Below are positions 1 to 64,000 of a stretch of 64,000 bases of DNA, piece by piece (position 1 is the first letter of the stretch; each line of letters begins with the position of its first letter). The stretch covers positions 128,001 through 192,000 of the forward strand of contig CAVTWJ010000002.1 in the NCBI GenBank assembly GCA_963738405.1, given 5' to 3'. Both the position numbers and the translations under genes were made by a program. The DNA comes from a candidate division FCPU426 bacterium. GTDB taxonomy: Bacteria > Oederibacteriota > Muellerivitia > Muellerivitales > Muellerivitaceae. A model generated the notes under the pieces. The model worked only from the letters and a program-made list of their open reading frames with translations. It did not search any database and was not told the DNA's origin.

Positions 1-56
1 TCGAGGATTGGCTATTACTGACGAAGGACACCAGCCCCAACGCCAACCTGGATCTG

Positions 57-2051
57 ATGAAGCGGGAATACGCCGATTTCGGACACAACGACTTGCGCTG
101 TCCCGCCTTTATTCTTGAATATTCCAACGGATCGCGGATTACTGAATTCATCTATCATTCGCATGAAATACTCAACGGCAAGCCTCCCCTCCCTGGGCTC
201 CCCTCCACCCTTGCCGAATCGGGTGACGGGGCCCAAACCCTCATCATCACCCTTAAAGACAATCCTTCTGGTTTGGAAATCGATCTTTTTTTCAGTCTCT
301 ATCCCAGCCACAACATCCTGATCCGCCGAAGCCGACTGAGAAACACCGGCTCCCAACCTGTTCAGATTTTTAAATTCACGAGTCTGGGACTCGACCTTGA
401 TGCGGGCGATTACCGCCTCGTGAGTTTCGGCGGCGCCTGGGCGAGGGAGCGCATGTTCCAGGAACGCTCTCTTTTACAGGGGATGGTCCGGCTGGAAAGC
501 CGGAGGGGCATTTCCTCCCACGACATGAACCCCTTTGTCATGATCACCCGTGGCCCGGCGGACGAGGAACAAGGCGAGGTTTACGGATTGGCCCTTTCCT
601 ACAGCGGCAACTGGCTGCTGGAAGCCGAGGTCAACCACTTGGGAGGCTTAAGGCTCAACATGGGTTTGAACGACTTTGGTTTTAGCTGGCAATTGGAAGC
701 AGGCCAAGACTTCGATGCCCCCGAGTGCGTGACCGCCTATTCGCCGAAAGGTTATGGGGATTTAAGCCTGGCCCTACACCGGTTCGTCCGCGACCGTGTT
801 TCAAGGGGAGCCTGGAGCCTAAAGGAACGGCCCATCCTTATTAACAACTGGGAAGCCACCTATTTCAACTTCACCCACGAGGATATTGTCCGAATCGGCA
901 AAAGCGCTGCGGAGGCGGGAATCGAAATGCTGGTGTTGGATGACGGGTGGTTCGGAAAGAGGGATCAGGATAACACCTCTTTGGGCGACTGGTACGCGGA
1001 CCCCAAAAAACTTCCCCAGGGTATCGCCGGGCTCGCTCGGGAAATTCACGCTTTGGGGCTCAAGTTCGGGCTTTGGTTTGAGCCTGAGATGGTCTCACCT
1101 GAAAGCCAACTCTACCAAAAGCATCCCGGTTGGTGCCTGCATGCCCCGGGACGCCTGCGCAAAACCGCCCGTTGGCAGCTGGTACTGGACATGACCCGAA
1201 GCGAGGTTCGGGATTACCTCTTTGAGACCATCGGAAAAGTCTTGGAGGAAGGCCGGGTGGATTATGTGAAATGGGACATGAACCGTTCCCTAACCGAGGC
1301 CGAAAGCCTTTCCCTTCCCCCCGGCCGCCAGGGGGAGGTTTACCACCGCTACTGCCTGGGGGTCTACGAGCTGATGGAAAGATTCAACCAAAAGTTCCCC
1401 CATATCCTCTTTGAGGGCTGCGCGGGCGGGGGCGGCCGCTTTGACCTGGGACTCCTCAGCTACCAGCCCCAGATCTGGGCCTCGGACAACATGGATGGCT
1501 TGGACCGGCTCTTCATCCAGTACGGCACCAGCTTCGCCTATCCCGCCAACGCCCAAGGCTCCCATATCTCTTCTTCTCCCAACCACATCACCAAGCGGGA
1601 AACACCCCTCAAGTGGCGGGCCTTGGTGGCCATGTCGGCGAACATGGGTGTGGAGGCGGATATTTCCAAGTGGAGCGAAAAAGATCGCAAGGAACTGGCC
1701 GGATATGTGGCCCTATATAAAAAAATTCGCCCCCTAGTCCAATTCGGAGATTTTCACAGGCTGGAAGCCCCTTATCAATCATCCCGGGCCACTTGGATGT
1801 TCACGAGCGGAGATCAAAAAGAAGCCCTGCTTTTTGTTTTTCAAATCAAGCCGCCGGAAAAAGCGGAAAAAGTAAAACCAATCTGTCTCAGAGGCCTGGC
1901 ACCTAATTTTAATTATGAAATACAGGACGAGGGTTTGAACCTCAAAGGTTTCGAGTTAATGATCAAGGGCTGGATTCCAAAGGCCTTTCAAGCCGCTTCC
2001 ATCCCCGGGCCGTTCCATTGCGCCCTCTACCGCCTAACCGCCGGGAAATAA
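57..2051 (+). CDS. Alpha-galactosidase, GH36 (5' end probably upstream of the window)
   Basis: GH36 motifs NNWEATYF, LDDGWFG, FGLWFEPEMV, YVKWDMNR, GCAGGGGRFDLG; frame appears open to the window edge. Confidence 0.95.
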   Translation: MKREYADFGHNDLRCPAFILEYSNGSRITEFIYHSHEILNGKPPLPGLPSTLAESGDGAQTLIITLKDNPSGLEIDLFFSLYPSHNILIRRSRLRNTGSQPVQIFKFTSLGLDLDAGDYRLVSFGGAWARERMFQERSLLQGMVRLESRRGISSHDMNPFVMITRGPADEEQGEVYGLALSYSGNWLLEAEVNHLGGLRLNMGLNDFGFSWQLEAGQDFDAPECVTAYSPKGYGDLSLALHRFVRDRVSRGAWSLKERPILINNWEATYFNFTHEDIVRIGKSAAEAGIEMLVLDDGWFGKRDQDNTSLGDWYADPKKLPQGIAGLAREIHALGLKFGLWFEPEMVSPESQLYQKHPGWCLHAPGRLRKTARWQLVLDMTRSEVRDYLFETIGKVLEEGRVDYVKWDMNRSLTEAESLSLPPGRQGEVYHRYCLGVYELMERFNQKFPHILFEGCAGGGGRFDLGLLSYQPQIWASDNMDGLDRLFIQYGTSFAYPANAQGSHISSSPNHITKRETPLKWRALVAMSANMGVEADISKWSEKDRKELAGYVALYKKIRPLVQFGDFHRLEAPYQSSRATWMFTSGDQKEALLFVFQIKPPEKAEKVKPICLRGLAPNFNYEIQDEGLNLKGFELMIKGWIPKAFQAASIPGPFHCALYRLTAGK

Positions 2052-2088
2052 GGGATTAAACCCGCCCCTATCTTGTCAAAAATTTCAG

Positions 2089-2805
2089 GTGCTACTCTCA
2101 TCGCAGGTCACTTGCTCAACATTTGAAAGAAGTTCCTTGAAACTATCTAACGAGCCCAATTCACCCGATTATCAATCTCCCGGCGAGGAATTAGCTAATG
2201 GCATCACCCACGGTGCCTCCGCAATTCTGGCTTGCGGGGGATCGGCGGTTCTCATCACATTGGCGGCTTTAAGGGGAACGGCCTGGCACGTGGTCAGCTT
2301 CAGCCTCTTTTCAGGAACCCTGATCCTTTTGTTCGTCATCTCCACCCTTTACCACAGTTTCCGGTCGCCCAAGGTGAAGTTTGTCTTTGAGGTCCTGGAC
2401 CATTCCTCCATTTTCCTTTTGATCGCCGGGACCTATACACCCTTCGCCCTCATTACCCTGCACGGGGCCCTGGGCTGGACCCTTTTTGGAATTATTTGGG
2501 GATTGGCGGCGGGGGGAATCGTCATGAAGGCCTTTTGGACCGGGCGCTTCAACCTGGCTTCCACCCTGCTTTACCTGGGGATGGGATGGATGATCGTGGC
2601 GGCGGGCAAACCCCTCCTGGCGTCGCTGCCCATGGGAGGGGTGGAACTTCTGATCACGGGGGGAGTTTGTTACAGCCTCGGGACGATCTTTTATCTATGG
2701 GAAAAGCTTCCCTACCATCACGCCATCTGGCACCTTTTCGTCCTAGCCGGGGCGCTTTGCCACTACTTCACGATCCTTATTTATGTTTTGCCGCAAAGGG
2801 TCTAG
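2089..2805 (+). CDS. Hemolysin III / PAQR family membrane protein
   Basis: EELANGITHG, STLYH, LDHSSIFLLIAGTYTP, HAIWHLFV; about 7 TM helices; true start may be slightly downstream. Confidence 0.93.
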   Translation: MLLSSQVTCSTFERSSLKLSNEPNSPDYQSPGEELANGITHGASAILACGGSAVLITLAALRGTAWHVVSFSLFSGTLILLFVISTLYHSFRSPKVKFVFEVLDHSSIFLLIAGTYTPFALITLHGALGWTLFGIIWGLAAGGIVMKAFWTGRFNLASTLLYLGMGWMIVAAGKPLLASLPMGGVELLITGGVCYSLGTIFYLWEKLPYHHAIWHLFVLAGALCHYFTILIYVLPQRV

Positions 2806-2819
2806 TTCCACAGGACGTA

Positions 2820-3110
2820 TCAATCGGCGGAGGAAATCACCGATGTTCCGACTTCGCTTTTTAATTTTCCCAATTTGATGAATTGAACGGTGTTGGTGAT
2901 TAAAAAGTAGCCCGTGTAAAAGAAGGACTTGATCCCCCACCAGCCCAAAAAGAGATTGGTGAGGAAGGTGGACCAGAAGGTGGATTGGACGCATTTTTTG
3001 CAGAAAAGGCCCCGGCAGGCTTTGCGGATATGCATGATGATCAGCCCGATATTCTGCTGAAAGTTTACTTCGTAAAGAGGCGCTTCCTTACCGCACTTGG
3101 TGCATTGCAT
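2820..3110 (-). CDS. Small hypothetical membrane protein with CxxC pairs
   Basis: CTKC and CKKC, hydrophobic LGWWG segment; strong AGGAGG RBS. Confidence 0.7.
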   Translation of the reverse strand: MQCTKCGKEAPLYEVNFQQNIGLIIMHIRKACRGLFCKKCVQSTFWSTFLTNLFLGWWGIKSFFYTGYFLITNTVQFIKLGKLKSEVGTSVISSAD

Positions 3111-3276
3111 AACCCCTCCTCGAGTCCTTCTGAATGGTCCAACCCACGCCTTATTTTAAACCTAATATTCAGAAAATGTTAAAATGGGAAAAACCCTTAT
3201 TTTCGAACCTTTTATCCTTCTCTCTCCTTGTACCCACCATTAAGATGACAACGTTTGATTCGGCGGGAGGAAAACC

Positions 3277-3684
3277 ATGAAAAACACTACGGAAGAGATG
3301 GCCAGCCATTTGGAATTTTTAGGCTACACCATCCAAAAACCCCAGAAGAAAGAACCTAAAAACCCTCAGATCTACGCGGCCACCCACGCCAAAAAATGGA
3401 ACCTTGTATTTTGGGAAATCGCTCCCGAATTGGTGATGTTTCAAGTTTCCATCGCCATTGCCAAAAAGCAAACCAAGGAAATGGACGCGTGCGTCAACCG
3501 AGCCAACGAAAAATTATTTATCGCGAAGACCTATTACTATCTGGCGGATAAAAAAATAACCCTAAGGTTCGAGGCTTTCTACACGGGCCAATATTCCAAA
3601 AGCATTTTCGGGGCTTTCATTGACGCGCTGCTCAACGATGTCCAAACCTTCAGACTTCAGGACTCTCAAAACGCTTTTTATTAA
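3277..3684 (+). CDS. Hypothetical protein (possibly YbjN-like)
   Basis: 135 aa, GGGAGG RBS; family resemblance weak. Confidence 0.65.
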   Translation: MKNTTEEMASHLEFLGYTIQKPQKKEPKNPQIYAATHAKKWNLVFWEIAPELVMFQVSIAIAKKQTKEMDACVNRANEKLFIAKTYYYLADKKITLRFEAFYTGQYSKSIFGAFIDALLNDVQTFRLQDSQNAFY

Positions 3685-3727
3685 GTCTTCGAAGGGTATT
3701 TGCCGATAGGCGGGATTGAGACCGGTT

Positions 3728-4639
3728 TTAGTTTTTCGCGAACACCGTCAGGGGCGTGACCGCCAGAATCGCGGTATAGTCCGGCACCAAGACATATAGG
3801 CTTTTACCCTGAACGCGAACCTGGCAATTCTTCGCTTTTAAAAAATCCACCGCGTATTTCTTCCCATAAATGAACCCCACACTCGTTTCGGTGGCGTAGA
3901 AAAGACCCGACTTTTCAGAAAAAGCCAGGCTTTGGACATTTCCAGCTATACCCGTCGGAAGCAGGGATAGTTTCCCATTTTCATACATCAAGATTCCTTG
4001 GTTTTGAGCCAAGAAAGTCAGGGTGCCGTTGCCGGCGATGGCGCTGGGGACGAAATCCGTCACAAGAACCTGATGGATCTTGGAAGCCTTGGGATCGGGC
4101 AACACGTAATAAATCTCGCATTTTTTTGTCGTGGGGTTCACGCCTGACAAATAAAACCCAGTCCGGGTCGCGTCGAACAACCGCACATTGTCCAGTTTGA
4201 AACGTAGGATGGGGACCAGTTCCATGATGGGAAACAAATCTTTGGTATGGGCGAAAACTTTCGTGGATTGAGTGGCATAGGCGACGCCATGGGAGGTTCC
4301 AAAAAACGCAGCCCCCGTTCCCATGTAGCAAACATCGCTGAAAACGCCGCTGGTACCGAAAGTAATCTGCTTCAAGGGTTCTGTCAGGTATTGGGAACCG
4401 AAACTCATCCAAATTTGGGCGTTCGTGTCGATGCCGAAGGAATCGGCCAGGCCCTTTTCGGGCGCTTTGGGATTTGGGGGGATGACCCAGTGGGACGTGA
4501 GGCCCTTTAACTGAACAGGAACCTTAAATTGAACATCGGTTGGTGTATCCTGCGCCCTTAACCCCAAAGCCAAGCTGAAAGTTCCTAGGCACAACAATAA
4601 GGCAAAACATCTAAGGAGCCGGACCGGGTTCAAAGTCAT
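3728..4639 (-). CDS. Secreted hypothetical protein, probably beta-rich
   Basis: N-terminal signal peptide; ATGA overlap with upstream gene. Confidence 0.7.
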   Translation of the reverse strand: MTLNPVRLLRCFALLLCLGTFSLALGLRAQDTPTDVQFKVPVQLKGLTSHWVIPPNPKAPEKGLADSFGIDTNAQIWMSFGSQYLTEPLKQITFGTSGVFSDVCYMGTGAAFFGTSHGVAYATQSTKVFAHTKDLFPIMELVPILRFKLDNVRLFDATRTGFYLSGVNPTTKKCEIYYVLPDPKASKIHQVLVTDFVPSAIAGNGTLTFLAQNQGILMYENGKLSLLPTGIAGNVQSLAFSEKSGLFYATETSVGFIYGKKYAVDFLKAKNCQVRVQGKSLYVLVPDYTAILAVTPLTVFAKN

Positions 4640-6522
4640 TCTTTTTCCCCCGATTCCTTATTCCCCAGGAATTGTTCCTTCATTTTTTCGCCCAGTTCCT
4701 TGCCCTTTTCAAAGGTTTGCTCAAATTTTTCTTTATATTCCTGAATTTCCATGCCCTGTTCAATGTATTCAGAAACCACATGTTCGCGCTGGGGATTCAC
4801 GACCGAACCAAGCATGGTTTTGCGCCAGGTCTTGACTGTTTTATCTTCCGCTTTGTCCGTCAGCCACTTCCAAGTCGGGGTCGAAACTTCCGTGGTCACG
4901 GTCTCAAATCCGGGCACTCCATCCTTCACTACCACTCCAACGGTGGTGACTTTGTCGGTGATGTCGTGGGTGGCGACCAGCTTGGCAAAGTCCACAACGA
5001 CCGCCCCACCTTCCTTGCTATACACGGATTTCCAGGCCGCCTTGAACTTATCCGGCTCCTCAAAGGTATCGTCCTCAAGCTTCGCGCCCAACAAGAAACT
5101 GTCTTTGATGAGATCGTTCGCGGGCATGAAATCCCAAAGCTTTTTGAGCACCACGGGAGGAACGCTGTTGGTGATCTGGTTGAGCGCGCTGGCCGAGGAG
5201 GAATCCAGGTCCTTCAGCCATTGCGGCCTTTGCTCGTAATATTTCTGTCGGTCATCCTCTTTTTTCATGGCCGCTATTTCTTGGGCGGAGAATTGAGGAG
5301 CGGGAACATCAATCGGGGCTGTGTAATGGGTGGAAACAGCGGGGGGTGTAAACAGAATCACACTGGGAAGCTGCCTTTGACCGGCGTCCCAGTCCAAGGG
5401 TACAGCGCTCGTATCCTGCGAAAAGGACTGAACCGTACCAACCGGCGGAGCTGTCTCATTTTTCCTTTCCTCATTTGGCACATTGGTATTCACGTTTGTG
5501 TTCTCGTTGGTATTGTTAGTGGTTTCGGGTTCTTCAATGGAAACGTTGTTATTATTGTTGAAGGGCGTCAACGGAACCTGAATGGGGCTTTCCGGGGCCC
5601 CTGGCAAGGAGACATCGTCGGGGGCGACTACAGCGTTTTGAGGGTTCACGTTATCCCAGTCGGCGTTTTCTCCCTGCGCCGCTAGGGTTTTTAATTGGTC
5701 AAAAGCACTGGTCGGCTTTTGATTGTTGTCCGTGGAAGGCCCAGGCCAGCCTTCATACCCGTCCCCACTGGTCCCGCCTGCCATGAAGAAGGGGGTCTTG
5801 CCTCCCCCCGGGGGAAAGAGGTTGGCTTTGGATTTTCCAAACCTTTTTTCCATCTCCTCCGCAAGGTATCCCTTGTAGGCCACCGCCACGTATTGAATAA
5901 CCGTTGGTTTGAGTCCTTGGATCAGGTTGTAGCTCGCGCCAATGACGAACACCGATGCCACAACCAGTTTTCGCAGTGCTTCCCTGGCTTTCCCGGAGAC
6001 CGGATCGCCCAGTTCATAATTAAGAGTGTCGGCGACCGGCTTGCCCTTGACGGCGCCCGTCCGCACTTCACATTCGATGTTTTCGTCCGCGTCCATAGCC
6101 AACATTAAGCGCTTTTGGTCCTTGTCCCTTAACCGAAGGGAGCCGTTAGTGGGAAGAAGTTTCTTACCACGGCCTTCCTTGCCGCCCTGGATGAGAGTGT
6201 GGAAACGGCCGTTTGCGTCCGCCAAAGCGGCATCGCCGCCAGCGGGTTGAAGCACCAAAACGTTATGAGGGCCAAATTGTTTTTTCGGAAGAGCTGTGCC
6301 AAAACCAGAAGGGAGAATCCCCAAGACGCGGTACAAGCCAAGAGGGGTGTCGCCGAAAGGAAGAAGGGTGTTGCGGGAAGGATTGCCGTGGCGCTCGGCG
6401 GCTTTGGAATCGGCGCGACCGCAAACGGGAAAGGGGCCAGCCAATAGTTCGCCGTCTTCCTCAAGATGGACCGTTCCCTCCAAATCGCGGTTCGGAGGCA
6501 GGGTCACGATTAGTTTGCGCAT
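4636..6522 (-). CDS. Hypothetical protein with N-terminal L,D-transpeptidase(YkuD)-like domain, catalytic residues substituted
   Basis: GDTPLGLY...LIQGG...TNGSLRL resembles the HG...GCxR motif; likely start MRKLIVT (ORF track starts at 6600). Confidence 0.6.
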   Translation of the reverse strand: MRKLIVTLPPNRDLEGTVHLEEDGELLAGPFPVCGRADSKAAERHGNPSRNTLLPFGDTPLGLYRVLGILPSGFGTALPKKQFGPHNVLVLQPAGGDAALADANGRFHTLIQGGKEGRGKKLLPTNGSLRLRDKDQKRLMLAMDADENIECEVRTGAVKGKPVADTLNYELGDPVSGKAREALRKLVVASVFVIGASYNLIQGLKPTVIQYVAVAYKGYLAEEMEKRFGKSKANLFPPGGGKTPFFMAGGTSGDGYEGWPGPSTDNNQKPTSAFDQLKTLAAQGENADWDNVNPQNAVVAPDDVSLPGAPESPIQVPLTPFNNNNNVSIEEPETTNNTNENTNVNTNVPNEERKNETAPPVGTVQSFSQDTSAVPLDWDAGQRQLPSVILFTPPAVSTHYTAPIDVPAPQFSAQEIAAMKKEDDRQKYYEQRPQWLKDLDSSSASALNQITNSVPPVVLKKLWDFMPANDLIKDSFLLGAKLEDDTFEEPDKFKAAWKSVYSKEGGAVVVDFAKLVATHDITDKVTTVGVVVKDGVPGFETVTTEVSTPTWKWLTDKAEDKTVKTWRKTMLGSVVNPQREHVVSEYIEQGMEIQEYKEKFEQTFEKGKELGEKMKEQFLGNKESGEKE

Positions 6523-6568
6523 ACGATTTCCTAAAGAGAAATGGGGCCCTGCGGTACCGCTGACTTTG

Positions 6569-9500
6569 TCAAGAATATCCCTTTTTACCTGCCATGACAC
6601 TTCTTTTTTGGGGTTTTAATACCTCCAAATAGCGCCTCAACATTAGATCCATCGTAAATTTTTCGTTAACGATTTTCCGGCTGGCCTTCCCAAAACGCTC
6701 CAGTTTCGCCGGATTGGACAACAGCATTCGAACCGCATGGGCCATTTCCTTGGGATCGGCATCGGAAACCAAAAAGCCGTTCACGCCCGGCTCCACCTGT
6801 TCCTTGGTGCCTCCGAGGCCGGAGGCGACGATAGGCAGGCCCACACTCATAGCCTCCAGGGAGGCGTTGGGAGAGCCGTGGTCCGTGCCCAGCAGGAGGA
6901 AAACCTTGAATTTCCGCAGGTATGGCACCACATCCGTTTGGTGTCCCGCGAAATGAATATTGGCGACCCCCAATTCCTGGATACGCTTGTTGATGAATTT
7001 CCAATATTCCTCGTACTTGGGGTTGCCCGCGCCCACCACGACCAGCTTCACGCCCGGCAGGCGGCGGTTCAATTCGGAAAGCATCTCCACCAAAAACTCG
7101 ATGCGCTTGCTTGGCAATATACGGCAGCAGGTTCCGATCACGAGTTCCGATTCCCCCGCCCAATCGATTTGTGGATCATTCTTCCCCGGGGCCGCGGCCG
7201 AAAGGTCCGGCACCCCGTTGGGAATCACCGAAAGTTTTTCGGCTCCCAGTTTAATTCCTGGCGGATGACCGCCCTGGTATTTGGAAACGAAATGGTCCAG
7301 GCGTCGGAAGTAATCCTTGCCCGTAAAGGCGATGCGCTGTTGAAAGCCCGAGGCGTTGTCGATATCGGTAAAAAGCCATGGGCCGGGACTCACATCCATC
7401 ACCCTGATTGAACCCTTCGGCAAAATCTTGGCCAGCATCAGCTTCACCTTGGCTTCCACGTTCCAAAACACGATGGTTCCCGCGCCCAAGTGCCGGATCA
7501 TGCTCAGGATCTGCTCCACGCGGGTCAAGTAGGTCCGGGCCGAGCGCATGCAAAAAACGGGCACGCCCGCCGATTCCAGCTCATTGAGGAAAGCGGAATG
7601 GTTGATGGATTGGATTACTCCCAGCCAGGTTTGGCCGTCCTTGGGCATTCGGCACAAGAGATTCACCAAAGATCTGGGCGACCCCCCCAAGTTCAGATTG
7701 TCAGTTAAAAAGAAGACCCTAGCGGGGTCCGTTTTCCCCTCATAGAAGGCGGGCACGCCATATTGGCCCATATAGCACCAGAGCCGGGGAACCAGGTCGG
7801 CGTCCGGGGGCTGAAGAGGCACCAACCTTTCCGCCTTGGATAAAACCTGAGCGATGCCCCGCACATAAGCCCCGACATCGGAAGAATCCGTCACCAGCAC
7901 CGAATCGGGCGGCAGGCATTCACGGTTCCCGCCCGCGTCGGCCGAAACGATGGGGCATCCCGCGTGTATGGCCTCCAGCGTGGCTACGCTCAAACCCTCA
8001 TAAAGGCTGGTGTTTAAAAAGACGTCAAAAGCGGCGTAGTAGGGGCTCACGTCCTTCATAGGCCCCGGCGTCAAAAGGTCCGCCATTACCCCTAGTTCCA
8101 GGGCCTGGCGGCAGGTGGCCTCATAAGTCACCCGGCCGTTGCCCCATTGGTGGTCCCATCCGCCCAGGATCATCAGCTTGGCGGCTCGGTGGCGCCTCAC
8201 CTCGGCCAAAACCCGCACCGCCCGGGCGTAAGCCTTTTGGGTTTTAAATTCCCCCACCATTCCAATCAACAGGGTGTTATCAGGAATCGAATGCAGTTCC
8301 CTCATCTTTTGGCGCTGGGCCTGTAACTCCTCGGGGGTAAACCAGCGCTGAAGCTCGTGCCGGACCGCCACCACCGGCTTAGGGCAACGGGCGGACCGCA
8401 ATTGTTCCGCCACGTCCTCGGATACCGCCGCCACATAAGGCACATGGGGGTCGTTGAATTCCCTCGGGTCGTTCTGCCAGGAAGGGCGTGAATTCTGGAT
8501 GACCGGGATGGTATGGACCCCATATTTCCATAGGGCCCTTAAGTAGGGCATATGGATCATGTGGGTAAAGACCACCGGGTTGGGGGAAGCGAGAATCTCA
8601 AAAGCCGCCATGCGCATCTTGGTGGCCGCGTCAAGGGAGTGAAGCCGGTAAACCTTCCTCCCGGGCTCGCCCTTGTATTCGTAGCAAGGCTTGTGCTCCG
8701 CGAGCAGGAACAATTTGGAAGTCGCCCCGGCTTTCACCAGCCCCTGCAGGGTCTCAAGAACGCTACGCTCAGCGCCTCCCCGGGCCAAGGAAGGAAGCAT
8801 GATATTGATATGGTGGGAATGGGTTATTTCGGGGGTTACCGGCTGGCGCACCTCGCCGCTCAGGGATTGGACCGGCATGGGAGGCATTTCAAAAATCGGA
8901 GCGGGAAGCGGCGGATTATTTTCATCTTCCGGGCCGGCCGGATCTTCCGTCAGACCATATTCGGCGTAAAGACGGCCCAGGGTCGACTCGGCGGGCACCG
9001 AATCTTTGTTAGGAGGTTCCTCCACACATTGCACGCCCCGGTATTTTCCCCCATCCAACTGCAGGGTGCGCCACATCTCGTTGATCCAATGGATACCGTG
9101 CCACTCTTCAGGGATCGGCTCTTCCCTTTCAATGAAGGGCAGGATGATCTTTTCCCAGCGGTCCTCGTTGCAAATACCCTTCAGAATGAAACGCTCCAGC
9201 TTCAGTTTTTTCACGTTTCTTGAAAGCACCCGATTGGGCATCAGCCAGGGGCTTTTCTCGTCGGCTTCCTTCTCGACCTGATCGTAGGTCATCTTCATCA
9301 AGGGGCTTCCCGCGGGGCATTTCATGATGTTGCCCACCACCCCCACCCGGTGGGGCCGAAAAAGGTACTCGCCCTTGAAATTCAAGGGCTTCAGGCAGGT
9401 CACATCCATATCCACCCAGGTCCCGCCCTTCATATAAAGGAGCTTGTAGCGGAAAAGATCCGAAAAGGGCGCGCCGACGCTTCCCTTTCCCACCCCGGTC

Positions 9501-10675
9501 TCGGGGTCGATGTCTTTTTTTCTGAAAATCTTCTCTCGGGGAATAATTTCTGACGCGTCCTCCAAGATCACTTCCTTGGGCAGGGGGGTTTCCAAATCGT
9601 CATAGAGCCAAAGGTGAAACTCATGGCCGTGGCGGATAAAGGAACGGACGGTGAGCTGTTCCAATTTGGAGAGGGTCTTTCCGATCCAAAGCCCGTGAAC
9701 GACGCGGTTGTTCGGGCTCAAACGGCCCTTTCGCAGGGATTCCTTCCCGCTCGCCTCGTCCCCGCCCTCCTCGGCAAGGAGGGCCTCCGCCTCATCCCAA
9801 TTTCTCCAGCCTCTCTTCTTCACCCCGCCATTGATGAAATGGATGAAATTCGGGGAGGGCTTCGTTCGATGGGGCCGCAGGCTGTAGGTCTCGTTGAAGG
9901 GAATATTCTTGCCCTGAAGGGATTGGCGGTTCTTGAGGGGCGTCCCCTCATAGCAATCCACGATGAAGTTGTAATCCCGCGGAAGGGTCGGGGTCTTTTG
10001 AAGGCCCAATTTCCAAGCGGCCGCTACCAGGGTGCCCTGGTCACGGGTCTTCCAGTAGGGGTCGTCAAAAATGTTCCGGCTGTAGCGGTTCCAGAGGTCA
10101 AAAAAAGGTTTGGATTCCGGCTTAAACACAAAAACCCCGCCGTTCCAATGGGCCCAGCCCGGGTCCTTGACGGTCACCTTGAATTTTTTTTGGATCGCCT
10201 CAACCAGGTGATTGCATTGGGACTCGGCGCAGCCGCAGTCCACCGCGTAACGGCTAAAGGTGGGAAGCTGGTAGTGGTCGGGTGCGAAGGCAAAGGGGCC
10301 CTTCACGCGGGAGAAAATCGAATCGATGTCCTTATTCACCGCGATCACGTCATTATCCAGGTAACAGCCGGTGAGGTTCGGGCCATTGAGATAGTGGTGG
10401 ATGCCGGTTTTAATCATGATGGCCATCTGATGGTCATCAAAACCCTCAATGCGGGCGACATGCACCAATTGGTCGTGGTTCACGGGCGCGCTGATCCCGC
10501 ATCCCAGGATCACAATGTCCTTGCGCGTGTATTTTTTAAGAAATTCCAGCGAGGTGTTGACGCGGTCGGCGTGCTCATTGCCGCAGACCACATAAACATA
10601 GCTTTGGCGCGAAGGCTTGCGGCTTTTAGCACGGGAGGAAACGGTTTTAGGAGTCGGTTTTGACGGTATTCCCAT
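6569..10675 (-). CDS. Multidomain glycosyltransferase (GT8-like + GT32-like + two GT4)
   Basis: YLDND...NGGVF...DQG (GT-A); HGLWIG...SDLFRY...GGTWVDMD (GT32); EGLSVATLEA and GSPNASLEAM (GT4); start uncertain (10675 or 10783). Confidence 0.85.
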   Translation of the reverse strand: MGIPSKPTPKTVSSRAKSRKPSRQSYVYVVCGNEHADRVNTSLEFLKKYTRKDIVILGCGISAPVNHDQLVHVARIEGFDDHQMAIMIKTGIHHYLNGPNLTGCYLDNDVIAVNKDIDSIFSRVKGPFAFAPDHYQLPTFSRYAVDCGCAESQCNHLVEAIQKKFKVTVKDPGWAHWNGGVFVFKPESKPFFDLWNRYSRNIFDDPYWKTRDQGTLVAAAWKLGLQKTPTLPRDYNFIVDCYEGTPLKNRQSLQGKNIPFNETYSLRPHRTKPSPNFIHFINGGVKKRGWRNWDEAEALLAEEGGDEASGKESLRKGRLSPNNRVVHGLWIGKTLSKLEQLTVRSFIRHGHEFHLWLYDDLETPLPKEVILEDASEIIPREKIFRKKDIDPETGVGKGSVGAPFSDLFRYKLLYMKGGTWVDMDVTCLKPLNFKGEYLFRPHRVGVVGNIMKCPAGSPLMKMTYDQVEKEADEKSPWLMPNRVLSRNVKKLKLERFILKGICNEDRWEKIILPFIEREEPIPEEWHGIHWINEMWRTLQLDGGKYRGVQCVEEPPNKDSVPAESTLGRLYAEYGLTEDPAGPEDENNPPLPAPIFEMPPMPVQSLSGEVRQPVTPEITHSHHINIMLPSLARGGAERSVLETLQGLVKAGATSKLFLLAEHKPCYEYKGEPGRKVYRLHSLDAATKMRMAAFEILASPNPVVFTHMIHMPYLRALWKYGVHTIPVIQNSRPSWQNDPREFNDPHVPYVAAVSEDVAEQLRSARCPKPVVAVRHELQRWFTPEELQAQRQKMRELHSIPDNTLLIGMVGEFKTQKAYARAVRVLAEVRRHRAAKLMILGGWDHQWGNGRVTYEATCRQALELGVMADLLTPGPMKDVSPYYAAFDVFLNTSLYEGLSVATLEAIHAGCPIVSADAGGNRECLPPDSVLVTDSSDVGAYVRGIAQVLSKAERLVPLQPPDADLVPRLWCYMGQYGVPAFYEGKTDPARVFFLTDNLNLGGSPRSLVNLLCRMPKDGQTWLGVIQSINHSAFLNELESAGVPVFCMRSARTYLTRVEQILSMIRHLGAGTIVFWNVEAKVKLMLAKILPKGSIRVMDVSPGPWLFTDIDNASGFQQRIAFTGKDYFRRLDHFVSKYQGGHPPGIKLGAEKLSVIPNGVPDLSAAAPGKNDPQIDWAGESELVIGTCCRILPSKRIEFLVEMLSELNRRLPGVKLVVVGAGNPKYEEYWKFINKRIQELGVANIHFAGHQTDVVPYLRKFKVFLLLGTDHGSPNASLEAMSVGLPIVASGLGGTKEQVEPGVNGFLVSDADPKEMAHAVRMLLSNPAKLERFGKASRKIVNEKFTMDLMLRRYLEVLKPQKRSVMAGKKGYS

Positions 10676-10879
10676 TCCACCCTGTCTTTCAAGTTCAATG
10701 GCCCCTGGCCTGCTTCGGGAGGCGCCTAGTATAAGTGAGCGATTATTGGGGGAAGAAGGATAAATATCGGCCAGACCCCTCACGAAGCCCTAAAGAACAA
10801 GGTTTTTTTATGGGCCCCGATTCATTAAACTCGGTTGGCGACATCCCTATTTCCATGAATCCAAAAAGGAATCCCCAAC

Positions 10880-13039
10880 TTGTCCCTCTCGGTTTTCAGC
10901 TACAAGCCCCCCCACGACGGGGCTATTGTGTATCTACAAGATGGAAAACTGGTCTTTTCCATCGAGGGCGAAAAGGACAACCACAAGCGCTATTCGGGCT
11001 TTGATTCCTTTTACCGCGCCATCAAGACCGCCGACCGCTATGACGTCAGGCCTGATGTCATCGCCTGGGGCGGCGGCTCCTCACCCCGCGACCCCGGGGA
11101 CCTCTACCATGGCACCTCCAACGACATCATCGTGACCGAGAAAATCGACCTCTTCGGCCATAGCGTCTCCCTCTTTCGTTCAAGCCACGAGCGGGCCCAT
11201 ATCTTCTGTTCTTATGGCCTTTCACCCTTTCCCCAGGGCCAGCCGGTTTACGCCCTGGTTTGGGAAGGCGGCATCGGTTCTTTCTACGAAATCGACGAAA
11301 AAATGAACATCCATAAGTTCGAGACCGTGTTGTCCGAACCGGGCCAACGTTACGCCCTTCCCTACACCCTGGCCAATCCCCGCTATTCCAAAACCAACCC
11401 CGCCTGGTTCAGGACCGGATCGGACGCCGGAAAAACCATGGCTCTTGCCGCCTATGGCGAGGTACTCCCTAAGGAAAAGCGGCGGGATTGGACAAAAGAA
11501 GTGGACGTCTTCATGAAATACAAGATGTCCTTCGAGGCCCCCGACCCCTTCCAACCCCAAAAACAAAAGAACGTGGAAGAACTGTTGGAGCAGGTGCAGA
11601 AAATCGGGCTTGTGGATATCGGGGTGGAAACGGACGATTTTAAGGATTTCACCTATGCCCTGAGCAACCAAATATTCGATGTCTTTTACAAGTTCGCCAG
11701 GGCCAACCTCACCAAGGGCTATCCCTTGATTATCAGCGGCGGCTGCGGTCTGAACTGTGATTGGAATACCCATTGGAAAGATAGCGGGATTTTCGCCGAC
11801 ATCTTCATTCCCCCTAACACCAACGACAGCGGGATCGCCCTCGGCATGGCCATCGACGCGCAAAGGCATTTCGTCGGGAACGCCAAGCTCGATTGGACAG
11901 TCTATAGCGGGGAAACCTTTATCGAGGACGCCTTCGAAACCCCCGGCTTTGACCAGCACGAGTTCAGCTTCGACCAGGTGGCCTCTCTTTTGGAGCAGGG
12001 CAAGGTCTTGGGCTGGGTGGAAGGAAAATACGAAATCGGACCCCGAGCCCTCTGTCACCGCTCGCTCCTGGCCGCGCCCTTCAAGGCGGAAATGACCGAG
12101 CGTTTGAACAAGATCAAAAAACGCGAGAATTTTCGGCCCATCGCGCCCGTTTGCCTGGAAGAGGAGGTTTCGGAGCATTTCGATTGGCGCGGGCCCAGCC
12201 CCTTCATGCTGTTCTTCCAAAAGGTCAAGTCGCCCCGGCTTCAGGCGGTCACTCACATCAACGGCACCGCGCGGGTACAGACCGTGAACGAAAAAACCAA
12301 CCCCCGCATGACGGAACTGCTCCGGGCCTTCAAGAAAAAAACGGGCTTCGGGGTCCTGTGCAACACTTCCCTTAATTTTCCCGGCATGGGCTTCATCAAC
12401 CGAATATCCGATTTGGTCCGCTACGCCCAAATATCAGGTTTGGACGGCTTTGTGGTAGAGGACCGGCTCTATCTGAAAAGGGTTCCAGTCCTGGAACAGT
12501 CGGAGGTCAAGGCCGCGCCCCAGCCCATCCGACCCTATCTGGATTTGACCCGTGAAATCACGGTTTTCCAGCTCAAAAATAAAATCGAGACCCACATCAC
12601 GCCACAAGCCGTCACCCTCCATTTTGACGCCAAGACGGACATCTGTATCTTCAGCTGCCCCTCGAATGTCTTTCCCTTCGCCGCGCCCGGCGTGGTGGAT
12701 TTAAGCAGCTATCATTTTTTCCGGTTCCAGGCCCTAATCCCCAAGGACCTTCAATTTTTCGTGACCCTCACCGAATCCGGGGCCAACGCCCCCGAAAGCA
12801 CGAATTTTCCGGGGGTGAATGGGGCCGATGGGGAGCGCTACGGCTTTCCCTTGATGCAGGGCGCGGGCGTGTGGCAAAGCTACCAGATCGACCTAGCCGC
12901 CAGGGAAAAATGGAAATATTGGGGTAACCAGCACGGGAACAATGTTTTGGACCTGCAGGGCCTTCGGTCGGTCGATTTTTTCGTCAAGGGAAACCAACAA
13001 GGCGAGATCCAGTTAAAAGACTTAGAATTTCTTATTTAA
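10880..13039 (+). CDS. Carbamoyltransferase, NodU/CmcH family, with C-terminal extension
   Basis: HDGA, HERAH, SGGCGLN, NDSG, EIGPRAL, KRENFRPIAP, TARVQTV, NTSLN. Confidence 0.9.
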   Translation: MSLSVFSYKPPHDGAIVYLQDGKLVFSIEGEKDNHKRYSGFDSFYRAIKTADRYDVRPDVIAWGGGSSPRDPGDLYHGTSNDIIVTEKIDLFGHSVSLFRSSHERAHIFCSYGLSPFPQGQPVYALVWEGGIGSFYEIDEKMNIHKFETVLSEPGQRYALPYTLANPRYSKTNPAWFRTGSDAGKTMALAAYGEVLPKEKRRDWTKEVDVFMKYKMSFEAPDPFQPQKQKNVEELLEQVQKIGLVDIGVETDDFKDFTYALSNQIFDVFYKFARANLTKGYPLIISGGCGLNCDWNTHWKDSGIFADIFIPPNTNDSGIALGMAIDAQRHFVGNAKLDWTVYSGETFIEDAFETPGFDQHEFSFDQVASLLEQGKVLGWVEGKYEIGPRALCHRSLLAAPFKAEMTERLNKIKKRENFRPIAPVCLEEEVSEHFDWRGPSPFMLFFQKVKSPRLQAVTHINGTARVQTVNEKTNPRMTELLRAFKKKTGFGVLCNTSLNFPGMGFINRISDLVRYAQISGLDGFVVEDRLYLKRVPVLEQSEVKAAPQPIRPYLDLTREITVFQLKNKIETHITPQAVTLHFDAKTDICIFSCPSNVFPFAAPGVVDLSSYHFFRFQALIPKDLQFFVTLTESGANAPESTNFPGVNGADGERYGFPLMQGAGVWQSYQIDLAAREKWKYWGNQHGNNVLDLQGLRSVDFFVKGNQQGEIQLKDLEFLI

Positions 13040-13073
13040 TCAAGCCTCAAACCCGTTTAGATTTTTGGGAATG

Positions 13074-13709
13074 TCATTTGGAATCGGGATTGTATTTCGT
13101 CTTGTAGCCAGGATTGACATCGGGCCTCATGGCGTTAGGATAGTTTTCATCGGTGCGTATATCCACCGAGATCTCCTTGATCTTCTTAAAGACCTCATAG
13201 GGCTGGGGGATGGCCCTGAAATAGCTGACCACGGCGGTACCCCGGTTGGTCATCACCCCGGTGTTGAATCGAATGCTCCCCACCCCGAAATGTTTCTCGA
13301 TAGGCCCCACCGAAACCTCCAGGTTGGTAATCTTAGGATAATCGAAGGTTTTGATGTCGGTACCAATGGCGCCAGTTTTGATCATCAGTCTGCGGTTGGA
13401 ATAAGCGTAAAAGGTTTTGGTGTGGGCCATCCAAAGCCAGCCCATGTAGAGCCAGCTGCCCCAGCAGGGGAAGGAGTGGAGGGCGAGAAAGGGGATCACG
13501 AACCAGCCGACTTCACTCTTGCTGCTCATGGAGGCAACAAGAAAAAACAAATCAAAACAACCCCAAAACAAGCCAAGGATCAAAAAGGGTATGCCGCTGA
13601 GCATGAAACAAACGGCGTTTGGCTTCCCAACCCAATAGAGGGTTTCGTTCTTGTCCCGAACCGACTCAAAAATTTCAGGCGCATAGTCGCCGCTTAGAAC
13701 ACCAGGCAT
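13074..13709 (-). CDS. Bacterial PH-domain (bPH_2-like) membrane protein
   Basis: ETLYWVGKP, 2 TM, YAYSNRRLMIKTG; likely start MPGVLSG. Confidence 0.75.
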   Translation of the reverse strand: MPGVLSGDYAPEIFESVRDKNETLYWVGKPNAVCFMLSGIPFLILGLFWGCFDLFFLVASMSSKSEVGWFVIPFLALHSFPCWGSWLYMGWLWMAHTKTFYAYSNRRLMIKTGAIGTDIKTFDYPKITNLEVSVGPIEKHFGVGSIRFNTGVMTNRGTAVVSYFRAIPQPYEVFKKIKEISVDIRTDENYPNAMRPDVNPGYKTKYNPDSK

Positions 13710-13717
13710 AGACACCT

Positions 13718-14038
13718 CTAGGGGTTTCGAGTTCCCGCAGCGGACCTTCCATTGTCTTGCGGCGGGGTAACCGCCGGAGCGGCATGGCGCTTGTGATGAT
13801 GGGTCGACTTGGGGCAAGGCACGGGGGTGCCCTGAGGGTTGTAGCAAATCTGGGGCTGGCCGGAGGTGCCGCCGCCTGTCTGAAAAAAGTCCACATGGCC
13901 ATAGGCGGTCGTGGTGGTTGCAGCCGGTGTTGGAGAAACGAAGGGGGTCGGCGTAAGGTCATCCGCACTTGATATCATAGAAACCATCCCTACACTAAGG
14001 CTCAAACAACCCATCACGGCCAATGAACGAATTTTCAT
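13718..14038 (-). CDS. Small secreted Pro/Thr-rich protein
   Basis: Signal peptide MKIRSLAV..., AGGGAG RBS, Cys pair and HHH. Confidence 0.65.
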   Translation of the reverse strand: MKIRSLAVMGCLSLSVGMVSMISSADDLTPTPFVSPTPAATTTTAYGHVDFFQTGGGTSGQPQICYNPQGTPVPCPKSTHHHKRHAAPAVTPPQDNGRSAAGTRNP

Positions 14039-14103
14039 GGTTGGCTCCCTTTCAACTGAACGATGAACCATTTTATCACTTCCTAGAAGGAAAAATGGTT
14101 GAA

Positions 14104-14634
14104 CTAGTTGGAAGGCGGCTGAAGGACGAGAAAAAAGGTTTCCACCGTAATCTGCACTAGATCCCCAAGGCATTCGGTTGAAACCAATAGTTCCATCCGT
14201 ACCTTTCGGCCTTCCTCGTACCGTTCCAGGTGGGCCGGCACATGTTTTTGGGGCCGGCCCGTTTTCAAGGTGGTTTGGGCAGCCTTGCGGATAGCGCATT
14301 CCAGGCAGGCCGGGGTACCGCCGCACCGCTCCGGCATTTGGGAATTCAGACATCCCAAAAACTCGCCCCCTAAAAGCCCCGTAGGCGGGGAAGCCCCGCC
14401 GCACAGTTTTTTCAAACAGCTTTCGTTGCTGGCCAGCACGCGTAAATCCCGGTCCACCAGCAGCACCGGAAACTCCACCGCTTGCTGAAACTTTTCGAGT
14501 TCTTCTCCCTTTAATTTGCTTCGAAAGGATTCCTGACATTTGGGACAGACGTCATAGGCAGGGTGACTTGTCCCGCTACCTTTCCTCAGAAAAAGAACCT
14601 TCCCGCAATTGGAACAAAGGGTTTTGGTAGTCAT
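14104..14634 (-). CDS. Cys-rich PAS-like domain protein
   Basis: CxxC zinc-ribbon N-terminus; PVLLVDRDLRVLASN and GxxxGC...CG...CxxCxIR. Confidence 0.65.
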   Translation of the reverse strand: MTTKTLCSNCGKVLFLRKGSGTSHPAYDVCPKCQESFRSKLKGEELEKFQQAVEFPVLLVDRDLRVLASNESCLKKLCGGASPPTGLLGGEFLGCLNSQMPERCGGTPACLECAIRKAAQTTLKTGRPQKHVPAHLERYEEGRKVRMELLVSTECLGDLVQITVETFFLVLQPPSN

Positions 14635-14762
14635 TCCAAGCTCCGATCTTCAAAAGGAAGAGAAAAGGGCTGGGGAAAGCATAGACTCTGGCAGGCAGTG
14701 GGGATATCAACCCAGGGGATGGAAAAAGTCTACAATGAGCAAAAGGAATTCAGGAGACAACA

Positions 14763-15119
14763 ATGGCCGAATGGCTCTTCAACAGCAAAGGGGTTCCTTC
14801 CCTGATCTTGGATGGAACCATGGTGCGCGACCAGCGGGGTTATGTGATCGGGTGGATCAACGGGCCCAACATCTATTCATCCCACGGAGCGCATATCGGC
14901 TGGTTCGAGGGGGGAGTGATGTACGACATCGACAATTGCCCGCTCCTCTTTTGCCGCAACCACTCCAGCTACCTGCCCACCAAGCCCGGTCTCACCGGCA
15001 CTTCGTCTATGCCTGGCTTCGCCAGCCCCATGGGTAAACCGGGCTTCCAGGGTGCCCACATCCGCCCCGGCCTCGCCCAGCGATGGAGCGGGTCTGACCC
15101 CTTGAGTTATTTTAAATAA
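14763..15119 (+). CDS. 4-fold beta-flower-like protein
   Basis: Repeated D/S-x-x-G-x-x-I-G-W units followed by a Pro/Gly-rich tail; AGGAG RBS. Confidence 0.7.
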   Translation: MAEWLFNSKGVPSLILDGTMVRDQRGYVIGWINGPNIYSSHGAHIGWFEGGVMYDIDNCPLLFCRNHSSYLPTKPGLTGTSSMPGFASPMGKPGFQGAHIRPGLAQRWSGSDPLSYFK

Positions 15120-16040
15120 TCAGTTCTTCTTCCAAACCGGCTTCAGGGTCTTGCCCGGCGCCGAAAGCAGGTCACCGCTCTTGCCCGCCCCCTTAAAGTC
15201 TTTCTTGATTTGAACAAATATTTTTTTGGCTTTCGAACTTAAGGACGCGAACCACTTTTGGCCGGCCAGATCGGTGAGTTGGTTCTTTTGGGCCCATCCG
15301 CTTTCTTCCAACGCCGATTCGGCCTTTTCCTTGTTCCCCTTCAAGAGCCAGTAGCGGAAAAGGTTGAAATTGGGGTACATCCGGCGCCCATCCCCTGCGG
15401 GATAGGCGTTGACCGCCAGGTTAAACAGAGGGAAGGAATCCTCCAGCGAAGCGGGGTCGGTCAGGCCTTTCTCCAAAAGCAGGCATCCCACCCGGTCGTA
15501 AAAGTCGCCGGACTTGAACTGGCTGAATTTCACCGCGTCCGATCGCAAAGGCTGCACCACGGTCAAGGCCTGGTCCAATTCCCCCTCCCGGTCCAACGAG
15601 TCCAGGTATTCAATGAGCACTCGCTCATCCCGGGGGTCCTGCTCATAAGAAGCCTTGAGATAGGGGATGGCGTCCTGGAAATAATTGTGCTGGTAGAGGA
15701 AATAGCCTCTTTCCAGCCCAAAAACCCTGGCGGAAATCTCGCGGTTGGTCTTCTCCATTTGCGCCGTCGCGTCGTTCAGGGCCTTCTGCCAGGAAAAGTA
15801 GGCGTAGACCGCCACAAGAATCACCACCACCGCGATGACCAGCCCCGTCATCTTTGCCTTGTTGACTTCCAACTTCACTTCATCGCGAAAAGTTCCGTAT
15901 TGTTTGAAATGCTCTGTCTCAAGCTGCAGCCGGGTCAGCTCGGCCTGCAGCCGAGCGATCTCCTTCTCTTTTTCCATAAAGGCGATGACTTCTTTCGACA
16001 GTCGGGGCATGGGCTTTCTCCTTGGTAAATAGCAAAGCAA
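15120..16040 (-). CDS. Membrane-anchored TPR-like protein
   Basis: Coiled coil, one TM, helical repeats ending in DP. Confidence 0.65.
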   Translation of the reverse strand: MLCYLPRRKPMPRLSKEVIAFMEKEKEIARLQAELTRLQLETEHFKQYGTFRDEVKLEVNKAKMTGLVIAVVVILVAVYAYFSWQKALNDATAQMEKTNREISARVFGLERGYFLYQHNYFQDAIPYLKASYEQDPRDERVLIEYLDSLDREGELDQALTVVQPLRSDAVKFSQFKSGDFYDRVGCLLLEKGLTDPASLEDSFPLFNLAVNAYPAGDGRRMYPNFNLFRYWLLKGNKEKAESALEESGWAQKNQLTDLAGQKWFASLSSKAKKIFVQIKKDFKGAGKSGDLLSAPGKTLKPVWKKN

Positions 16041-16178
16041 AATATCCGATAAGATAGCTCCATTGCTACACCTAATAGGTTTCCCGCAAATTAAATGTGG
16101 AGATAAACCGGGAGGGTCTCACTCCCATACGTTACTTATCAGGCCACCCGTTAAACGCTCTCCCCTCCTAACCCCAAC

Positions 16179-16212
16179 AAAAAAGCCAAACCCCAAAGGG
16201 CTTGGCTTTTTT
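16179..16212. terminator. Intrinsic terminator (A/T tails on both sides)
   Basis: AAAAAAGCCAA-ACCCCAAAGGGC-TTGGCTTTTTT. Confidence 0.75.
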
Positions 16213-16246
16213 GTCGCCTTTTCTCATATCCGATGGCCACGGCTGG

Positions 16247-16546
16247 TTACATATGCTTGGCGGCCTTTTCCAACCCGATCTGCACATCCTGGGCGGTCAT
16301 CACCGGCTGAAGCTCCAGTTCGGCGCCCAGTTCCATGAAGAGGGGCTCGGCGATCATGGGCACGTCGCTGTTTTCCTTCATGTCGAAAAAGATGAACCCT
16401 GTGCGAAGGCCGTCGGACAGCGCGAAATAGGCGGCTTCCGGCTTCACCATATCCATCAATTTCATTAAGACCTTCGATATTTTTCCGCTCTTGATGGCCT
16501 CGTTCCCCAATTCGTTATCCATCGTAAATTTCAGCATCATTCTCAT
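16247..16546 (-). CDS. DUF3303-like small protein
   Basis: KPEAAYF..DGLRTGFIFFD...EP.F..LGAE; start MRMMLKF with AGGGGAG RBS. Confidence 0.65.
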   Translation of the reverse strand: MRMMLKFTMDNELGNEAIKSGKISKVLMKLMDMVKPEAAYFALSDGLRTGFIFFDMKENSDVPMIAEPLFMELGAELELQPVMTAQDVQIGLEKAAKHM

Positions 16547-16647
16547 AGCGCTCCCCTTTGATCGTGGTACAGACAACGGAAAATTATAGGAAAGCACATT
16601 TAGGAATAGATATGCGGCGGGAAGTTAAATGGGAGTAAAACCCGCAG

Positions 16648-17052
16648 TCAAGCCGGACTGACCTGTACGGCCGCAGGCTGGGCGGTCATTCGGTTCAAAA
16701 AGGCGTTCAAGGCCGACTTTTGTTTTTCGTTCATGATCAAAAATTGTAATCCCGCGCCTTTAGGGGTCGTCCAAACCACCTTGGCGAAAAGGCTCAAGGG
16801 AGCCGCGCCCGTTTCAAAGACCAGCTCAAATTGGGATAGGTAGCCCACTTCAAGGTGTTTTTCCAACTCGATTTGCATCCCATTCAAGCTTAAATCCACC
16901 GCCACCGCGTCCACCTTTTCATTCTGCCAATTACGCACACCCCGAACAACGACCCCGTCTTGTTCTAAACGCACCAGCACGGGAATCTTGACCGAGAAAC
17001 GTGTCTTTACTCTTTTATCGGCGGATTGGGGAATAGGCATAAACACCTCCAA
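16648..17052 (-). CDS. PilZ domain protein
   Basis: RxxxR (KRVKTR) and DLSxxG motifs; AKVVW...GLQF. Confidence 0.88.
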   Translation of the reverse strand: MEVFMPIPQSADKRVKTRFSVKIPVLVRLEQDGVVVRGVRNWQNEKVDAVAVDLSLNGMQIELEKHLEVGYLSQFELVFETGAAPLSLFAKVVWTTPKGAGLQFLIMNEKQKSALNAFLNRMTAQPAAVQVSPA

Positions 17053-17154
17053 ACTCAGTGGCTCAAATCAGATCAACAACGGGGTTTATTTTAAGGGCCC
17101 CGGAAAGGATGTCAGCCGGGTTTTGAAATCTTTATCGATTCTTTACCGCGAATT

Positions 17155-17790
17155 TTAAGGAAATTTAGGGTGGGAGGGATTCACTTGGGATGTTGGAGTG
17201 AGGACGGGTGTTGAAACCGCCTTGGCTATTTCAGCTGGAGTTTGGGACGGGGTGGCCGTTCCCTGTGGAACCGGCGGGATTGAGGTTGTGGGAGTCACTT
17301 TAAGAGGGATGGCCCCCGGTGTGCCGACAGTGGGTGTTACAGCCAAAGGGGTTGAGGTAGGTACCGGCGCGGCTGGCACCGGCTTTTCTTTGTAGGCCAT
17401 TGTCTGAAAGTTAAATTGAACCCTCGCTTTGGTTGGAAAATAACTCACGCTGGCAATGGCCACCGTTTGGAACCGGTAGGTTTCAAACCACTGGGGTTGG
17501 CCGCCCTGAACTTGATGGTACCGGGATATCAACATATGGCGGAAAACACCCCCGTTTCTCATGCAAAACTTGGCCAGCCCCCCCTTTTCGGTGGGGAAGG
17601 TCACGGTGACATGGGGCCTGATCGTTCGGCTGTGGGTGTTGGCGTTGGAGACCTGAAAGGATAGCAGGGGCACCCCCAGCGTGTTGCCGTGGGAAAAATC
17701 CCTCCCCGGAAGGGTGAGATAGGCCACGTCGTCCGCCCAGCCAAGACCGCAGAGCAACAGTAAGAAACATATAAAGAAGCTTTTCTTCAT
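17155..17790 (-). CDS. Secreted hypothetical protein with Pro/Thr-rich tail
   Basis: Signal peptide, low-complexity PT C-terminus. Confidence 0.65.
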   Translation of the reverse strand: MKKSFFICFLLLLCGLGWADDVAYLTLPGRDFSHGNTLGVPLLSFQVSNANTHSRTIRPHVTVTFPTEKGGLAKFCMRNGGVFRHMLISRYHQVQGGQPQWFETYRFQTVAIASVSYFPTKARVQFNFQTMAYKEKPVPAAPVPTSTPLAVTPTVGTPGAIPLKVTPTTSIPPVPQGTATPSQTPAEIAKAVSTPVLTPTSQVNPSHPKFP

Positions 17791-17913
17791 GGGAGGCGAT
17801 TATATCAAATATGACCCTTGCCATACTTCGCCCAACTCCACTCCCCTAATCTATTCCCACGCGAGGCTTTAACAGGCGGTAAAAAATCCCGAAAACGGAT
17901 TTTTGCATCTAAT

Positions 17914-19439
<1,526 letters not shown>

Positions 19440-19443
19440 CCCC

Positions 19444-20379
19444 ATGGGAAAAATATACCAAGACATCACTAAAACAGTGGGGCGCACCCCGCTCGTTCGC
19501 CTTAACCGCGTCACCGAAGGCGCAAAGGCGCGGGTGCTGGCCAAGCTGGAGTTTTTTAATCCCCAATCGAGCGTAAAAGACCGCATCGGGGAAGCGATGA
19601 TCACGGACGCCGAGTTGAGAGGCATCCTTAAAAAAGACACGGTGATTATTGAACCCACCAGCGGCAACACCGGGGTGGGACTCGCCTTTGTGGCGGCGGC
19701 CCGTGGTTACCGGCTGATTTTGGTCATGCCCGACACCATGAGCCTGGAACGCCGGCAGCTCATGCGCATCTTTGGCGCCGAGTTGGTCCTCACCGAAGGC
19801 GCCAAGGGCATGAAGGGCGCGATCGCGAAGGCGGAGGAATTATCCCAGCAGATGCCCAATAGCTGGATACCCCAGCAGTTCAACAACCCCGCAAATCCGG
19901 AGATTCACCGCCAAACCACCGCCGAGGAAATATGGAACGATACCGACGGTAAGGCGGACATCCTCATTTCGGGCGTAGGCACGGGGGGCACTTTGACCGG
20001 CGTGGCCGAAGTCATTAAAAAACGCAAACCCTCTTTCAAGGTTATCGCCGTGGAACCCGACGCTTCCCCAGTGTTATCGGGCGGCGAGCCCGGGCCCCAT
20101 AAAATTCAGGGTATCGGCGCTGGGTTTGTGCCCAAGGTCCTCAACCGGGGCATGATCGATGAGGTCATCCGGGTCACCCAGGACCAGGCTGGCGAAACCG
20201 CCAGGGCCATGGCTAAAAAGGAAGGTATTTTAGTAGGTATCTCCGGTGGAGCGGCGGTTTGGGCCGCGCTTCACGTGGCCCAGCGCCCTGAAAACCAGGG
20301 CAAAAACCTGGTGGTCATCATTCCCGACTCGGGCGAAAGGTATCTTTCCACCTGGCTCTATGAGGAGGCCAAACAATGA
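19444..20379 (+). CDS. cysK: Cysteine synthase A
   Basis: [35 protein letters not shown]. Confidence 0.96.
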
Positions 20380-21524
20380 GCGACCAGGGCCCAACCGAAA
20401 CAAAGGGTTTGGGAATGGTGGAAACCCAGAACTTTTCATTTGAGGGGCTGACCCTCGAAAGCGGGGAGTGGTTCGGTCCCGTGAACCTGGCCTACGAGAC
20501 CTACGGCAGGCTGAACGAGGATAAATCCAACGCCATCCTGGTTTTTCACGCCTTCTCCGGCAACGCCCACGCGGCGGGCTATCTGGAGGGCGACAAGGAC
20601 CCGGGCTGGTGGGACGACTTGATCGGCCCCGGCAAGGCCTTTGACACCGACCTCTATTTCGTCATTTGCTCCAACGTACTGGGAGGGTGCAAGGGCTCCA
20701 CGGGCCCGGGCAGTTTGAACCCCGCCAAGGGCAGGCCCTATGGTTTGGACTTTCCCCTCATCACCGTCGGCGACATCGTGGTTTGCCAAAGGCGCCTGGT
20801 GGAGCATTTGGGAATCAAGCGGCTGCTTTCCGTTTCCGGCGGGTCCATGGGGGGCATGCAGGTGCTTTCCTGGATGATGAAATACCCCGAGATAGTGCAT
20901 AGCGCCATCCCCATCGCCACCACCCTCAAGCACTCGCCCCAGCAGATCGCCTTCAACGAGGTTGGGCGCCAGGCCGTGATGGCTGACCCGGACTGGGCCC
21001 AGGGCCAGTATTACGGCGGTCCCCCGCCCGCCAAGGGCCTTTCGGTGGCGCGCATGGTGGGCCATATCACCTACATGAGCGATACCTCCATGGCCGACAA
21101 GTTCGGCCGGCAGAAAAAGTCCAACGCGGGCGCGGAGAAATTCAAGGCCGATTTCGAGGTGGAAGGCTACCTGAAATACCGAGGGGAAAATTTCGTCAAG
21201 CGCTTCGACGCCAATTCCTATCTTTACATCACCAAAGCCATGGACAATTTCGACGCCTCCTATGGGCGCCCCTTCCAGGAGGTCCTGCGGGGCCGCCACC
21301 TGCATGTGCTGGTGATCGGGTTCAAGTCCGACTGGCTGTACCCCCTTTACCAGTCCCAGGAAATCGTAAAAGCCTGCAAACTGGCAGGCATCCCGGCGAC
21401 CTACTGCGAGATTGATTCCACCTACGGCCATGACGCTTTCCTGCTTGAGATCGAGGAAGAAACCCACCTCATCAAGCATTTCCTCAAAAAGGTCTACAAC
21501 GGCTACGAGGTGGCCAATGACTAG
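20376..21524 (+). CDS. metX: Homoserine O-acetyltransferase
   Basis: [27 protein letters not shown]. Confidence 0.95.
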
Positions 21525-22110
21525 CCCCTGGAACCCGGACCATCGGGTGATTGTGGAATGGGTGGCGCATGGAAGCTCGGTGCTGGACCTTGGCTGCGGG
21601 GACGGGGACCTTTTGGTGCACCTGATTCAGGAAAAGGGTGTGAAGGGCCAGGGGGTCGAGATTGACGAGAAGGCGGTCTACAACTGCGTGGCCAAGGGCC
21701 TGAACGTGTTTCATGACGATATCGAGGGGGGCCTCACCGATTACCAGGACGGGGCCTTTGACTACGCCGTGCTGGACCAGACCTTTCAGCAGATCAAGGA
21801 AATCGACCGGGCGCTCACCGCGGCCCTTCGGGTGGGAAAAAAGGTGATCGTGGGTTTCCCGAACTTCGCCTATTACAAATCACGCTTCCAAACCTTTTTC
21901 CTGGGGCGCACCCCGGTGACCCCTTCCCTTCCCTACATGTGGTACGAAACCCCCAACCTGCATTCGGTTTCGATTTTGGATTTCACCGACTACTGTTCGA
22001 AAAAGGGGATTTTGATTGAGAGCCGAACCTTCTTGGACGGTGAAAAAAAGGTGGGCTTCATGCCCAACTTTTTTGCCCAAGTGGGCCTCTTTATGATCTC
22101 GATGGGTTGA
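21517..22110 (+). CDS. metW: Methionine biosynthesis protein MetW
   Basis: VLDLGCGDG, FPNF, WYETPNLH; follows metX with overlap; ATG at 21517. Confidence 0.92.
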   Translation: MTSPWNPDHRVIVEWVAHGSSVLDLGCGDGDLLVHLIQEKGVKGQGVEIDEKAVYNCVAKGLNVFHDDIEGGLTDYQDGAFDYAVLDQTFQQIKEIDRALTAALRVGKKVIVGFPNFAYYKSRFQTFFLGRTPVTPSLPYMWYETPNLHSVSILDFTDYCSKKGILIESRTFLDGEKKVGFMPNFFAQVGLFMISMG

Positions 22111-22124
22111 GAGGCTGGTTCGTT

Positions 22125-22886
22125 TTAGTGGCTTTTCTTCGCCGCGCGGTGGGGCAGGAAAAAGACGCAAGCCAGGATAAAAGCCATCAGGCACGCGGTG
22201 GCCGAATAGCGGCTTAAATTCAGGCCCCCGTGGTCGAGGGGCTTGTCCAAAAAATCCCCCAAGACCGCGCCCAAGGGACGGGTGAGAATAAAAGCGGACC
22301 AAAAAAGGATCGTGTGGGAAACCTTGGTCCACTGATAAAGCGCGAAGACCACAGCCAGCAAAATCACAAAAAGGGTAGCCCCCCCTAGGTAACCTAGCCC
22401 TTCCGAATCGGCCGTCCAGTCCCCCAGGGCAGTCCCCAAGGTCTGTGAAAACATGATGGTCACCCAATAGAACATCTCGGACTTAGGATCTTTTACCGAA
22501 TCCACCGCCACTGTGCCCAGGGTTTTATACCAGAGAAAGAGGGAACCCATGAGAAGGCAAAAGAGGATCGAGGAACCGCCCGCGTAACCGATGCCGAGCG
22601 AACGGTCGCAGAAATCAGCCATCGTGGTGCCCACGGTGGTGGTGGCGATGATGGTGAACCAGTAGATGTAGGGGTGAAATTTTTCAGCCTTGATCTGGAC
22701 GATAACAGCCGCCAAAAAAATAACCGCGAAGATAGCCGTACCCACCAGGTATCCAAGGTTCATGGACATGGAAACCATATCCCCGCCCGTCTCCCCCACG
22801 GTGGTGGCGGCGATCTTGATGATCCAAAAGAGGAGGGTGACTTCGGGAACCTTGCTCAAAGCGCTGTTGTTTGTTTTGTTTTTCAT
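22125..22886 (-). CDS. COG4705 / DUF347 membrane protein
   Basis: KVPEVTLLFWIIKIAATTVGETGGD; TRPLGA. Confidence 0.88.
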   Translation of the reverse strand: MKNKTNNSALSKVPEVTLLFWIIKIAATTVGETGGDMVSMSMNLGYLVGTAIFAVIFLAAVIVQIKAEKFHPYIYWFTIIATTTVGTTMADFCDRSLGIGYAGGSSILFCLLMGSLFLWYKTLGTVAVDSVKDPKSEMFYWVTIMFSQTLGTALGDWTADSEGLGYLGGATLFVILLAVVFALYQWTKVSHTILFWSAFILTRPLGAVLGDFLDKPLDHGGLNLSRYSATACLMAFILACVFFLPHRAAKKSH

Positions 22887-22947
22887 GTGTGTCCATTCTT
22901 AACCAGTTGAGCCCTAAAGGAAACCCATCCCGGCGGATTTCCGACAT

Positions 22948-22981
22948 AAAAAAGGCTGCCCGCATAAGCGGACAGCCTTTT
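22948..22981 (-). terminator. Intrinsic terminator
   Basis: AAAAAAGGCTGCCCGC-ATAA-GCGGACAGCCTTTT downstream of the YncE-like gene. Confidence 0.75.
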
Positions 22982-22990
22982 AACGGAGAT

Positions 22991-24028
22991 TTACTTCCCT
23001 ATCACTAGGAGATGAAAGGTCCCCGGCACCGCCTTTCGGTGCGGCTTGGGGTCTTTATCGGTAGGCGTAGGCGGGGGCTCCATCTGGGCGGTCATCATAA
23101 AGATACGGCCCGTCTTGGAATCAATCGCCAGGGTACGGGCTGCCGGTTCGGTCGGAAACTGCTCCAGCAGGGTGTACTTGTTGGGGCTATCCTCGTGGAT
23201 AACCGTGAGGGTGCCGTCGCCGTTTGAGCTGAACACGTTGCCCGTCGTTGGGTCAAAAGCGGTCCCATCCACATGGTCGCCGATTGGAAGGGTCTGGATG
23301 ACCTTGCCGTTTTTGGCATTCATTACCACTAAGTTCTTGTTGTGGCAGCCGGAAAAGAGCCGGTTGTTTTTTACATCCATGGAAAGGCCGGAGGGCGATT
23401 CGCCCGGAGCCAGGGGCCAGGTCTTCAGGACCTTCATGCTCTTGGCGTCGATCTTGAGGACCACGCTTTTGGTTTCCAGGTTGTCGAAGAGAAAACCCTT
23501 GCCGTTGGACACCCCCACTTCGGGCCCTCCATCGAGGGCGACCGTGGTCACCGCCTTGTCGGTGGCGGGATCAATCACGGTGCAATCGTGGCTGTCGCCG
23601 TCGAAGGTGATGACATGTTTGGTGGCCGGGTCGTAGATAATCACGTCCGCGTCCTTGGAATCGGGTATTTCAGAAAGCTTTTTCAGGGTCTTCAAGTCGA
23701 AGACCACCACGCTTCCAGGCTGGCCGCTGGTGGCGTAGCCCTTGCCCAGGTCGTTTAAAACCACCACGCCGTGGGGATGGGGCACGTTGTCGAGGGTGCC
23801 GATCAAGGTCAAGGCATCGGCGTCGACCACCTGCACGCTGTTGTTGTGGGTAAGGTAGACCCTCCGACTGTCCGCGTCGGCGGTGAGAAAATCCCAGCCG
23901 CCGTCGCCCGGCAAGGGAACTTTTTGAAGTATCTTGTAGCCGCTTGGGCCCGGCGTTACCTGGGCCTGTACCGCGCCCGCCAAACCCAGCAAAATGCCCA
24001 GCACCGCGAATGCCATCATCTTATTCAT
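22991..24028 (-). CDS. YncE-family beta-propeller protein
   Basis: Signal peptide; GGWDFLTAD...RVYLTH; repeated blades. Confidence 0.82.
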   Translation of the reverse strand: MNKMMAFAVLGILLGLAGAVQAQVTPGPSGYKILQKVPLPGDGGWDFLTADADSRRVYLTHNNSVQVVDADALTLIGTLDNVPHPHGVVVLNDLGKGYATSGQPGSVVVFDLKTLKKLSEIPDSKDADVIIYDPATKHVITFDGDSHDCTVIDPATDKAVTTVALDGGPEVGVSNGKGFLFDNLETKSVVLKIDAKSMKVLKTWPLAPGESPSGLSMDVKNNRLFSGCHNKNLVVMNAKNGKVIQTLPIGDHVDGTAFDPTTGNVFSSNGDGTLTVIHEDSPNKYTLLEQFPTEPAARTLAIDSKTGRIFMMTAQMEPPPTPTDKDPKPHRKAVPGTFHLLVIGK

Positions 24029-24184
24029 TCAACCACCTCGTTTATTAAAATCCTGCCCTCAGCCCTAACTACAGACGCTTCTCCGGCCCTTTCGCCTCTC
24101 TCTTCCAACTCCGCCCGCAAACAAAATATCAACCTGGTCGCGACCTCTTGACCCCTGCCAAAGGGGCTGATACCGGCACCCCCT

Positions 24185-26206
24185 TTATTTCGAAGCGGAA
24201 CCGCTGAGATGGGCTTGGGGCCGGGGATCAAAATCAGCCGGGATGGGGTTCGGCAGCCCCAAGGCCTGGTCGACGGGAACGATCCCGATATCCTTCATGC
24301 CATATCCGCTCGTTTGAGGAAGTTTTCCCACGATGTCCTCGGGAATTTCGGCGTAATCCGGCGGGAGCGGCGGGGCATCGCCCTTCAGCCGGGCCGGATC
24401 AAAAGCCGTCAAAAGGTCGCTGATATCGGGCGTAAGCGCGTCATCCGGACCCCAGTCGGATTGGCCCCAATTTTTCTTGCCGAGTTTCCGGCCCTTCATT
24501 TCATCCGGAAGCTTGGCCAGGGGCGTGAGCCCGAAGAGCGTATCCACGAACTTAACCACCGACCCATGGTCCCCGTTCTCGTGCACCACCGCGTGAACCC
24601 GGGAAAAGGGGGAAAGGAAAATAAAGGGAACGCGGGGGCCGTCCGTCAGTGGTTCCTTGTCCGGGGTGAGGGAGTGGATGGGCGGCGGGACGTGGTCATA
24701 GAACCCGCCTTCGTCGTCCCAGGTAATCACGATGGCGCATTGGTTCCAATATTTGCTTTGGGCGATGGCGTTGATGGCATGGGCCAGCATGGCCTCGCTG
24801 ATCTGGGAGTCCGAACCGCCCGGATGGTCGTCATCCCCCTGGAATTTTTTCTGCGCCGCTTCGTCCGGATCGGCCGACTTCAAGCCGAAGATGTTTTGGC
24901 CGCCCCCCTTCACGTAATAGACCCCGCCCTGGTCGGACAAGGTTCCCTGTTTCACGGCGTTGAAAAAATCCTGCAGGTCGTGGAGGCTCTTTTGCATGGC
25001 CGGACTGTGGACGATGTACCCGAAATATTGCGGGCCGTTATGGTGGGTGACGTAGGAGAAATGCTGGCCCTCGGCATCGGTGGGGTCCTCCCCCCCGCCC
25101 CAGGGATGGCCGAAACCCTCCTGGAACCAGCCCCAGGGGATGGGCGCCTGGCCCTTTTTACCCAGGTAAGCCACGTCCTCCTGAAGGTCCTCGAGGTCGG
25201 TTCCCTTTTGGGGGTCGTCGTCGGTCTCGCTTTGGGCCTGGGAACCGGCCAGTGAAAGGGGGATCGTCGCGTAGGTCTGGTTTAAATGGGTTTCTTTTAC
25301 CTTGTCCTTATTCTTGCCGGAATATTCCTTGGGGTTCACGGGCATCTTGGGGTCGGACGTGTCCGGCGGGGAGCCCCAGAAGGGGTCGCTGCTGTTGAGG
25401 ACCGGCTCCCCCGGAGCCTTCTTCCCGCCATCCTGCTCCAGTTCCTTGGTGTGAAGGGCGGCTTGGGTCTGGCCGCTTTGGGCGGCGATGATGGAAAGGT
25501 TGCCCGGGCCCGAGGGGCCCACCATCAATTGGAAGATATGGTCGAATATCACGAAGCGGTTGGCCCAGCGCCAGAGGAAGGGGATGGTGTCGCCGTCCAC
25601 GTGGGCCATGGTCAGTTCCCCGAACTGCTTGTCGGCCAGGGCGGGCGGGGTATCGGTACCTTTCTTGAATTCTTCCGCTAGAGCGAACCGGTCCATTTTC
25701 GGTATCCCGTCCACCAGGTCCATCTTTTGTACCAGGGCGATGTGGGAGTGTTTGGTGTCGGCAAGGTCGGAGGCGTATTGCTTGGCCCCGATCAAGAAGG
25801 GCTGGATGGGCTGCTGCGTGCCGTCGGGGTTTTGGACGAACTGGTTAAATCCAGGGGTCAGGCTCGCGGGCTGGGAATAGATGCCGTCCACCCCGGGAAA
25901 GGTGCCGAAATAATGGTCGAAGGAGCGGTTTTCCTGGTAGAGGATGAACACATATTTGACGTGCTGGCGAAGCAGGGACACCAACTGCTTACGGCTGAGC
26001 TTGGGTTCCTGGGTTTCAGGAACCTCCAGGGGGGCCACCTGGGAGTCGCCGGTGGGAGGCAGGGGCTCGACCAAGGGCCGGGCTTTGGATTTAGAACCCT
26101 TCGACGGGCTAAGGGCAGACTGCGCGAGAGCGGAGAAGGAAAAGCTAAGGGCCGCAAAAAGGACAAATACAGTCACGACCTTGACGGCGGTTCGAAAGGT
26201 TTTCAT
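24185..26206 (-). CDS. Secreted phosphoesterase / phospholipase C family
   Basis: QENRSFDHYFG, ITWDDEGGFYDHVPPP, GPRVP. Confidence 0.9.
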   Translation of the reverse strand: MKTFRTAVKVVTVFVLFAALSFSFSALAQSALSPSKGSKSKARPLVEPLPPTGDSQVAPLEVPETQEPKLSRKQLVSLLRQHVKYVFILYQENRSFDHYFGTFPGVDGIYSQPASLTPGFNQFVQNPDGTQQPIQPFLIGAKQYASDLADTKHSHIALVQKMDLVDGIPKMDRFALAEEFKKGTDTPPALADKQFGELTMAHVDGDTIPFLWRWANRFVIFDHIFQLMVGPSGPGNLSIIAAQSGQTQAALHTKELEQDGGKKAPGEPVLNSSDPFWGSPPDTSDPKMPVNPKEYSGKNKDKVKETHLNQTYATIPLSLAGSQAQSETDDDPQKGTDLEDLQEDVAYLGKKGQAPIPWGWFQEGFGHPWGGGEDPTDAEGQHFSYVTHHNGPQYFGYIVHSPAMQKSLHDLQDFFNAVKQGTLSDQGGVYYVKGGGQNIFGLKSADPDEAAQKKFQGDDDHPGGSDSQISEAMLAHAINAIAQSKYWNQCAIVITWDDEGGFYDHVPPPIHSLTPDKEPLTDGPRVPFIFLSPFSRVHAVVHENGDHGSVVKFVDTLFGLTPLAKLPDEMKGRKLGKKNWGQSDWGPDDALTPDISDLLTAFDPARLKGDAPPLPPDYAEIPEDIVGKLPQTSGYGMKDIGIVPVDQALGLPNPIPADFDPRPQAHLSGSASK

Positions 26207-26225
26207 TTTTCACTCCTAAAAAACT

Positions 26226-26594
26226 TTAAGGGTTAACCAACAATAGGGCGACCGGAAGGATGCCCCCCGCCGCCAGCAGGGCCCAAACGACCCATTGAGG
26301 ACGAAAGTATTTAAAAGCCATCACCAGCCCCGCCAGGGTACTGAAGATAAACCCGGCGGACATCAGAAGCACAAACCCTTGAAGGGCCCAGGGCTGGGTC
26401 TGGGCCGGCGAGTCGGGCATCTTTTGATCCTTATGTATTTTCGCCAGAACCTTCAGTATTACCGGCGCCTGATAGCCGTTTTTCACATCCTTATGCAGCC
26501 GCAGGGTTTGGAAAATCCCTGAAACGGTGAAGAAAAGCAAAGCCGGGGCGAAGAAAGATCCCAAGAGCAGGTGAAAGCGGCGCATCTGGTTCAT
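26226..26594 (-). CDS. PepSY-associated TM-like membrane protein
   Basis: RRFHLLLG..FAP..LFF.VSG; 3 TM. Confidence 0.7.
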   Translation of the reverse strand: MNQMRRFHLLLGSFFAPALLFFTVSGIFQTLRLHKDVKNGYQAPVILKVLAKIHKDQKMPDSPAQTQPWALQGFVLLMSAGFIFSTLAGLVMAFKYFRPQWVVWALLAAGGILPVALLLVNP

Positions 26595-26620
26595 TCCGGC
26601 ACCCATCGATTGGAAACCCC

Positions 26621-27196
26621 TTAATTGAGCTTGAACGAAATGGGAAGCCGAACCCGGCAATTCATCGGCTCGCCAAGTTTATCCAGCGCGGGCCGGAACC
26701 TGGCGTCTTTGAGCTTATCCAATACCACTTGGTTGAAAGCCGGGTCCGAACCCTGAAGAATGGTTACGTTATCGACCTTCCCCTCGATATTGATCAGAAG
26801 CTCCACGATCACTCTGCCTTCCTTCTTTTGTTTCCGCATCTCCACGGGATAATCGTTCTCGTCAATGAACCCACCCACAAGAGAAGGCTGGCGGCTGGCG
26901 ACCACATAGGGCGTCGCCGGTTCAGGGGTGGGTGTGGGCTGAACCTTAGGCGGCGGTGGGATCTTGCCTTTTTTAGCCATAACCCAGGGCTCAGGGGGAG
27001 GCGGTGGAACCGTCTTGGACTGCAAGGCCAATAACGGAGTGGCCTTGAGGTCGATATCCGTCCGGTATTCGGCATGCGCTTCCCCCCAGGCGATCAAACC
27101 TAAAGCCACCCCCAAAATCGTAAGGTGAAGCAGGACGGATAAAAGGATTCCGCTGAAAAGCGGGTTCACCAAAAGTCCACCGAAAAGCCGGTTCAA
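26621..27196 (-). CDS. tonB: Energy transducer TonB
   Basis: SxxxH TM motif (SVLLH), Pro-rich linker, YP...EGRV...FRPA C-domain. Confidence 0.88.
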   Translation of the reverse strand: MNRLFGGLLVNPLFSGILLSVLLHLTILGVALGLIAWGEAHAEYRTDIDLKATPLLALQSKTVPPPPPEPWVMAKKGKIPPPPKVQPTPTPEPATPYVVASRQPSLVGGFIDENDYPVEMRKQKKEGRVIVELLINIEGKVDNVTILQGSDPAFNQVVLDKLKDARFRPALDKLGEPMNCRVRLPISFKLN

Positions 27197-27248
27197 GGGG
27201 GGGAGCCAAAAAACCGGTTCGCCCGAACTTCGCTCATAGGGACGCTCA

Positions 27249-27650
27249 CTATTTCCTGTCCATAGCTAAAGCAACTTTCTGAACCCCGCCCATCTTGATC
27301 GCGTCCAGGACCTGGGCCAGCTTCTCATAGGGAATGTCTTTGTCGGCCTTCAGGATCACCTTCACCTCGGGGTAGACGCTCGTCTCGACGGTCATCTGCT
27401 GGGTCAAACCCGAAAGGTCGATATCTTTTTGGTTGAACTTGAGCTGTCCCTGCAGGCCTAGGGTCACCACTAGGGCAGGCTGAGGGGCCTTTTCTTCCTT
27501 CACAACCTTGGGCAGGTGAACCTGCAGGGCCTGCTCGCTAATAAAGGTGGCCGTCACCATGAAGATGATCAAGAGCACCAGCGTGATATCCACCATGGGA
27601 GTCACGTTGATGCCGGTCACCAGGCCCCGGTCGCTGGATCCGGGAAGCAT
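27249..27650 (-). CDS. exbD: Biopolymer transporter ExbD
   Basis: INVTPMVDITLVLLIIFMV. Confidence 0.92.
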   Translation of the reverse strand: MLPGSSDRGLVTGINVTPMVDITLVLLIIFMVTATFISEQALQVHLPKVVKEEKAPQPALVVTLGLQGQLKFNQKDIDLSGLTQQMTVETSVYPEVKVILKADKDIPYEKLAQVLDAIKMGGVQKVALAMDRK

Positions 27651-28276
27651 TACTTCACCTTCTCTTGTTTGAGGTAGGCCAGAAGGATACGGGACAAGCT
27701 GTCGGTGTTTGTTTGAATCTCGCCCAGCCGGGTGAGGAAGAAATTGTTGGCCACCACCGCCGGGATCGCCACCAGGATGCCGAAGGCCGTGGCAATGAGA
27801 GCGGCCGAAATGCCCGCCATGACCACCGAAACGCCGCTCTGTCCTGTGGTTCCCAGGTCGTTAAAGGCCTTGATCACGCCCAGTACCGTCCCGAACAACC
27901 CCACGAAGGGGGCGTTGTTGCCAAGGGTCCCCAGGATGATCAAATACTTTTCATGCACCAGTTTTTCCCTCAGCCAATGGGAAGCCATGACTTCCTCCAC
28001 GGCCGGGGCCCCTTTTTTGTAATTCTTTAACCCCGCCAAGGCCACCCGGGCCTCCACCCTGTGGCTGTTTTCCGCCAAGGCAATCGCCCCTGGAATATCG
28101 TGGTCTTCCAAACAGGAGGCCAGGCCATCCATCAAAGCGGACAGGTCGCCTTTATTTTTACGAAAGACCATCCACCGTTCAAACATGACTCCGATAGAAA
28201 CCACACTGGCAAGGATGAGCAAGGCAATCACCCAGTTGTCCCCCACTAAAGCCATGTGCATAAAGATCAAATTCAT
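27650..28276 (-). CDS. exbB: MotA/TolQ/ExbB proton channel
   Basis: APFVGLFGTVLG, GISAALIATAFG. Confidence 0.92.
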   Translation of the reverse strand: MNLIFMHMALVGDNWVIALLILASVVSIGVMFERWMVFRKNKGDLSALMDGLASCLEDHDIPGAIALAENSHRVEARVALAGLKNYKKGAPAVEEVMASHWLREKLVHEKYLIILGTLGNNAPFVGLFGTVLGVIKAFNDLGTTGQSGVSVVMAGISAALIATAFGILVAIPAVVANNFFLTRLGEIQTNTDSLSRILLAYLKQEKVK

Positions 28277-28534
28277 TTCAATTTCCTTTTACCTTTGTAT
28301 TAGCCGCAGAAGAAGCCCTGCCATTTTCTGTTTTAATTGGGATCTGGATAAATAGGCCATCTCACGCTTCGTTAACATTTAACCGGAATTTAACCCACTT
28401 ACAGTGCCGGAAATGGCCAAAACCCGGCACAGGATTTCGGTCCCTGAATCCGAAACCCTGTTGGGTTTTAAAAACTCGCGCCGGGCCGGCCGGGGGATTT
28501 TGGAAAAATCCCCCTAAATGCTTAACTGTGAATC

Positions 28535-31264
28535 TTAAAAGTCGATCACGACCCCGCCATCGACTGTGGCGCCGTAGTACTCGTTTTGAATCGGATAATT
28601 GGTTGATCCCTGATAGAAACGATGGTTGGCGTTGTTCAGGTTGTTCCCATCGGCGTAGATCGTGAAGTCCTTCGTGATGGCGTACTGGGCCTTCGCGTCG
28701 ATCTGGAAATAATCGTCGTAGTAAATGTTCGGGGAATACGCGCCGCCCGCAGCGGGCGCATTTGGGTCCCCGATCACCGTCAGGTTTTTACCCGTGAAGT
28801 CACCACCGATGTCGAAGGTAAACCCATCTTTCTTATAAAACACACCCGTATTCCAGAGGAGGTCGGATTGGCTGGGAAGTTCGCCGTAGAGACCCGGCGA
28901 GAGCTCACCCTGTGACCCCAGGAAGGATATGGACCCCCGGAAACCCAACCCGCCCAGGAAACCGGGCAGCATGGTGTATTGCTGCTGGTACTGGAATTCC
29001 ACTCCGTAGATAGAGGAAGAAGGAATGTTAATGTAGTTCAAAATGTCAGTCACCCCTCCGGAGTTATCGATCGCGGAATAATTCTGTCCGAAATAGTTGT
29101 CGATACTCTTGTAAAACGCGTCCACCGCCAGGATGGCACCCTTTTGTGGATAAAGCTCGCAAGAGAAATCGAAGTTGTTCGATATCATCGGTTTCAGGTT
29201 CGGGTTGCCGAAGGTGTACTGAACTATCGAGTTACCACTCTGTGCGTCAAGGGCCTGGCTTAAGTTAAACGAGGGAATATACTGGCTTTGGGTCGGCCGT
29301 GCGATGGTCTCCGAGAAGTTCATTCGGGTGGTGAGCTGGTCATTGAACTTATAATTGAATCCCAGGCTCGGCAGGACATTGGCATAGTCGATAGTCCCCA
29401 CTTTGGCGACCGCCGGCAATTCGGTAGACGTATCCGGATCACCACTGGGGAGCGTGTTATATATATCCCACCAGTTGTATTGGATATGCGTGGCCTCGAC
29501 CCGGGCCCCGGCCATGACCGTCATCTTGCCTGAGGTGAGGGTGTACATACCGTAGCCTGCGTAAACATCCTCCCAGTTGTTGTAATCGCCCCCCTGGTCG
29601 TTATTCGGATCGGTTTGAACAAAGGATCCGTAATATCCTTTGCCCGGATTGGTGAGAAGGTTGACGGCCTGGTTCATATCGGGAAGCGGCCCCATGTTAT
29701 ACATATTGTTAAGATAGAATGGGGTGCTGGTGGCGCCCAATACGGTGCTCATGTTAAGGTTTTGCAGATGCGTAGCGGTAAAACTTTCTCCGGTGTTATT
29801 GGAATACTCCCACCTCGAAGCCGCGCCGAACTTGACCGTTCCGGTATCATCACCCCCGAGAGGCGTATCAAATTTGCCGTCGGCCTTCAGGCCGTACGCG
29901 TTCACGGTGTAAGCATTGGTGCTGTTACTCCCGTCACTTTTATCAACGTAATTGGTCGGATCGTTCAGCCCGGTCAAACCACTTGTGTCAACCGTCGGGC
30001 TATTCCCGTTATTCGTCGAATTGTTATAAGTAAGCGATGTGCCCCCTATACTTGCGCTTTTGAATTTAAACCCGTAACTGTAGGGCACGTTTTCATCCGT
30101 ATAGGCAAAGCTGGCTTTATAATCCAATATGAAACCGCCGAGATTGTTGACGCCCCCCAACCCCGCGGCCAAGGTGCGGAACTGCGTCAACTCGCTGGTC
30201 ATACTTTTCGAGACTTTGATTTGGCTAGCAGGTACCGTAATGCTGCCATCGGGGTTGACCACAGCGCCACCTTCAGCATCCAAGCCTGTAATATCCGTGT
30301 GCCAAACGGGTTCGCGGTATTCGTCATAACCACCGTACATCAAATTAGCAGTGAGCTTGTTATCCTTATCCATGGACAGGTCAATGTTCGCGCCGATTCC
30401 GCCCCGTTCCCGCTCATAGTCATAGTAGCGGAAATCGTAATCCGTGGCGGAATTGGGGACTAAAGGCGGATCGGCTGGATCCGAATAACCGTTTTCCAAA
30501 TCGTCGATCCCGAACCTTCTATATTCAAATTGTGTTGCGACAAGGATCCCCAGTTTGGCGGTTCCCCCCAGGCCAAAGGTGTTGCCCCAAGTCAAATTCC
30601 CAGCGGCGGTGCCCTGACTGCGTTGCGGGACATATCCTCCCTGGGCGTTCAACTCGAAAAGACCGCCCGGATAATCCTCGGCCTTTTTGGGAACAAGGTT
30701 CATCTGCCCGCCGACGCCTTGTGCGTCCATATCCGGCAGAATCGTCTTGAAAACTTCCATCTCACCGAACAAGCCGGCCGGGAGGGCATCGAGATCCACC
30801 GACCTCTCCGATTCGTCATAAGACGGAATAATGGTTTGATCGAAAGTGATGATGTTCAGATTCGAATCCGTTCCCCGAATGTCGATATATCGGGGTTCGC
30901 TAGTGTCATGCTGGACCCCGACTCCAGGAAATTGCTGGGCCGCCTGGGCCACGGACTTGGCCGGCGTCTGGTTGATCTGGTCCTGAGAGAGGATGTTGAC
31001 CTTGTTCAGGGAGTCATGCATTTGGTCGAAAGCGGCGGCTTGGTCGATGCCATGGGCTTTCACAGTGATTTCAGGAAGTTCGGATACCCCCGTGGCGGTT
31101 TCGGCGGAGGGAGTAGCGACCGCGGAAGCGGCAGGTGTGTTGCCTTGGGCGTCGGTGGGTGTCGCAGAAACTTGGGCTTTGGCGTTGTAGGCGGACATCA
31201 AAAGGGCGATCATTAAGAACAACCCCTTCGTAATAAAACTGAAACCTCTCGGCTTGATTCGCAT
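28535..31264 (-). CDS. TonB-dependent receptor
   Basis: Signal peptide, TonB box EITVKA, plug IRG motif, GNPNLKP, C-terminal Phe; start MRIKPRG (track starts at 31315). Confidence 0.92.
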   Translation of the reverse strand: MRIKPRGFSFITKGLFLMIALLMSAYNAKAQVSATPTDAQGNTPAASAVATPSAETATGVSELPEITVKAHGIDQAAAFDQMHDSLNKVNILSQDQINQTPAKSVAQAAQQFPGVGVQHDTSEPRYIDIRGTDSNLNIITFDQTIIPSYDESERSVDLDALPAGLFGEMEVFKTILPDMDAQGVGGQMNLVPKKAEDYPGGLFELNAQGGYVPQRSQGTAAGNLTWGNTFGLGGTAKLGILVATQFEYRRFGIDDLENGYSDPADPPLVPNSATDYDFRYYDYERERGGIGANIDLSMDKDNKLTANLMYGGYDEYREPVWHTDITGLDAEGGAVVNPDGSITVPASQIKVSKSMTSELTQFRTLAAGLGGVNNLGGFILDYKASFAYTDENVPYSYGFKFKSASIGGTSLTYNNSTNNGNSPTVDTSGLTGLNDPTNYVDKSDGSNSTNAYTVNAYGLKADGKFDTPLGGDDTGTVKFGAASRWEYSNNTGESFTATHLQNLNMSTVLGATSTPFYLNNMYNMGPLPDMNQAVNLLTNPGKGYYGSFVQTDPNNDQGGDYNNWEDVYAGYGMYTLTSGKMTVMAGARVEATHIQYNWWDIYNTLPSGDPDTSTELPAVAKVGTIDYANVLPSLGFNYKFNDQLTTRMNFSETIARPTQSQYIPSFNLSQALDAQSGNSIVQYTFGNPNLKPMISNNFDFSCELYPQKGAILAVDAFYKSIDNYFGQNYSAIDNSGGVTDILNYINIPSSSIYGVEFQYQQQYTMLPGFLGGLGFRGSISFLGSQGELSPGLYGELPSQSDLLWNTGVFYKKDGFTFDIGGDFTGKNLTVIGDPNAPAAGGAYSPNIYYDDYFQIDAKAQYAITKDFTIYADGNNLNNANHRFYQGSTNYPIQNEYYGATVDGGVVIDF

Positions 31265-31424
31265 AAAGACTCCCTTTCGCAGACGAATAAATGGAGACCC
31301 TTCGCGGGAATCCATAAATGAAATTAGACCGAGAGCTTGGAAAATCCCGGCTTCAGTCGCGGGAGAATTTAGTGGTTCTCATGTCCTCGTGAGTTTCGGA
31401 GAAATCAAAAAACGGTTACGAGTT

Positions 31425-31442
31425 GATGACGGTTTCGTCATC
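31425..31442. promoter_or_regulatory. Putative CusR/CopR-type response-regulator box
   Basis: Palindrome GATGAC-GGTTTC-GTCATC between the divergent TBDR and response regulator; extra GTCATC half-site at 31459-31464. Confidence 0.6.
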
Positions 31443-31642
31443 TTCCTTTCAGAGTCCCGTCATCTTTGTTATTCCCTATTGGGTAAATCGTTTCGAACTA
31501 TGAGGAATATCATTCTCGCCTTTTCCATTTTGTTCAGGGCACGTCGTAAGAGAACAAGGGCCTATGTTTTCCCCAGGTTAATTCTTTTAGGTGACCTATC
31601 ATTGAACTTGCACCTGCCGTCGATTTGAAATTACATGGCCCC

Positions 31643-32317
31643 ATGAAGATATTGATCATCGAGGACGAGCCCAAAACCATGGCCTATTTGGCCAAGGGCC
31701 TGGAAGAAAACGGCTATACGGTGAACGGCGCCGGGAACGGCGAGGACGGCTTTCACATGGCCCGGGTGGGCGAATACGACCTTCTGATCCTGGATGTCAT
31801 GCTTCCGGACAAGGATGGGTGGTCAATCCTTGAGGACTTACGACAGTCGGGCCATCGTTTCCCAATTCTTTTCCTGACCGCAAGGGACGGAATAGAGGAT
31901 CGCGTGAAGGGCCTTGAATCGGGAGCGGATGATTACCTGGTGAAACCCTTCGCCTTCGCGGAACTATTGGCCCGAGTCCACACACTTCTCCGTCGCGGCT
32001 CGTCTCGATCATCAGAAATCCTCCGAATCGCCGACCTGGAAATCGATCCTCTTCGCCACAAAAGCCAGCGATCCGGCAAACGTCTCGACCTGACTCCCAA
32101 AGAATTTTCACTTCTTTTCCTGTTGGCCTCCAAGACGGGAGATGTCTTGTCCCGGAACCGCCTAGCTGAACAAGTGTGGGACGTGAACTTCGACAGCGAC
32201 ACCAATGTGGTGGATGTCCATGTGCGCAGGTTAAGGGCCAAGGTGGATGACCCCTTTAGCCAAAAGCTGATTCATACCGTGCGGGGGGTCGGCTATGTCC
32301 TTGAAGACCGCGGATAA
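31643..32317 (+). CDS. Heavy-metal response regulator (CusR/CzcR-like, OmpR family)
   Basis: [38 protein letters not shown]. Confidence 0.93.
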
Positions 32318-33779
32318 TAAAAAAGCAACGGGGTGGCTAGGTTCCCTGGCCGCTCGCATGACCCTTTGGTATGCCTTTTCAGCTTTCGTGCTGGTCTTGA
32401 CCGCCTCGGGGTTCCTTTATAGTGCCCTTTCCAACGCCCTGGATCATGAAAACGAGGGCATGCTGAACCAAAAACTTCAAAGTTTGAATATGAGAATGCG
32501 CGGGCCTACTTGCGACCTGAACGACCTGCAGGAATTCGTGGGTGAGATTCCCATGTGGTACCGGGACACCTCCTTTTGGACCCGACTGCTGGACGATTCG
32601 GGGAGGGTCATGGCCGAGACTCCGGGAATGTCGCAGACCCTTCCCCGTTCGTTGTTTGACGGAAATTTCCCGAAAGACCACACCGCCGCGGTCTATTCTC
32701 GGGAAGGCCGGCCCTTCCGGGTGACCTCCGCCCCCGGGGATTGGCCCGAAAAAAAACCCGACCACCTCACTATTCAAATGGCGATCGATACCAGTTCGGA
32801 CGAAATGGTTCTGAGCAAATTCCGAAGAAAACTTTTCAGGGCCCTGGGCTTTTCGCTCCTGGCTTGCTCCCTGATGGGTTATTGGATCGCCCACCGGGGA
32901 ATCCGTCCGGTTCGAAAAATGGCTAAAACCGCAGCCCGGATCAGCTCCAGCACCCTCTACGAGCGCCTGGAACGCTCCGGCCTGCCCTCCGAGCTTTCGG
33001 ACCTTGCGGCGACCTTCAATGAAATGCTGGATCGCCTGGAAGATTCCTTCGACCGTCTTTCCCGTTTCAGCTCCGATATCGCCCACGAATTGCGGACCCC
33101 CATCCAGAATCTTAGGGGGGAGGCGGAAGTCATTTTAAGTAAAGACCGCGAGCCCGGCGAATACCGAGAAATTCTGGGTTCCGCCCTGGAAGAATACCAA
33201 CGGCTTTCCAACCTCATCGACCGGCTCCTTTTCCTCGCGAGGGCTGAAAATCCCCAAACCCAAATTCAACGGGAAGAGTTGAATATGAAAAAAGAACTCG
33301 GCCTGCTCCAGGATTTTTACGGTCTGTCGGCAGGGGAATCAGACATTACCCTACGTTCGGAGGCTCCGGAAGGTTTGAGGGTCTATCTGGACCGTTCCTT
33401 GTTTCAAAGGGCGGTGGGAAACCTGGTGGAGAACGCCTTGAAATACACCCCTCCGGGGGGGCTGGTTCTTTTTAAAGCTTCCAACGGAGATGGAAAGACA
33501 CGAGTGGTGGTGGCCGACACCGGCAAGGGCCTTACCCCGGATCAGATATCGAAGGTTTTCGACAGGTTCTATCGGGTGGATTCCTCCCGCACCGGCTCCT
33601 CAGGCGGCGCCGGTTTGGGCCTGGCCATCGTGAAAAGCATCATGGATTTGCACGGTGGGACGGTGGAAATTAAAAGCGAACCCTCACAGGGGACCACCGT
33701 CACCCTCATATTTCCCTTAATCCAACCAAGTGAAATCTCATCCAAAATCGGGGGGCACTCAGGCTTGGGTGGACTTTGA
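32295..33779 (+). CDS. Heavy-metal sensor histidine kinase (CusS/CzcS-like)
   Basis: 2 [28 protein letters not shown]. Confidence 0.92.
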
Positions 33780-33814
33780 AACCGATGGGCCTTTGAGCAG
33801 GTTATATAGGGGTC

Positions 33815-34269
33815 AATTTATACGCAACGTATAAATTCTGGGCCGGGTTTCACATAGGGTATGTAAAGAACCCCAAATTCCCTTATTTGAATTAGTACTA
33901 ATAGTACTAATTCAACCCGCCAATACCCTGTTTGGCACGATCAAAAGGTGGCACAATTCCCGATACCCCCAAAACCCTTATTTTTGCATTCGGAGTATCC
34001 GCATGCAAAAATAAGGGTTTTCAGGCTCTAATGCTTGAGATGCATTATGGATGGTAATCTCGCGTCCAATTAACGTCAGAATCCGACTTAATTGGACGTG
34101 AGAATTGGAGTTTTATGCTAGTCCGCATAAATTTGGAAAAATCTTCAAAAAAGCCTTTAAAAACGACTTGCCACTCGCAAGTCAAAAAATAATGGGTTTT
34201 TGCATATTTTCCAGAATCTGTAAAACACTCAGATTCCCCTTATTTGAATTGGCCGTAATACGACCAATT
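33815..34269. repeat. Array of about nine distinct inverted repeats
   Basis: IRs at 33815-33837, 33887-33915, 33971-34021, 34058-34103, 34112-34131, 34165-34183, 34197-34225, 34247-34269, plus an imperfect one at 33845-33874. Confidence 0.85.
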
Positions 34270-34288
34270 ACCCCCCAAAAAAACCTAC

Positions 34289-37200
34289 TCAGGGTCCCTC
34301 GATACTAAAGGTCCCCAGCTGCCAGGTATCCCAGATGGCGGTTCCGGTCGAGTTGTACAGTTCCGCCACGAAATTTTGATTGGCGGCGATTTGACCGGGG
34401 GTCAAACCGAACTGGGTGGCCTGGACCGGGATGACGAAACTGGAACAGGTATAGGTGTAGGGGCCCAGCCAGACGTAATTGCCGTTGGTGACATCCACGA
34501 TCCTGATCATGCTGGTCTGGGTCGTACAACCAGGGGTATAGGGATAGACCGTGAAGTTAAACCCGATACTGTTCCCGTCTTCCGCCAAGAAGGTGGCCGG
34601 GCTGGCCAGGCTGGCCGTGTCGATAAAGGCCGGGGGTTCTTCCAAGGTGATGGGCGACCCAGCAGGCGTGCCGTAGGAGAACACCTGGCTCTTGGCTTGG
34701 TTATAAAGGGTCACCGCCAACTGCGCCGGAGCCGGGTTGTTGGCCGTGGTCAATCCCAAATCATAACCTGACAGGGTCACCGTAAAGCTTGACCCCAGGC
34801 CCGTATAACTGAAGGGCCCAACATAGAGGCCGTGATTGTTGGAGTTGTTGTTGACCCATGCGTAACTGACCTGGGTGACCCCGGCGGGAGCGTTGGCGTT
34901 GATCTGCAATTGGAAGGCCTGGCAGGACCCGTTGCCGCCGTCGGTCGTCAGGCAGTTCACGGCGCTGGAGTTCATGTAATCCTGCGGGTATTCCAGGTTG
35001 AGGGTCCCCACGGGCTGGACGTCCCAAACCTGGGTGCCGGTGGAGTCGAGCAGTTGGGCCACGAACTTCTGGTTCAAGGCCGACCCTCCCGGCAGGACTC
35101 CGAATTGGGCGGGAGTCAATGTCCAGCTATAGCTGGTGCAGGTATAGGTAACAGGCCCTAAGGTCACCGAATTGCCGTTGGTGAGATCCCATAACCTTAT
35201 CATGCTCGTCTGGGTCGTCGCGCATGCGGGCGTATAGGGGTAGAGGATAAAGTTGAAGGTATTCAGGTTTCCATCCTCCGCCACCGTTCCGTTGGAAAAG
35301 GCCGTGTAGTCGATATAGGCCGGGGGTGTTTCCAGGGTCACCGGAACGCCTCCCGCCGGGAAGGAAACGCCCAGGGGCTTGGTCTGCGCGGAGTTGTAAA
35401 GCGTCACGGCCATCTGCATGGATACGGGCAGGCTGGCGGTGGACAGGCCCAGTTCCTTGCCCGACAGGGTGACCGAGAAGCTTCCCGTGCCGGTGTAGCT
35501 GAAGGGCCCGATCGTTGTGATGGTGGCATTAAAGGAATTGGCTACATTCGCGTAATTGGTCTCACGCACCCCCGCCGGGCCCTGGGTATTGAGGTTCAAT
35601 TGGAACGCCTGGCAGGCGCCGTTACCGCCGTCGGTCGTGAGGCAGTTAAGCGCGCTGGAAGTAATAAAGGGCGAGGGATTTTCCAGGTTCAGGGTGCCCG
35701 GATACTTCTGATCCAGCAGGGTTACCCCGGTGGAATCGTACAATTGCAAAGCGAAGTTCTGGCTCAAAGCGGTCTGGCCCGCCATCGTCACCCCGAACTG
35801 TTGGGGGGTGAAATAATAGGTATTGTCATCCGCGCCGCCATTGAGGTCGGTGATGGGTCCAAAGGGCACCGTGACCCCGTTCGATAGATCAATCAGCTTC
35901 ATGCGGCTGATCACCGTCGTGGTCCCCGGCGAGGTGAGGTAGGCCACCAGGCCGAAGTCCTCGCAGTTCCCGTCCTCCGCGGTGGTTTGACAGCTGAAGC
36001 TGGCGCTGTTGATGTATTGGAGGGGCGCTTCCAAGGTCATGGGCGAACCCGTGGGAACCGAGGCTCCCTCCGGCTGGGTCTCGTTGTCGTTGTAAAGGGT
36101 CACGGCTAATGCGGTGGAAACCGGCAACCCCGCCGTGGTGAGGCTGAAGGTGGTGCCGGAAATAGTCGCGGCCAAAGAGGCGCTGGGGCCCGAATAGGTC
36201 CAGGGACCCAGCCAGACATTTTTATTATTGGACGTATCCACCACATAGGCGTAACTGGTCTTGGGGTTACCCGCCGGGGCGTTGACGTTGAGTGTCAGCA
36301 ACACCTGCTGCCAGGCGCCGTTGACGGTATCCGTCACGAGCGGGGTCACCGAGCTTCCCGTCAGGTAAAGGGTGGGAGCTTCCAGATTCAGCGTTCCGGG
36401 GTAAACGGTATCGAGAAGCGTGACTCCGCTGGAATCATATAACTGGGCCATGAAAGTCTGGTTCGTAACGATCTGCGCCTGTGCCGTCACGCCAAACTGG
36501 GCGGGCAATAGAGGAAAGCTCGGGTTATAGCCCCCGCCGTTCGTATCCACCAAGGGCGGGAACACCACGGTGGTGGAGTTCGACAGGTCGATCAGCTTCA
36601 CCATCGTGGTGACGGTGGCGCTTCCAGGGGCGTTCACATAGGGGGCGTAATTGAAGGCCTGCCAATTGCCGTCTTCTCCCGTGCTGGTCGGGCTGAAGGT
36701 TCCGTTATTCAAGAAATATTGCAGGGGGGCTTCCATGGTCAGGGGGGAACCCGCCGGAACGGCCTGATCCAGGATATGGGACTTCGTTTGGTCGTAGAGG
36801 GTTACGGCCATGGCGGTGGAAACCGGCAGGTTGGCGGTGGCCAGGCCAAAATCCGTCCCCCGGATGGTCACGGGGAAACTGCCCGTTCCCGTAAAGGTAA
36901 AGGGCCCTTCCTGGAGGGCGGCATGGCCGTTGCTGAGGTCGTATACATTGGCGTAAACCGTACGGGTCACGCCCGCGGGCCCAATGGGGTTCAGGGTGAG
37001 GAGGATGCTCCGGCAGGCGCCCGTGGCGGGGTCATTCACCAGGCAGGAAACGGAAGCGGTATTCAAGTAGGGCGAGGGGGTTTCCAGGTTCAAGGTTCCC
37101 AGGGGATAGCTGTCCAATAACGTCACGCCTCCCGCGTCGGCGTAGAGGTATTCCTCGAACACCTGATTGAGCGCGATCTGACCCGGCGTGCTCATTCCCA

Positions 37201-40200
37201 ATTGCTTGGGCAGAACCAGGAAGGATCCCGAGATGGCCCCGCCATTGGTAGCGGTCACGGGTCCGTAATTGATCGTGAGGGGACCTCCGCTGGCCGTCAG
37301 GTCCACCAGTTTCAGGTAACTGACCACCGTCGGTCCGCTGGGAGAGTTCAAATAATAATTGAAGTTAAATCCTTCGCAGTTCCCGTCATCGGCCGTTGTC
37401 AGGCAGATCACCTCATTGTTGGTGTTGTGGAGGAGGTATTGCTCAGGTGCCTCAAAGGAAACGGGCGAACCGGAGGGGATGGAGGTGTTCAAAACGGTCG
37501 AGTCATTTTCCGCCAGGAGCGTCACCGCGAAGGAAGCGGAGGTGACCGCCCCGGCCGTGTTCAGGCTAAAGTTGAGGCCGCTAAGGGTCGCCGAGGCGCT
37601 TCCGGCGCCGTTAAAGGTAAAGGGGCCCACTGTGGTGTGCGTGTTGTTGGTCAGGTCGGCCACCGAGGCGTAGCAGGTCTTGGTCACTCCCGCGGGGCCC
37701 ACCGGGTTCAGGGTGAGCAGGAACTGCTGGCAAGCGCCGTTCCCGAGATCGGATTGAATACATGAAATCGAACTGGAGGCCAAGTAAGGCGAAGGGGCTT
37801 CCAGGTTCAAGGTGCCCAGGGGATAGGTATCCAACTGCGTCACCCCGCCGGAGTCGGCATAGAGGTATTCCTGGAATTGCTGATTGGACGCGATTTGGCC
37901 GCCCGTGGTCACTCCGAATTGCTGGGCCAGCAGGGTGAAGGAGCCCGAAGTCGCGCCGCCATTGGTATCGGTCACCGGGCCGTAATTAACGGTAATGGGT
38001 CCCCCGGAAGCGGTCAGGTCAACTAGTTTTATATAGCTAATCACGGTGGGGCCGCTGGGGCCGTTCAAATAATAATTGAAGGTGAAGGACTCGCAGTTCC
38101 CGTCCCCGGTTTGGGTTAGGCAGGTCACTTCGTTGTTGGTGTTGTGGAGAAGGAATTGTTCCGGCGCCTCAAAGGAAATGGGTGAGCCCGCGGGGATGGA
38201 GGTATTCAGGACCGTCGTGTCATTGGCCGCCAGAAGGGTGACGGCAAAGGAAGCGGAAGTGACCGCGCCGGCCGTATTGAGGCTGAACTGGTTCCCGTTC
38301 AGGGTGACCGAATAACCGGGCCCGGTGCCGTTAAAGGTGAAGGGGCCCACCGTGGTGTGCGTTTTATTGGTCAGGTCGGCCACCGAGGCATAACAGGTTT
38401 GGTTCACCCCCGCCGGCCCCATGGGGTTCAGGGTGAGCAGGAACTGCTGGCAAGCGCCGTCGCCCAGATCCGTTTGGACGCAAGAGATGGAGCTGGAGGC
38501 CAGGTAGGGCGAAGGCGTTTCAAGGTTCAAGGTCCCCATCGGGTAGGTATCCAACAGCGTCACCCCGCCGGAGTCGGCGTAGAGCAGTTCCTCAAATTGC
38601 TGGTTCAGGGCGATCTGGCCCGGCGTGGTCACCCCGAATTGCTGGGCCAGTATGCTGAAGGTTCCCGAGGTAGACCCGCCGTTGGTATCGGTCACCGCGC
38701 CCGCGCTCACCGTGACAGGTCCCCCGGAAGCCGAAAGGTCGACCAGTTGCAGATAGGTGGTTACGGAAGCGCCGCTGGGCGAAGTCACGTAGTAGTTGAA
38801 ATTGAAGGTCTCACAGTTCCCGTCCTCGGCGACGGTCTGACAGCTCAGGTCGTTGTAGCCAGAGTTGCGGAAGAGGAACTGCGTGGGGGCCACCAAAGAG
38901 ATGGGCGAGCCGGTGGGAATGCCCGTTCCCAATACGGTCACGGGGCTGGTATTGCTGTTGAGGGTCACAGCGAAGGCTTTGGAGGCCGGGGTGGTGGAGG
39001 TGATGCTGAAATCGGAAGCTCTCAATGTGACCGGGAAGGTCGCGGTCACGGGTCCCGAATAGGTGAAGGGCCCCACCGAGACGGATTTATTGTCGGTCAG
39101 GTCGGTCACATAAGCCCAGTCGGTCGATGTCACCGCCCCGGAACTGCCGAGGGTTACGCTTAAGGCGAAGGTCTGGTAACTTCCGCCGGTTCCTGGCAGC
39201 AAGGGGGTAATACCGCTTCCGAGCAAGGTATCAGCCGTGGTCGTATTGTTGTTTTCGAGGCTAAGGGTCCCCACGGGCGAGACGCCCAAAAGCGTCACGC
39301 CGCTGGCATCGTAAAGTTGTTCCGTGAACTGCTGGTTGAGGGCCTCTTGGCCCGCGCTCAAGCCGAAGCTGGCCCCATTCAAGGTTACGGCGTAGGCGTG
39401 ATTGCCCTGGGCATTGCTGACTGGCCCGAAGAAGACAGTCGCCGGGATGGACTGATCGACCAAGGCGTATTCAAAGCTGACCGCAGAGGCGCCGGGGGTG
39501 TCCAGGGTAGTGTTGAAGTTGAAGGTGACGGCGTTGCCGTCCTCGGCCATAACAAGGCTGCTGAAGCTGTTGGAGTAGATGTATCCCAGCGGGGCTTCCA
39601 GCGTGACGGGTGAGCCTAAGGGCGTGGAAGTATCCAGCCAATGGACCTGGGTCTCGTCGTAGAGCTTCACGATGAAATTGGAGGAAACCGGCCCCGAGGC
39701 CGTCGTAAAGTTGAAATCGTTGGTAGAAAGGGTGACCGAGTAGCTGTCCCCCGAGCCCACGTAGGTAATGGGCCCCACCCAGACGGTGGAAGCGTTGGTG
39801 GTGTCGATCACGTCGGCGTAACTGATGGACTGCAGCCCCGTGGGACCGTTGGGGTTGATCGTCATGGCAATAGCCTGATAGGCCCCCGTACCGCTATCGA
39901 AATAAATCGGAGACAAGGAGGTTGAGGCCAGGTAGTTGGCGGGAGTCTCATAGCTAAAGGTCTGGGCTGGCTGTTGATCCAACAGCGTCACACCGCTTGC
40001 GTCAAACAATTGCTCGTAGAACTGCTGATTCATCGCCGTTTGGCCAGGCGTCAGGCCGAAACTGGCCCCGTTCAAGGTGACCGCGTGGGCCGCGTTCCCG
40101 CCGTTGTTGTTCACGAAGGGTCCCAGGGTGAGGGTGACGGGTAAGGGCAAAGCGTTTGAATCGATCAGCTTCACCAGGGTCGTGACTGGGGTGGTGGCGC

Positions 40201-43200
40201 TGAAAGGGGCGTCCAGGTCGGTGTTGTAGGTGAAGTAGGTGCAATTGCCGTCCTCGGCGGTGGTCAAACAGCCGAAGGTGTTGTAACCGGGACCGTAAAT
40301 GAACTCGAGAGGGGCTTCCAAGGAAATCGGCGCCCCCGTAGGCGTGATCGTATCCAGCCATTGGTTCTGCGGGTTGTAGAGCTTGAGGGTAAAGGAGGTG
40401 GAAACGGGCGCCGCGTTGGTGATCAGGCCGAAATTAGACCCATTCATGGTGACGGCGAGGGTGCCGGTGCCCGTGTAGGTCCAGGGGCCGATCTGCGTGG
40501 TGCTGGAGTTTGTGTTGTCCGTCACGATGGCGTAGTTGGAAGAGGGTAGGCCCGGGGGCCCGTTGGTGTTGACGGTCAAGAGGAACCGCTGAACGGCGCC
40601 GTTGCCCGGGTCGGTGGAAAGCACCGACACCGAGGCCGAGCCGAAGTAATTGGCGGGTGTTTCATAACTAAAAGTCTGGGCGGGCATTTGATCCAACAGC
40701 GTCACGCCGCTGGCGTCATACAACTGCTCGTAGAACTGCTGATTGACGGCCGTTTGGCCGGCCGAGAGGCCGAAGCTGGCGCCGTTCAAGGTCACGGCAT
40801 GCCCCGCGTTTCCGCCGTTGTTGTTCACGAAGGGCCCCAGGGTCAGCGTAACCCCGCTGGTCAGGTTCTCCAGTTTCACCAGGGTCGTGACCGGGGTCGT
40901 GGCGCTAAAGGGCGCGTCCAGATCGGTGTTGAAAGTAAATTCAGTGCAGTTCCCGTCTTCGGCGGCCGTCAGGCAGGCGAAGGTGTTGTAGCCGGGCCCA
41001 TAAATGAATTCGGAGGGGGCCTCAAGGGTGATAGGCGCTCCCGTAGGCGTGATCGTATCCAGCCAATGGGCCTCGGTGGAGTCAAAAAGCTTGACGGTGA
41101 AGCCCGTGGAAACCGGCGCCGCGTTGGAGGTCAGGCCGAAACTGGTGCCCATCAAGGTCACCGAGTAGGTGTAGCCCGATCCGGTGTAGGTCCAGGGGCC
41201 CACGAAGGTGGCGGCGCTGTTTTGGTTGTCGATAATCTCGGCGCTGTTGGAACTTTGCTCACCCGTCGGCCCCGTGGCGGAAACCCGCAGGACAAAGCGC
41301 TGAACCGCCCCGTTGCCCGGGTCGGTCGCCAGCACCGACACCGAGGCGGAGGCCAGGTAGGGCGAGGGATATTCGTAACTCAAATTCTGGGCCGGCTGCT
41401 GGTCCAGAATGGTGGTTCCTCCGGCGTCGAGCAATTGTTCCTGAAAGGTCTGGTTCACCGCCGTTTGGCCCGGCGCCAGGCCGAAGCTGGCCGCGTTGAG
41501 CGTGACCGAGTGGCCTTGGTTGCTCCCGTTCGTGTTGACGAAGGGGCCCAGGGTCAGGGTCACGGGTTGAGGGCTGGCGTTGGTGTCGATCAATTTCACT
41601 AGGGTCGTGACCGGCGTGGTAGCGCTAAAGGGCGCGTAAAGGTCGGTGTTGAAAGTGAAATACACGCAGTTGCCGTCCTGGGCGGTGGTCTGACAGCCGA
41701 AGGTATTGTAGGAGGGCCCATAAAGGTACACGGCGGGAGCTTCCAAGGTCAGGGGCGAACCTGAGGGCGTGGAGGAATCGAGAACTAAATTTTGCGCCGC
41801 GTTATAAAGCTTCACGTTGAGGCCGGTGGTAATGGGCGCCGCGTTGGTGGTCAGGCCGAAATAGGATCCGTTCAAGGTCACCGAATAACTGCTTCCCGTA
41901 CCGGTGTAGGTAAAGGGACCCACAATGGTGGAGGCGCTGTTTTTCGTGGCGGTCACCAGGGCGTAGCTGATGGAATTAACCCCCGGCGGGCCGTTGGCGT
42001 TGATGTTCAGGATAAAGGACCGCGTGGCCCCGTTGCCGCTGTCCGTGATAAAGGGCGTGACGGAGGTTCCCGCCAAATAGTCGGTGGGATATTCGTAGCT
42101 CAAGGTCCCGGCTGTGCGGGTATCCATCAGCGTCACGCCGCTGGCGTCATACAATTGCTCCAGGAAGGAATCCCCTACCGCCGCTTGACCGGCGCTCAGG
42201 TTGAATTCGGCCCCGTTGAGGGTGACCGCATAGGCCTGGTTGCCCCCGCCGTTGTTCACGAAGGGCCCCAGGAAAACCGAGACGCCCCTCGTTTGGTCCG
42301 TCAGGACCACCTGGGTGGTCATGGGATTGGACCCCGGGTTGTCCAGGCCCGTATTGAAGGTGAAGAGGGCGCAGTTCCCGTCTTCCGCCAGGGTCTGACA
42401 GCTGAAGCTGTTGCTGTTGATGAACTCTTTCGGGTATTCCAGGGTCAGGGGCGATCCGGCGGGCACATCGGTATCTTGAAGGACGGTTTCCGTCGCGTCG
42501 TAAAGCTTGACGGTGAGGTTGGTGGAAACGGCCGCCGAGTTGGTGGTCAGGCCAAAATCGTTCCCCAGCAGGGTCACCGTATAGCTGTAACCGTTGCCCA
42601 CGTAATTCCAAGGGCCGATCCACATCGTTTGGCCGTTGGTGGTGTCGGTCACCAGGGCGGTCCCCACGGAGGTCACCCCCGCCGGGCCGTCGGCGTCCAC
42701 CGTCAGGGCAAATCCCTGGCAGGCCCCGTTGCCGCTGTCGGACAGCACGCAGGAAGCGGTGCTTCCCGCTAGATAGTTAGCGGCGTATTCATAACTAAAG
42801 GTGCCCGCGTTCTGGTCATCCAGCACCGTCACTCCGCTGGGATCGGTCAAGGTTTCCTCAAAAACATGGTTGGGCGCGGTCTGACCGGGGGTCAAGCCCA
42901 TCAATTCCCCGTCCAAAGTCACGGCGTAGGCCTGGTTGCCCGGGCCGTTGTTCACGAAGGGCCCCAGGTACAGCGTGGCGGGGCCGGTTTGGTCAGTCAG
43001 CCTCACAAACGTGGTCACGGGCGAGGCGGCGGGGTTATTCAAAGTCGTGTTGAAGGTGAAGTATTGGCAGGCGCCGTCCTGCGCGGTCGTGACGCAGTTA
43101 AAGCTGTGGGAATAAATGTATTCGCTCGGGCCCTCCAGGGTCAGGGGGGACCCGGAAGGAATGGAGGTATCGAGAATGGTGTTTTCGGTGGCGTTATAAA

Positions 43201-46150
43201 GCTTCACGGTGAAATTGGCCTGCACCTGGGAAACGGCGCTGGTGATGCCGAAATCTTCCGGCTGGAGGGTGACCGAGAAGCTGTCCCCCGTGCCCGAATA
43301 GTTGATGGGGCCCACCCAATCGGATTGCCCGTTATTGGTGTCGGTCACGAAGGCGTAGCTGGTGGAATTGACGCCCGTCGGACCGTTGGGGTTGATGTTG
43401 AGCAGGAAGGCCCGGCAGGCCCCGTTTCCGGAATCGGACGTGACGCAGGAGAGCGAGCTGGAAGCGATGGAATCGCCCGGGTATTCCAGGTTCAGGGAGC
43501 CGACCATCTTCGAATCCCAAACGGTGGTGCCGGTAGAATCATACAGGTCGGCCCGGAACTGCTGGCTCAAGGCGGGCGGGCCCTGGGTCACGCCCATGGC
43601 CTCCGCGGGGATGGTCCAGGTGAAATTGGTACAGGTATAGGTGACCGGCCCAAACATCGAGGAACTGCCGTTGGAAACGTTGGTGAGCTTCACCATGCTC
43701 ACCTGGGTGGCCGCGCAGGCGGGGGTGTAGGGGTAGATCGTGAAATTGAAGACCGAGCAATTCCCGTCCTCCAGGGTGGTGTTGCAGGCCAGGCTGGTGG
43801 TGTAGATATAGCCCGGAGGCGCCTCCAGGGAGATGGGCGAACCCGAAGGTGTAATCACTCCATAGGTCACGCCCTTGGTGGCGTCCAGAAGGATCACGCT
43901 CAAGTTGGCCGAGACCGGGCTGGAGGTGGAAGTGACCCCGAAGGATTCACCCGAGAGGTTGGCGGTGAAGGTGGTTCCCCCGCCGTTGTAGCCCCAGGGG
44001 CCGACGAAGGCGCTGGTACTGTTGGAGAGGTCCTTGACCAGCGCGTAGCTTTCGGAGTTGAACCCGGTGGGGCCGTTGGCGTTGATGGCCAGTTGAAAGA
44101 CCCTGCAGGCTCCGTCGCCCGCGTCGCTGTTGATACAGGAAACCGCTGCGGAAGAAAGGGAGGGTGTGTTAATAGGTGTGGAACTGGCCGTGGGCGAGGC
44201 GGTGGGGGTGGAGGTGGTTGTCGCCGTCTGGGTGGCCGTCAAGGTGGAGGTCGGGGTGACGGTCATCGTGGCCGTCAGGGTGGCGGTGGCCGTAACCGTA
44301 GAGGTGGAGGTCGCGAGGCTGGTGGCGGTGGCAGTCGGCGACAGGGTCACGGTTGAGGTCACCGTAAAGGTGGAGGTGTTGGAAGCGGTCGGCGTGACAG
44401 AGGGCGTAGCCGTGGGCGATAGGGTAAGGGTGGGGCTGTTCGTGACCGTAGGGGAAAGGGTGATGGTCGGGGTTGAGGTGGCGGTGAAGGTCGAAGTTGA
44501 AGTGGGCGTGTTCGTAATGGTAGGCGAAAGGGTGATGGTGGGGCTGTTCGTGACCGTCGGTGTCAGGGTGGCGGTGGAGGTGGCCGTGGGGGTGGGTGAA
44601 TCCGATCCGGTCGGTGTGGCGGTAGGTGTGCCCGTGGCCGTTGAAGTCGTCGTGGGCGTAGAGGTGGGAGTCGGCGAAAGGGTAATGGTTGGGGTGTTGG
44701 TGGCGGATGCGGACCCTGTCGGGGTGGAGGAGGCCGTAGGCGTTCCGGTGTTGGTGGGCGATGAAGTCACCGTGGGGGTATTGGTAATGGTAGGTGTGAG
44801 GGTGGCCGTTCCGGTGGAAGTGGGAGACGAGGTGATCGTGGGGCTGTTGGTTTTCGTCGGGGAAGAAGTAAACGTTCCCGTTGGTGTGGAAGTGGAAGTA
44901 AATAACGGCGTAGGCGTGCGGGTGGCTGTGGGCGTCGAGGTAAAGGTGGAAGTAGGGCTATTGGTAATCGTAAAGGTCGCGGTACTGGTGGGCGAAAGGG
45001 TGGGGGTTCCGGTATCCGTCCGGGTCGGCGATAAAGTGGGCGTGAAGCTGGGGGTGGGGCTGAAGGTTAGGGTCGGGGAAAGGGTGGGTGTTCCCGTGTT
45101 GGTGGGAGTGGGAGAAAGCGTAGGCGTGGGGGAGAAGGTGGCCGTGGGCGAGTCGGTGGGGGTAAAGGTGTTCGTGGGCACGTTGGTGGGGGATGGCTGA
45201 TGGGTGGGGCAAGTCCCCAGGTTGTCCTGGCTGGTGGGGTCAAAAGCGAAATCGCTGCCCATGTTCCAACGGTAAAAGAACAGGGGTCCGGTAGGCCCCG
45301 GCGGGATCAGGCCGAAGGGCTGGTTGGGATTCACGATTTGCAGCCAGGCGTAGCCGTTGGCGCCCGAAACCCCCAGGGAGACGCAATATACATCCCCCGT
45401 CTGAAGGGTGTTCGGGGAGGCTCCCGCCGCCAGCTTGGAAGCGGTGGAATTGGCCGAGAAAGTGGCGGGTACCGAATCGAAATTCACGATGGGGCCGTTG
45501 CCCATGTAGGCGATGCCGTTGGAACCCAGGGCGGTCAGGGCAAAACCGCCCCCCGACACGCCAATCTGCAGGTCCTGCGATGCCCCCGCGCTGGGGGAAA
45601 GGGCATCCGCTTGGAAGGTGAAATAGGCGTTTCCGCCGTACAAGGAGGTATCCACCACATAGCAGTTGCGGTTCACCGAACCCATGGTGACGGCGATGTC
45701 GCTCACTCCCCCGGCGTTGATGTCCGACAGGGCCGCGCCCATGGCCAGGGCCTGTTGGTTGGAGGGGTTGATCATCTCGAAGGACAAGAGCCTGGCGTTT
45801 CCCTGGGGCACGGCAATATCAAAATCCAGCTCGCCCGATCCCAGGGAAGAGGTCGCGATGGGCCCTGAATTTCCGGTCACCTGGGACATGTTGGGTCCCG
45901 TGATCGAATAAAGAACCTCGTTGGTCGTCACCCCAAGCAGGCTGGACTTGATTTGATTGGTGATGGGAATCGCGACGACGACATTGGCGCCCCGGATGGC
46001 CACCACGGGCATGGTGGGAGAAATTTTTCCTTGGCAGCCCCAAAGGATGGCCAAGCCCGTCAAACCCAGCCCCAACCCGATGAAGGGGATGATTGATTCC
46101 CTTCCCTTCCGGGGGCGCTTGGGCGCTCGGGGTCGGCGGGCCGGGCTCAC
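34289..46150 (-). CDS. Giant (3953 aa) repetitive surface lipoprotein
   Basis: Lipobox LWGC; long Thr/Pro/Ser linker; 14 tandem two-subdomain repeats of ~230 aa. Confidence 0.88.
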   Translation of the reverse strand: MSPARRPRAPKRPRKGRESIIPFIGLGLGLTGLAILWGCQGKISPTMPVVAIRGANVVVAIPITNQIKSSLLGVTTNEVLYSITGPNMSQVTGNSGPIATSSLGSGELDFDIAVPQGNARLLSFEMINPSNQQALAMGAALSDINAGGVSDIAVTMGSVNRNCYVVDTSLYGGNAYFTFQADALSPSAGASQDLQIGVSGGGFALTALGSNGIAYMGNGPIVNFDSVPATFSANSTASKLAAGASPNTLQTGDVYCVSLGVSGANGYAWLQIVNPNQPFGLIPPGPTGPLFFYRWNMGSDFAFDPTSQDNLGTCPTHQPSPTNVPTNTFTPTDSPTATFSPTPTLSPTPTNTGTPTLSPTLTFSPTPSFTPTLSPTRTDTGTPTLSPTSTATFTITNSPTSTFTSTPTATRTPTPLFTSTSTPTGTFTSSPTKTNSPTITSSPTSTGTATLTPTITNTPTVTSSPTNTGTPTASSTPTGSASATNTPTITLSPTPTSTPTTTSTATGTPTATPTGSDSPTPTATSTATLTPTVTNSPTITLSPTITNTPTSTSTFTATSTPTITLSPTVTNSPTLTLSPTATPSVTPTASNTSTFTVTSTVTLSPTATATSLATSTSTVTATATLTATMTVTPTSTLTATQTATTTSTPTASPTASSTPINTPSLSSAAVSCINSDAGDGACRVFQLAINANGPTGFNSESYALVKDLSNSTSAFVGPWGYNGGGTTFTANLSGESFGVTSTSSPVSANLSVILLDATKGVTYGVITPSGSPISLEAPPGYIYTTSLACNTTLEDGNCSVFNFTIYPYTPACAATQVSMVKLTNVSNGSSSMFGPVTYTCTNFTWTIPAEAMGVTQGPPALSQQFRADLYDSTGTTVWDSKMVGSLNLEYPGDSIASSSLSCVTSDSGNGACRAFLLNINPNGPTGVNSTSYAFVTDTNNGQSDWVGPINYSGTGDSFSVTLQPEDFGITSAVSQVQANFTVKLYNATENTILDTSIPSGSPLTLEGPSEYIYSHSFNCVTTAQDGACQYFTFNTTLNNPAASPVTTFVRLTDQTGPATLYLGPFVNNGPGNQAYAVTLDGELMGLTPGQTAPNHVFEETLTDPSGVTVLDDQNAGTFSYEYAANYLAGSTASCVLSDSGNGACQGFALTVDADGPAGVTSVGTALVTDTTNGQTMWIGPWNYVGNGYSYTVTLLGNDFGLTTNSAAVSTNLTVKLYDATETVLQDTDVPAGSPLTLEYPKEFINSNSFSCQTLAEDGNCALFTFNTGLDNPGSNPMTTQVVLTDQTRGVSVFLGPFVNNGGGNQAYAVTLNGAEFNLSAGQAAVGDSFLEQLYDASGVTLMDTRTAGTLSYEYPTDYLAGTSVTPFITDSGNGATRSFILNINANGPPGVNSISYALVTATKNSASTIVGPFTYTGTGSSYSVTLNGSYFGLTTNAAPITTGLNVKLYNAAQNLVLDSSTPSGSPLTLEAPAVYLYGPSYNTFGCQTTAQDGNCVYFTFNTDLYAPFSATTPVTTLVKLIDTNASPQPVTLTLGPFVNTNGSNQGHSVTLNAASFGLAPGQTAVNQTFQEQLLDAGGTTILDQQPAQNLSYEYPSPYLASASVSVLATDPGNGAVQRFVLRVSATGPTGEQSSNSAEIIDNQNSAATFVGPWTYTGSGYTYSVTLMGTSFGLTSNAAPVSTGFTVKLFDSTEAHWLDTITPTGAPITLEAPSEFIYGPGYNTFACLTAAEDGNCTEFTFNTDLDAPFSATTPVTTLVKLENLTSGVTLTLGPFVNNNGGNAGHAVTLNGASFGLSAGQTAVNQQFYEQLYDASGVTLLDQMPAQTFSYETPANYFGSASVSVLSTDPGNGAVQRFLLTVNTNGPPGLPSSNYAIVTDNTNSSTTQIGPWTYTGTGTLAVTMNGSNFGLITNAAPVSTSFTLKLYNPQNQWLDTITPTGAPISLEAPLEFIYGPGYNTFGCLTTAEDGNCTYFTYNTDLDAPFSATTPVTTLVKLIDSNALPLPVTLTLGPFVNNNGGNAAHAVTLNGASFGLTPGQTAMNQQFYEQLFDASGVTLLDQQPAQTFSYETPANYLASTSLSPIYFDSGTGAYQAIAMTINPNGPTGLQSISYADVIDTTNASTVWVGPITYVGSGDSYSVTLSTNDFNFTTASGPVSSNFIVKLYDETQVHWLDTSTPLGSPVTLEAPLGYIYSNSFSSLVMAEDGNAVTFNFNTTLDTPGASAVSFEYALVDQSIPATVFFGPVSNAQGNHAYAVTLNGASFGLSAGQEALNQQFTEQLYDASGVTLLGVSPVGTLSLENNNTTTADTLLGSGITPLLPGTGGSYQTFALSVTLGSSGAVTSTDWAYVTDLTDNKSVSVGPFTYSGPVTATFPVTLRASDFSITSTTPASKAFAVTLNSNTSPVTVLGTGIPTGSPISLVAPTQFLFRNSGYNDLSCQTVAEDGNCETFNFNYYVTSPSGASVTTYLQLVDLSASGGPVTVSAGAVTDTNGGSTSGTFSILAQQFGVTTPGQIALNQQFEELLYADSGGVTLLDTYPMGTLNLETPSPYLASSSISCVQTDLGDGACQQFLLTLNPMGPAGVNQTCYASVADLTNKTHTTVGPFTFNGTGPGYSVTLNGNQFSLNTAGAVTSASFAVTLLAANDTTVLNTSIPAGSPISFEAPEQFLLHNTNNEVTCLTQTGDGNCESFTFNYYLNGPSGPTVISYIKLVDLTASGGPITVNYGPVTDTNGGATSGSFTLLAQQFGVTTGGQIASNQQFQEYLYADSGGVTQLDTYPLGTLNLEAPSPYLASSSISCIQSDLGNGACQQFLLTLNPVGPAGVTKTCYASVADLTNNTHTTVGPFTFNGAGSASATLSGLNFSLNTAGAVTSASFAVTLLAENDSTVLNTSIPSGSPVSFEAPEQYLLHNTNNEVICLTTADDGNCEGFNFNYYLNSPSGPTVVSYLKLVDLTASGGPLTINYGPVTATNGGAISGSFLVLPKQLGMSTPGQIALNQVFEEYLYADAGGVTLLDSYPLGTLNLETPSPYLNTASVSCLVNDPATGACRSILLTLNPIGPAGVTRTVYANVYDLSNGHAALQEGPFTFTGTGSFPVTIRGTDFGLATANLPVSTAMAVTLYDQTKSHILDQAVPAGSPLTMEAPLQYFLNNGTFSPTSTGEDGNWQAFNYAPYVNAPGSATVTTMVKLIDLSNSTTVVFPPLVDTNGGGYNPSFPLLPAQFGVTAQAQIVTNQTFMAQLYDSSGVTLLDTVYPGTLNLEAPTLYLTGSSVTPLVTDTVNGAWQQVLLTLNVNAPAGNPKTSYAYVVDTSNNKNVWLGPWTYSGPSASLAATISGTTFSLTTAGLPVSTALAVTLYNDNETQPEGASVPTGSPMTLEAPLQYINSASFSCQTTAEDGNCEDFGLVAYLTSPGTTTVISRMKLIDLSNGVTVPFGPITDLNGGADDNTYYFTPQQFGVTMAGQTALSQNFALQLYDSTGVTLLDQKYPGTLNLENPSPFITSSALNCLTTDGGNGACQAFQLNLNTQGPAGVRETNYANVANSFNATITTIGPFSYTGTGSFSVTLSGKELGLSTASLPVSMQMAVTLYNSAQTKPLGVSFPAGGVPVTLETPPAYIDYTAFSNGTVAEDGNLNTFNFILYPYTPACATTQTSMIRLWDLTNGNSVTLGPVTYTCTSYSWTLTPAQFGVLPGGSALNQKFVAQLLDSTGTQVWDVQPVGTLNLEYPQDYMNSSAVNCLTTDGGNGSCQAFQLQINANAPAGVTQVSYAWVNNNSNNHGLYVGPFSYTGLGSSFTVTLSGYDLGLTTANNPAPAQLAVTLYNQAKSQVFSYGTPAGSPITLEEPPAFIDTASLASPATFLAEDGNSIGFNFTVYPYTPGCTTQTSMIRIVDVTNGNYVWLGPYTYTCSSFVIPVQATQFGLTPGQIAANQNFVAELYNSTGTAIWDTWQLGTFSIEGP
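44150..45200 (-). repeat. Thr/Pro/Ser low-complexity linker within the giant protein
   Basis: Repeated TxTxSPT / TNTPT units. Confidence 0.9.
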
Positions 46151-47361
46151 AGGTTCACCTCGTAATGGGTGCTGAAGGTCCAGTGGCTGTAATCAATATT
46201 GACCTGCCCGACGGAGGTATTGACGTTGTCCCAAACCACATAATCGTAGCCCGCGGAAACGCGAAGAGAAGAGCTGGAATCCAATTTCAGTCTCAGGGTG
46301 GGTTCCAGGCCCAACAGCCACCCTCCCCCGTCGTAATTGACGAAGTCGCTGGAGGGATAACCGTTCGCCAAAACATATTTCGCGCGGGCCGAAACCAAAA
46401 AATCGCCGAAGGCGTAGCTGGGATAAAAATAAAACCGGGGCGCGAGGGAGTTGTTGGGCTCGGTCGCCAGCTGGCTGGTGCCCGGTACGGCATTTTGGGT
46501 CGGGAGAAAATACTGCCCCCCCGCCTCAAAGGAAAAGGCCTTGGGGTTTTTCCAGGCGAAGGAAGCGTTCAGGTTGGGGCCCATTTCAAGAAGGTTGGAC
46601 CCGTCCAACTGGGTGGGCAGGAAATAAAAAGCCGAAAGGCGGATGATGTCGCTTTCGCCGTTGCCGTGGTCCGCCACGCGGTTGACGGAAAGAAAGGTGG
46701 AATCCCCCAGTTTCAACTGCACGGCGGGCACCCCTTCCCCGTAGCTGGGGTTGAAGGCCCCCGAATAGAGGTAGCCCACCGCCACCCCGTACTGCTCGCT
46801 TCCCGCCTGGAGGGAAACGCCGTAGAGAAAGCTCAAGCCAAAACCCCGCCCCCGGTAGTCGCTATCGATGAATTCGGTTGGGATGACGGAACCGGTTTGC
46901 TTGGTTTCCCAGGCCGGGTCGCCCGTGGGAAGGTTGATCCCGACGTTCAGCAGGGAGGGCAAGTTGAAACTCTCGAAACCCGTCTCCAACCCTATGACCG
47001 AGTCGGTGAGGTTGGTTAAGTTATCGGTCCCGGTTCCCGATTCGGCGCCCATGTAATTGCCGCTGGCGAATTGGGTTTGGCCGTAGATGCGGGCGTCTTT
47101 CCAAGGGATCACCGAAAGGGTGAGGGGTACCAGAAATTCCGAGCCGCCGGGTAAGGCATTGGAATCCCAACTGACATATTGGGCACCCAGATCGATCGAG
47201 CCCCAGAAAGCCTTGGCGGGGGCTTCAACGGGAGTGGCCGTAGGGGTTTGGGTGGTTTGGGCCAAAAGGGGTGAAAGAACCGCTTCCCCCAGAAAACATA
47301 CGGCGAAAAGGCCTATATATAAGAAGCGAAGCCGGGGGATGGGAGGCTTATAAGGGCTCAT
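46147..47361 (-). CDS. Probable outer-membrane beta-barrel protein
   Basis: Signal peptide; alternating aromatic/hydrophobic strands; GINLPTG; C-terminal THYEVNL. Confidence 0.7.
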   Translation of the reverse strand: MSPYKPPIPRLRFLYIGLFAVCFLGEAVLSPLLAQTTQTPTATPVEAPAKAFWGSIDLGAQYVSWDSNALPGGSEFLVPLTLSVIPWKDARIYGQTQFASGNYMGAESGTGTDNLTNLTDSVIGLETGFESFNLPSLLNVGINLPTGDPAWETKQTGSVIPTEFIDSDYRGRGFGLSFLYGVSLQAGSEQYGVAVGYLYSGAFNPSYGEGVPAVQLKLGDSTFLSVNRVADHGNGESDIIRLSAFYFLPTQLDGSNLLEMGPNLNASFAWKNPKAFSFEAGGQYFLPTQNAVPGTSQLATEPNNSLAPRFYFYPSYAFGDFLVSARAKYVLANGYPSSDFVNYDGGGWLLGLEPTLRLKLDSSSSLRVSAGYDYVVWDNVNTSVGQVNIDYSHWTFSTHYEVNL

Positions 47362-48392
47362 GGCGCCCCCTCACCCGTAGGTACGATCAATTGGATATGG
47401 ATGGTTTGCAGGGCGGAATTGAGGTTGTTGTCGCCGTTGACCACGATTCCGCCGAGGAATTGGCCGTTCAAGTCGCCCAGGGAACTATTGGGCTGGTAGC
47501 CGTTCCCGGTATCGCCTGAAGTGGGATTGGGTACCCCAGAACCGGTGTTATCTCCGCCAGTTCCGGTGCCGCCCGTACCCGAATTATCACCGCCCGGTCC
47601 GCTAGTTCCCCCGGTGTCGCTGGAACCTCCCGTGCCGGAAGATCCGCCGGTTCCGGTGCCACTGGAACCAGTGCCACTGGAACCAGTGCCGCCCTTGCTC
47701 CCCGGGGGCGGCGGAGGGGCGGTGCCGACCTTCCCGTCCCAAGTACCGTTTACGAAATGAGCGTGCTGGCCATAGGTAAATAATTGGGTGTTTCCCCCGG
47801 CGGTGGCGCCCACCTTCCCCTGGAAGACATCCAGGTTCAATTGGTGATTGTCCGGATTGTATCCCAGGGTAAAGGCCGTGCCCCGGACGCCGCAGATGAC
47901 CCCGCCCGCGTTAATTTCAAAGCTGGATTTGGAGGAAAGAAGCTTACTCACCTGGGCGAAAACCTTGCCCACGCCCAGGTCGAATAGGAAATTCTTGATC
48001 TTTGAGGAGGGCTGCTTCAGGTTCTCGATTTTTAATTTCGTGTTGGAGGAAAGACTTAAGGTGGACCCATCCGGCAGGGTCAGGTCGGTCTCTGATTTCG
48101 GCCCCACGACAACCGTTTCGCCGGGGAAGGCGGATTGGCCGCTCAAGACCCGGCGAGATTGCCCCCCGGGGTTCAACACATGCACCAACCCAATGACGGA
48201 AGTTAAGGTAGCTTGTTCATCCGTGCTTCCCCAACCCTGGGCGAGGGAACCCGACAAAAGATAAAGAGCTGAGAAAACGAGAGCCCTTAATGGACTCACG
48301 GGTTTCCAAACATAAAAAGTTCCTCTTAATACTTCAAATTGGGGAGGTGTGGGTTTTTGAAAAACCCCGATGGGTTCGGGACCGTTTCTCAA
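47358..48392 (-). CDS. FecR-domain protein with Gly/Ser/Thr-rich tail
   Basis: LPDGSTLSLSSNT, GVRGTAF, VFQGKV; start uncertain. Confidence 0.85.
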   Translation of the reverse strand: MRNGPEPIGVFQKPTPPQFEVLRGTFYVWKPVSPLRALVFSALYLLSGSLAQGWGSTDEQATLTSVIGLVHVLNPGGQSRRVLSGQSAFPGETVVVGPKSETDLTLPDGSTLSLSSNTKLKIENLKQPSSKIKNFLFDLGVGKVFAQVSKLLSSKSSFEINAGGVICGVRGTAFTLGYNPDNHQLNLDVFQGKVGATAGGNTQLFTYGQHAHFVNGTWDGKVGTAPPPPPGSKGGTGSSGTGSSGTGTGGSSGTGGSSDTGGTSGPGGDNSGTGGTGTGGDNTGSGVPNPTSGDTGNGYQPNSSLGDLNGQFLGGIVVNGDNNLNSALQTIHIQLIVPTGEGAP

Positions 48393-48478
48393 AAGTGGGC
48401 GGGGTTTAACTTTGATTGATTTCCGGTATCCGTGGATTCCTGAAATCGGGTTAGGTGTTCCTGGTTTAAATTAAACTT

Positions 48479-48715
48479 TTAGTGAACGGTGACACTGCGG
48501 CGATGGGTTTGGCCCGTGATGGGATTCTGTTTGGAACCCCTTTTACCCTTGGCGCTGGGCGTGGAGACAGCTAAGGGCGTGCCAATGACGGTTGGTTTAA
48601 TGGGATTTTCTCGACTGCCTAAAGGCGCCCCGTTAGAATTTGATTGGGCCCAGGTAACGGCCAAAGGAATGGCCGTAACTAAAAGGGCTGCTGCCAAGTA
48701 CCGATAACGAACCAT
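48479..48715 (-). CDS. Small secreted protein
   Basis: Signal peptide, two GS(R/K)xNPI units, GGAGG RBS. Confidence 0.65.
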   Translation of the reverse strand: MVRYRYLAAALLVTAIPLAVTWAQSNSNGAPLGSRENPIKPTVIGTPLAVSTPSAKGKRGSKQNPITGQTHRRSVTVH

Positions 48716-49085
48716 AAAGTCCTCCCCCGTGAGCCGGAAATTGATTTACATTTCCTAATCTCGACAAATGACAATAGCAAATAATTGGGTTTTTTTGATG
48801 GGGTTTTTAAAGAATTTACAGACGTTTCCAACGTTTTTGTAAACGCGTTCGGAGCCCCATTAACCTACTTTTAAGCCTTTCCGAACGAAACAAAGGGCAT
48901 TAATGACACATCAAGTAAACGCGGGGCGCATAGTCGGGCTACTGGACGTTGATGCTAACGGCGGCGAGGTTTCTGTTGTTTCCATAGAAAAGGCCTTTTG
49001 ATAAGCCGCCCCTATCGCCGCCTCATCATCGGCGAACAAGAGGGTGAAAAATGAATGGAACCACAATCACCTTAAAACACTTTTC

Positions 49086-50645
49086 TCAATGCCCCGCCGC
49101 GTTTTCAGGCGTTGGCGCTTTCGTTTTCTGAACCAAAGCGATCAGGATCACGCTGATAAAAAACATGACTCCAATGGCCATAAAGCAATCGCTGTAAGAC
49201 ATCACGAAGGCCTCCCGGTTGAGGGTGCTGAAAACCGAGGCCATGGCCTGGCTCAATCCCTCCCCCGGGGCTCGCAGGGCCAAAAGGCCCGCCCGGTGCG
49301 AAAGGCCCCCCTGGGCGGCCAGCGAGAAACGGCTGGTGGCCTCGGCCAGGCGGGTGAAATGCAGGTGGTAGCGGTTGTTCAAAAGCGCCCCTAAAAGCCC
49401 GATGCCGATGGAACCTCCCAGGTTTCGCATCATGTTAAAAAGCCCCGAGGCCGAACCCATCTCCCCCGGCTCCAATCCCCGGTAGGCCAGGTTCGACATG
49501 CAGGTGATGATGAGCGGCTGGCCCAGGGCCCGCACCACCTGCGACCAGAGAAACTGGTCGTAGCCCCAGTCTTTCGTCAGCCCGGCGTTCATAAAGGCGC
49601 TGATGCCGAACAAAACAAACCCCGCCCCCGCCAAAATGCGGTTATCGACCCTCTTCACCAGGGTCGGCAAAATGGGAATGACCAAAAGCTGGGGAAAGCC
49701 CGACCACATGATCACTTCCCCGATATGGATAGCGTCAAACCGCTCCACCTGGGCCAGGTACAGCGGCAGGATAAAGATGGAGCCGTAGATGCCGAAGCCG
49801 AAAGCCAGGGCCCCCAGGTTGACCAGCAAAAAGTTGGGGCGAAGCAGCAGCCGGATATTGATAAAGGGTTTGGGGTTTCGTATTTCCACCGCCAAAAAAG
49901 CCAAGGCCGAGGCCAAGAACAGAAGGGCCAGGGAAACAATCAAGTTGGACCCGAACCAGTCTTTGCGCACGCCTTCTTCCAGCACCACCGTCAGCGACCC
50001 CAGGGCCGTTCCCATAGAAAGAATTCCCCACCAATCCCCGTGGCTCAAAAGCTCCAGCTTCATATCGCTCTTTTCAACGCCGTAGCCGATCAACAGCATC
50101 AGCAGAAGCCCCGGCACCAGGTTGATGTAGAAAACCAGGGGCCAGGAAAAGTTCACCGTCAGCCATCCCCCCAGGGTGGGCCCCACGCAGGGGGCAAAGG
50201 TCGCGGCCAGGCTGAAGAGGGATAACCCCAAAGGCCTTTGGGCCGCCGGCAGGTAAGTCATCACGATCATGGCGCTTAAAGGAATCAGCGCCCCGCCCGA
50301 AAAGCCCTGAATCACCCGAAAAAGAATCATCTCGGGCAGGCTCTGGGCCGTCCCGCACAACATGGAAGCGGCGATAAAAACCGCCGCGCTTCCCAAAAGG
50401 TAGCGGCGCAACCCAAAAACCTGTGAAAGCCATCCGGTCAGGGGGATCACGATAATTTCAGCCACCAGGTAAGCCGTCGAAATCCAGGCCCCCTCGTCCA
50501 GGGTGGCGGAAAGCCCCCCCTGAATATCCTGCAGGGAGGCGTTGGTGATGGAGATATCCAAGATCGCCATAAAGGCCCCCAGGAGGGAGCCCGCCACCGC
50601 CACCCACTGGCGGGTCGAGGCCTTGTCGGGAGTTGGAGTGTTCAT
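49086..50645 (-). CDS. DHA2 family MFS efflux permease (EmrB/QacA-like)
   Basis: LDISITNASL, WISTAYL, GPTLGG, RNLGGSIG. Confidence 0.92.
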   Translation of the reverse strand: MNTPTPDKASTRQWVAVAGSLLGAFMAILDISITNASLQDIQGGLSATLDEGAWISTAYLVAEIIVIPLTGWLSQVFGLRRYLLGSAAVFIAASMLCGTAQSLPEMILFRVIQGFSGGALIPLSAMIVMTYLPAAQRPLGLSLFSLAATFAPCVGPTLGGWLTVNFSWPLVFYINLVPGLLLMLLIGYGVEKSDMKLELLSHGDWWGILSMGTALGSLTVVLEEGVRKDWFGSNLIVSLALLFLASALAFLAVEIRNPKPFINIRLLLRPNFLLVNLGALAFGFGIYGSIFILPLYLAQVERFDAIHIGEVIMWSGFPQLLVIPILPTLVKRVDNRILAGAGFVLFGISAFMNAGLTKDWGYDQFLWSQVVRALGQPLIITCMSNLAYRGLEPGEMGSASGLFNMMRNLGGSIGIGLLGALLNNRYHLHFTRLAEATSRFSLAAQGGLSHRAGLLALRAPGEGLSQAMASVFSTLNREAFVMSYSDCFMAIGVMFFISVILIALVQKTKAPTPENAAGH

Positions 50646-50652
50646 GGCCGCC

Positions 50653-51510
50653 TCAATTCACGATGATTTTGGCCTCAACCGACAGGCCTGGCACGATACG
50701 GTCTTCATAGCCCTGTATCGAATCCGCCAAAAAGCGCAGGCGCACCGGCACCCGCTGGACGATCTTGGTAAAGTTGCCCGTGGCGTTTTCCGGGGGGATC
50801 AAGGCGAAGGTCGATCCGGTACCGGGAGCGATGCTGTCCACCACCGCCTCAAACCGCTTCCCGCCGATGGAATCAATCGCCACCTCGGCCTTCTGGCCTG
50901 GACGTATTTTTCTGAGCTGGGTTTCTTTAAAGTTGGCGTCCACCCAGGGCGTGCCCGCGTCCACGAAGGCAAGCAACGGCTCGCCGGGGGCCACCACCAT
51001 GCCCGACTCCACGGCCTTCTTGCCGATGGTGCCGTCCGAAGGCGCGCGTAGCAGGGTGAACTGTAGGTTCAGCTCGCTTTGCTCGATCTGCGCCCTTAAG
51101 GAAGCCCACTGGTTTTCCAGTTCCTGCGCCTTGGCGTTGGCCTCGTCCCGAAACTGGGCGCTCACCGCCCCCTCGGCGAAAAGGTCCACCGCCCTCTTTT
51201 CGTCTTTCTTGGCGAGCGTCAGGCTCGCCTCCACCGACCTGAGCTGGGCTTCCTGCTGGTCCAGGGCGTTTTGGAAATCCCGGGGGTCGATGGCCACCAG
51301 TATCTGGCCCTTCTTGACCTTCTGGTTTTCTTCCACCAAAACCTGCGTCACCAGGCCCGGAACCTTGGTGGAAAGGGTGGCTACGTTGGCCCCCACATAG
51401 GCGTTGTCGGTGGATTCGCTTTTCCCTCCGAGAACCGCCAGAACTCCCAAGAGCAGCGCGGCCCCGATGCCGATCCCGAACCCCGTTTGTTTTTTCACTT
51501 TGTCCGTCAT
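50653..51510 (-). CDS. HlyD/EmrA membrane fusion protein
   Basis: STDNAYV, ANFKETQL, PPENATGNFTKIVQRVPV. Confidence 0.93.
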   Translation of the reverse strand: MTDKVKKQTGFGIGIGAALLLGVLAVLGGKSESTDNAYVGANVATLSTKVPGLVTQVLVEENQKVKKGQILVAIDPRDFQNALDQQEAQLRSVEASLTLAKKDEKRAVDLFAEGAVSAQFRDEANAKAQELENQWASLRAQIEQSELNLQFTLLRAPSDGTIGKKAVESGMVVAPGEPLLAFVDAGTPWVDANFKETQLRKIRPGQKAEVAIDSIGGKRFEAVVDSIAPGTGSTFALIPPENATGNFTKIVQRVPVRLRFLADSIQGYEDRIVPGLSVEAKIIVN

Positions 51511-51556
51511 GACTGCCTCCTTAAATTTTGAATGCTCCCCAACCCTTGGAAACTTC

Positions 51557-51724
51557 TTATGCCGCCCGGTGAAAGGGCCTCCCCTTGCGGCTTTCCTGAA
51601 TAGTGGCCACCCGGCGCACCATGTTGTCGCGGGTGTGAACCAGCCTTTGAATCTCCTCCAAACCCCGTTCGGGATTCGGCCTTTCCACTTCGATCAGGTT
51701 TTGAATCGCGCTTCCGGTTTTCAT
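51557..51724 (-). CDS. 55-aa small protein leading the efflux operon (not in ORF track)
   Basis: AGGAGG RBS then MKTGSAIQNLIEVERPNPERGLEEIQRLVHTRDNMVRRVATIQESRKGRPFHRAA. Confidence 0.55.
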   Translation of the reverse strand: MKTGSAIQNLIEVERPNPERGLEEIQRLVHTRDNMVRRVATIQESRKGRPFHRAA

Positions 51725-51782
51725 GGCGTCCTCCTAAAGACTCGTTAAGGGTTATTTTCCCGGTGCGCCGGGCCTTTTAAAC

Positions 51783-51802
51783 TATCTACCTATTGGTAGA
51801 TA
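51783..51802. promoter_or_regulatory. TetR operator upstream of efflux operon
   Basis: TATCTACC-TATT-GGTAGATA next to a minus-strand TTGACC -35. Confidence 0.8.
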
Positions 51803-51839
51803 TTGAGGTCAAAAAAAATGATGAATCGGTTTTGGATTC

Positions 51840-51954
51840 GTCATTGCGAAGCCCAGCCCCAATCGGGGCGTTTTGGGCTGTGGCAATCTCAGTTTAAAAA
51901 CCTGGGATTCCCACGTCGCCACCCAAGCCTATCGGCTTGGCTCCTCGGAATGAC
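51840..51954. repeat. REP/RPE-like palindromic element
   Basis: GTCATTGCGA...GGCAATCTC...GGGATTCC...CGGAATGAC architecture with internal hairpins. Confidence 0.7.
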
Positions 51955-51980
51955 AGCTACCCCCCCATTAATTATTCTTC

Positions 51981-52574
51981 TTACTTCTTCAAGGCCTCCA
52001 AAATTTGGCCCGTTACCTTTTTAAAGTAATCGGGGTTGCTCTGCGCCCGGCTGATCTGCAACGCCCCCTGGATGGAGGAATAAATAAACTGCGCCTGGTC
52101 TCCCGCCTCTCCTTGAAGGGTAAATACCCCTTCCTGCCTTCCCCTTTCCAACAGGGCCTTCAGCCAGTCCTGGTGGCGCTTCATCACCCGCCCCGCCGCG
52201 TCCTGAATTTTCTTAGGGAGAGACGCCCATTCGGATGCCAGCGCCCCGATGGGGCAAATGCGGGTACAGTTTTCGGAAATGCGGGTGAAGTAGCCGAAGT
52301 AGGCCAGCATTTGATCTACCGGCGGCAGGTTTTGTTCTTTCATCATTTCCTGCCAGGTGTCGATGCGCTTCAGGCTGTCGTTAAGCAGGCCCACCCCCAG
52401 GTCTTCCTTGGTGGGAAAGTGGTAGTGAATGCTGGCCTTGCGGATCTTGAGGCGTTCCGCCAGGTCCTGGTAGCTGAAGGCGTTGTAGCCCCGGGTTTGG
52501 ATCAGTTCCAGCGCCACCTGTTTTAGATCGGCGCTGGTATCTTTGGTGTTGGCTAAGGTTGGGCGGCCCATCAA
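51981..52574 (-). CDS. TetR/AcrR family regulator
   Basis: GYNAFSYQDLA...KASIHYHFPTKEDL. Confidence 0.93.
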   Translation of the reverse strand: MMGRPTLANTKDTSADLKQVALELIQTRGYNAFSYQDLAERLKIRKASIHYHFPTKEDLGVGLLNDSLKRIDTWQEMMKEQNLPPVDQMLAYFGYFTRISENCTRICPIGALASEWASLPKKIQDAAGRVMKRHQDWLKALLERGRQEGVFTLQGEAGDQAQFIYSSIQGALQISRAQSNPDYFKKVTGQILEALKK

Positions 52575-52592
52575 GCACCTCGAAAAGCTTTA

Positions 52593-52638
52593 TATCTACC
52601 TACGAGTAGATATTACCTACCTAATGGTAGATAGTCAA
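52593..52638 (-). promoter_or_regulatory. tetR promoter with two autoregulatory operators
   Basis: TTGACT-N17-TAATAT overlapped by TATCTACCTACGAGTAGATA and TACCTACCTAATGGTAGATA. Confidence 0.78.
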
Positions 52639-52756
52639 GTGCCTTTTATTATTTTTTCTATAGGTGCCCTTGAACTCGAAATGTCATCTCGAGGCCTTAT
52701 TAAAGGGTTTTTCCTACTTGAGCCAGACCCCTTTTCGCTTTCGATCGGATGAAGGA

Positions 52757-53569
52757 TCAATAACCCGTCTGCGTGAAAAGGCCGTTAGCCCCCGTGGAAT
52801 TGGTGCCGCTGCCCGTGGCCCCGCTCAGGTTGGTCGTACCGGTGAAGTAATAGCCCGAATGGACCGACAGGGTAATCAGGCCTCCCCCTCCGCCCCCAGT
52901 GTTGGGGGTGAGGGAGCCTCCGCCGGCCGCATCCAAGGTTCCGGTGCCGAATAGGGTATTGGCTTTAATGTAAAGGGCGCCGCCCGCCCCGCCGCCCGAG
53001 GACGCGCCTTCGCCCTCCAACTGGATCAAGCCGTTCAAAGTCGCGCTCACCGCGGTGATCATCAGCAAGGCGCCGCCGGCCCCGGAAGTGGACGAACTGC
53101 CCCCCCCACTGCCCATCAGTGTGGGCCCCGCCGAATCGTCGTTGGCAGGGCCTGCCGCCGCCAATCCGCCCACGCCGCCCGCGCCCCCATGCCCGCCGCC
53201 ACCGACGTTGGCGAAAGAAACACCGCCCGCCCCGGGCCCCAGGCCGGGCCCGTAACCCGCGCCGGTGCCAATCACGGAGGCCCCGGCGTCCATCACAAAA
53301 TCCCCGGTCAGGTTCATGGTAATCGCCGCGCCCGTGACCGCCCCGCTGGGCCCCATCAAGTAAAGCAACCCTGTATTGTAGATGTGGACGTTGCCGTAAT
53401 TGTACGAACCCGCGGTAAGGGTGGTGGCGGCGGTGATATTCAAATCGGAGTAAGAGGGGGAACTGGAAGAGGAGGAGGAAGTGGGTGAACTACTATTACC
53501 GCAGGCCAGGTGGCCCAGAAGCATACCGCAAAGAAGTAACAGCCCTAATATCTTATAAAGTTTCATCAT
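52757..53569 (-). CDS. Glycine-rich lipoprotein
   Basis: Lipobox HLAC, Ser linker, GGGHGGAGG/GSGGG/GGAGG repeats. Confidence 0.78.
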   Translation of the reverse strand: MMKLYKILGLLLLCGMLLGHLACGNSSSPTSSSSSSSPSYSDLNITAATTLTAGSYNYGNVHIYNTGLLYLMGPSGAVTGAAITMNLTGDFVMDAGASVIGTGAGYGPGLGPGAGGVSFANVGGGGHGGAGGVGGLAAAGPANDDSAGPTLMGSGGGSSSTSGAGGALLMITAVSATLNGLIQLEGEGASSGGGAGGALYIKANTLFGTGTLDAAGGGSLTPNTGGGGGGLITLSVHSGYYFTGTTNLSGATGSGTNSTGANGLFTQTGY

Positions 53570-53717
53570 CGCTCCCCTTTTGATGATTTGATCGTTTGAA
53601 ATTCTATGGGAGTTTCGGGCTAAAAAGCCATACGGAAAAAGCCGGGCTCAAACCTTTTTTTGATTGAAAAATGGGTAAGTCTTTAACCGAGAAGCAGAAA
53701 ACTCTAATGGTCGATTC

Positions 53718-53778
53718 GATGTTCAGCCAGAAGGATGACTAGAAAACCCATTTCGTAAAAGTTACCTTAGGCCCATAA
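53718..53778 (+). repeat. GH94-like C-terminal fragment, copy A (truncated)
   Basis: GAAGGATGACTAGAAAACCCATTTCGTAAAAGTTACCTTAGG matches the 3' part of copies B-D. Confidence 0.75.
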
Positions 53779-53821
53779 AGGTTCTTTTATAGAAAGTTAG
53801 ATTTTGTTCCTGCCAACTTGG

Positions 53822-54119
53822 CTATTTTCGCCCTTTCCAATAACCAGGCTTTCTCGAAAGGTGCATGACGGCCAAAATATAAATTCTTTCAGGATCGTTC
53901 TTAATAAACAACCGCGAATGGGAAGTAACGCAACAGGCAGCGTCGTATCTGCTTGTAAACCAGGGGAGATCCGGAATCCGGGTGATCAACGATTTGACGG
54001 AAATTTTTTTCAATCTCGAAAAGAAAACGAAAACCAAGACCCTTACTTTTAGATTCGTAGTATTTCGCTGAGAATTCAAGTTCCAACTCAGCTTCAGGAT
54101 GGAATGTTAGGTGTTTCAC
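53822..54119 (-). pseudogene. ParE/RelE-family toxin, frameshifted
   Basis: FHPEAELEL...YY...LG..F...FPFAVVY* continues in another frame as KNDPERIYILAVMHLSRKPGYW. Confidence 0.85.
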
Positions 54120-54346
54120 TTCAACTTAGCGCGGATGTCCCGCAAAACCCTCCCTGCGGGTTTGCCCTGAATTTTACCCGAGGCCATGGCTTCGTAGCGC
54201 TTGATGGATTCTTGGGCCCATCGTTTCTCATTTTTGGAATGGCCGTCTTCCTCAAGGCTATAAATAAGTTGTTCTGCCAATTGGGCGCGGGACTTGGCGG
54301 GTAGTTTTAGGGCTTCAGAAGCTATATCCATCTTAATTTTCGCCAT
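54116..54346 (-). CDS. Addiction-module antitoxin
   Basis: ALKLPAKSRAQLAEQLIYSL...W..E..KR; GTGA overlap with toxin; GGAGG RBS. Confidence 0.85.
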   Translation of the reverse strand: MAKIKMDIASEALKLPAKSRAQLAEQLIYSLEEDGHSKNEKRWAQESIKRYEAMASGKIQGKPAGRVLRDIRAKLK

Positions 54347-54436
54347 GTTTTCCTCCAGAATTGAATGCCCAATTATAAGGGGATTTTGGGCGGAAAAAGG
54401 GCCAGGCAGGCACCATTTATCACAGCAATTAATGTC

Positions 54437-54571
54437 GAAAACCCGAATTACGTTTCCAAAGGCGTTCAACGGATTTATTTAGATGGCGTGGTTGTTCAAA
54501 CAAAAGACGCGATGATCGAATTGAAGGATGACCCGAAAACCCATTTCGTGAACGTCATTTTGGGCCAGTAA
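54437..54571 (+). repeat. GH94-like C-terminal fragment, copy B
   Basis: Encodes ENPNYVSKGVQRIYLDG...IELKDDPKTHFVNVILGQ*. Confidence 0.8.
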
Positions 54572-54713
54572 AGCCCTTGGCTTACAAAGTGTTTAATGGT
54601 CCCTGCTCCACGCTGCGAAGCGTGGAGCCTGATCCGAACAGAAACCCCCGCCTTTTAATCACAAATACGAAATTCCGTTATGGGCGCACCAGTGATAAAT
54701 TGGTCCCGCCAAT

Positions 54714-56735
54714 ATGAAAAACATGATTTCTTCAAACCTATTCTATTTAACACGCCGTGCTCTTTGGGTCCTTTTGACCTGTTTCTGGCCCCTTGCTTCC
54801 TGGGCACTTAGTCCCATGTACAGTTATAACGATTTGGTCGCCGGTGAAGGCTCTCCGGGCCACCGGGATGGGGCCTTTTACGATGCTCAATTCAACGGAC
54901 CCTTGGGATTGGCCATCAATCCAGATGCCTCACAACTTTATGTGGCGGACCAGGGCAACAATTGCATCAGGGTCATCGATATCGGAAACGCAAACCATGT
55001 GTCCACCCTCGCGGGGGATGAAAAGCCGGGGTTCAAAGATGGGCCCTTTTCGGCGGCGCGTTTTAGGCAACCTTCGACCCTGGTCTACCTGCCTTCCGGG
55101 AAAATCGTAATCAACGACTCAGGGAACCATTGTTTTCGCCTGGTGGATTTAACCACAAAGAAAGTGTCCACCCTGGCCGCTTACGGGAAACGGGAAAATC
55201 AACCGGCAGGATTACTCGCGGACCCAATGGATTCGGTTTGGAGCATGGTTTATCTACCGGCCCGAAATGCCGTCTATTTTTCCCAACCCATGAAAGGAAC
55301 ATTGAGCCGTCTTGATACAGGATCGGGTCAAATTTCCACGGTGCTTGAAAATGATCCATACATTCCCCGCCCTTCCGCCTTAGCGGCTCATCAGGACAAG
55401 CTTTATGTCGCGGGCGAATTCCAAAACATGGTTTACGAACTAAAGGCGAAAAAATCCTTTCCAAAAGAAGACCGTGAGTCCTTCAATTGGCAGCCCTGCG
55501 GCATCGTTCACGGAGCCCAAGGGATGGCCTACTCGGGTAAAAACCTGTACGCCCTACAATTCTCCCCGCAAAATCCATTGATCCGTGTTTTTCCTGCCAC
55601 TCAATCGGTGACCTTTGTGACCGTTTGGGGGGATCAAGTTTCACATCCTATCGCCTCACCTTATTTTCCCGACAGCATGGCTTTGACGCCTATTCAGCTT
55701 GTGGCGGATCCCCTCGCAGAGAAAAAATTGTATGTCCCCCAGCCTTCGCTCAATTTCGTGAGTTCAATCCGGGAACTCTGGGTATCCGCCACCAAAGATT
55801 CAACCCAATATGCGCCCAACGGCTTGGTGGATTATGACTATCCCGAAACCAAACCGCCAAAAACATACCGCATCCTCATGGTTGGGGATTCCCATACTTT
55901 CTTTATTCTGAAAGATCCAAGTGAAAAGGAAGAACACCCCTATAACCGCATGTTGACCTTGCCCAAAAGGCTGGAGTTGGTCTTGAATACCATGGCGGCT
56001 TTGAATGACGCATCCACGCATTACGAAGTTCTACTTGCCGGGCGGCTATCCTGGGATCCCTTGAATCTTTGGCCCTATTATTCGGTGCCTTCCTTAGTAC
56101 AAAAATTCAATATTGACCTGGTTCTTTACCTTCCCGCGGCCGATTACACCCAATTCGCTTGGGGTGCTTATTTCGAAAGACCTCTTACAGGTTTAGGAAT
56201 TCCCGCAGGAAATTTGGACCCGGAATATAGCTTAAAACCATGGAAGGAACGAATTCCCACGGGAACCCCCAAAAAGTTATTCAATCTTTGCAAAGCCCAA
56301 AAGTTGATAACCTTCGCCACGAATGGCCATTTTCAATTCGTGGATGAGCACGAAATGATGAAGGATTCCGCCATCCGCAACTGCATGGTGGAACTTTACT
56401 GTAAGCCGATTAAATTATTAAAATTACGGTTGGAAACTTTGAAAAATTCCCAGGGCCGACCCGTAAGGTTTGAAATGGGGCTGCTTCCCAGCCTCACCTT
56501 AACCCCTTCCGAATCAGAAAATCTTTTTTGGAAAGAAGTCCAGGCAAAAACCGGCATACCTACGATCGACTTCACCCACCATGTGAAGGCATTGGCTGAA
56601 AGTTTTAGCACCTTCGCGGAATCCGATGGGAATGGGCATTACACCCCGGATCAGCACCTCTTTTTAAGTCTCGTCCTTGCTAGCGAATTGATCCATCAAA
56701 AGATCATTCCCTTTACTCCATCGGCAGGAAAGTAA
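54714..56735 (+). CDS. Secreted NHL-repeat protein with C-terminal SGNH-like domain
   Basis: FNGPLGLA...LYVADQGNNCIR NHL repeats; ILMVGDSH and DGNGH motifs. Confidence 0.75.
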   Translation: MKNMISSNLFYLTRRALWVLLTCFWPLASWALSPMYSYNDLVAGEGSPGHRDGAFYDAQFNGPLGLAINPDASQLYVADQGNNCIRVIDIGNANHVSTLAGDEKPGFKDGPFSAARFRQPSTLVYLPSGKIVINDSGNHCFRLVDLTTKKVSTLAAYGKRENQPAGLLADPMDSVWSMVYLPARNAVYFSQPMKGTLSRLDTGSGQISTVLENDPYIPRPSALAAHQDKLYVAGEFQNMVYELKAKKSFPKEDRESFNWQPCGIVHGAQGMAYSGKNLYALQFSPQNPLIRVFPATQSVTFVTVWGDQVSHPIASPYFPDSMALTPIQLVADPLAEKKLYVPQPSLNFVSSIRELWVSATKDSTQYAPNGLVDYDYPETKPPKTYRILMVGDSHTFFILKDPSEKEEHPYNRMLTLPKRLELVLNTMAALNDASTHYEVLLAGRLSWDPLNLWPYYSVPSLVQKFNIDLVLYLPAADYTQFAWGAYFERPLTGLGIPAGNLDPEYSLKPWKERIPTGTPKKLFNLCKAQKLITFATNGHFQFVDEHEMMKDSAIRNCMVELYCKPIKLLKLRLETLKNSQGRPVRFEMGLLPSLTLTPSESENLFWKEVQAKTGIPTIDFTHHVKALAESFSTFAESDGNGHYTPDQHLFLSLVLASELIHQKIIPFTPSAGK

Positions 56736-56766
56736 TAGCGGAAGTCTCATTTCTGAGTTTTCTATT

Positions 56767-56902
56767 CAAAAACCCGAATCACGTTTCCAAAGGCGTTCAA
56801 CGGATTAAATGTGATGGGGCGGTTGTTCAGACGAGGGATGCGACGATTGAATGGAAGGATGACTCAAAAACCCATTTCGTGAAAGTTATTTTAGGTGATT
56901 AA
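56767..56902 (+). repeat. GH94-like C-terminal fragment, copy C
   Basis: AAACCCGAATCACGTTTCCAAAGGCGTTCAACGGATT...GAAGGATGAC...ACCCATTTCGTGAA. Confidence 0.8.
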
Positions 56903-56955
56903 ACTTTGAATTTTTATCATTAAGACCTAACCTTCCACACCCTAACTTTTAAATA

Positions 56956-57771
56956 CTAACTTTGACCGCCATTTCGGCTAATAGCGTATTCGCGCAAAAT
57001 CCGCTCGTACTTTTCAATGGAATGGTCGGCGATCAGGCTCAACCAGCTGAACGGATTGAGGTAGGCTCTCCATCGATGGTAGACGGCTTCGCTTCCCTCG
57101 CAAAGCTTGTTGTCATCGGACAGATACCGAACATCCCCATAGGCGCGGTATCCCATGAACAAAAAGGGTACTCCTGGAACGATGTCCACGTGGTGGAAAC
57201 AGCGGTAGACGGGCACCTTGAAAATTCGATCGACGAACGAATCATTTCCAACGCGGGGACAGCCATAGTTGTAGCAGGCGGCCAGTTTTTGCCGGTCGCT
57301 CAGGAAGATGGAAGCCAAAAGGGACAAGGCCCCGCCCAAACTATGCCCCGTCACATAAACCGGGACTTTTATTTTTCGCAAAGCCGGCGCGATCTGCTCG
57401 GCTAATTCCTTGTATGCGTCCAAAAAGCCTTGGTGAACCTCGCCGTACCGGGTCTGGACGAGCCAGAAATTCAAATCGGTCTCGACCGTCCCCCATTCTT
57501 TGGGCACCGTCCCCTTGAAAGCCAAAACCGCGAAGGTTTTATGGACGGCCAGATAGGCGGAATTATTGCTCTTCTTGCAGATGAATTGATTTTTGAGGGT
57601 CAACCCAAAGGCGGCAAGCTCGGTTTTCAATTGGGGCACTTGTTGATCAAGATAAGCCAGCCTGGAACAGCCGGCCAAGATCCAAGCCGTTCGGTCCGAA
57701 TAGCCGTTCCGGTCCACCGGAGGTTGTATCAGATTTTCATTGGTTTTTTTCGGAACCTTCAAGCTTTCCAT
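56956..57771 (-). CDS. Lipase, class 3
   Basis: AFKGT, VHQGF, TGHSLGG, YGCPRVGN, DIVP, DH. Confidence 0.9.
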   Translation of the reverse strand: MESLKVPKKTNENLIQPPVDRNGYSDRTAWILAGCSRLAYLDQQVPQLKTELAAFGLTLKNQFICKKSNNSAYLAVHKTFAVLAFKGTVPKEWGTVETDLNFWLVQTRYGEVHQGFLDAYKELAEQIAPALRKIKVPVYVTGHSLGGALSLLASIFLSDRQKLAACYNYGCPRVGNDSFVDRIFKVPVYRCFHHVDIVPGVPFLFMGYRAYGDVRYLSDDNKLCEGSEAVYHRWRAYLNPFSWLSLIADHSIEKYERILREYAISRNGGQS

Positions 57772-57796
57772 TTCACGTACCCCTTTTCCAAGTTTC

Positions 57797-58315
57797 CTAA
57801 CTGATCGGCCCGCCTCTTAACAGAGGGGCCTTCGTGACAGCGGCGGGCGAGGCGGCTTTCGGACGGCTATCCATTGAAACATCGGCCCCGCCCGCAGCCG
57901 CGCCATCCCCGGCGGCAGAGGCCACCGCCGCCGCTTTCATCTGGGCGGCCGTTTGTTTGGATGCGATATCCACACTGATGATGTCTTTCGTAATCCCCAA
58001 ATAACCCTGGACCAGCTTGATGGCCCCCTTGCTGCCGCCCGCGACCAGGAGCCCCGTAAGGAACGTGCTGAAAAGGTTTGATTTCTGGGCCAGAATCGCC
58101 GAAAAGGCGTCGAAATCAGCCCAATAGCAGATCACCAATGCAAAAGCCAAGGCGACCACTTCTTTCACGGCCGGATGGACCTTGTCGAACCGTTCGTACA
58201 GGTCCGATTCAAAGATAAAAGCCAGCGACCGTTCCACCATGAAAGCCAGCAAGACCACCAGGCCGATGACTTCCCCCACCTTCGTGTAATCAACCGGAAT
58301 GAGATTCGGATTCAT
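57797..58315 (-). CDS. Hypothetical membrane protein (3 TM)
   Basis: LAFMVER...LTGLLVAGGS. Confidence 0.7.
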   Translation of the reverse strand: MNPNLIPVDYTKVGEVIGLVVLLAFMVERSLAFIFESDLYERFDKVHPAVKEVVALAFALVICYWADFDAFSAILAQKSNLFSTFLTGLLVAGGSKGAIKLVQGYLGITKDIISVDIASKQTAAQMKAAAVASAAGDGAAAGGADVSMDSRPKAASPAAVTKAPLLRGGPIS

Positions 58316-58329
58316 ACGTTTCAGCCCCC

Positions 58330-59931
58330 TTAATCGGCGATTCCCAATTTTTTCATCAAGTCGTTCGAGAAGAAATCCATTAAACGCGGGTCCCCCCCGA
58401 ATAATTTCTTTCGTTGGGCCTTCCAGACGGCCACATTGTCCCGGGCGCCGTCCTTATAAAGTTCCACCAGTTTCGCGCCGTCCAGTTTGAAATTAAACGC
58501 GTCCACCGGATAGCCGTATTTGGTCTCCTCCGGCCCCACGGGCAGGTATTTGCCCCAATGGAAGGTGAACTGAATCTTGTTCGTCTCAAATTCCACCAGG
58601 GCGTCGTTGATGTATTTCAGCACCCGGTCGCACCCCAGGCCGGCGATCTCAAAAACGCAGGTGCGGTCGAACCGTTGAAAGGCCAGAACCCCCTTCACCT
58701 TCGGCACGTAGCGCATCTCGTACCAAACAGGAATATTGGCGTTATTCAGCGTTTGGCAAATCCGCATGGCCTGGAAGCAATTTTTCATGTCCATTCCGAT
58801 AGAGCAGACGATCGACCCCGGGCCCACGTTGGTGATATAGGGGTTCTGGTCCACCAGGGTTCCGGTTTGGTTATTGATGGGGGGGTAATGGTTCGCGAAG
58901 AAGGTATTCACGATGGGGCCCACCAGCATCGGCGCCACACCCGTCAGCTGGGCCATGGTCGTGACCAGTTCCTCGCCCGAAGGGTCCAGGGCGTTTTGAA
59001 TCGGGTTATTGTTCAGTTTGGTCTTGTGCATGACGGTGACGACCGCCGTCTTGGTTTTGTCATCCGCGTAGATGTTGTTCATGACCTCGAAATGGTAAAG
59101 GGTCTCCGGGGTGGCGCCCTTAAGGTCAATGCCCGTGAAGTCGAATTCGGTCATGGCTTTTTCGAGGGAATTCAAATCCGCGTAGTAACGGGAAGCGTCC
59201 AGGTAAAAGGAGTCGGTGGCTTCCACCAGGGTTCCGTGGATAACGCCGAAGCCCCCCAAATGGTTGAGGGCTGAATAAAAAAGGTCGTCGTCCAATAAAA
59301 AATCCTCTTTTTTGATTCCCAGCTTGTTGACGAATAGGTCGGTCACGATGGGATTGCTTTGGAGGCCCAGCCAAACGTGCCGGTCGGGGCCCACGATCAC
59401 ATGAAGGCCCCTCACCGCGTCCTGCAGGGCGCCCATCCCCACTCCCCCGCCGTTGAAAGCGGAACCGTGGGTCCCGGTGGTAAAGGCCCCGACGAAGGAT
59501 TGGCCGCAGCTGGAACCGGAGACCGGAAGGGTTTTATTAAGCTGGGCCAGGGCCATCTGGGCGTCGTGGATGGACATGCCGCATTGGAAAAAGAAAAAGT
59601 TTTCGCTCTTGTTGCCGGGAAGGACATAGGGGGGATCCAGGTAGAACCAGGTTTTTAGGTACTGGGAGGCCAGCATGTAGCCCTCCGTGGCGGCGACCTT
59701 GGAGAAAGACCATCCCGCCCCCAAAACCCGGCCCCGGGCGCCCTGGGCGATCAAGTCTTTGATGAGGCCCTGAATCTCGGAAGTCTGGGTCAGGTAATCC
59801 GACAAGGTCTTGCTGGTGTCGAAGGGATTCGGGTTGTGGAGTTCGTACATGCCCTTGATGGCCTGCGTAAAAACCCAATGGGCATTGGTCCAGGACGTTA
59901 TTTGCTTTTTAAAATAATCGGTAATGGGCAC
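58330..59931 (-). CDS. FAD-linked oxidase (VAO/ALO-like)
   Basis: GAGWSFS, GAFTTGTHGS, LGGFGVI, C-terminal HWGK. Confidence 0.82.
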   Translation of the reverse strand: MPITDYFKKQITSWTNAHWVFTQAIKGMYELHNPNPFDTSKTLSDYLTQTSEIQGLIKDLIAQGARGRVLGAGWSFSKVAATEGYMLASQYLKTWFYLDPPYVLPGNKSENFFFFQCGMSIHDAQMALAQLNKTLPVSGSSCGQSFVGAFTTGTHGSAFNGGGVGMGALQDAVRGLHVIVGPDRHVWLGLQSNPIVTDLFVNKLGIKKEDFLLDDDLFYSALNHLGGFGVIHGTLVEATDSFYLDASRYYADLNSLEKAMTEFDFTGIDLKGATPETLYHFEVMNNIYADDKTKTAVVTVMHKTKLNNNPIQNALDPSGEELVTTMAQLTGVAPMLVGPIVNTFFANHYPPINNQTGTLVDQNPYITNVGPGSIVCSIGMDMKNCFQAMRICQTLNNANIPVWYEMRYVPKVKGVLAFQRFDRTCVFEIAGLGCDRVLKYINDALVEFETNKIQFTFHWGKYLPVGPEETKYGYPVDAFNFKLDGAKLVELYKDGARDNVAVWKAQRKKLFGGDPRLMDFFSNDLMKKLGIAD

Positions 59932-59977
59932 ATCGCACCTCTTAAAGCTTTTTGATGGTTTTCAGACCCTTTGCGCT

Positions 59978-60361
59978 TTATTGCCCGCTTTTTCCCGCCG
60001 GGCTTCCCAACCCGCCCCCCCGAATGGGGGCCGCGTGGCAGGTCCATTCCACGCTCATGGGGGTGGCAATCCCCAAGGTGACGATGGAACAGAGGGTTTG
60101 CCAAAAATCACGCGTGATCGTCACATCCTGCATTCCGCCCTCGGTGCAATCGGTAACCTGCAGTCCCCCGTCATTCAGGTTTCCCCACAAAAAACTCCAG
60201 GTGGTGGTCTTGCCGTCCCAGGTGGTCACAGGTGTGCTTTGCTTCAGGGAAGGGTCGTTGTTGACGGGAACTTGAACGTGGAATTCGGCGCAGGAGGTAA
60301 ACAAAAGGATGAACATCAGGAGGATTGGAAGTCGCAAAAACAGATTGGGATATTTTTTCAT
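59978..60361 (-). CDS. Bor/Iss-like lipoprotein
   Basis: Lipobox FTSC; SFLWG...C...TLGIATP..VEWTC. Confidence 0.75.
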   Translation of the reverse strand: MKKYPNLFLRLPILLMFILLFTSCAEFHVQVPVNNDPSLKQSTPVTTWDGKTTTWSFLWGNLNDGGLQVTDCTEGGMQDVTITRDFWQTLCSIVTLGIATPMSVEWTCHAAPIRGGGLGSPAGKSGQ

Positions 60362-60487
60362 GGGCTCCCCTTCAAATGTTTAAATCGCAAAAGCAAAATG
60401 ACAAATTACCCGACAGGTTTCAAATCAATTCAATGTTAAGTTTGTGAATTTTCTAAAACTGCACAAAGAATGGCCGGGATTCAATTC

Positions 60488-60616
60488 GAAAACCCGAATC
60501 ACGTTTCCAAAGGTGTTCAACAGATTGAATGTGATGGGGTAGTTGTTTAGAAGAAGGAAGCGATGATTGAATTGAAGGATGATCTGAAGACCCATTTAGT
60601 GAAGGTTAACCTAGTG
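60488..60616 (+). repeat. GH94-like C-terminal fragment, copy D (internal stop)
   Basis: GAAAACCCGAATCACGTTTCCAAAGGTGTTCAAC...GAAGGATGAT...ACCCATTTAGTGAA. Confidence 0.8.
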
Positions 60617-60639
60617 CCACAAACTTATTTTTCCAAAAA

Positions 60640-61566
60640 CTATAAAAGTTTTTTTATCCTCTTACGATAATTTTTAGCCGCTCCAAAATTTAGTTGTCGC
60701 ATATAAGCTGTTTTACCTTGCATTGATTTAAGCTCATTCGAATTAATCGATTTTCCATCAACGAGTTTTTGCTCCATATCTAATAATTGTTTTCGATATT
60801 CTCTCATTTTTTCTTTAGGGACATCAGGGCCATCCGTAACATCAACCCCCGGCGTTATTTTTCTTTCGCCGCTCAAACTCTGAAGAGTTTTTTCTGGATG
60901 CCATGTAAAACCATGATGTTCGATTGTCTTTTTTGCAGATTCGAGCATGTAATCTTTAGTTGAGGGCGGGCCAGATAAGCAGCCATCATCGCCATAAAAA
61001 GTAAATTCACCGTGAAATTTTTCGGCCACCTTTTTCAATTGGGCCGCAACACCATTGCCCTCTCCGTAGGCGATCAAAGCGGCTATTGCCGGACTCGTCA
61101 AAGCGCCCTGAGGTATTTCATCATTAAGGGTGGTTAGCTTTGCTAAACACCAGGCAACTTCCTTTGAAAGCTTCATGGTTTTCTCAAAAAATTTTAGTAC
61201 TCTCGTAAAATGAATACTTGGAAAAAAATCTTTTATATCGATCTTCACTAATACACTTGCACGAAAATGGGGTTTGGCGTTCGTTAAAATGCTTTTCCCT
61301 TTTGACCCGGTTTGCATGTAATCAGGCAAACTCATTCGACCCAAAATTAATTTTATCTTTTTTTGTAACTCTCTTAAATTTTTATTCGGATTAGATATCT
61401 TCCGCAATTTCCCTGATTTTTTTGGCTCGAATTTAATCCGATAATGCTTCCCTGTGTTGTCACAAATCCATCGCAATTGTTTTGGCGAAATGCCAAGAAA
61501 TGAACTCAATTCGTCAATCGAAGAGATGCTAATTTTTGTTTCATCGGAAGGAAGGTGGCTAAACAA
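60640..61566 (-). CDS. Retron-like reverse transcriptase
   Basis: PKKSGKLRKI, NAKPH (retron region X), DIKDFFPSI, PQGALTSP, YGDD, HPEKT, TPG at the VTG position. Confidence 0.9.
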   Translation of the reverse strand: MFSHLPSDETKISISSIDELSSFLGISPKQLRWICDNTGKHYRIKFEPKKSGKLRKISNPNKNLRELQKKIKLILGRMSLPDYMQTGSKGKSILTNAKPHFRASVLVKIDIKDFFPSIHFTRVLKFFEKTMKLSKEVAWCLAKLTTLNDEIPQGALTSPAIAALIAYGEGNGVAAQLKKVAEKFHGEFTFYGDDGCLSGPPSTKDYMLESAKKTIEHHGFTWHPEKTLQSLSGERKITPGVDVTDGPDVPKEKMREYRKQLLDMEQKLVDGKSINSNELKSMQGKTAYMRQLNFGAAKNYRKRIKKLL

Positions 61567-61774
61567 AACAAACGTCTCCGTTTTCCAACATATAGTTATT
61601 GATTATGGAATCCCACGCCGCCAATAACTCCGCCACCCACTTGATAACCCCCATCCCCTTGAAAAGAGCTGGAAGGATAAATAGGTAGGGCTTTAATAGC
61701 TGTCGGACCCGCCTTGAAGTACTTTCCCTTGAAACTTTTAACAAGGATTTCCTTCGGTTCGTCCTTTTGGCCAT
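61559..61774 (-). CDS. 71-aa basic/hydrophobic orphan protein, candidate RT-system effector
   Basis: AAAGGGGGTG RBS; stop overlaps the RT start; Arg/Lys-rich N-terminus then hydrophobic helix. Confidence 0.65.
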   Translation of the reverse strand: MAKRTNRRKSLLKVSRESTSRRVRQLLKPYLFILPALFKGMGVIKWVAELLAAWDSIINNYMLENGDVCFV

Positions 61775-61789
61775 GCTGATCACCCCCTT

Positions 61790-62095
61790 TGCATTAATTC
61801 GTGGACGTCAGGCGGACCGATTCGGAGTAAATAATCGGCTCCATAAATAACTAAATTCGCATTTTTCATGCGATTCAATTTTCTTAATAAGAACAAGAAA
61901 ATCTAAGAAATCAAGATTCTAAACTTTTAACCCATTGCCCAAAGATGCAAGGAGCAATAAAGAAGAACCAAGACTCTAGAACCACCGGCAATTGTTTCAA
62001 AAAAAATGGCAACCGGGGGGGTCTGTACGGTGGGGTGATTAACACCCATGTCCACTTCGGGGTGAGGCCTTTGCCTCCTTTCGAATTCTAAAATG
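61790..62095 (-). ncRNA. Candidate RT-associated ncRNA (msr/msd-like)
   Basis: End pairing AATTC+GTGGAC / GTCCAC+GAATT enclosing several hairpins, directly upstream of the small ORF and RT. Confidence 0.55.
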
Positions 62096-62224
62096 CTAAA
62101 TTTAATTTAAGGCGAGATGAATTTATTAACAAGGGGTTGGGATGTTTTAAAAAAAACGTCAAAAATGCGGAATTTTCACAAACAAGGGGGCAAGGCCCCT
62201 ATTTTATTCACAACGCAAATGGGT

Positions 62225-62824
62225 TTATTTCGGATGCACTGTAAAATTACTCCTGTTTTTTACTCGCCCGATTTTAGGAACATCACCTTTTGAAATACTT
62301 TTTAACAATTTTTTCAACTCATTAGATTGGCCATAAAAAACTTCGCCAGTCGATAATTGGACAAAAGCCCATCTTGCTTTAAAGAAGTCCCCAAGTGCAT
62401 AAAACCTAATGGGAATGCTAGCAAAAAACTCAGTTCTGCTTTCCAAAACTACCGGCCAATCCAAATCCTTTTGCAACCGGTTAAAAACCCTATTAGGTAT
62501 TTCTGCCGGAAATCTCGCCATATTCTTTTTCGCCTCAATTAACCCTACCATACGAACTTGAACCGGAAATGAAGATTTATTCACGATTTCCAAAATAACC
62601 TCAGTACTCATTTCTTCCTTTTGGGGTTTCCCGCCTTTTTCCCCGACAACAGTGACCGATATTAGGTGTGGTTTTATTAAAACTTTCGCTTTGTCCTTGT
62701 TTCGGTTATAGAAAAAATTAGCAAGACTCAACACAAACCCAAACCAAGCAGCCAGCATTGTTAGTATTCCTAAAACAATAGTTAAAATATCTTTCAGGGA
62801 TATGTCAGAAATGGTAAAGGTCAT
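62225..62824 (-). CDS. Hypothetical protein with N-terminal TM
   Basis: 199-aa ORF, AT-rich. Confidence 0.65.
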   Translation of the reverse strand: MTFTISDISLKDILTIVLGILTMLAAWFGFVLSLANFFYNRNKDKAKVLIKPHLISVTVVGEKGGKPQKEEMSTEVILEIVNKSSFPVQVRMVGLIEAKKNMARFPAEIPNRVFNRLQKDLDWPVVLESRTEFFASIPIRFYALGDFFKARWAFVQLSTGEVFYGQSNELKKLLKSISKGDVPKIGRVKNRSNFTVHPK

Positions 62825-62828
62825 CTTT

Positions 62829-63302
62829 TTAGTCCTTCAGTTTTTTGAGAAAACCAGAAATCTTTTCAGGCGACGTCCAATTACCACCCATTTGGCCGAA
62901 TTGGATAATTGGCTCGGAGGACCCATCCTTCATCACCCGAAAAATAGTTAGTGAATGCGGTTTTCGTGGAAACATAGAGCCGAGGAACGAAGCAACTCTA
63001 CCTGGAAAATCTGTTTTATTCCAAGTCAACGAAAAGGCTTCCGGCCCCTCTTCAAAAGGAATCACTCCATAGGCATAATCACCTTCAGGCGCCTCTTTCA
63101 TAATTCTTTTCCAATGGACTTCCAATTCATCAACAAAACGCTTTTTTTCTATGGGGTGGTCAAAATCTTCTCTTAAGTACTTGGAAGTCACATTTTCCTT
63201 AAAGCCACAAATACATTGGCCAAAATACTTAATGCCTTCCTCATCCCCACCTGAATAAACCGTTAGTTCTCTACCACACCGTTCACAAATGTACTTGTCC
63301 AT
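62829..63302 (-). CDS. Hypothetical protein with N-terminal Cys cluster
   Basis: CERC...CIC; GGAGAGG RBS. Confidence 0.65.
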   Translation of the reverse strand: MDKYICERCGRELTVYSGGDEEGIKYFGQCICGFKENVTSKYLREDFDHPIEKKRFVDELEVHWKRIMKEAPEGDYAYGVIPFEEGPEAFSLTWNKTDFPGRVASFLGSMFPRKPHSLTIFRVMKDGSSEPIIQFGQMGGNWTSPEKISGFLKKLKD

Positions 63303-63371
63303 TTAACCTCTCCAAAAAACAAAAGCGTAATCTTCTATGTTATCCAAGTGTCTTAGCCCGCCTACTAGAAA

Positions 63372-64000
63372 CTAGGATAACAGCCACTCCAGTTCCTCCC
63401 GTTTTAAGCCGCTCAAGAAACCTTTCTCACTCCCAAAAACAGCCTTGGCCAGTTTCCGCTTTTTCGCCTGCATCTCCAATATTTTCTCTTCCACCGTGCC
63501 CCGGGTGATGAGCCGATAGGCAAAAACATGCCGGGTCTGGCCGATGCGGTGGGCGCGGTCCATAGCTTGGGCCTCCACCGCCGGGTTCCACCAGGGGTCC
63601 AGCAGGTACACGTAATCCGCTGATGTTAGGTTAAGCCCAAGGCCGCCCGCCTTGAGGCTGATGAGGAAAAGTTTGCACTCGTCATCTTCCTGAAACCTTC
63701 TCACCTGCTCTTCCCTATCCCGGCTTTTACCGTCGAGATAGGCAGTGCCTAAATTCAAGGGCGCGAGGTGTTTACGGAAGATGGAAAGGAAAGAAGTGAA
63801 TTGGGAAAACACCAGTACCTTGTGCCCCTCAGACAAGACTTCCTGCAACTGGGGTATAAGCATTTCCAACTTGGCGCCCAAAAGATGTTTCTGGGCGGAA
63901 TCCACCAAACCCGGATGGCAGGCCACCTGGCGAAGCCTCAAGAGCGCTTCGAGGACGTGCATCTTCGATTTGTTTAAGCCTTGGCTCTCCACTTTTTCCA
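63372..64000 (-). CDS. SNF2-family helicase, C-terminal part (truncated by window)
   Basis: [53 protein letters not shown]. Confidence 0.95.

Follow-up and report, generated by a model that had tools for sequence, protein, structure and literature searches.

The locus analysed here lies on the minus strand of a 64-kb stretch of DNA (the window) and comprises a reverse transcriptase (RT) gene, a 71-codon open reading frame (ORF), a leader and a pair of neighbouring ORFs.

60640..61566, minus strand: retron reverse transcriptase gene, 308 aa with a TTG start and the motifs NAKPH, YGDD and TPG
61575..61579, minus strand: Shine-Dalgarno (SD) sequence of the RT gene, GGAGA, 8 nt 5' of the TTG and within the 3' end of the 71-codon ORF
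61559..61774, minus strand: 71-codon ORF with an ATG start, a candidate SP-like toxin whose N-terminus is basic and whose C-terminal half is hydrophobic
61775..62224, minus strand: leader of 450 nt, free of genes, that separates the 71-codon ORF from the 199-aa gene; a candidate for the retron ncRNA or for a hybrid RNA's non-coding portion
62225-63302, minus strand (that of the RT): ORFs of an orphan pair, a 157-aa and a 199-aa protein

The RT gene, the 71-codon ORF and the orphan pair are located inside a low-GC island (~60400-63350) with a GC content of 0.34-0.44 compared with 0.50-0.61 outside. The leader is considered gene-free because no family-matching ORF was found between positions 61775 and 62224. 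The 3' end of the 71-codon ORF, with its TAG stop at 61559-61561, overlaps the RT start (TTG, 61564-61566). An initial annotation of the window had described a compact 308-aa RT with NAKPH, YGDD, KITPG and a TTG start overlapping the stop of this ORF, and all of these are present at 60640-61566. It was also right in reading the locus as a retron-type RT with a leader and a small ORF directly upstream.

The 308-aa protein is, by its sequence, a retron-type RT and its resemblance to retron RTs is far beyond chance. The top PADLOC model was RT_VI (E 1.8e-63, 212.5 bits), followed by RT_III-A (184.9 bits), and the best 25 of the 44 PADLOC families matching the protein were all retron RT models. 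Pfam RVT_1 also matches (E 1.7e-13). The top sequence match in the PDB was observed to be the retron Ec86 RT (E 1.6e-16) and all six PDB sequence matches at E <= 1e-10 were retron RTs. Identity as a DRT/UG, Abi or group II intron RT was rejected, as NCBIfam Drt3a (18.7 bits) and group II RT (23.8 bits) scored far under their cut-offs. A tblastn search of plasmids and phages with the RT gave no match above 32% identity.

Retron RTs are described as carrying a region X motif, NAxxH, between RT2 and RT3 with the histidine most conserved, and a region Y VTG triplet in RT7 with the glycine most conserved (Mestre et al. 2020, PMC7736814). In the window RT, NAKPH occupies residues 96-100, YGDD residues 191-194 and (K)ITPG residues 236-240, where TPG (238-240) aligns with the position of VTG in the relatives. 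The RT carries the NAxxH of region X: residues N96, A97 and H100 were invariant in a seven-sequence alignment and the histidine was retained in 66 of the 67 RTs compared. D193 and D194 were also invariant in the seven sequences, both catalytic aspartates being intact within a YxDD motif. TPG retains only the glycine of VTG (G240), which was invariant in the same alignment. Both YGDD and TPG had been called atypical, and this was borne out for TPG, which is confined to the window's own clade: among the 67 RTs the RT7 triplet is VTG in 48, ITG in 11, TPG in 3 and another in 5. YGDD turned out to be a minority form and not unique, as it occurs in five of the 67 retron-like RTs compared with 52 for YADD. 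The five include the RTs of loci L066 and L072, both of which have the canonical type VI gene order.

Two metagenomic relatives of the RT, P0002 and P0003, were found at 86% and 73% identity, and both have YGDD and TPG in common with it. Conservation at this level with the two motifs in common points to selection on a working enzyme after the motif changes. The window RT forms a clade with these two proteins (support 100/100) on a long stem branch of 1.1 changes per column in both trees. The clade was observed to be sister to the RTs of loci L001 and L002, which have the canonical SP-HTH-RT gene order of type VI, with UFBoot 94 and SH-aLRT 91 in a 30-row tree of hand-picked representatives and with SH-aLRT 91 in a 67-row tree. 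For the 67-row tree, 16 of 80 loci were omitted first, mostly near-identical Collinsella/Coriobacteriaceae loci together with L056, followed by four more (L024, L029, L068 and L077); these 20 loci were hand-picked and are all at most 33% identical to the query RT. Taken with the best PADLOC model, these trees, which are built without the experimentally typed type VI RTs (Vpa2 and Sen3) and in which the branch is long, place the RT by sequence in type VI, a branch of retron clade 3.

Type VI retrons are described as encoding a toxic small helical protein (SP) in a structured hybrid RNA together with an HTH antitoxin (Zhang et al. 2025, bioRxiv 10.1101/2025.10.22.683967; Garcia-Rodriguez et al. 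2026, bioRxiv 10.64898/2026.04.27.721009). According to the same two preprints, the SP gene lies within the template RNA or adjacent to it, with the non-coding RNA on one side and the HTH gene on the other, and the SP acts as the toxin, with its ribosome-binding site (RBS) sequestered in the RNA. The SP toxins are reported to have a conserved two-helix core and the HTH protein to be of Cro/C1 type and 91-110 aa long, its gene being located upstream of or overlapping the RT (Garcia-Rodriguez et al. 2026). All seven loci inspected among the relatives of the window RT (L001, L002, L003, L005, L066, L072 and L076) show a family-less ORF followed by an HTH_3 ORF (E-values 5.8e-16 to 3.8e-11) and the RT. 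Leader, small protein and RT are the core of known type VI retrons, and the proposal of an unrecognised architecture or new subtype made in the initial annotation is therefore not upheld. The RT falls largely within a characterised type with a known effector, because its best model is RT_VI and it groups with canonical SP-HTH-RT loci. The locus is thus an unusual form of an already known system and not a new kind of system.

The locus is still unusual in that its small ORF matches no known SP or other protein and in that the Cro/C1 HTH which defines type VI is missing, as no such gene lies upstream of or overlaps the RT in the window. A profile of seven HTH proteins, searched against the 88 pieces of a six-frame translation of 60300-63400, reached no better than E 1.3. 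No HTH was found within the 71-codon ORF, which has no Pfam families at E <= 10 and whose product reached a probability of 0.7% against the HTH profile in hhalign. About 78% of 158 type VI entries are counted as having the HTH, and HTH-less entries thus exist in datasets (Garcia-Rodriguez et al. 2026). Both characterised type VI retrons are described as needing the HTH against self-toxicity (Zhang et al. 2025; Garcia-Rodriguez et al. 2026), so it is not obvious that the same mechanism would sustain a system without it.

One account of the missing gene is that the locus is a decaying type VI remnant from which SP and HTH have been deleted, where the RT no longer serves as a defence system and the ORF and leader are leftovers. 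We consider this account unlikely. The loss of an HTH that is present in all seven inspected relatives, the long stem branch, the change in two conserved RT motifs and the 71-codon ORF without relatives would all be consistent with decay, but the RT retains its full length, its NAxxH, two catalytic aspartates and conserved glycine are intact, and it has been kept, with YGDD and TPG, in two more metagenomic lineages at the identities given above. In addition, no trace of an HTH pseudogene was found in any frame, and a strong SD with matching anti-SD tracts, described below, is contrary to what decay would be expected to leave.

The 71-codon ORF has an in-frame GTG at 61783 upstream of its ATG and the database gene call (P0009) is the 71-aa form. 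Its reported Arg/Lys-rich N-terminus and hydrophobic segment were both found, with K or R at 11 of the first 28 residues and a hydrophobic stretch at about residues 26-54. The first 30 residues carry a net charge of +10; for the SP-like proteins of the seven relatives this value lies between -2 and +1. A single-sequence AF2 model of the product predicts two helices (residues 5-37 and 43-65) in a hairpin with a pLDDT of 67. The predicted complex of the product with the RT had a score of 0.00, which is no evidence either way.

A word-based search of 5.8 billion clustered proteins returned the 71-aa sequence itself alone, and phmmer against 1.84 billion representatives returned itself and one tandem-repeat artefact. 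The latter (P0010) was rejected, as it is a 689-aa tandem-repeat translation whose score sums seven repeats. The ORF has no family in Pfam, PADLOC, NCBIfam or PHROGs, and a search of the ESM Atlas with its product gave a best score of 0.80 and no lead. In tblastn against the 80 loci the best E was 0.46, profile comparisons with the SP-like and HTH proteins of the relatives revealed no similarity, and Foldseek of the model against the PDB gave 0 matches at E <= 0.001. 

The ORF is located in the exact slot of the HTH gene, with its end at the RT start or overlapping it (HTH slot as described by Garcia-Rodriguez et al. 2026), and together with an N-terminal charge outside the range of the SP-like proteins this would suit a non-homologous replacement of the HTH. 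The 71-aa protein would then be an Arg-rich RNA- or DNA-binding regulator or antitoxin, with the toxic part coded elsewhere or being the cDNA or RNA itself. Such a replacement seems to us very unlikely, as there is no HTH similarity and no PDB fold match at the above threshold, the coding status of the ORF is equally doubtful for this role, and its SD context is like that of the SP-like genes, the comparison having been made with the SP-like genes alone.

The 71-codon ORF is a putative gene and its coding status is doubtful; of the 71-aa protein proposed initially, the ORF is present and the codon signature is absent. A codon model, whether trained on the RT by itself or with neighbours added, ranked its frame worst or second-worst of three (-0.02 vs +0.14 to +0.18), and its GC3 is 0.54, the neighbours having 0.35-0.39. 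Used as controls, the SP-like and HTH genes of L001-L003 scored best in frame in 6/6 cases, as did all 71-codon windows of three real neighbouring genes. Among 2000 shuffles of 61540-62224, 333 also contained an ORF of at least 71 codons on this strand, which makes its length unremarkable.

These observations count towards a different explanation, in which the 71-codon ORF is a chance ORF inside an msr-msd RNA in the canonical position (61593-61853) and the effector is located elsewhere, most plausibly in the 62225-63302 pair, or no dedicated effector exists. We regard this explanation as possible. The codon test speaks against the ORF while its controls pass, shuffles reach its length, and no homologue of it turned up in protein databases where the RT and the 199-aa protein are each represented by a relative at 86% identity. 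However, if the ORF is non-coding, its near-perfect extended SD at optimal spacing, as seen for the SP-like genes of all seven relatives, would be a coincidence. Furthermore, the overlap of the ORF stop with the RT start and the presence of the RT SD inside the ORF form the usual layout of coupled genes.

A retron is defined by an adjacent msr-msd RNA with a1/a2 repeats and a branching G, and by production of msDNA. A candidate for such an RNA that would go with a chance ORF is predicted as follows.

61593..61853, minus strand: alternative placement of the ncRNA, in the position usual for canonical retrons directly upstream of the RT and overlapping the 71-codon ORF, from the single-sequence MFE fold of 61575-61870

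This fold has a 14-bp bipartite closing stem (61840-61853 / 61593-61609; inverted repeats I3 and I11), followed by a G at 61839, and a hairpin of ~100 nt (~61610-61710) beside the 3' arm, for which the window 61601-61720 gave z = -1.83. Nevertheless, the fold z of 61575-61870 is a modest -1.56, with 15/200 shuffles as good, and its stems, which are rich in AU, do not exceed chance.

For the leader, which had been described as a non-coding structured region of ~300 nt, the gene-free part of the claim holds over a longer stretch of 450 nt, and its structure is weakly supported by the predicted folds. The fold of 61775-62130 had z = -1.98 (1/100 shuffles as good), local windows in 62020-61811 had z of about -1.6 to -2.2 and a 606-nt stretch had z = -0.91 (4/20 shuffles as good). 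Rfam gave no family in the region at E <= 1, nor in the whole window at gathering scores. A blastn comparison of leader and ORF with the upstream regions of L001-L003 found chance 8-12-mers only. Two ORFs in the leader (61911-62045 and 61927-62055) were rejected as SP genes since they have no usable SD spacing; 61911-62045 also has no family match.

The sequences that might control the 71-codon ORF are distributed between its start and the 5' part of the leader.

61780..61789, minus strand: extended SD of the 71-codon ORF, AAGGGGGTGA, with a core ending 8 nt before the ATG
62059..62065, minus strand: copy 1 of two exact anti-SD copies, TCACCCC on the RNA strand, complementary to the SD of the 71-codon ORF
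62032..62044, minus strand: anti-SD copy 2, in a 13-nt tract (inverted repeat I7)
62130..62141, minus strand: C-rich 5' tract (inverted repeats I6 and I19)

The SD of the 71-codon ORF forms a duplex with the anti-SD motif at -13.4 kcal/mol, and those of the SP-like genes were found at -11.2 to -14.6 kcal/mol in six of the seven relatives and at -7.1 in the seventh. The four core G's of the SD are predicted to be paired (P 0.75-0.99) in three transcript models, where the SD/anti-SD pairings are predicted from one sequence without covariation and the transcript ends are assumed. The mean pairing probability was 0.84 for this SD and 0.64-0.85 for the SP SDs of the seven relatives; RT SDs gave 0.13-0.74, and G-rich motifs tend to come out paired anyway. 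In the transcript model starting at 62110 the SD pairs preferentially with copy 1 (P ~0.6). The tract of copy 2 is complementary to 61774-61786, a segment extending from the SD to the first ATG base, and it also forms a local hairpin. The C-rich tract pairs with either the SD (61781-61789) or a G-rich sequence inside the ORF (61650-61661, 11/12 complementary), and in transcript models starting at 62150 it is the SD's preferred partner; we estimate the pairing of this tract alone to be not above chance. GGGGTGA or its complement occurs three times within 61780-62065 compared with 23 times across the whole window; by orientation, one of the three copies is an SD and the other two are anti-SDs. 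The sole promoter-like site of the leader on this strand is at 62000-61973, from which the start would fall downstream of both anti-SDs, and promoter-like sites in the leader are no commoner than in shuffles.

In the orphan pair, the 157-aa protein is rich in Cys at its N-terminus and the 199-aa protein has a membrane helix in its N-terminal part. The latter is under purifying selection as judged from its 86% identity to P0012. Neither protein matches a PADLOC model at E < 1e-3, PDB sequence searches with the two gave nothing meaningful, and searching the ESM Atlas with the 157-aa protein brought no lead. For the 199-aa protein, the AF2 model reached a pLDDT of 50, which is too low to support a search by fold. 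Neither these two genes of the same low-GC island nor the doubtful coding status of the small ORF had appeared in the initial annotation. If the 71-codon ORF arose by chance, the pair would be the first place to seek an effector, as both genes lie in the low-GC island of the RT and on its strand, and selection appears to act on the 199-aa protein. Yet a terminator-like hairpin (62185-62200) and 450 nt part the 199-aa gene from the retron, neither protein resembles a PADLOC family at the above threshold, and P0012 is found on a 1210-bp contig other than that of P0002.

A tiny toxin, as first suggested, is the most plausible effector of the locus and the 71-codon ORF is the candidate for it. Its position, its SD signals and the predicted two-helix hairpin are points in favour of an SP-like gene. 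We see about an even chance that the locus represents a diverged branch of the type VI retrons from which the gene for the Cro/C1 HTH has been lost, and that it would encode an RNA-controlled toxin of 71 codons. By analogy with Retron-Vpa2, a single transcript from the leader would carry both the RT template and the 71-codon ORF. The C-rich anti-SD tracts of the leader would hold the very strong SD of the ORF in a paired state, and the basic, hydrophobic toxin peptide would not be made. Upon phage infection, cDNA made by the RT would build up. As the cDNA copy of an anti-SD tract would have the sequence of the SD, it could compete for the other anti-SD tract, which would free the SD, allow translation of the peptide and stop the infected cell (abortive infection). 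Without the HTH antitoxin, restraint would be by RNA alone.

A more doubtful proposal is a minimal two-gene retron whose template RNA would encode an orphan Arg-rich, hydrophobic 71-aa toxin, with an RNA switch as its sole restraint. The duplicated anti-SD tracts would hold the SD and cDNA synthesis would either open or close the switch. Should the template (61593-61853) and the ORF overlap, the toxin mRNA would be destroyed by reverse transcription together with RNase H; in that case the RT itself would be the antitoxin and its inhibition by a phage would be the trigger. The change to TPG in the RNA-directing region of the RT would then mark co-evolution with a rearranged RNA.

Control of the type VI toxin is known in two ways, translational in Vpa2 and post-translational through the HTH in Sen3, and both need the HTH for the cell to survive (Zhang et al. 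2025; Garcia-Rodriguez et al. 2026). A conserved RT without the HTH raises the question of whether control at the RNA level alone can restrain such a toxin, and whether the HTH-less share of type VI (~22% of entries by the count of Garcia-Rodriguez et al. 2026) works differently. The locus would also offer retron engineering a compact module of RT and RNA in which the RNA-recognition and catalytic motifs are altered. If the 71-codon ORF is non-coding, the case shrinks to an orphan RT with an uncharacterised RNA and is of little wider interest.

Type I toxin-antitoxin modules (hok/sok-like) produce small hydrophobic peptides that are repressed through mRNA folding. The locus resembles them in its small, basic and hydrophobic peptide, the translation of which would be blocked by intramolecular pairing of the SD. 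It differs in that no antisense RNA is evident, the cDNA made by the RT would be the release signal, and there is no sequence relationship.

In common with canonical retrons such as Ec86, the locus has the NAxxH of region X, Ec86 being its best sequence match among solved structures, and, immediately 5' of the RT gene, what may be an a1/a2 stem, a branching G and a long hairpin (as described by Mestre et al. 2020). Unlike Ec86-type retrons, TPG replaces VTG, the candidate msd would overlap an ORF with a strong SD, and no adjoining effector gene of a described class was found with PADLOC. The locus also differs from Retron-Vpa2 of Vibrio parahaemolyticus, as described by Zhang et al. (2025), in that no HTH gene is present between the small ORF and the RT, the RT has YGDD and TPG where Vpa2 has YADD, and the 71-aa ORF product, known from sequence alone, has a very basic N-terminus and no detectable homology. 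It shares with Retron-Vpa2 the arrangement of candidate ncRNA, small ORF and RT on one strand, a putative small protein with a hydrophobic C-terminal part, a small-ORF RBS and start codon predicted to be paired within their own transcript, and short direct repeats, here the two TCACCCC copies, that could open the RBS when reverse-transcribed. Retron-Sen3 (cl2075, type VI) is described as depending on its HTH as both antitoxin and RT partner, and as having an SP of 79 aa within a conserved cluster (Garcia-Rodriguez et al. 2026), whereas the window has no HTH and its small ORF is an orphan. Like Retron-Sen3, however, the locus has a putative structured RNA that lies within a few hundred nucleotides of the small ORF start and in which a basal stem would contain the RBS, a candidate long-range pairing between the leader and the coding region of the small ORF (62130-62141 / 61650-61661), and a putative small protein with a predicted two-helix core.

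The reverse transcriptase (RT) locus is located on the minus strand in a low-GC island (about 60400 to 63350), where GC is 0.34-0.44 compared with 0.50-0.61 on either flank. It consists of the following features:

60640-61566, minus strand, RT ORF of 308 aa with a TTG start
61559-61774, minus strand, small ORF of 71 codons with an ATG start and a TAG stop
61775-62224, minus strand, leader of 450 nt, from the small ORF up to the stop of a 199-aa gene

As the initial annotation had described, the stop of the small ORF (TAG) overlaps the TTG start of the RT. GGAGA is found 8 nt ahead of this start codon. The small ORF has an unusually long Shine-Dalgarno (SD) sequence, AAGGGGGTGA, whose core lies 8 nt before the ATG. 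The 199-aa gene, followed by a terminator-like hairpin (62185-62200), and a 157-aa gene share the island and strand.

The RT matches RVT_1 in Pfam (1.7e-13) and its top PADLOC model is RT_VI (1.8e-63, 212.5 bits), with RT_III-A as the runner-up (184.9 bits). The best 25 of the 44 PADLOC families matched are retron RT models throughout, the retron models matched in NCBIfam were all sub-threshold, and six PDB sequences reach E <= 1e-10, each of them a retron RT (Ec86, Ec67, Kva2). The features first noted in this compact protein were read again in the sequence and alignment: the NAxxH retron signature reads NAKPH and the catalytic box YGDD, and TPG takes the place of the retron VTG triplet with the G alone retained. 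Among 67 aligned retron-like RTs, YADD was observed in 52 and YGDD in five, namely the window RT, its metagenomic relatives P0002 and P0003, and the RTs of genomic loci L066 and L072; TPG occurs in three and is confined to the window clade. A full-text literature search found no paper joining a retron with YGDD.

P0002 (86% identity) and P0003 (73%), both carrying YGDD and TPG, are the only close relatives among 5.8 billion clustered proteins, where the next match is at 33%. One-genome-per-species contigs gave 422 confirmed RT relatives, the best at 33-35% identity, and plasmid and phage searches found none closer than these. The window RT, P0002 and P0003 form a clade with support 100, to which L001 and L002 are sister in a 67-row tree (SH-aLRT 91), and a careful 30-row tree rooted on a type V RT recovered the same grouping (UFBoot 94 / SH-aLRT 91). 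However, the stem branch is long (1.1 changes per column) and the position of the clade is therefore less secure than the support values suggest. A decaying remnant is improbable because the RT and its altered motifs are conserved across three lineages.

Gene context was inspected at the seven tree-nearest loci (L001, L002, L003, L005, L066, L072 and L076). In all seven, an HTH_3 (Pfam) gene lies immediately upstream of the RT (E 5.8e-16 to 3.8e-11) and is itself preceded by an ORF of 74-154 aa with no family match. Type VI retrons canonically follow this order, with non-coding RNA, SP (a small helical toxic protein), HTH and RT in succession (Mestre et al. 2020, PMC7736814; Zhang et al. 2025, bioRxiv 10.1101/2025.10.22.683967; Garcia-Rodriguez et al. 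2026, bioRxiv 10.64898/2026.04.27.721009). The RTs of L005, L066 and L076 have RT_III-A rather than RT_VI as their top PADLOC model, and these loci are nonetheless arranged as SP-like ORF, HTH_3 and RT; best-model typing of these short RTs is therefore unreliable near type boundaries. In L001 (2694-3294) and L002 (3362-3965), the nearest loci of canonical type VI order, the SP-like and HTH ORFs share about 100-190 nt, read in different frames, and the SP-like proteins have 35% identity to each other.

Whereas all seven inspected relatives carry an HTH, the window locus is without one. A search of 88 six-frame island pieces with a profile built from the seven HTHs gave no match (best E 1.3). 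Because HTH-bearing loci flank the window clade on both sides in the rooted 30-row tree, the parsimonious interpretation is that this lineage lost the HTH. The small ORF has zero Pfam matches at E <= 10 and does not align with the HTH profile, and it is very improbable that it represents a non-homologous HTH replacement.

Both type VI preprints show that the SP is the toxin, and that the structured transcript containing the RT template also sequesters the RBS of the SP. The best-supported reading of the window locus, to which we give an even chance, is an HTH-less retron of the type VI lineage where the small ORF would encode an SP-like toxin, SD sequestration would keep it silent and cDNA accumulation would release it. 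That the small ORF is translated and functional is itself given a probability of about one half. Its SD equals those of the relatives' SP-like genes in strength and shares their context, with a duplex energy of -13.4 kcal/mol compared with -11.2 to -14.6 in six of the seven and -7.1 in the other, and this counts for a gene, as does the stop/start overlap with an RT whose SD sits inside the small ORF, a normal coupled-gene layout. The four core G's of the SD are predicted to be paired in three transcript models (P 0.75-0.99). The 64-kb window has 23 copies of GGGGTGA or its complement, and three of them fall within 286 nt here (one SD and two anti-SD on the RNA), where about 0.1 would be expected at the window-wide density by our own post hoc estimate. 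A single-sequence AF2 model predicts a two-helix hairpin (pLDDT 67), the fold described for the core of SP toxins (Garcia-Rodriguez et al. 2026).

Against a gene, the RT and the 199-aa neighbour each have an 86% relative in the same databases where the small ORF has none; two large protein searches, including the 5.8 billion clustered proteins, gave no homologue. The sole extra match was rejected as a tandem-repeat artefact. Using a codon model from the RT alone or with its neighbours, the small ORF frame was not the best of three (-0.02 vs +0.14 to +0.18), while the SP-like and HTH genes of L001-L003 (6/6) and all 71-codon windows of three real neighbouring genes were best in frame. Its GC3 is 0.54 vs 0.35-0.39 in the neighbours, and 333 of 2000 shuffles also yield an ORF of such length. 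Inside the small ORF, 77 nt (61657-61733) contain three copies of CCTTGAA (TTCAAGG on the RNA strand), two of them as a 9-mer, which may be a protein-binding or structural RNA repeat, or chance.

Rfam gave no family match at the locus or window-wide. Single-sequence folding allows two possible placements of the template RNA, and by our own estimates no individual stem is beyond chance. The first is the leader, as in type VI retrons. A non-coding structured leader of about 300 nt had been proposed here; the gene-free stretch was found, a family search of its ORFs giving zero matches, and its structure is modest (61775-62130, z = -1.98). C-rich tracts at 62130-62141, 62059-62065 and 62032-62044 are each predicted to be able to pair with the SD. 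The second placement, immediately ahead of the RT in the manner of canonical retrons, has a predicted bipartite 14-bp closing stem (61840-61853 / 61593-61609) followed by G and a predicted hairpin of about 100 nt (61610-61710), with z = -1.56 for the fold of 61575-61870, and overlaps the small ORF. In the main rival reading, which is less probable, the small ORF would be incidental to the msr-msd RNA and the effector would lie elsewhere, possibly being encoded by the two orphan genes (157 aa and 199 aa).

These two co-oriented orphan genes (62225-63302, minus strand) are 4 nt apart; they may form a cargo module unrelated to the retron, or may supply its actual effector. The 157-aa protein has a Cys-rich N-terminus (CxxC ... 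CxC), and a membrane helix is predicted near the N-terminus of the 199-aa protein (residues 10-45); neither protein scores above threshold in Pfam, PADLOC or PHROGs, and the 199-aa protein has a single relative, P0012 (86%). The window edge cuts an SNF2-type helicase gene (63372-64000, minus strand), leaving its C-terminal 208 aa inside (Pfam Helicase_C, 3.6e-22). In PADLOC this fragment matches DpdE models strongly (1.6e-64) and ZorD, DrmD and BrxH less strongly, which suggests a second defence system adjoining the island. Just outside the island, a 127-aa ORF (59978-60361, minus strand) encodes an N-terminal hydrophobic segment and matches the Bor lipoprotein family of phage lambda (PF06291) below threshold, at E 4.5e-4 and 20.7 bits vs a cut-off of 25. 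Further away, a single 3953-aa ORF (34289-46150, minus strand) has as its only Pfam match a weak one to the cyanophage baseplate plug Pam3_gp18 (2.8e-08).

The initial annotation took the architecture to be possibly new, but it was already described in 2020 (PMC7736814) and its mechanism was dissected in 2025-26 by Zhang et al. and Garcia-Rodriguez et al. The HTH is reported to restrain reverse transcription in the type VI retron Vpa2 (Zhang et al. 2025) and the toxin itself in Sen3 (Garcia-Rodriguez et al. 2026). By the count of the latter authors, about 22% of type VI entries are without an HTH, and main text passages of that preprint count these entries without characterising them. What is probably new at this locus is the variant, in which the HTH is absent, the small ORF is an orphan and region Y is changed.

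Follow-up and report, generated by a model that had tools for sequence, protein, structure and literature searches.

A candidate two-gene, HTH-less retron of the Type VI lineage with a predicted long-range RNA clamp on the ribosome-binding site of its small protein

The stretch of DNA analysed, hereafter the window, comprises 64,000 nucleotides (positions 128,001 to 192,000 of contig CAVTWJ010000002.1) from the genome of a candidate division FCPU426 bacterium (G000, 90.66% complete). Near its end, on the minus strand, lies a locus (L001) composed of a structured leader (61775-62095), a gene for a small protein of 71 aa, SP (61559-61774; ATG at 61774, stop at 61559), which is preceded by a ribosome-binding site (RBS), and a gene for a retron reverse transcriptase (RT) of 308 aa (60640-61566), which starts with TTG and overlaps the end of SP by 8 nt. 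The block from about 60400 to 63200 has a G+C content of 34-44%, against mostly 53-58% on both flanks, as for an acquired islet. Two further minus-strand ORFs (62225-63302) share this islet, one of 157 aa with N-terminal Cys motifs and one of 199 aa (62824-62225) with an N-terminal hydrophobic helix; these were considered as parts of the system and rejected, as they are missing beside the second copy of the locus described below and gave no Pfam match above cut-off. Downstream of the RT, at host-like GC, are a Bor-like lipoprotein gene (a weak Pfam match) and a FAD_binding_4 gene (58330-60361, minus strand). Elsewhere, positions 44001-46000 have a strong GC skew (0.34) compared with the remainder of the window, and past the window end (L310:9191-9824) a Nucleotidyltransferase and HepT-like toxin-antitoxin pair is located upstream of an SNF2 helicase gene.

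The RT matched Pfam RVT_1 and, of 45 PADLOC models, scored best with RT_VI (1.8e-63; next model 4e-55), while its scores with the NCBIfam retron models were under the cut-offs. The motifs NAKPH (residues 96-100), D110 and YGDD (191-194) were identified, and D110, NAxxH and YGDD, with all three catalytic aspartates intact, are invariant in all four close RTs (50-86% identity). Canonical retrons have a VTG motif in RT region Y and an a1/a2 stem with a branching G geometry. The VTG position reads TPG in all four close RTs, where Ec86 has KVTG. YGDD was found in five further retron-like matches, and a literature search for YGDD retron RTs found no paper.

SP has a basic N-terminus, a hydrophobic middle and an amphipathic C-terminal helix (hydrophobic moment 0.43-0.65 over residues 40-59), and is likely to be a toxic effector. 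SP had no match in Pfam, PADLOC or NCBIfam, and a homolog search returned only SP itself. Type VI SPs are characterised by a bundle of two or three helices; here a poor AlphaFold2 model, built on an alignment of just two sequences, consisted of one long helix (pLDDT 62, pTM 0.26; best Atlas score 0.80).

Two close RTs are known as proteins, P0004 (86% identical) and P0005 (73%), and the next group is 31-40% identical. Among 99 genomes of the host phylum, three matches at E 1e-40 or better were obtained: the host itself, G010 (85% complete), which carries the locus L002, and G039, which carries an ordinary SP-HTH-RT locus (L003). The lineage of the window RT is patchily distributed, being present in 2/99 genomes of the phylum. 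Searches of other phyla matched 7/401, 3/135 and 8/401 genomes; no further close homolog with DNA was present among the genome-contig matches listed, the metagenome contigs gave two distant loci and the viral contigs none. The RNA pattern occurred at 49 loci on viral contigs, none with an RT. The alignable RNA comparison comprises two copies, the window and L002.

L002 comes from another genus of the same family, and its RT is 51% identical to that of the window. The gene order is the same: a leader, an SP of 75 aa preceded by an RBS, and a TTG-started RT with the same overlap. The two SPs are 26-29% identical (E 5e-5) and have SIINNY in common, and KW-x-AEL is shared by the SP of a more distant locus, L087 (E 0.033). 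Identity between the two RTs was 0.60, 0.72 and 0.40 at the three codon positions (302 codons), and 14/59 four-fold sites were identical; judged by these codons, both RTs are under purifying selection and their synonymous sites are saturated. The neighbourhood of L002 (L311:227-8124, G010 contig 80) is a defence island with a methyltransferase and BsoBI-type endonuclease, an AbiEi/AbiEii pair and a DUF4238 gene converging on the RT.

An unusual feature, which the earlier note on this DNA did not mention, is the missing HTH gene. Type VI retrons are defined by a Cro/C1 HTH (cluster 2_1) in the work of Mestre et al. 2020 (PMC7736814), and about 78% of 158 Type VI entries are reported to encode an HTH and about 22% not (10.64898/2026.04.27.721009). 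In the window locus and L002 no HTH gene or remnant was found, and SP overlaps the RT directly. The RT starts 31 nt past the AAC codon of IR2, a segment inside SP described below, and at that place the HTH gene starts in L250 and L251 (28 nt); this spacing of the starts suggests a clean deletion. In L087, L250, L251, L253 and L254 the SP frame does not end ahead of the HTH gene but overlaps it by over 50 nt. Genome-wide, the HTH_VI profile gave three matches in the host (E 3e-9 or weaker) and five in G010 (best E 1e-13), all partial, on other contigs and spanning about 55-65 of the 92 model positions, compared with E-values of 6e-23 and 8e-18 for the cognate HTHs of G039 and G582, which span almost the entire model. 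The weak matches are taken to be ordinary XRE proteins because HTH_VI matched 13 of 14 control genomes. The gene order was surveyed in 39 of 260 loci, picked by RT score. An HTH was carried by 16 of the 39 (seven of which had built the profile), six had a small ORF directly before the RT and no HTH (the window locus, L002, L088, L118, L259 and L260), and the remainder were other retron types or incomplete.

In a quick tree of 79 rows, the window clade (four rows, SH-aLRT 100, stem 1.05) was nested in a clade of 34 rows (SH-aLRT 92), and in a quick tree of 24 rows the wider clade had an SH-aLRT of 80; both were quick searches with long branches, the long RT frames were trimmed N-terminally and no named reference RT was included. 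By sequence, the RT falls within the Type VI (clade 3) lineage. The locus is filed as an HTH-less variant rather than as a canonical Type VI member because the defining HTH is absent. DNA was available for six rows of the 34-row clade; an HTH is present in L087, L250 and L251 and absent from the window, L002 and L088. A common origin for every HTH-less locus of the clade was rejected (p-AU 0.0037, 24-row quick tree with long branches). L088 (L088:2240-3891, Candidatus Hydrogenedentes) is a second, independent HTH-less locus; SP and RT are separated there by about 90-150 nt that hold no trace of an HTH, IR1-like and IR2-like segments are present, and the locus is followed by a gene that, by its motif, resembles one for a DNA cytosine methyltransferase. 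Four loci from Omnitrophota (L118:2676-3927, L259:1311-2436, L260 and L258) form a separate RT clade (SH-aLRT 97-99), for which the best PADLOC model was RT_III-A in the three scanned (L118, L259 and L258). Each has a small ORF, basic and then hydrophobic, between a non-coding gap and an RT, with no HTH and no PRTase-like partner seen; they are possibly another undescribed two-gene retron.

The leader had been read in the earlier note as a candidate retron RNA. All of the motifs named there are present on the minus strand, with AATGC at 61795-61791, and the leader does adjoin a retron RT and a small protein gene. Folded alone, 61775-62095 had an MFE of -90.7 kcal/mol (z -1.96; 3 of 100 shuffles equally stable), and the 549-nt RNA that includes SP had a z of -1.71. 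Folding energy alone was a marginal discriminator because the opposite strand of 61775-62095 scored z -1.68 as well (5 of 100 shuffles equally stable); the homologous leader of L002 gave z -4.34, with 0 of 100 shuffles equally stable. No Rfam family matched the window. A promoter-like TTGTTA-17-TAAATT (62104-62132, minus strand) was read by eye, with 8/12 consensus bases and below the scanner threshold, and from this transcription would start near 62103-62097. Further upstream, a terminator-like hairpin after the 199-aa ORF (62185-62200, minus strand) would set the retron transcript apart from that ORF; it is weak evidence because five such sites were found against 3.4 expected. From the models, the RNA likely runs on through SP, beyond the leader.

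On the minus strand and from the 5' end, the predicted RNA opens with the 5' arm of P0 (62093-62100), which lies within a AAATTTAGC block common to L002. This is followed by a 5-bp hairpin, GAGGC/GCCUC (62064-62077), the 5' strand of which is SD-like and which overlaps by 2 nt (5 nt in L002) an anti-RBS, UCACCCC (62059-62065). The a1-like arm GUGGAC (62050-62055) is invariant in L002, and the adjacent msr-like hairpin GGGUG/CACCC (62033-62047) differs there by one two-sided change (UA to CG) and one one-sided change. A block CCGUACAG..CCCCCGGU (62012-62030) was found, among 309 loci, only in the window locus and L002, and is a candidate RT-recognition element. The variable structured region 61880-61981 may be the msd template; its G-U-rich stem and AUUUUCUU hairpin are both in the MFE structure, yet the region is not alignable with L002. 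A small hairpin (61857-61873; p 1.0), with same-place hairpins in L002, L088, L250 and L251, lies directly 5' of IR1 (UAGUUAUUUAUGGAG, 61839-61853), and a hairpin CCGAUU/AAUCGG (61817-61838; p 0.82-0.99) separates IR1 from the a2-like arm GUCCAC (61801-61806), after which comes the SP RBS (GGGGGUGA, 61780-61787). IR2, which is complementary to IR1, is inside the SP coding sequence (61593-61610, codons for SIINN), and the 3' arm of P0 follows (61584-61591). The four hairpins proposed earlier at 62064-62077, 62033-62047, 61857-61873 and 61817-61838 were all predicted by folding, and L002 has equivalents of the first two and of the one preceding IR1. The leader stems before a2 are all short or interrupted, in keeping with the absence of a long msd hairpin already noted. 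Within SP, the 3' half of the coding sequence is predicted in both loci to form a long hairpin that immediately precedes IR2 (window 61605-61705; L002 2445-2545, minus strand), and Retron-Sen3 is also structured within SP. The RT RBS is in a small hairpin just past P0 in both loci (window 61570-61584; L002 2400-2420), and both RTs are TTG-started, features by which translation of the RT may be coupled to that of SP.

Two sets of helices can be formed by this RNA. In the first, fold A, GUGGAC is paired with GUCCAC and the anti-RBS with the RBS. The GUGGAC:GUCCAC pairing, already proposed, had a p of 0.90-0.93 when the leader was folded alone; L002 has the identical pairing, extended there to 9 bp. 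The helices proposed to lie outside it were not recovered: AATTC:GAATT had a p of about 0.01, with the 3' GAATT missing from L002, and the GCATT:AATGC extension a p of 0.05-0.08. Nor did the 3' arm stop before the RBS as supposed; instead the helix continues, and 62065-62059 forms seven Watson-Crick pairs with 61780-61786, some 280 nt downstream (p 0.81-0.84). The RBS was unpaired at 0.13-0.20, and is thus computed to be sequestered in the RNA. The G proposed as the branch nucleotide (62047) does follow GUGGAC, but it is a branch candidate only, because it is predicted to take part in the first base pair of the adjacent hairpin (p 0.86; 0.97 for the G after the a1-like stem of L002).

Every pair of the anti-RBS:RBS helix is Watson-Crick in the window and in L002, with two-sided changes in three of the 6-7 pairs in either register. 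A clamp of 7 + 6 bp was reached by 34/5000 dinucleotide shuffles of the window and 22/5000 of L002, and by 1/336 control genes (host genes with an SD); these two lengths were those of the helices observed, and a relaxed 5 + 5 test was uninformative (62/336 controls). Counting against the clamp, the anti-RBS complement alone was reached by 92/1000 (window) and 202/1000 (L002) shuffles, and the longest complement of the window RBS is a second site at 62039-62032 (p under 0.05). Pairing of the SD is common in computed folds: of the 294 control genes folded from the 336, 36% had the SD unpaired at 0.2 or less, and in 39 it paired far upstream. The clamp was absent from all four sister-clade loci with DNA (L088, L250, L251 and L087). 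Since L088 has neither HTH nor clamp, either the clamp is not the sole route around the HTH or L088 has decayed. In the HTH-bearing sister L250 (L250:605-625), a 5' hairpin is made up of anti-SD-like and SD-like strands in the reverse order to that of the window. When transcripts of increasing length were folded, fold A dominated most of those of the window up to +130 of SP (five of the first seven steps), and all lengths in L002.

In fold B, IR1 (61853-61839) is paired with IR2 (61610-61593) and the arms of P0 with one another (62093-62100 with 61591-61584). In the 549-nt fold, p was 0.75-0.99 at most IR1:IR2 bases, the 5' hairpin closed over the anti-RBS, the 5' end paired just beyond IR2 and the SD was 0.85 unpaired; the AUG was still paired (p 0.91-0.94). 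Folds A and B cross and do not coexist as a nested structure. In the window, fold B was about 5 kcal/mol better than A at 526-548 nt, tied with it at 578 nt, and prevailed at +190 to +210. L002 is able to form the fold B helices, with different letters in P0, and there fold B was about 10 kcal/mol worse than A.

The IR1:IR2 helix is possible in 5/6 of the clade loci and dominant in the window alone (not in L002, L088, L250 or L251). An anchored duplex test was equalled by 2 of 1000 shuffles for the window, 12 for L002, 65 for L088, 95 for L250, 105 for L251 and 274 for L087, with leader and target ranges that were set after inspection of the data; L087 failed this test. In the window, L002, L088, L250 and L251 a hairpin is followed by CG and then, between -78 and -91, by YAGUU, to which a 5-bp complement exists near the end of SP. 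This outer helix begins with a UA pair in the window and L002 and with a CG pair in L088, L250 and L251, and the motif occurs in about 0.014 of 60-nt segments of the host genome. An unanchored leader-to-SP duplex test failed, with 18, 54, 42, 26, 4 and 27 of 60 shuffles as good (L001, L002, L088, L250, L251 and L087 respectively), and in a cross matrix of unanchored duplexes the cognate pairs were not the best. A covariance model of the IR1 region built on five loci matched only those five training loci among 22. Leave-out profiles of the IR1 region gave no significant link between the window and the sister loci: they placed L002 sixth among 339 targets (E 2.8), with the window not reported, and the reverse search had no match. 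IR1:IR2 therefore has good support in the window and L002 and is only suggestive clade-wide. There was no invariant G after IR2 across five loci, and no conserved 7-nt direct repeat of the Retron-Vpa2 type, as the window has three repeats of 6-7 nt between -130..-62 and -62..+30 and L002 none of at least 6 nt in these ranges. A second partner of IR1 near -25, which was strong in L002 (-9.6) and L088 (-6.8) and weak in the window (-2.1), L250 and L251, was dropped.

Taking together the gene order, the HTH absence, the RT lineage, the intact catalytic aspartates and the two helix sets kept across genera, as read from the sequence and with the tools used, the interpretation we favour, with a probability of roughly 0.45, is that the leader is the non-coding 5' part of a hybrid RNA of a two-gene, HTH-less retron of the Type VI lineage, in which a clamp on the RBS silences the predicted toxin SP and phage-triggered reverse transcription releases it. 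The promoter-like sequence near 62132-62104 would yield an RNA of about 545 nt. On modelling, fold A would form first during transcription and block SP initiation with no need of a protein antitoxin, so that the clamp would do the job of the HTH in Retron-Vpa2 and Retron-Sen3; fold B would free the SD and hand the anti-RBS back to the 5' hairpin. By analogy with Retron-Vpa2, phage infection would lead to accumulation of RT-DNA. Copying of the leader with removal of the template by RNase H, or annealing of the cDNA, could then break the clamp or shift the RNA to fold B, whereupon SP would be translated and the cell arrested, again as in Retron-Vpa2. Priming may occur at the G after GUGGAC (the canonical geometry, in fold A) or at the end beside IR2 (in fold B); in the latter case the template would begin with the hairpin 61873-61857, which would then be comparable to the 5' stem-loop of the Retron-Vpa2 msDNA. 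A broader claim, on which we are distinctly more tentative, is that the lineage swapped an essential HTH antitoxin for a bistable hybrid RNA. In that RNA the toxin gene would be locked across 280 nt by the 5' anti-RBS, and an incompatible IR1:IR2 helix, with IR2 in toxin codons, would prime or result from reverse transcription.

Two other accounts, each unlikely, were weighed against the favoured one. SP may be made at rest and held inactive post-translationally, by an RT-RNA-cDNA complex or an unlinked host HTH, with the helices serving priming and RNA stability. There is precedent in Retron-Sen3, for which constitutive SP and post-translational control are reported despite an RBS predicted in a stem (10.64898/2026.04.27.721009), and the amphipathic C-terminal helix of SP, modelled there as the HTH interface, is found here too. 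An unlinked partner might be sought among the XRE-type matches in the host (three, in a genome 90.66% complete) and G010 (five), yet these are partial where the cognate HTHs reach 6e-23 and 8e-18, and their family is found in 13/14 control genomes. The RT, for its part, is reported to be no substitute for the HTH in Retron-Vpa2 and Retron-Sen3, and control at the protein level would leave the parallel change of anti-RBS and RBS unexplained.

On the second account, which we hold equally improbable, the clamp is a constitutive damper that keeps SP tolerably low in the absence of the HTH, there is no switch from A to B, and IR1:IR2 is the priming helix of the RT only. The dominance of fold A at all lengths of L002 is consistent with this, as is the occurrence of IR1:IR2, unlike the clamp, in HTH-bearing sister loci, and Zhang et al. 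(10.1101/2025.10.22.683967) compare the 3' inverted repeat of Retron-Vpa2 with a1/a2. However, the two helix sets cross, so formation of a priming helix would itself open the clamp, and in L002 a competing 5' hairpin overlaps the anti-RBS fully. Still less probable is an attenuated relic, in which SP lost its toxicity, the HTH became dispensable and was deleted, the RT (YGDD, TPG) is weak or repurposed and the RNA gates nothing: the low identity of the SPs (26-29%), the long branch at the base of the RT clade (1.05-1.52), the altered VTG hallmark and the patchy distribution (2/99) would fit, but four intact RTs (50-86% identity) keep three catalytic Asp and NAxxH with synonymous sites saturated, the RNA helices are conserved between genera, YGDD recurs in five other retron-like matches and L002 sits among defence genes.

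Were the exchange of the HTH for a bistable RNA correct, the locus would represent a minimal two-gene immune circuit in which an RT directly throws a riboswitch. A translation switch of two genes and 1.5 kb, RT-controlled and with defined helices, would also make a compact biosensing part. Loss of HTH function is reported to be toxic in both Type VI systems tested, Retron-Vpa2 and Retron-Sen3, for which the papers differ between translational and post-translational control. As a natural HTH-less system removes the HTH component, restraint of the toxin by RNA only and its opening by RT-DNA become directly testable. A literature search turned up no work on Type VI systems without an HTH, in a scope that took in few subscription journals and with preprint supplements that may name such members; the SPIRE survey describes Type VI as an expansion of a known type (PMC13712802).

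Retron-Vpa2 is described as having a 470-nt RNA that holds msr-msd and the SP gene, in which stems enclose the RBS and the AUG and an inverted repeat at the 3' side resembles a1/a2; deletion of the leader or mutation of the HTH is reported to be toxic and mutation of the RT not, and SP translation to require msDNA (10.1101/2025.10.22.683967). Compared by description, the present locus shares an RT of the Type VI lineage, and is predicted to share the ncRNA continuous with the SP gene, the RBS in a stem and the pairing of the SP 3' end to the leader, with a hybrid RNA of about 545 nt against about 470 nt. Retron-Vpa2 differs in having an HTH (a point mutant of which is toxic), local stem-loops at the RBS, a 7-nt direct repeat between the msd loop and the riboregulator loop, and an RT with YADD, whereas the present locus has no HTH, a predicted long-range anti-RBS from the 5' end on the RBS, and YGDD.

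In Retron-Sen3 (Type VI cl2075) the RBS is reported to be in a basal stem, with an alternative IR1-IR2 pairing and an essential 5-bp 5' stem-loop; SP is constitutive and neutralised by the HTH, and an HTH frameshift was not maintainable (10.64898/2026.04.27.721009). Predicted parallels here are the closure of the RBS-bearing basal stem by repeats on its 5' and 3' sides, the alternative IR1-IR2 pairing around SP, the 5-bp stem-loop immediately preceding the 5' repeat (compare 62064-62077) and the amphipathic C-terminal helix of SP. Retron-Sen3 differs in the need of the HTH for viability, in post-translational control, in an RT with YVDD and in the position of IR2, which is downstream of the SP stop there and inside the SP coding sequence here. 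With Type VI as defined by Mestre et al. (PMC7736814) the RT lineage and a small upstream protein (71 aa here) are shared, and the defining HTH is absent. Canonical retrons (Eco1/Ec86) have in common with the locus NAxxH and YxDD and, as predicted by folding, a closing stem resembling a1/a2 followed by a G and a hairpin; here, in contrast, a1/a2 is just 6-9 bp, there is no long msd hairpin in the leader, TPG stands for VTG and the effector gene would lie within the RNA. RT-gated translation of SP is plausible yet not new, because it has already been published for Retron-Vpa2 (10.1101/2025.10.22.683967). By analogy the locus would work most like Retron-Vpa2; derepression of SP by RT-DNA is already known, and what is new here is the missing HTH antitoxin together with a covarying long-range clamp.
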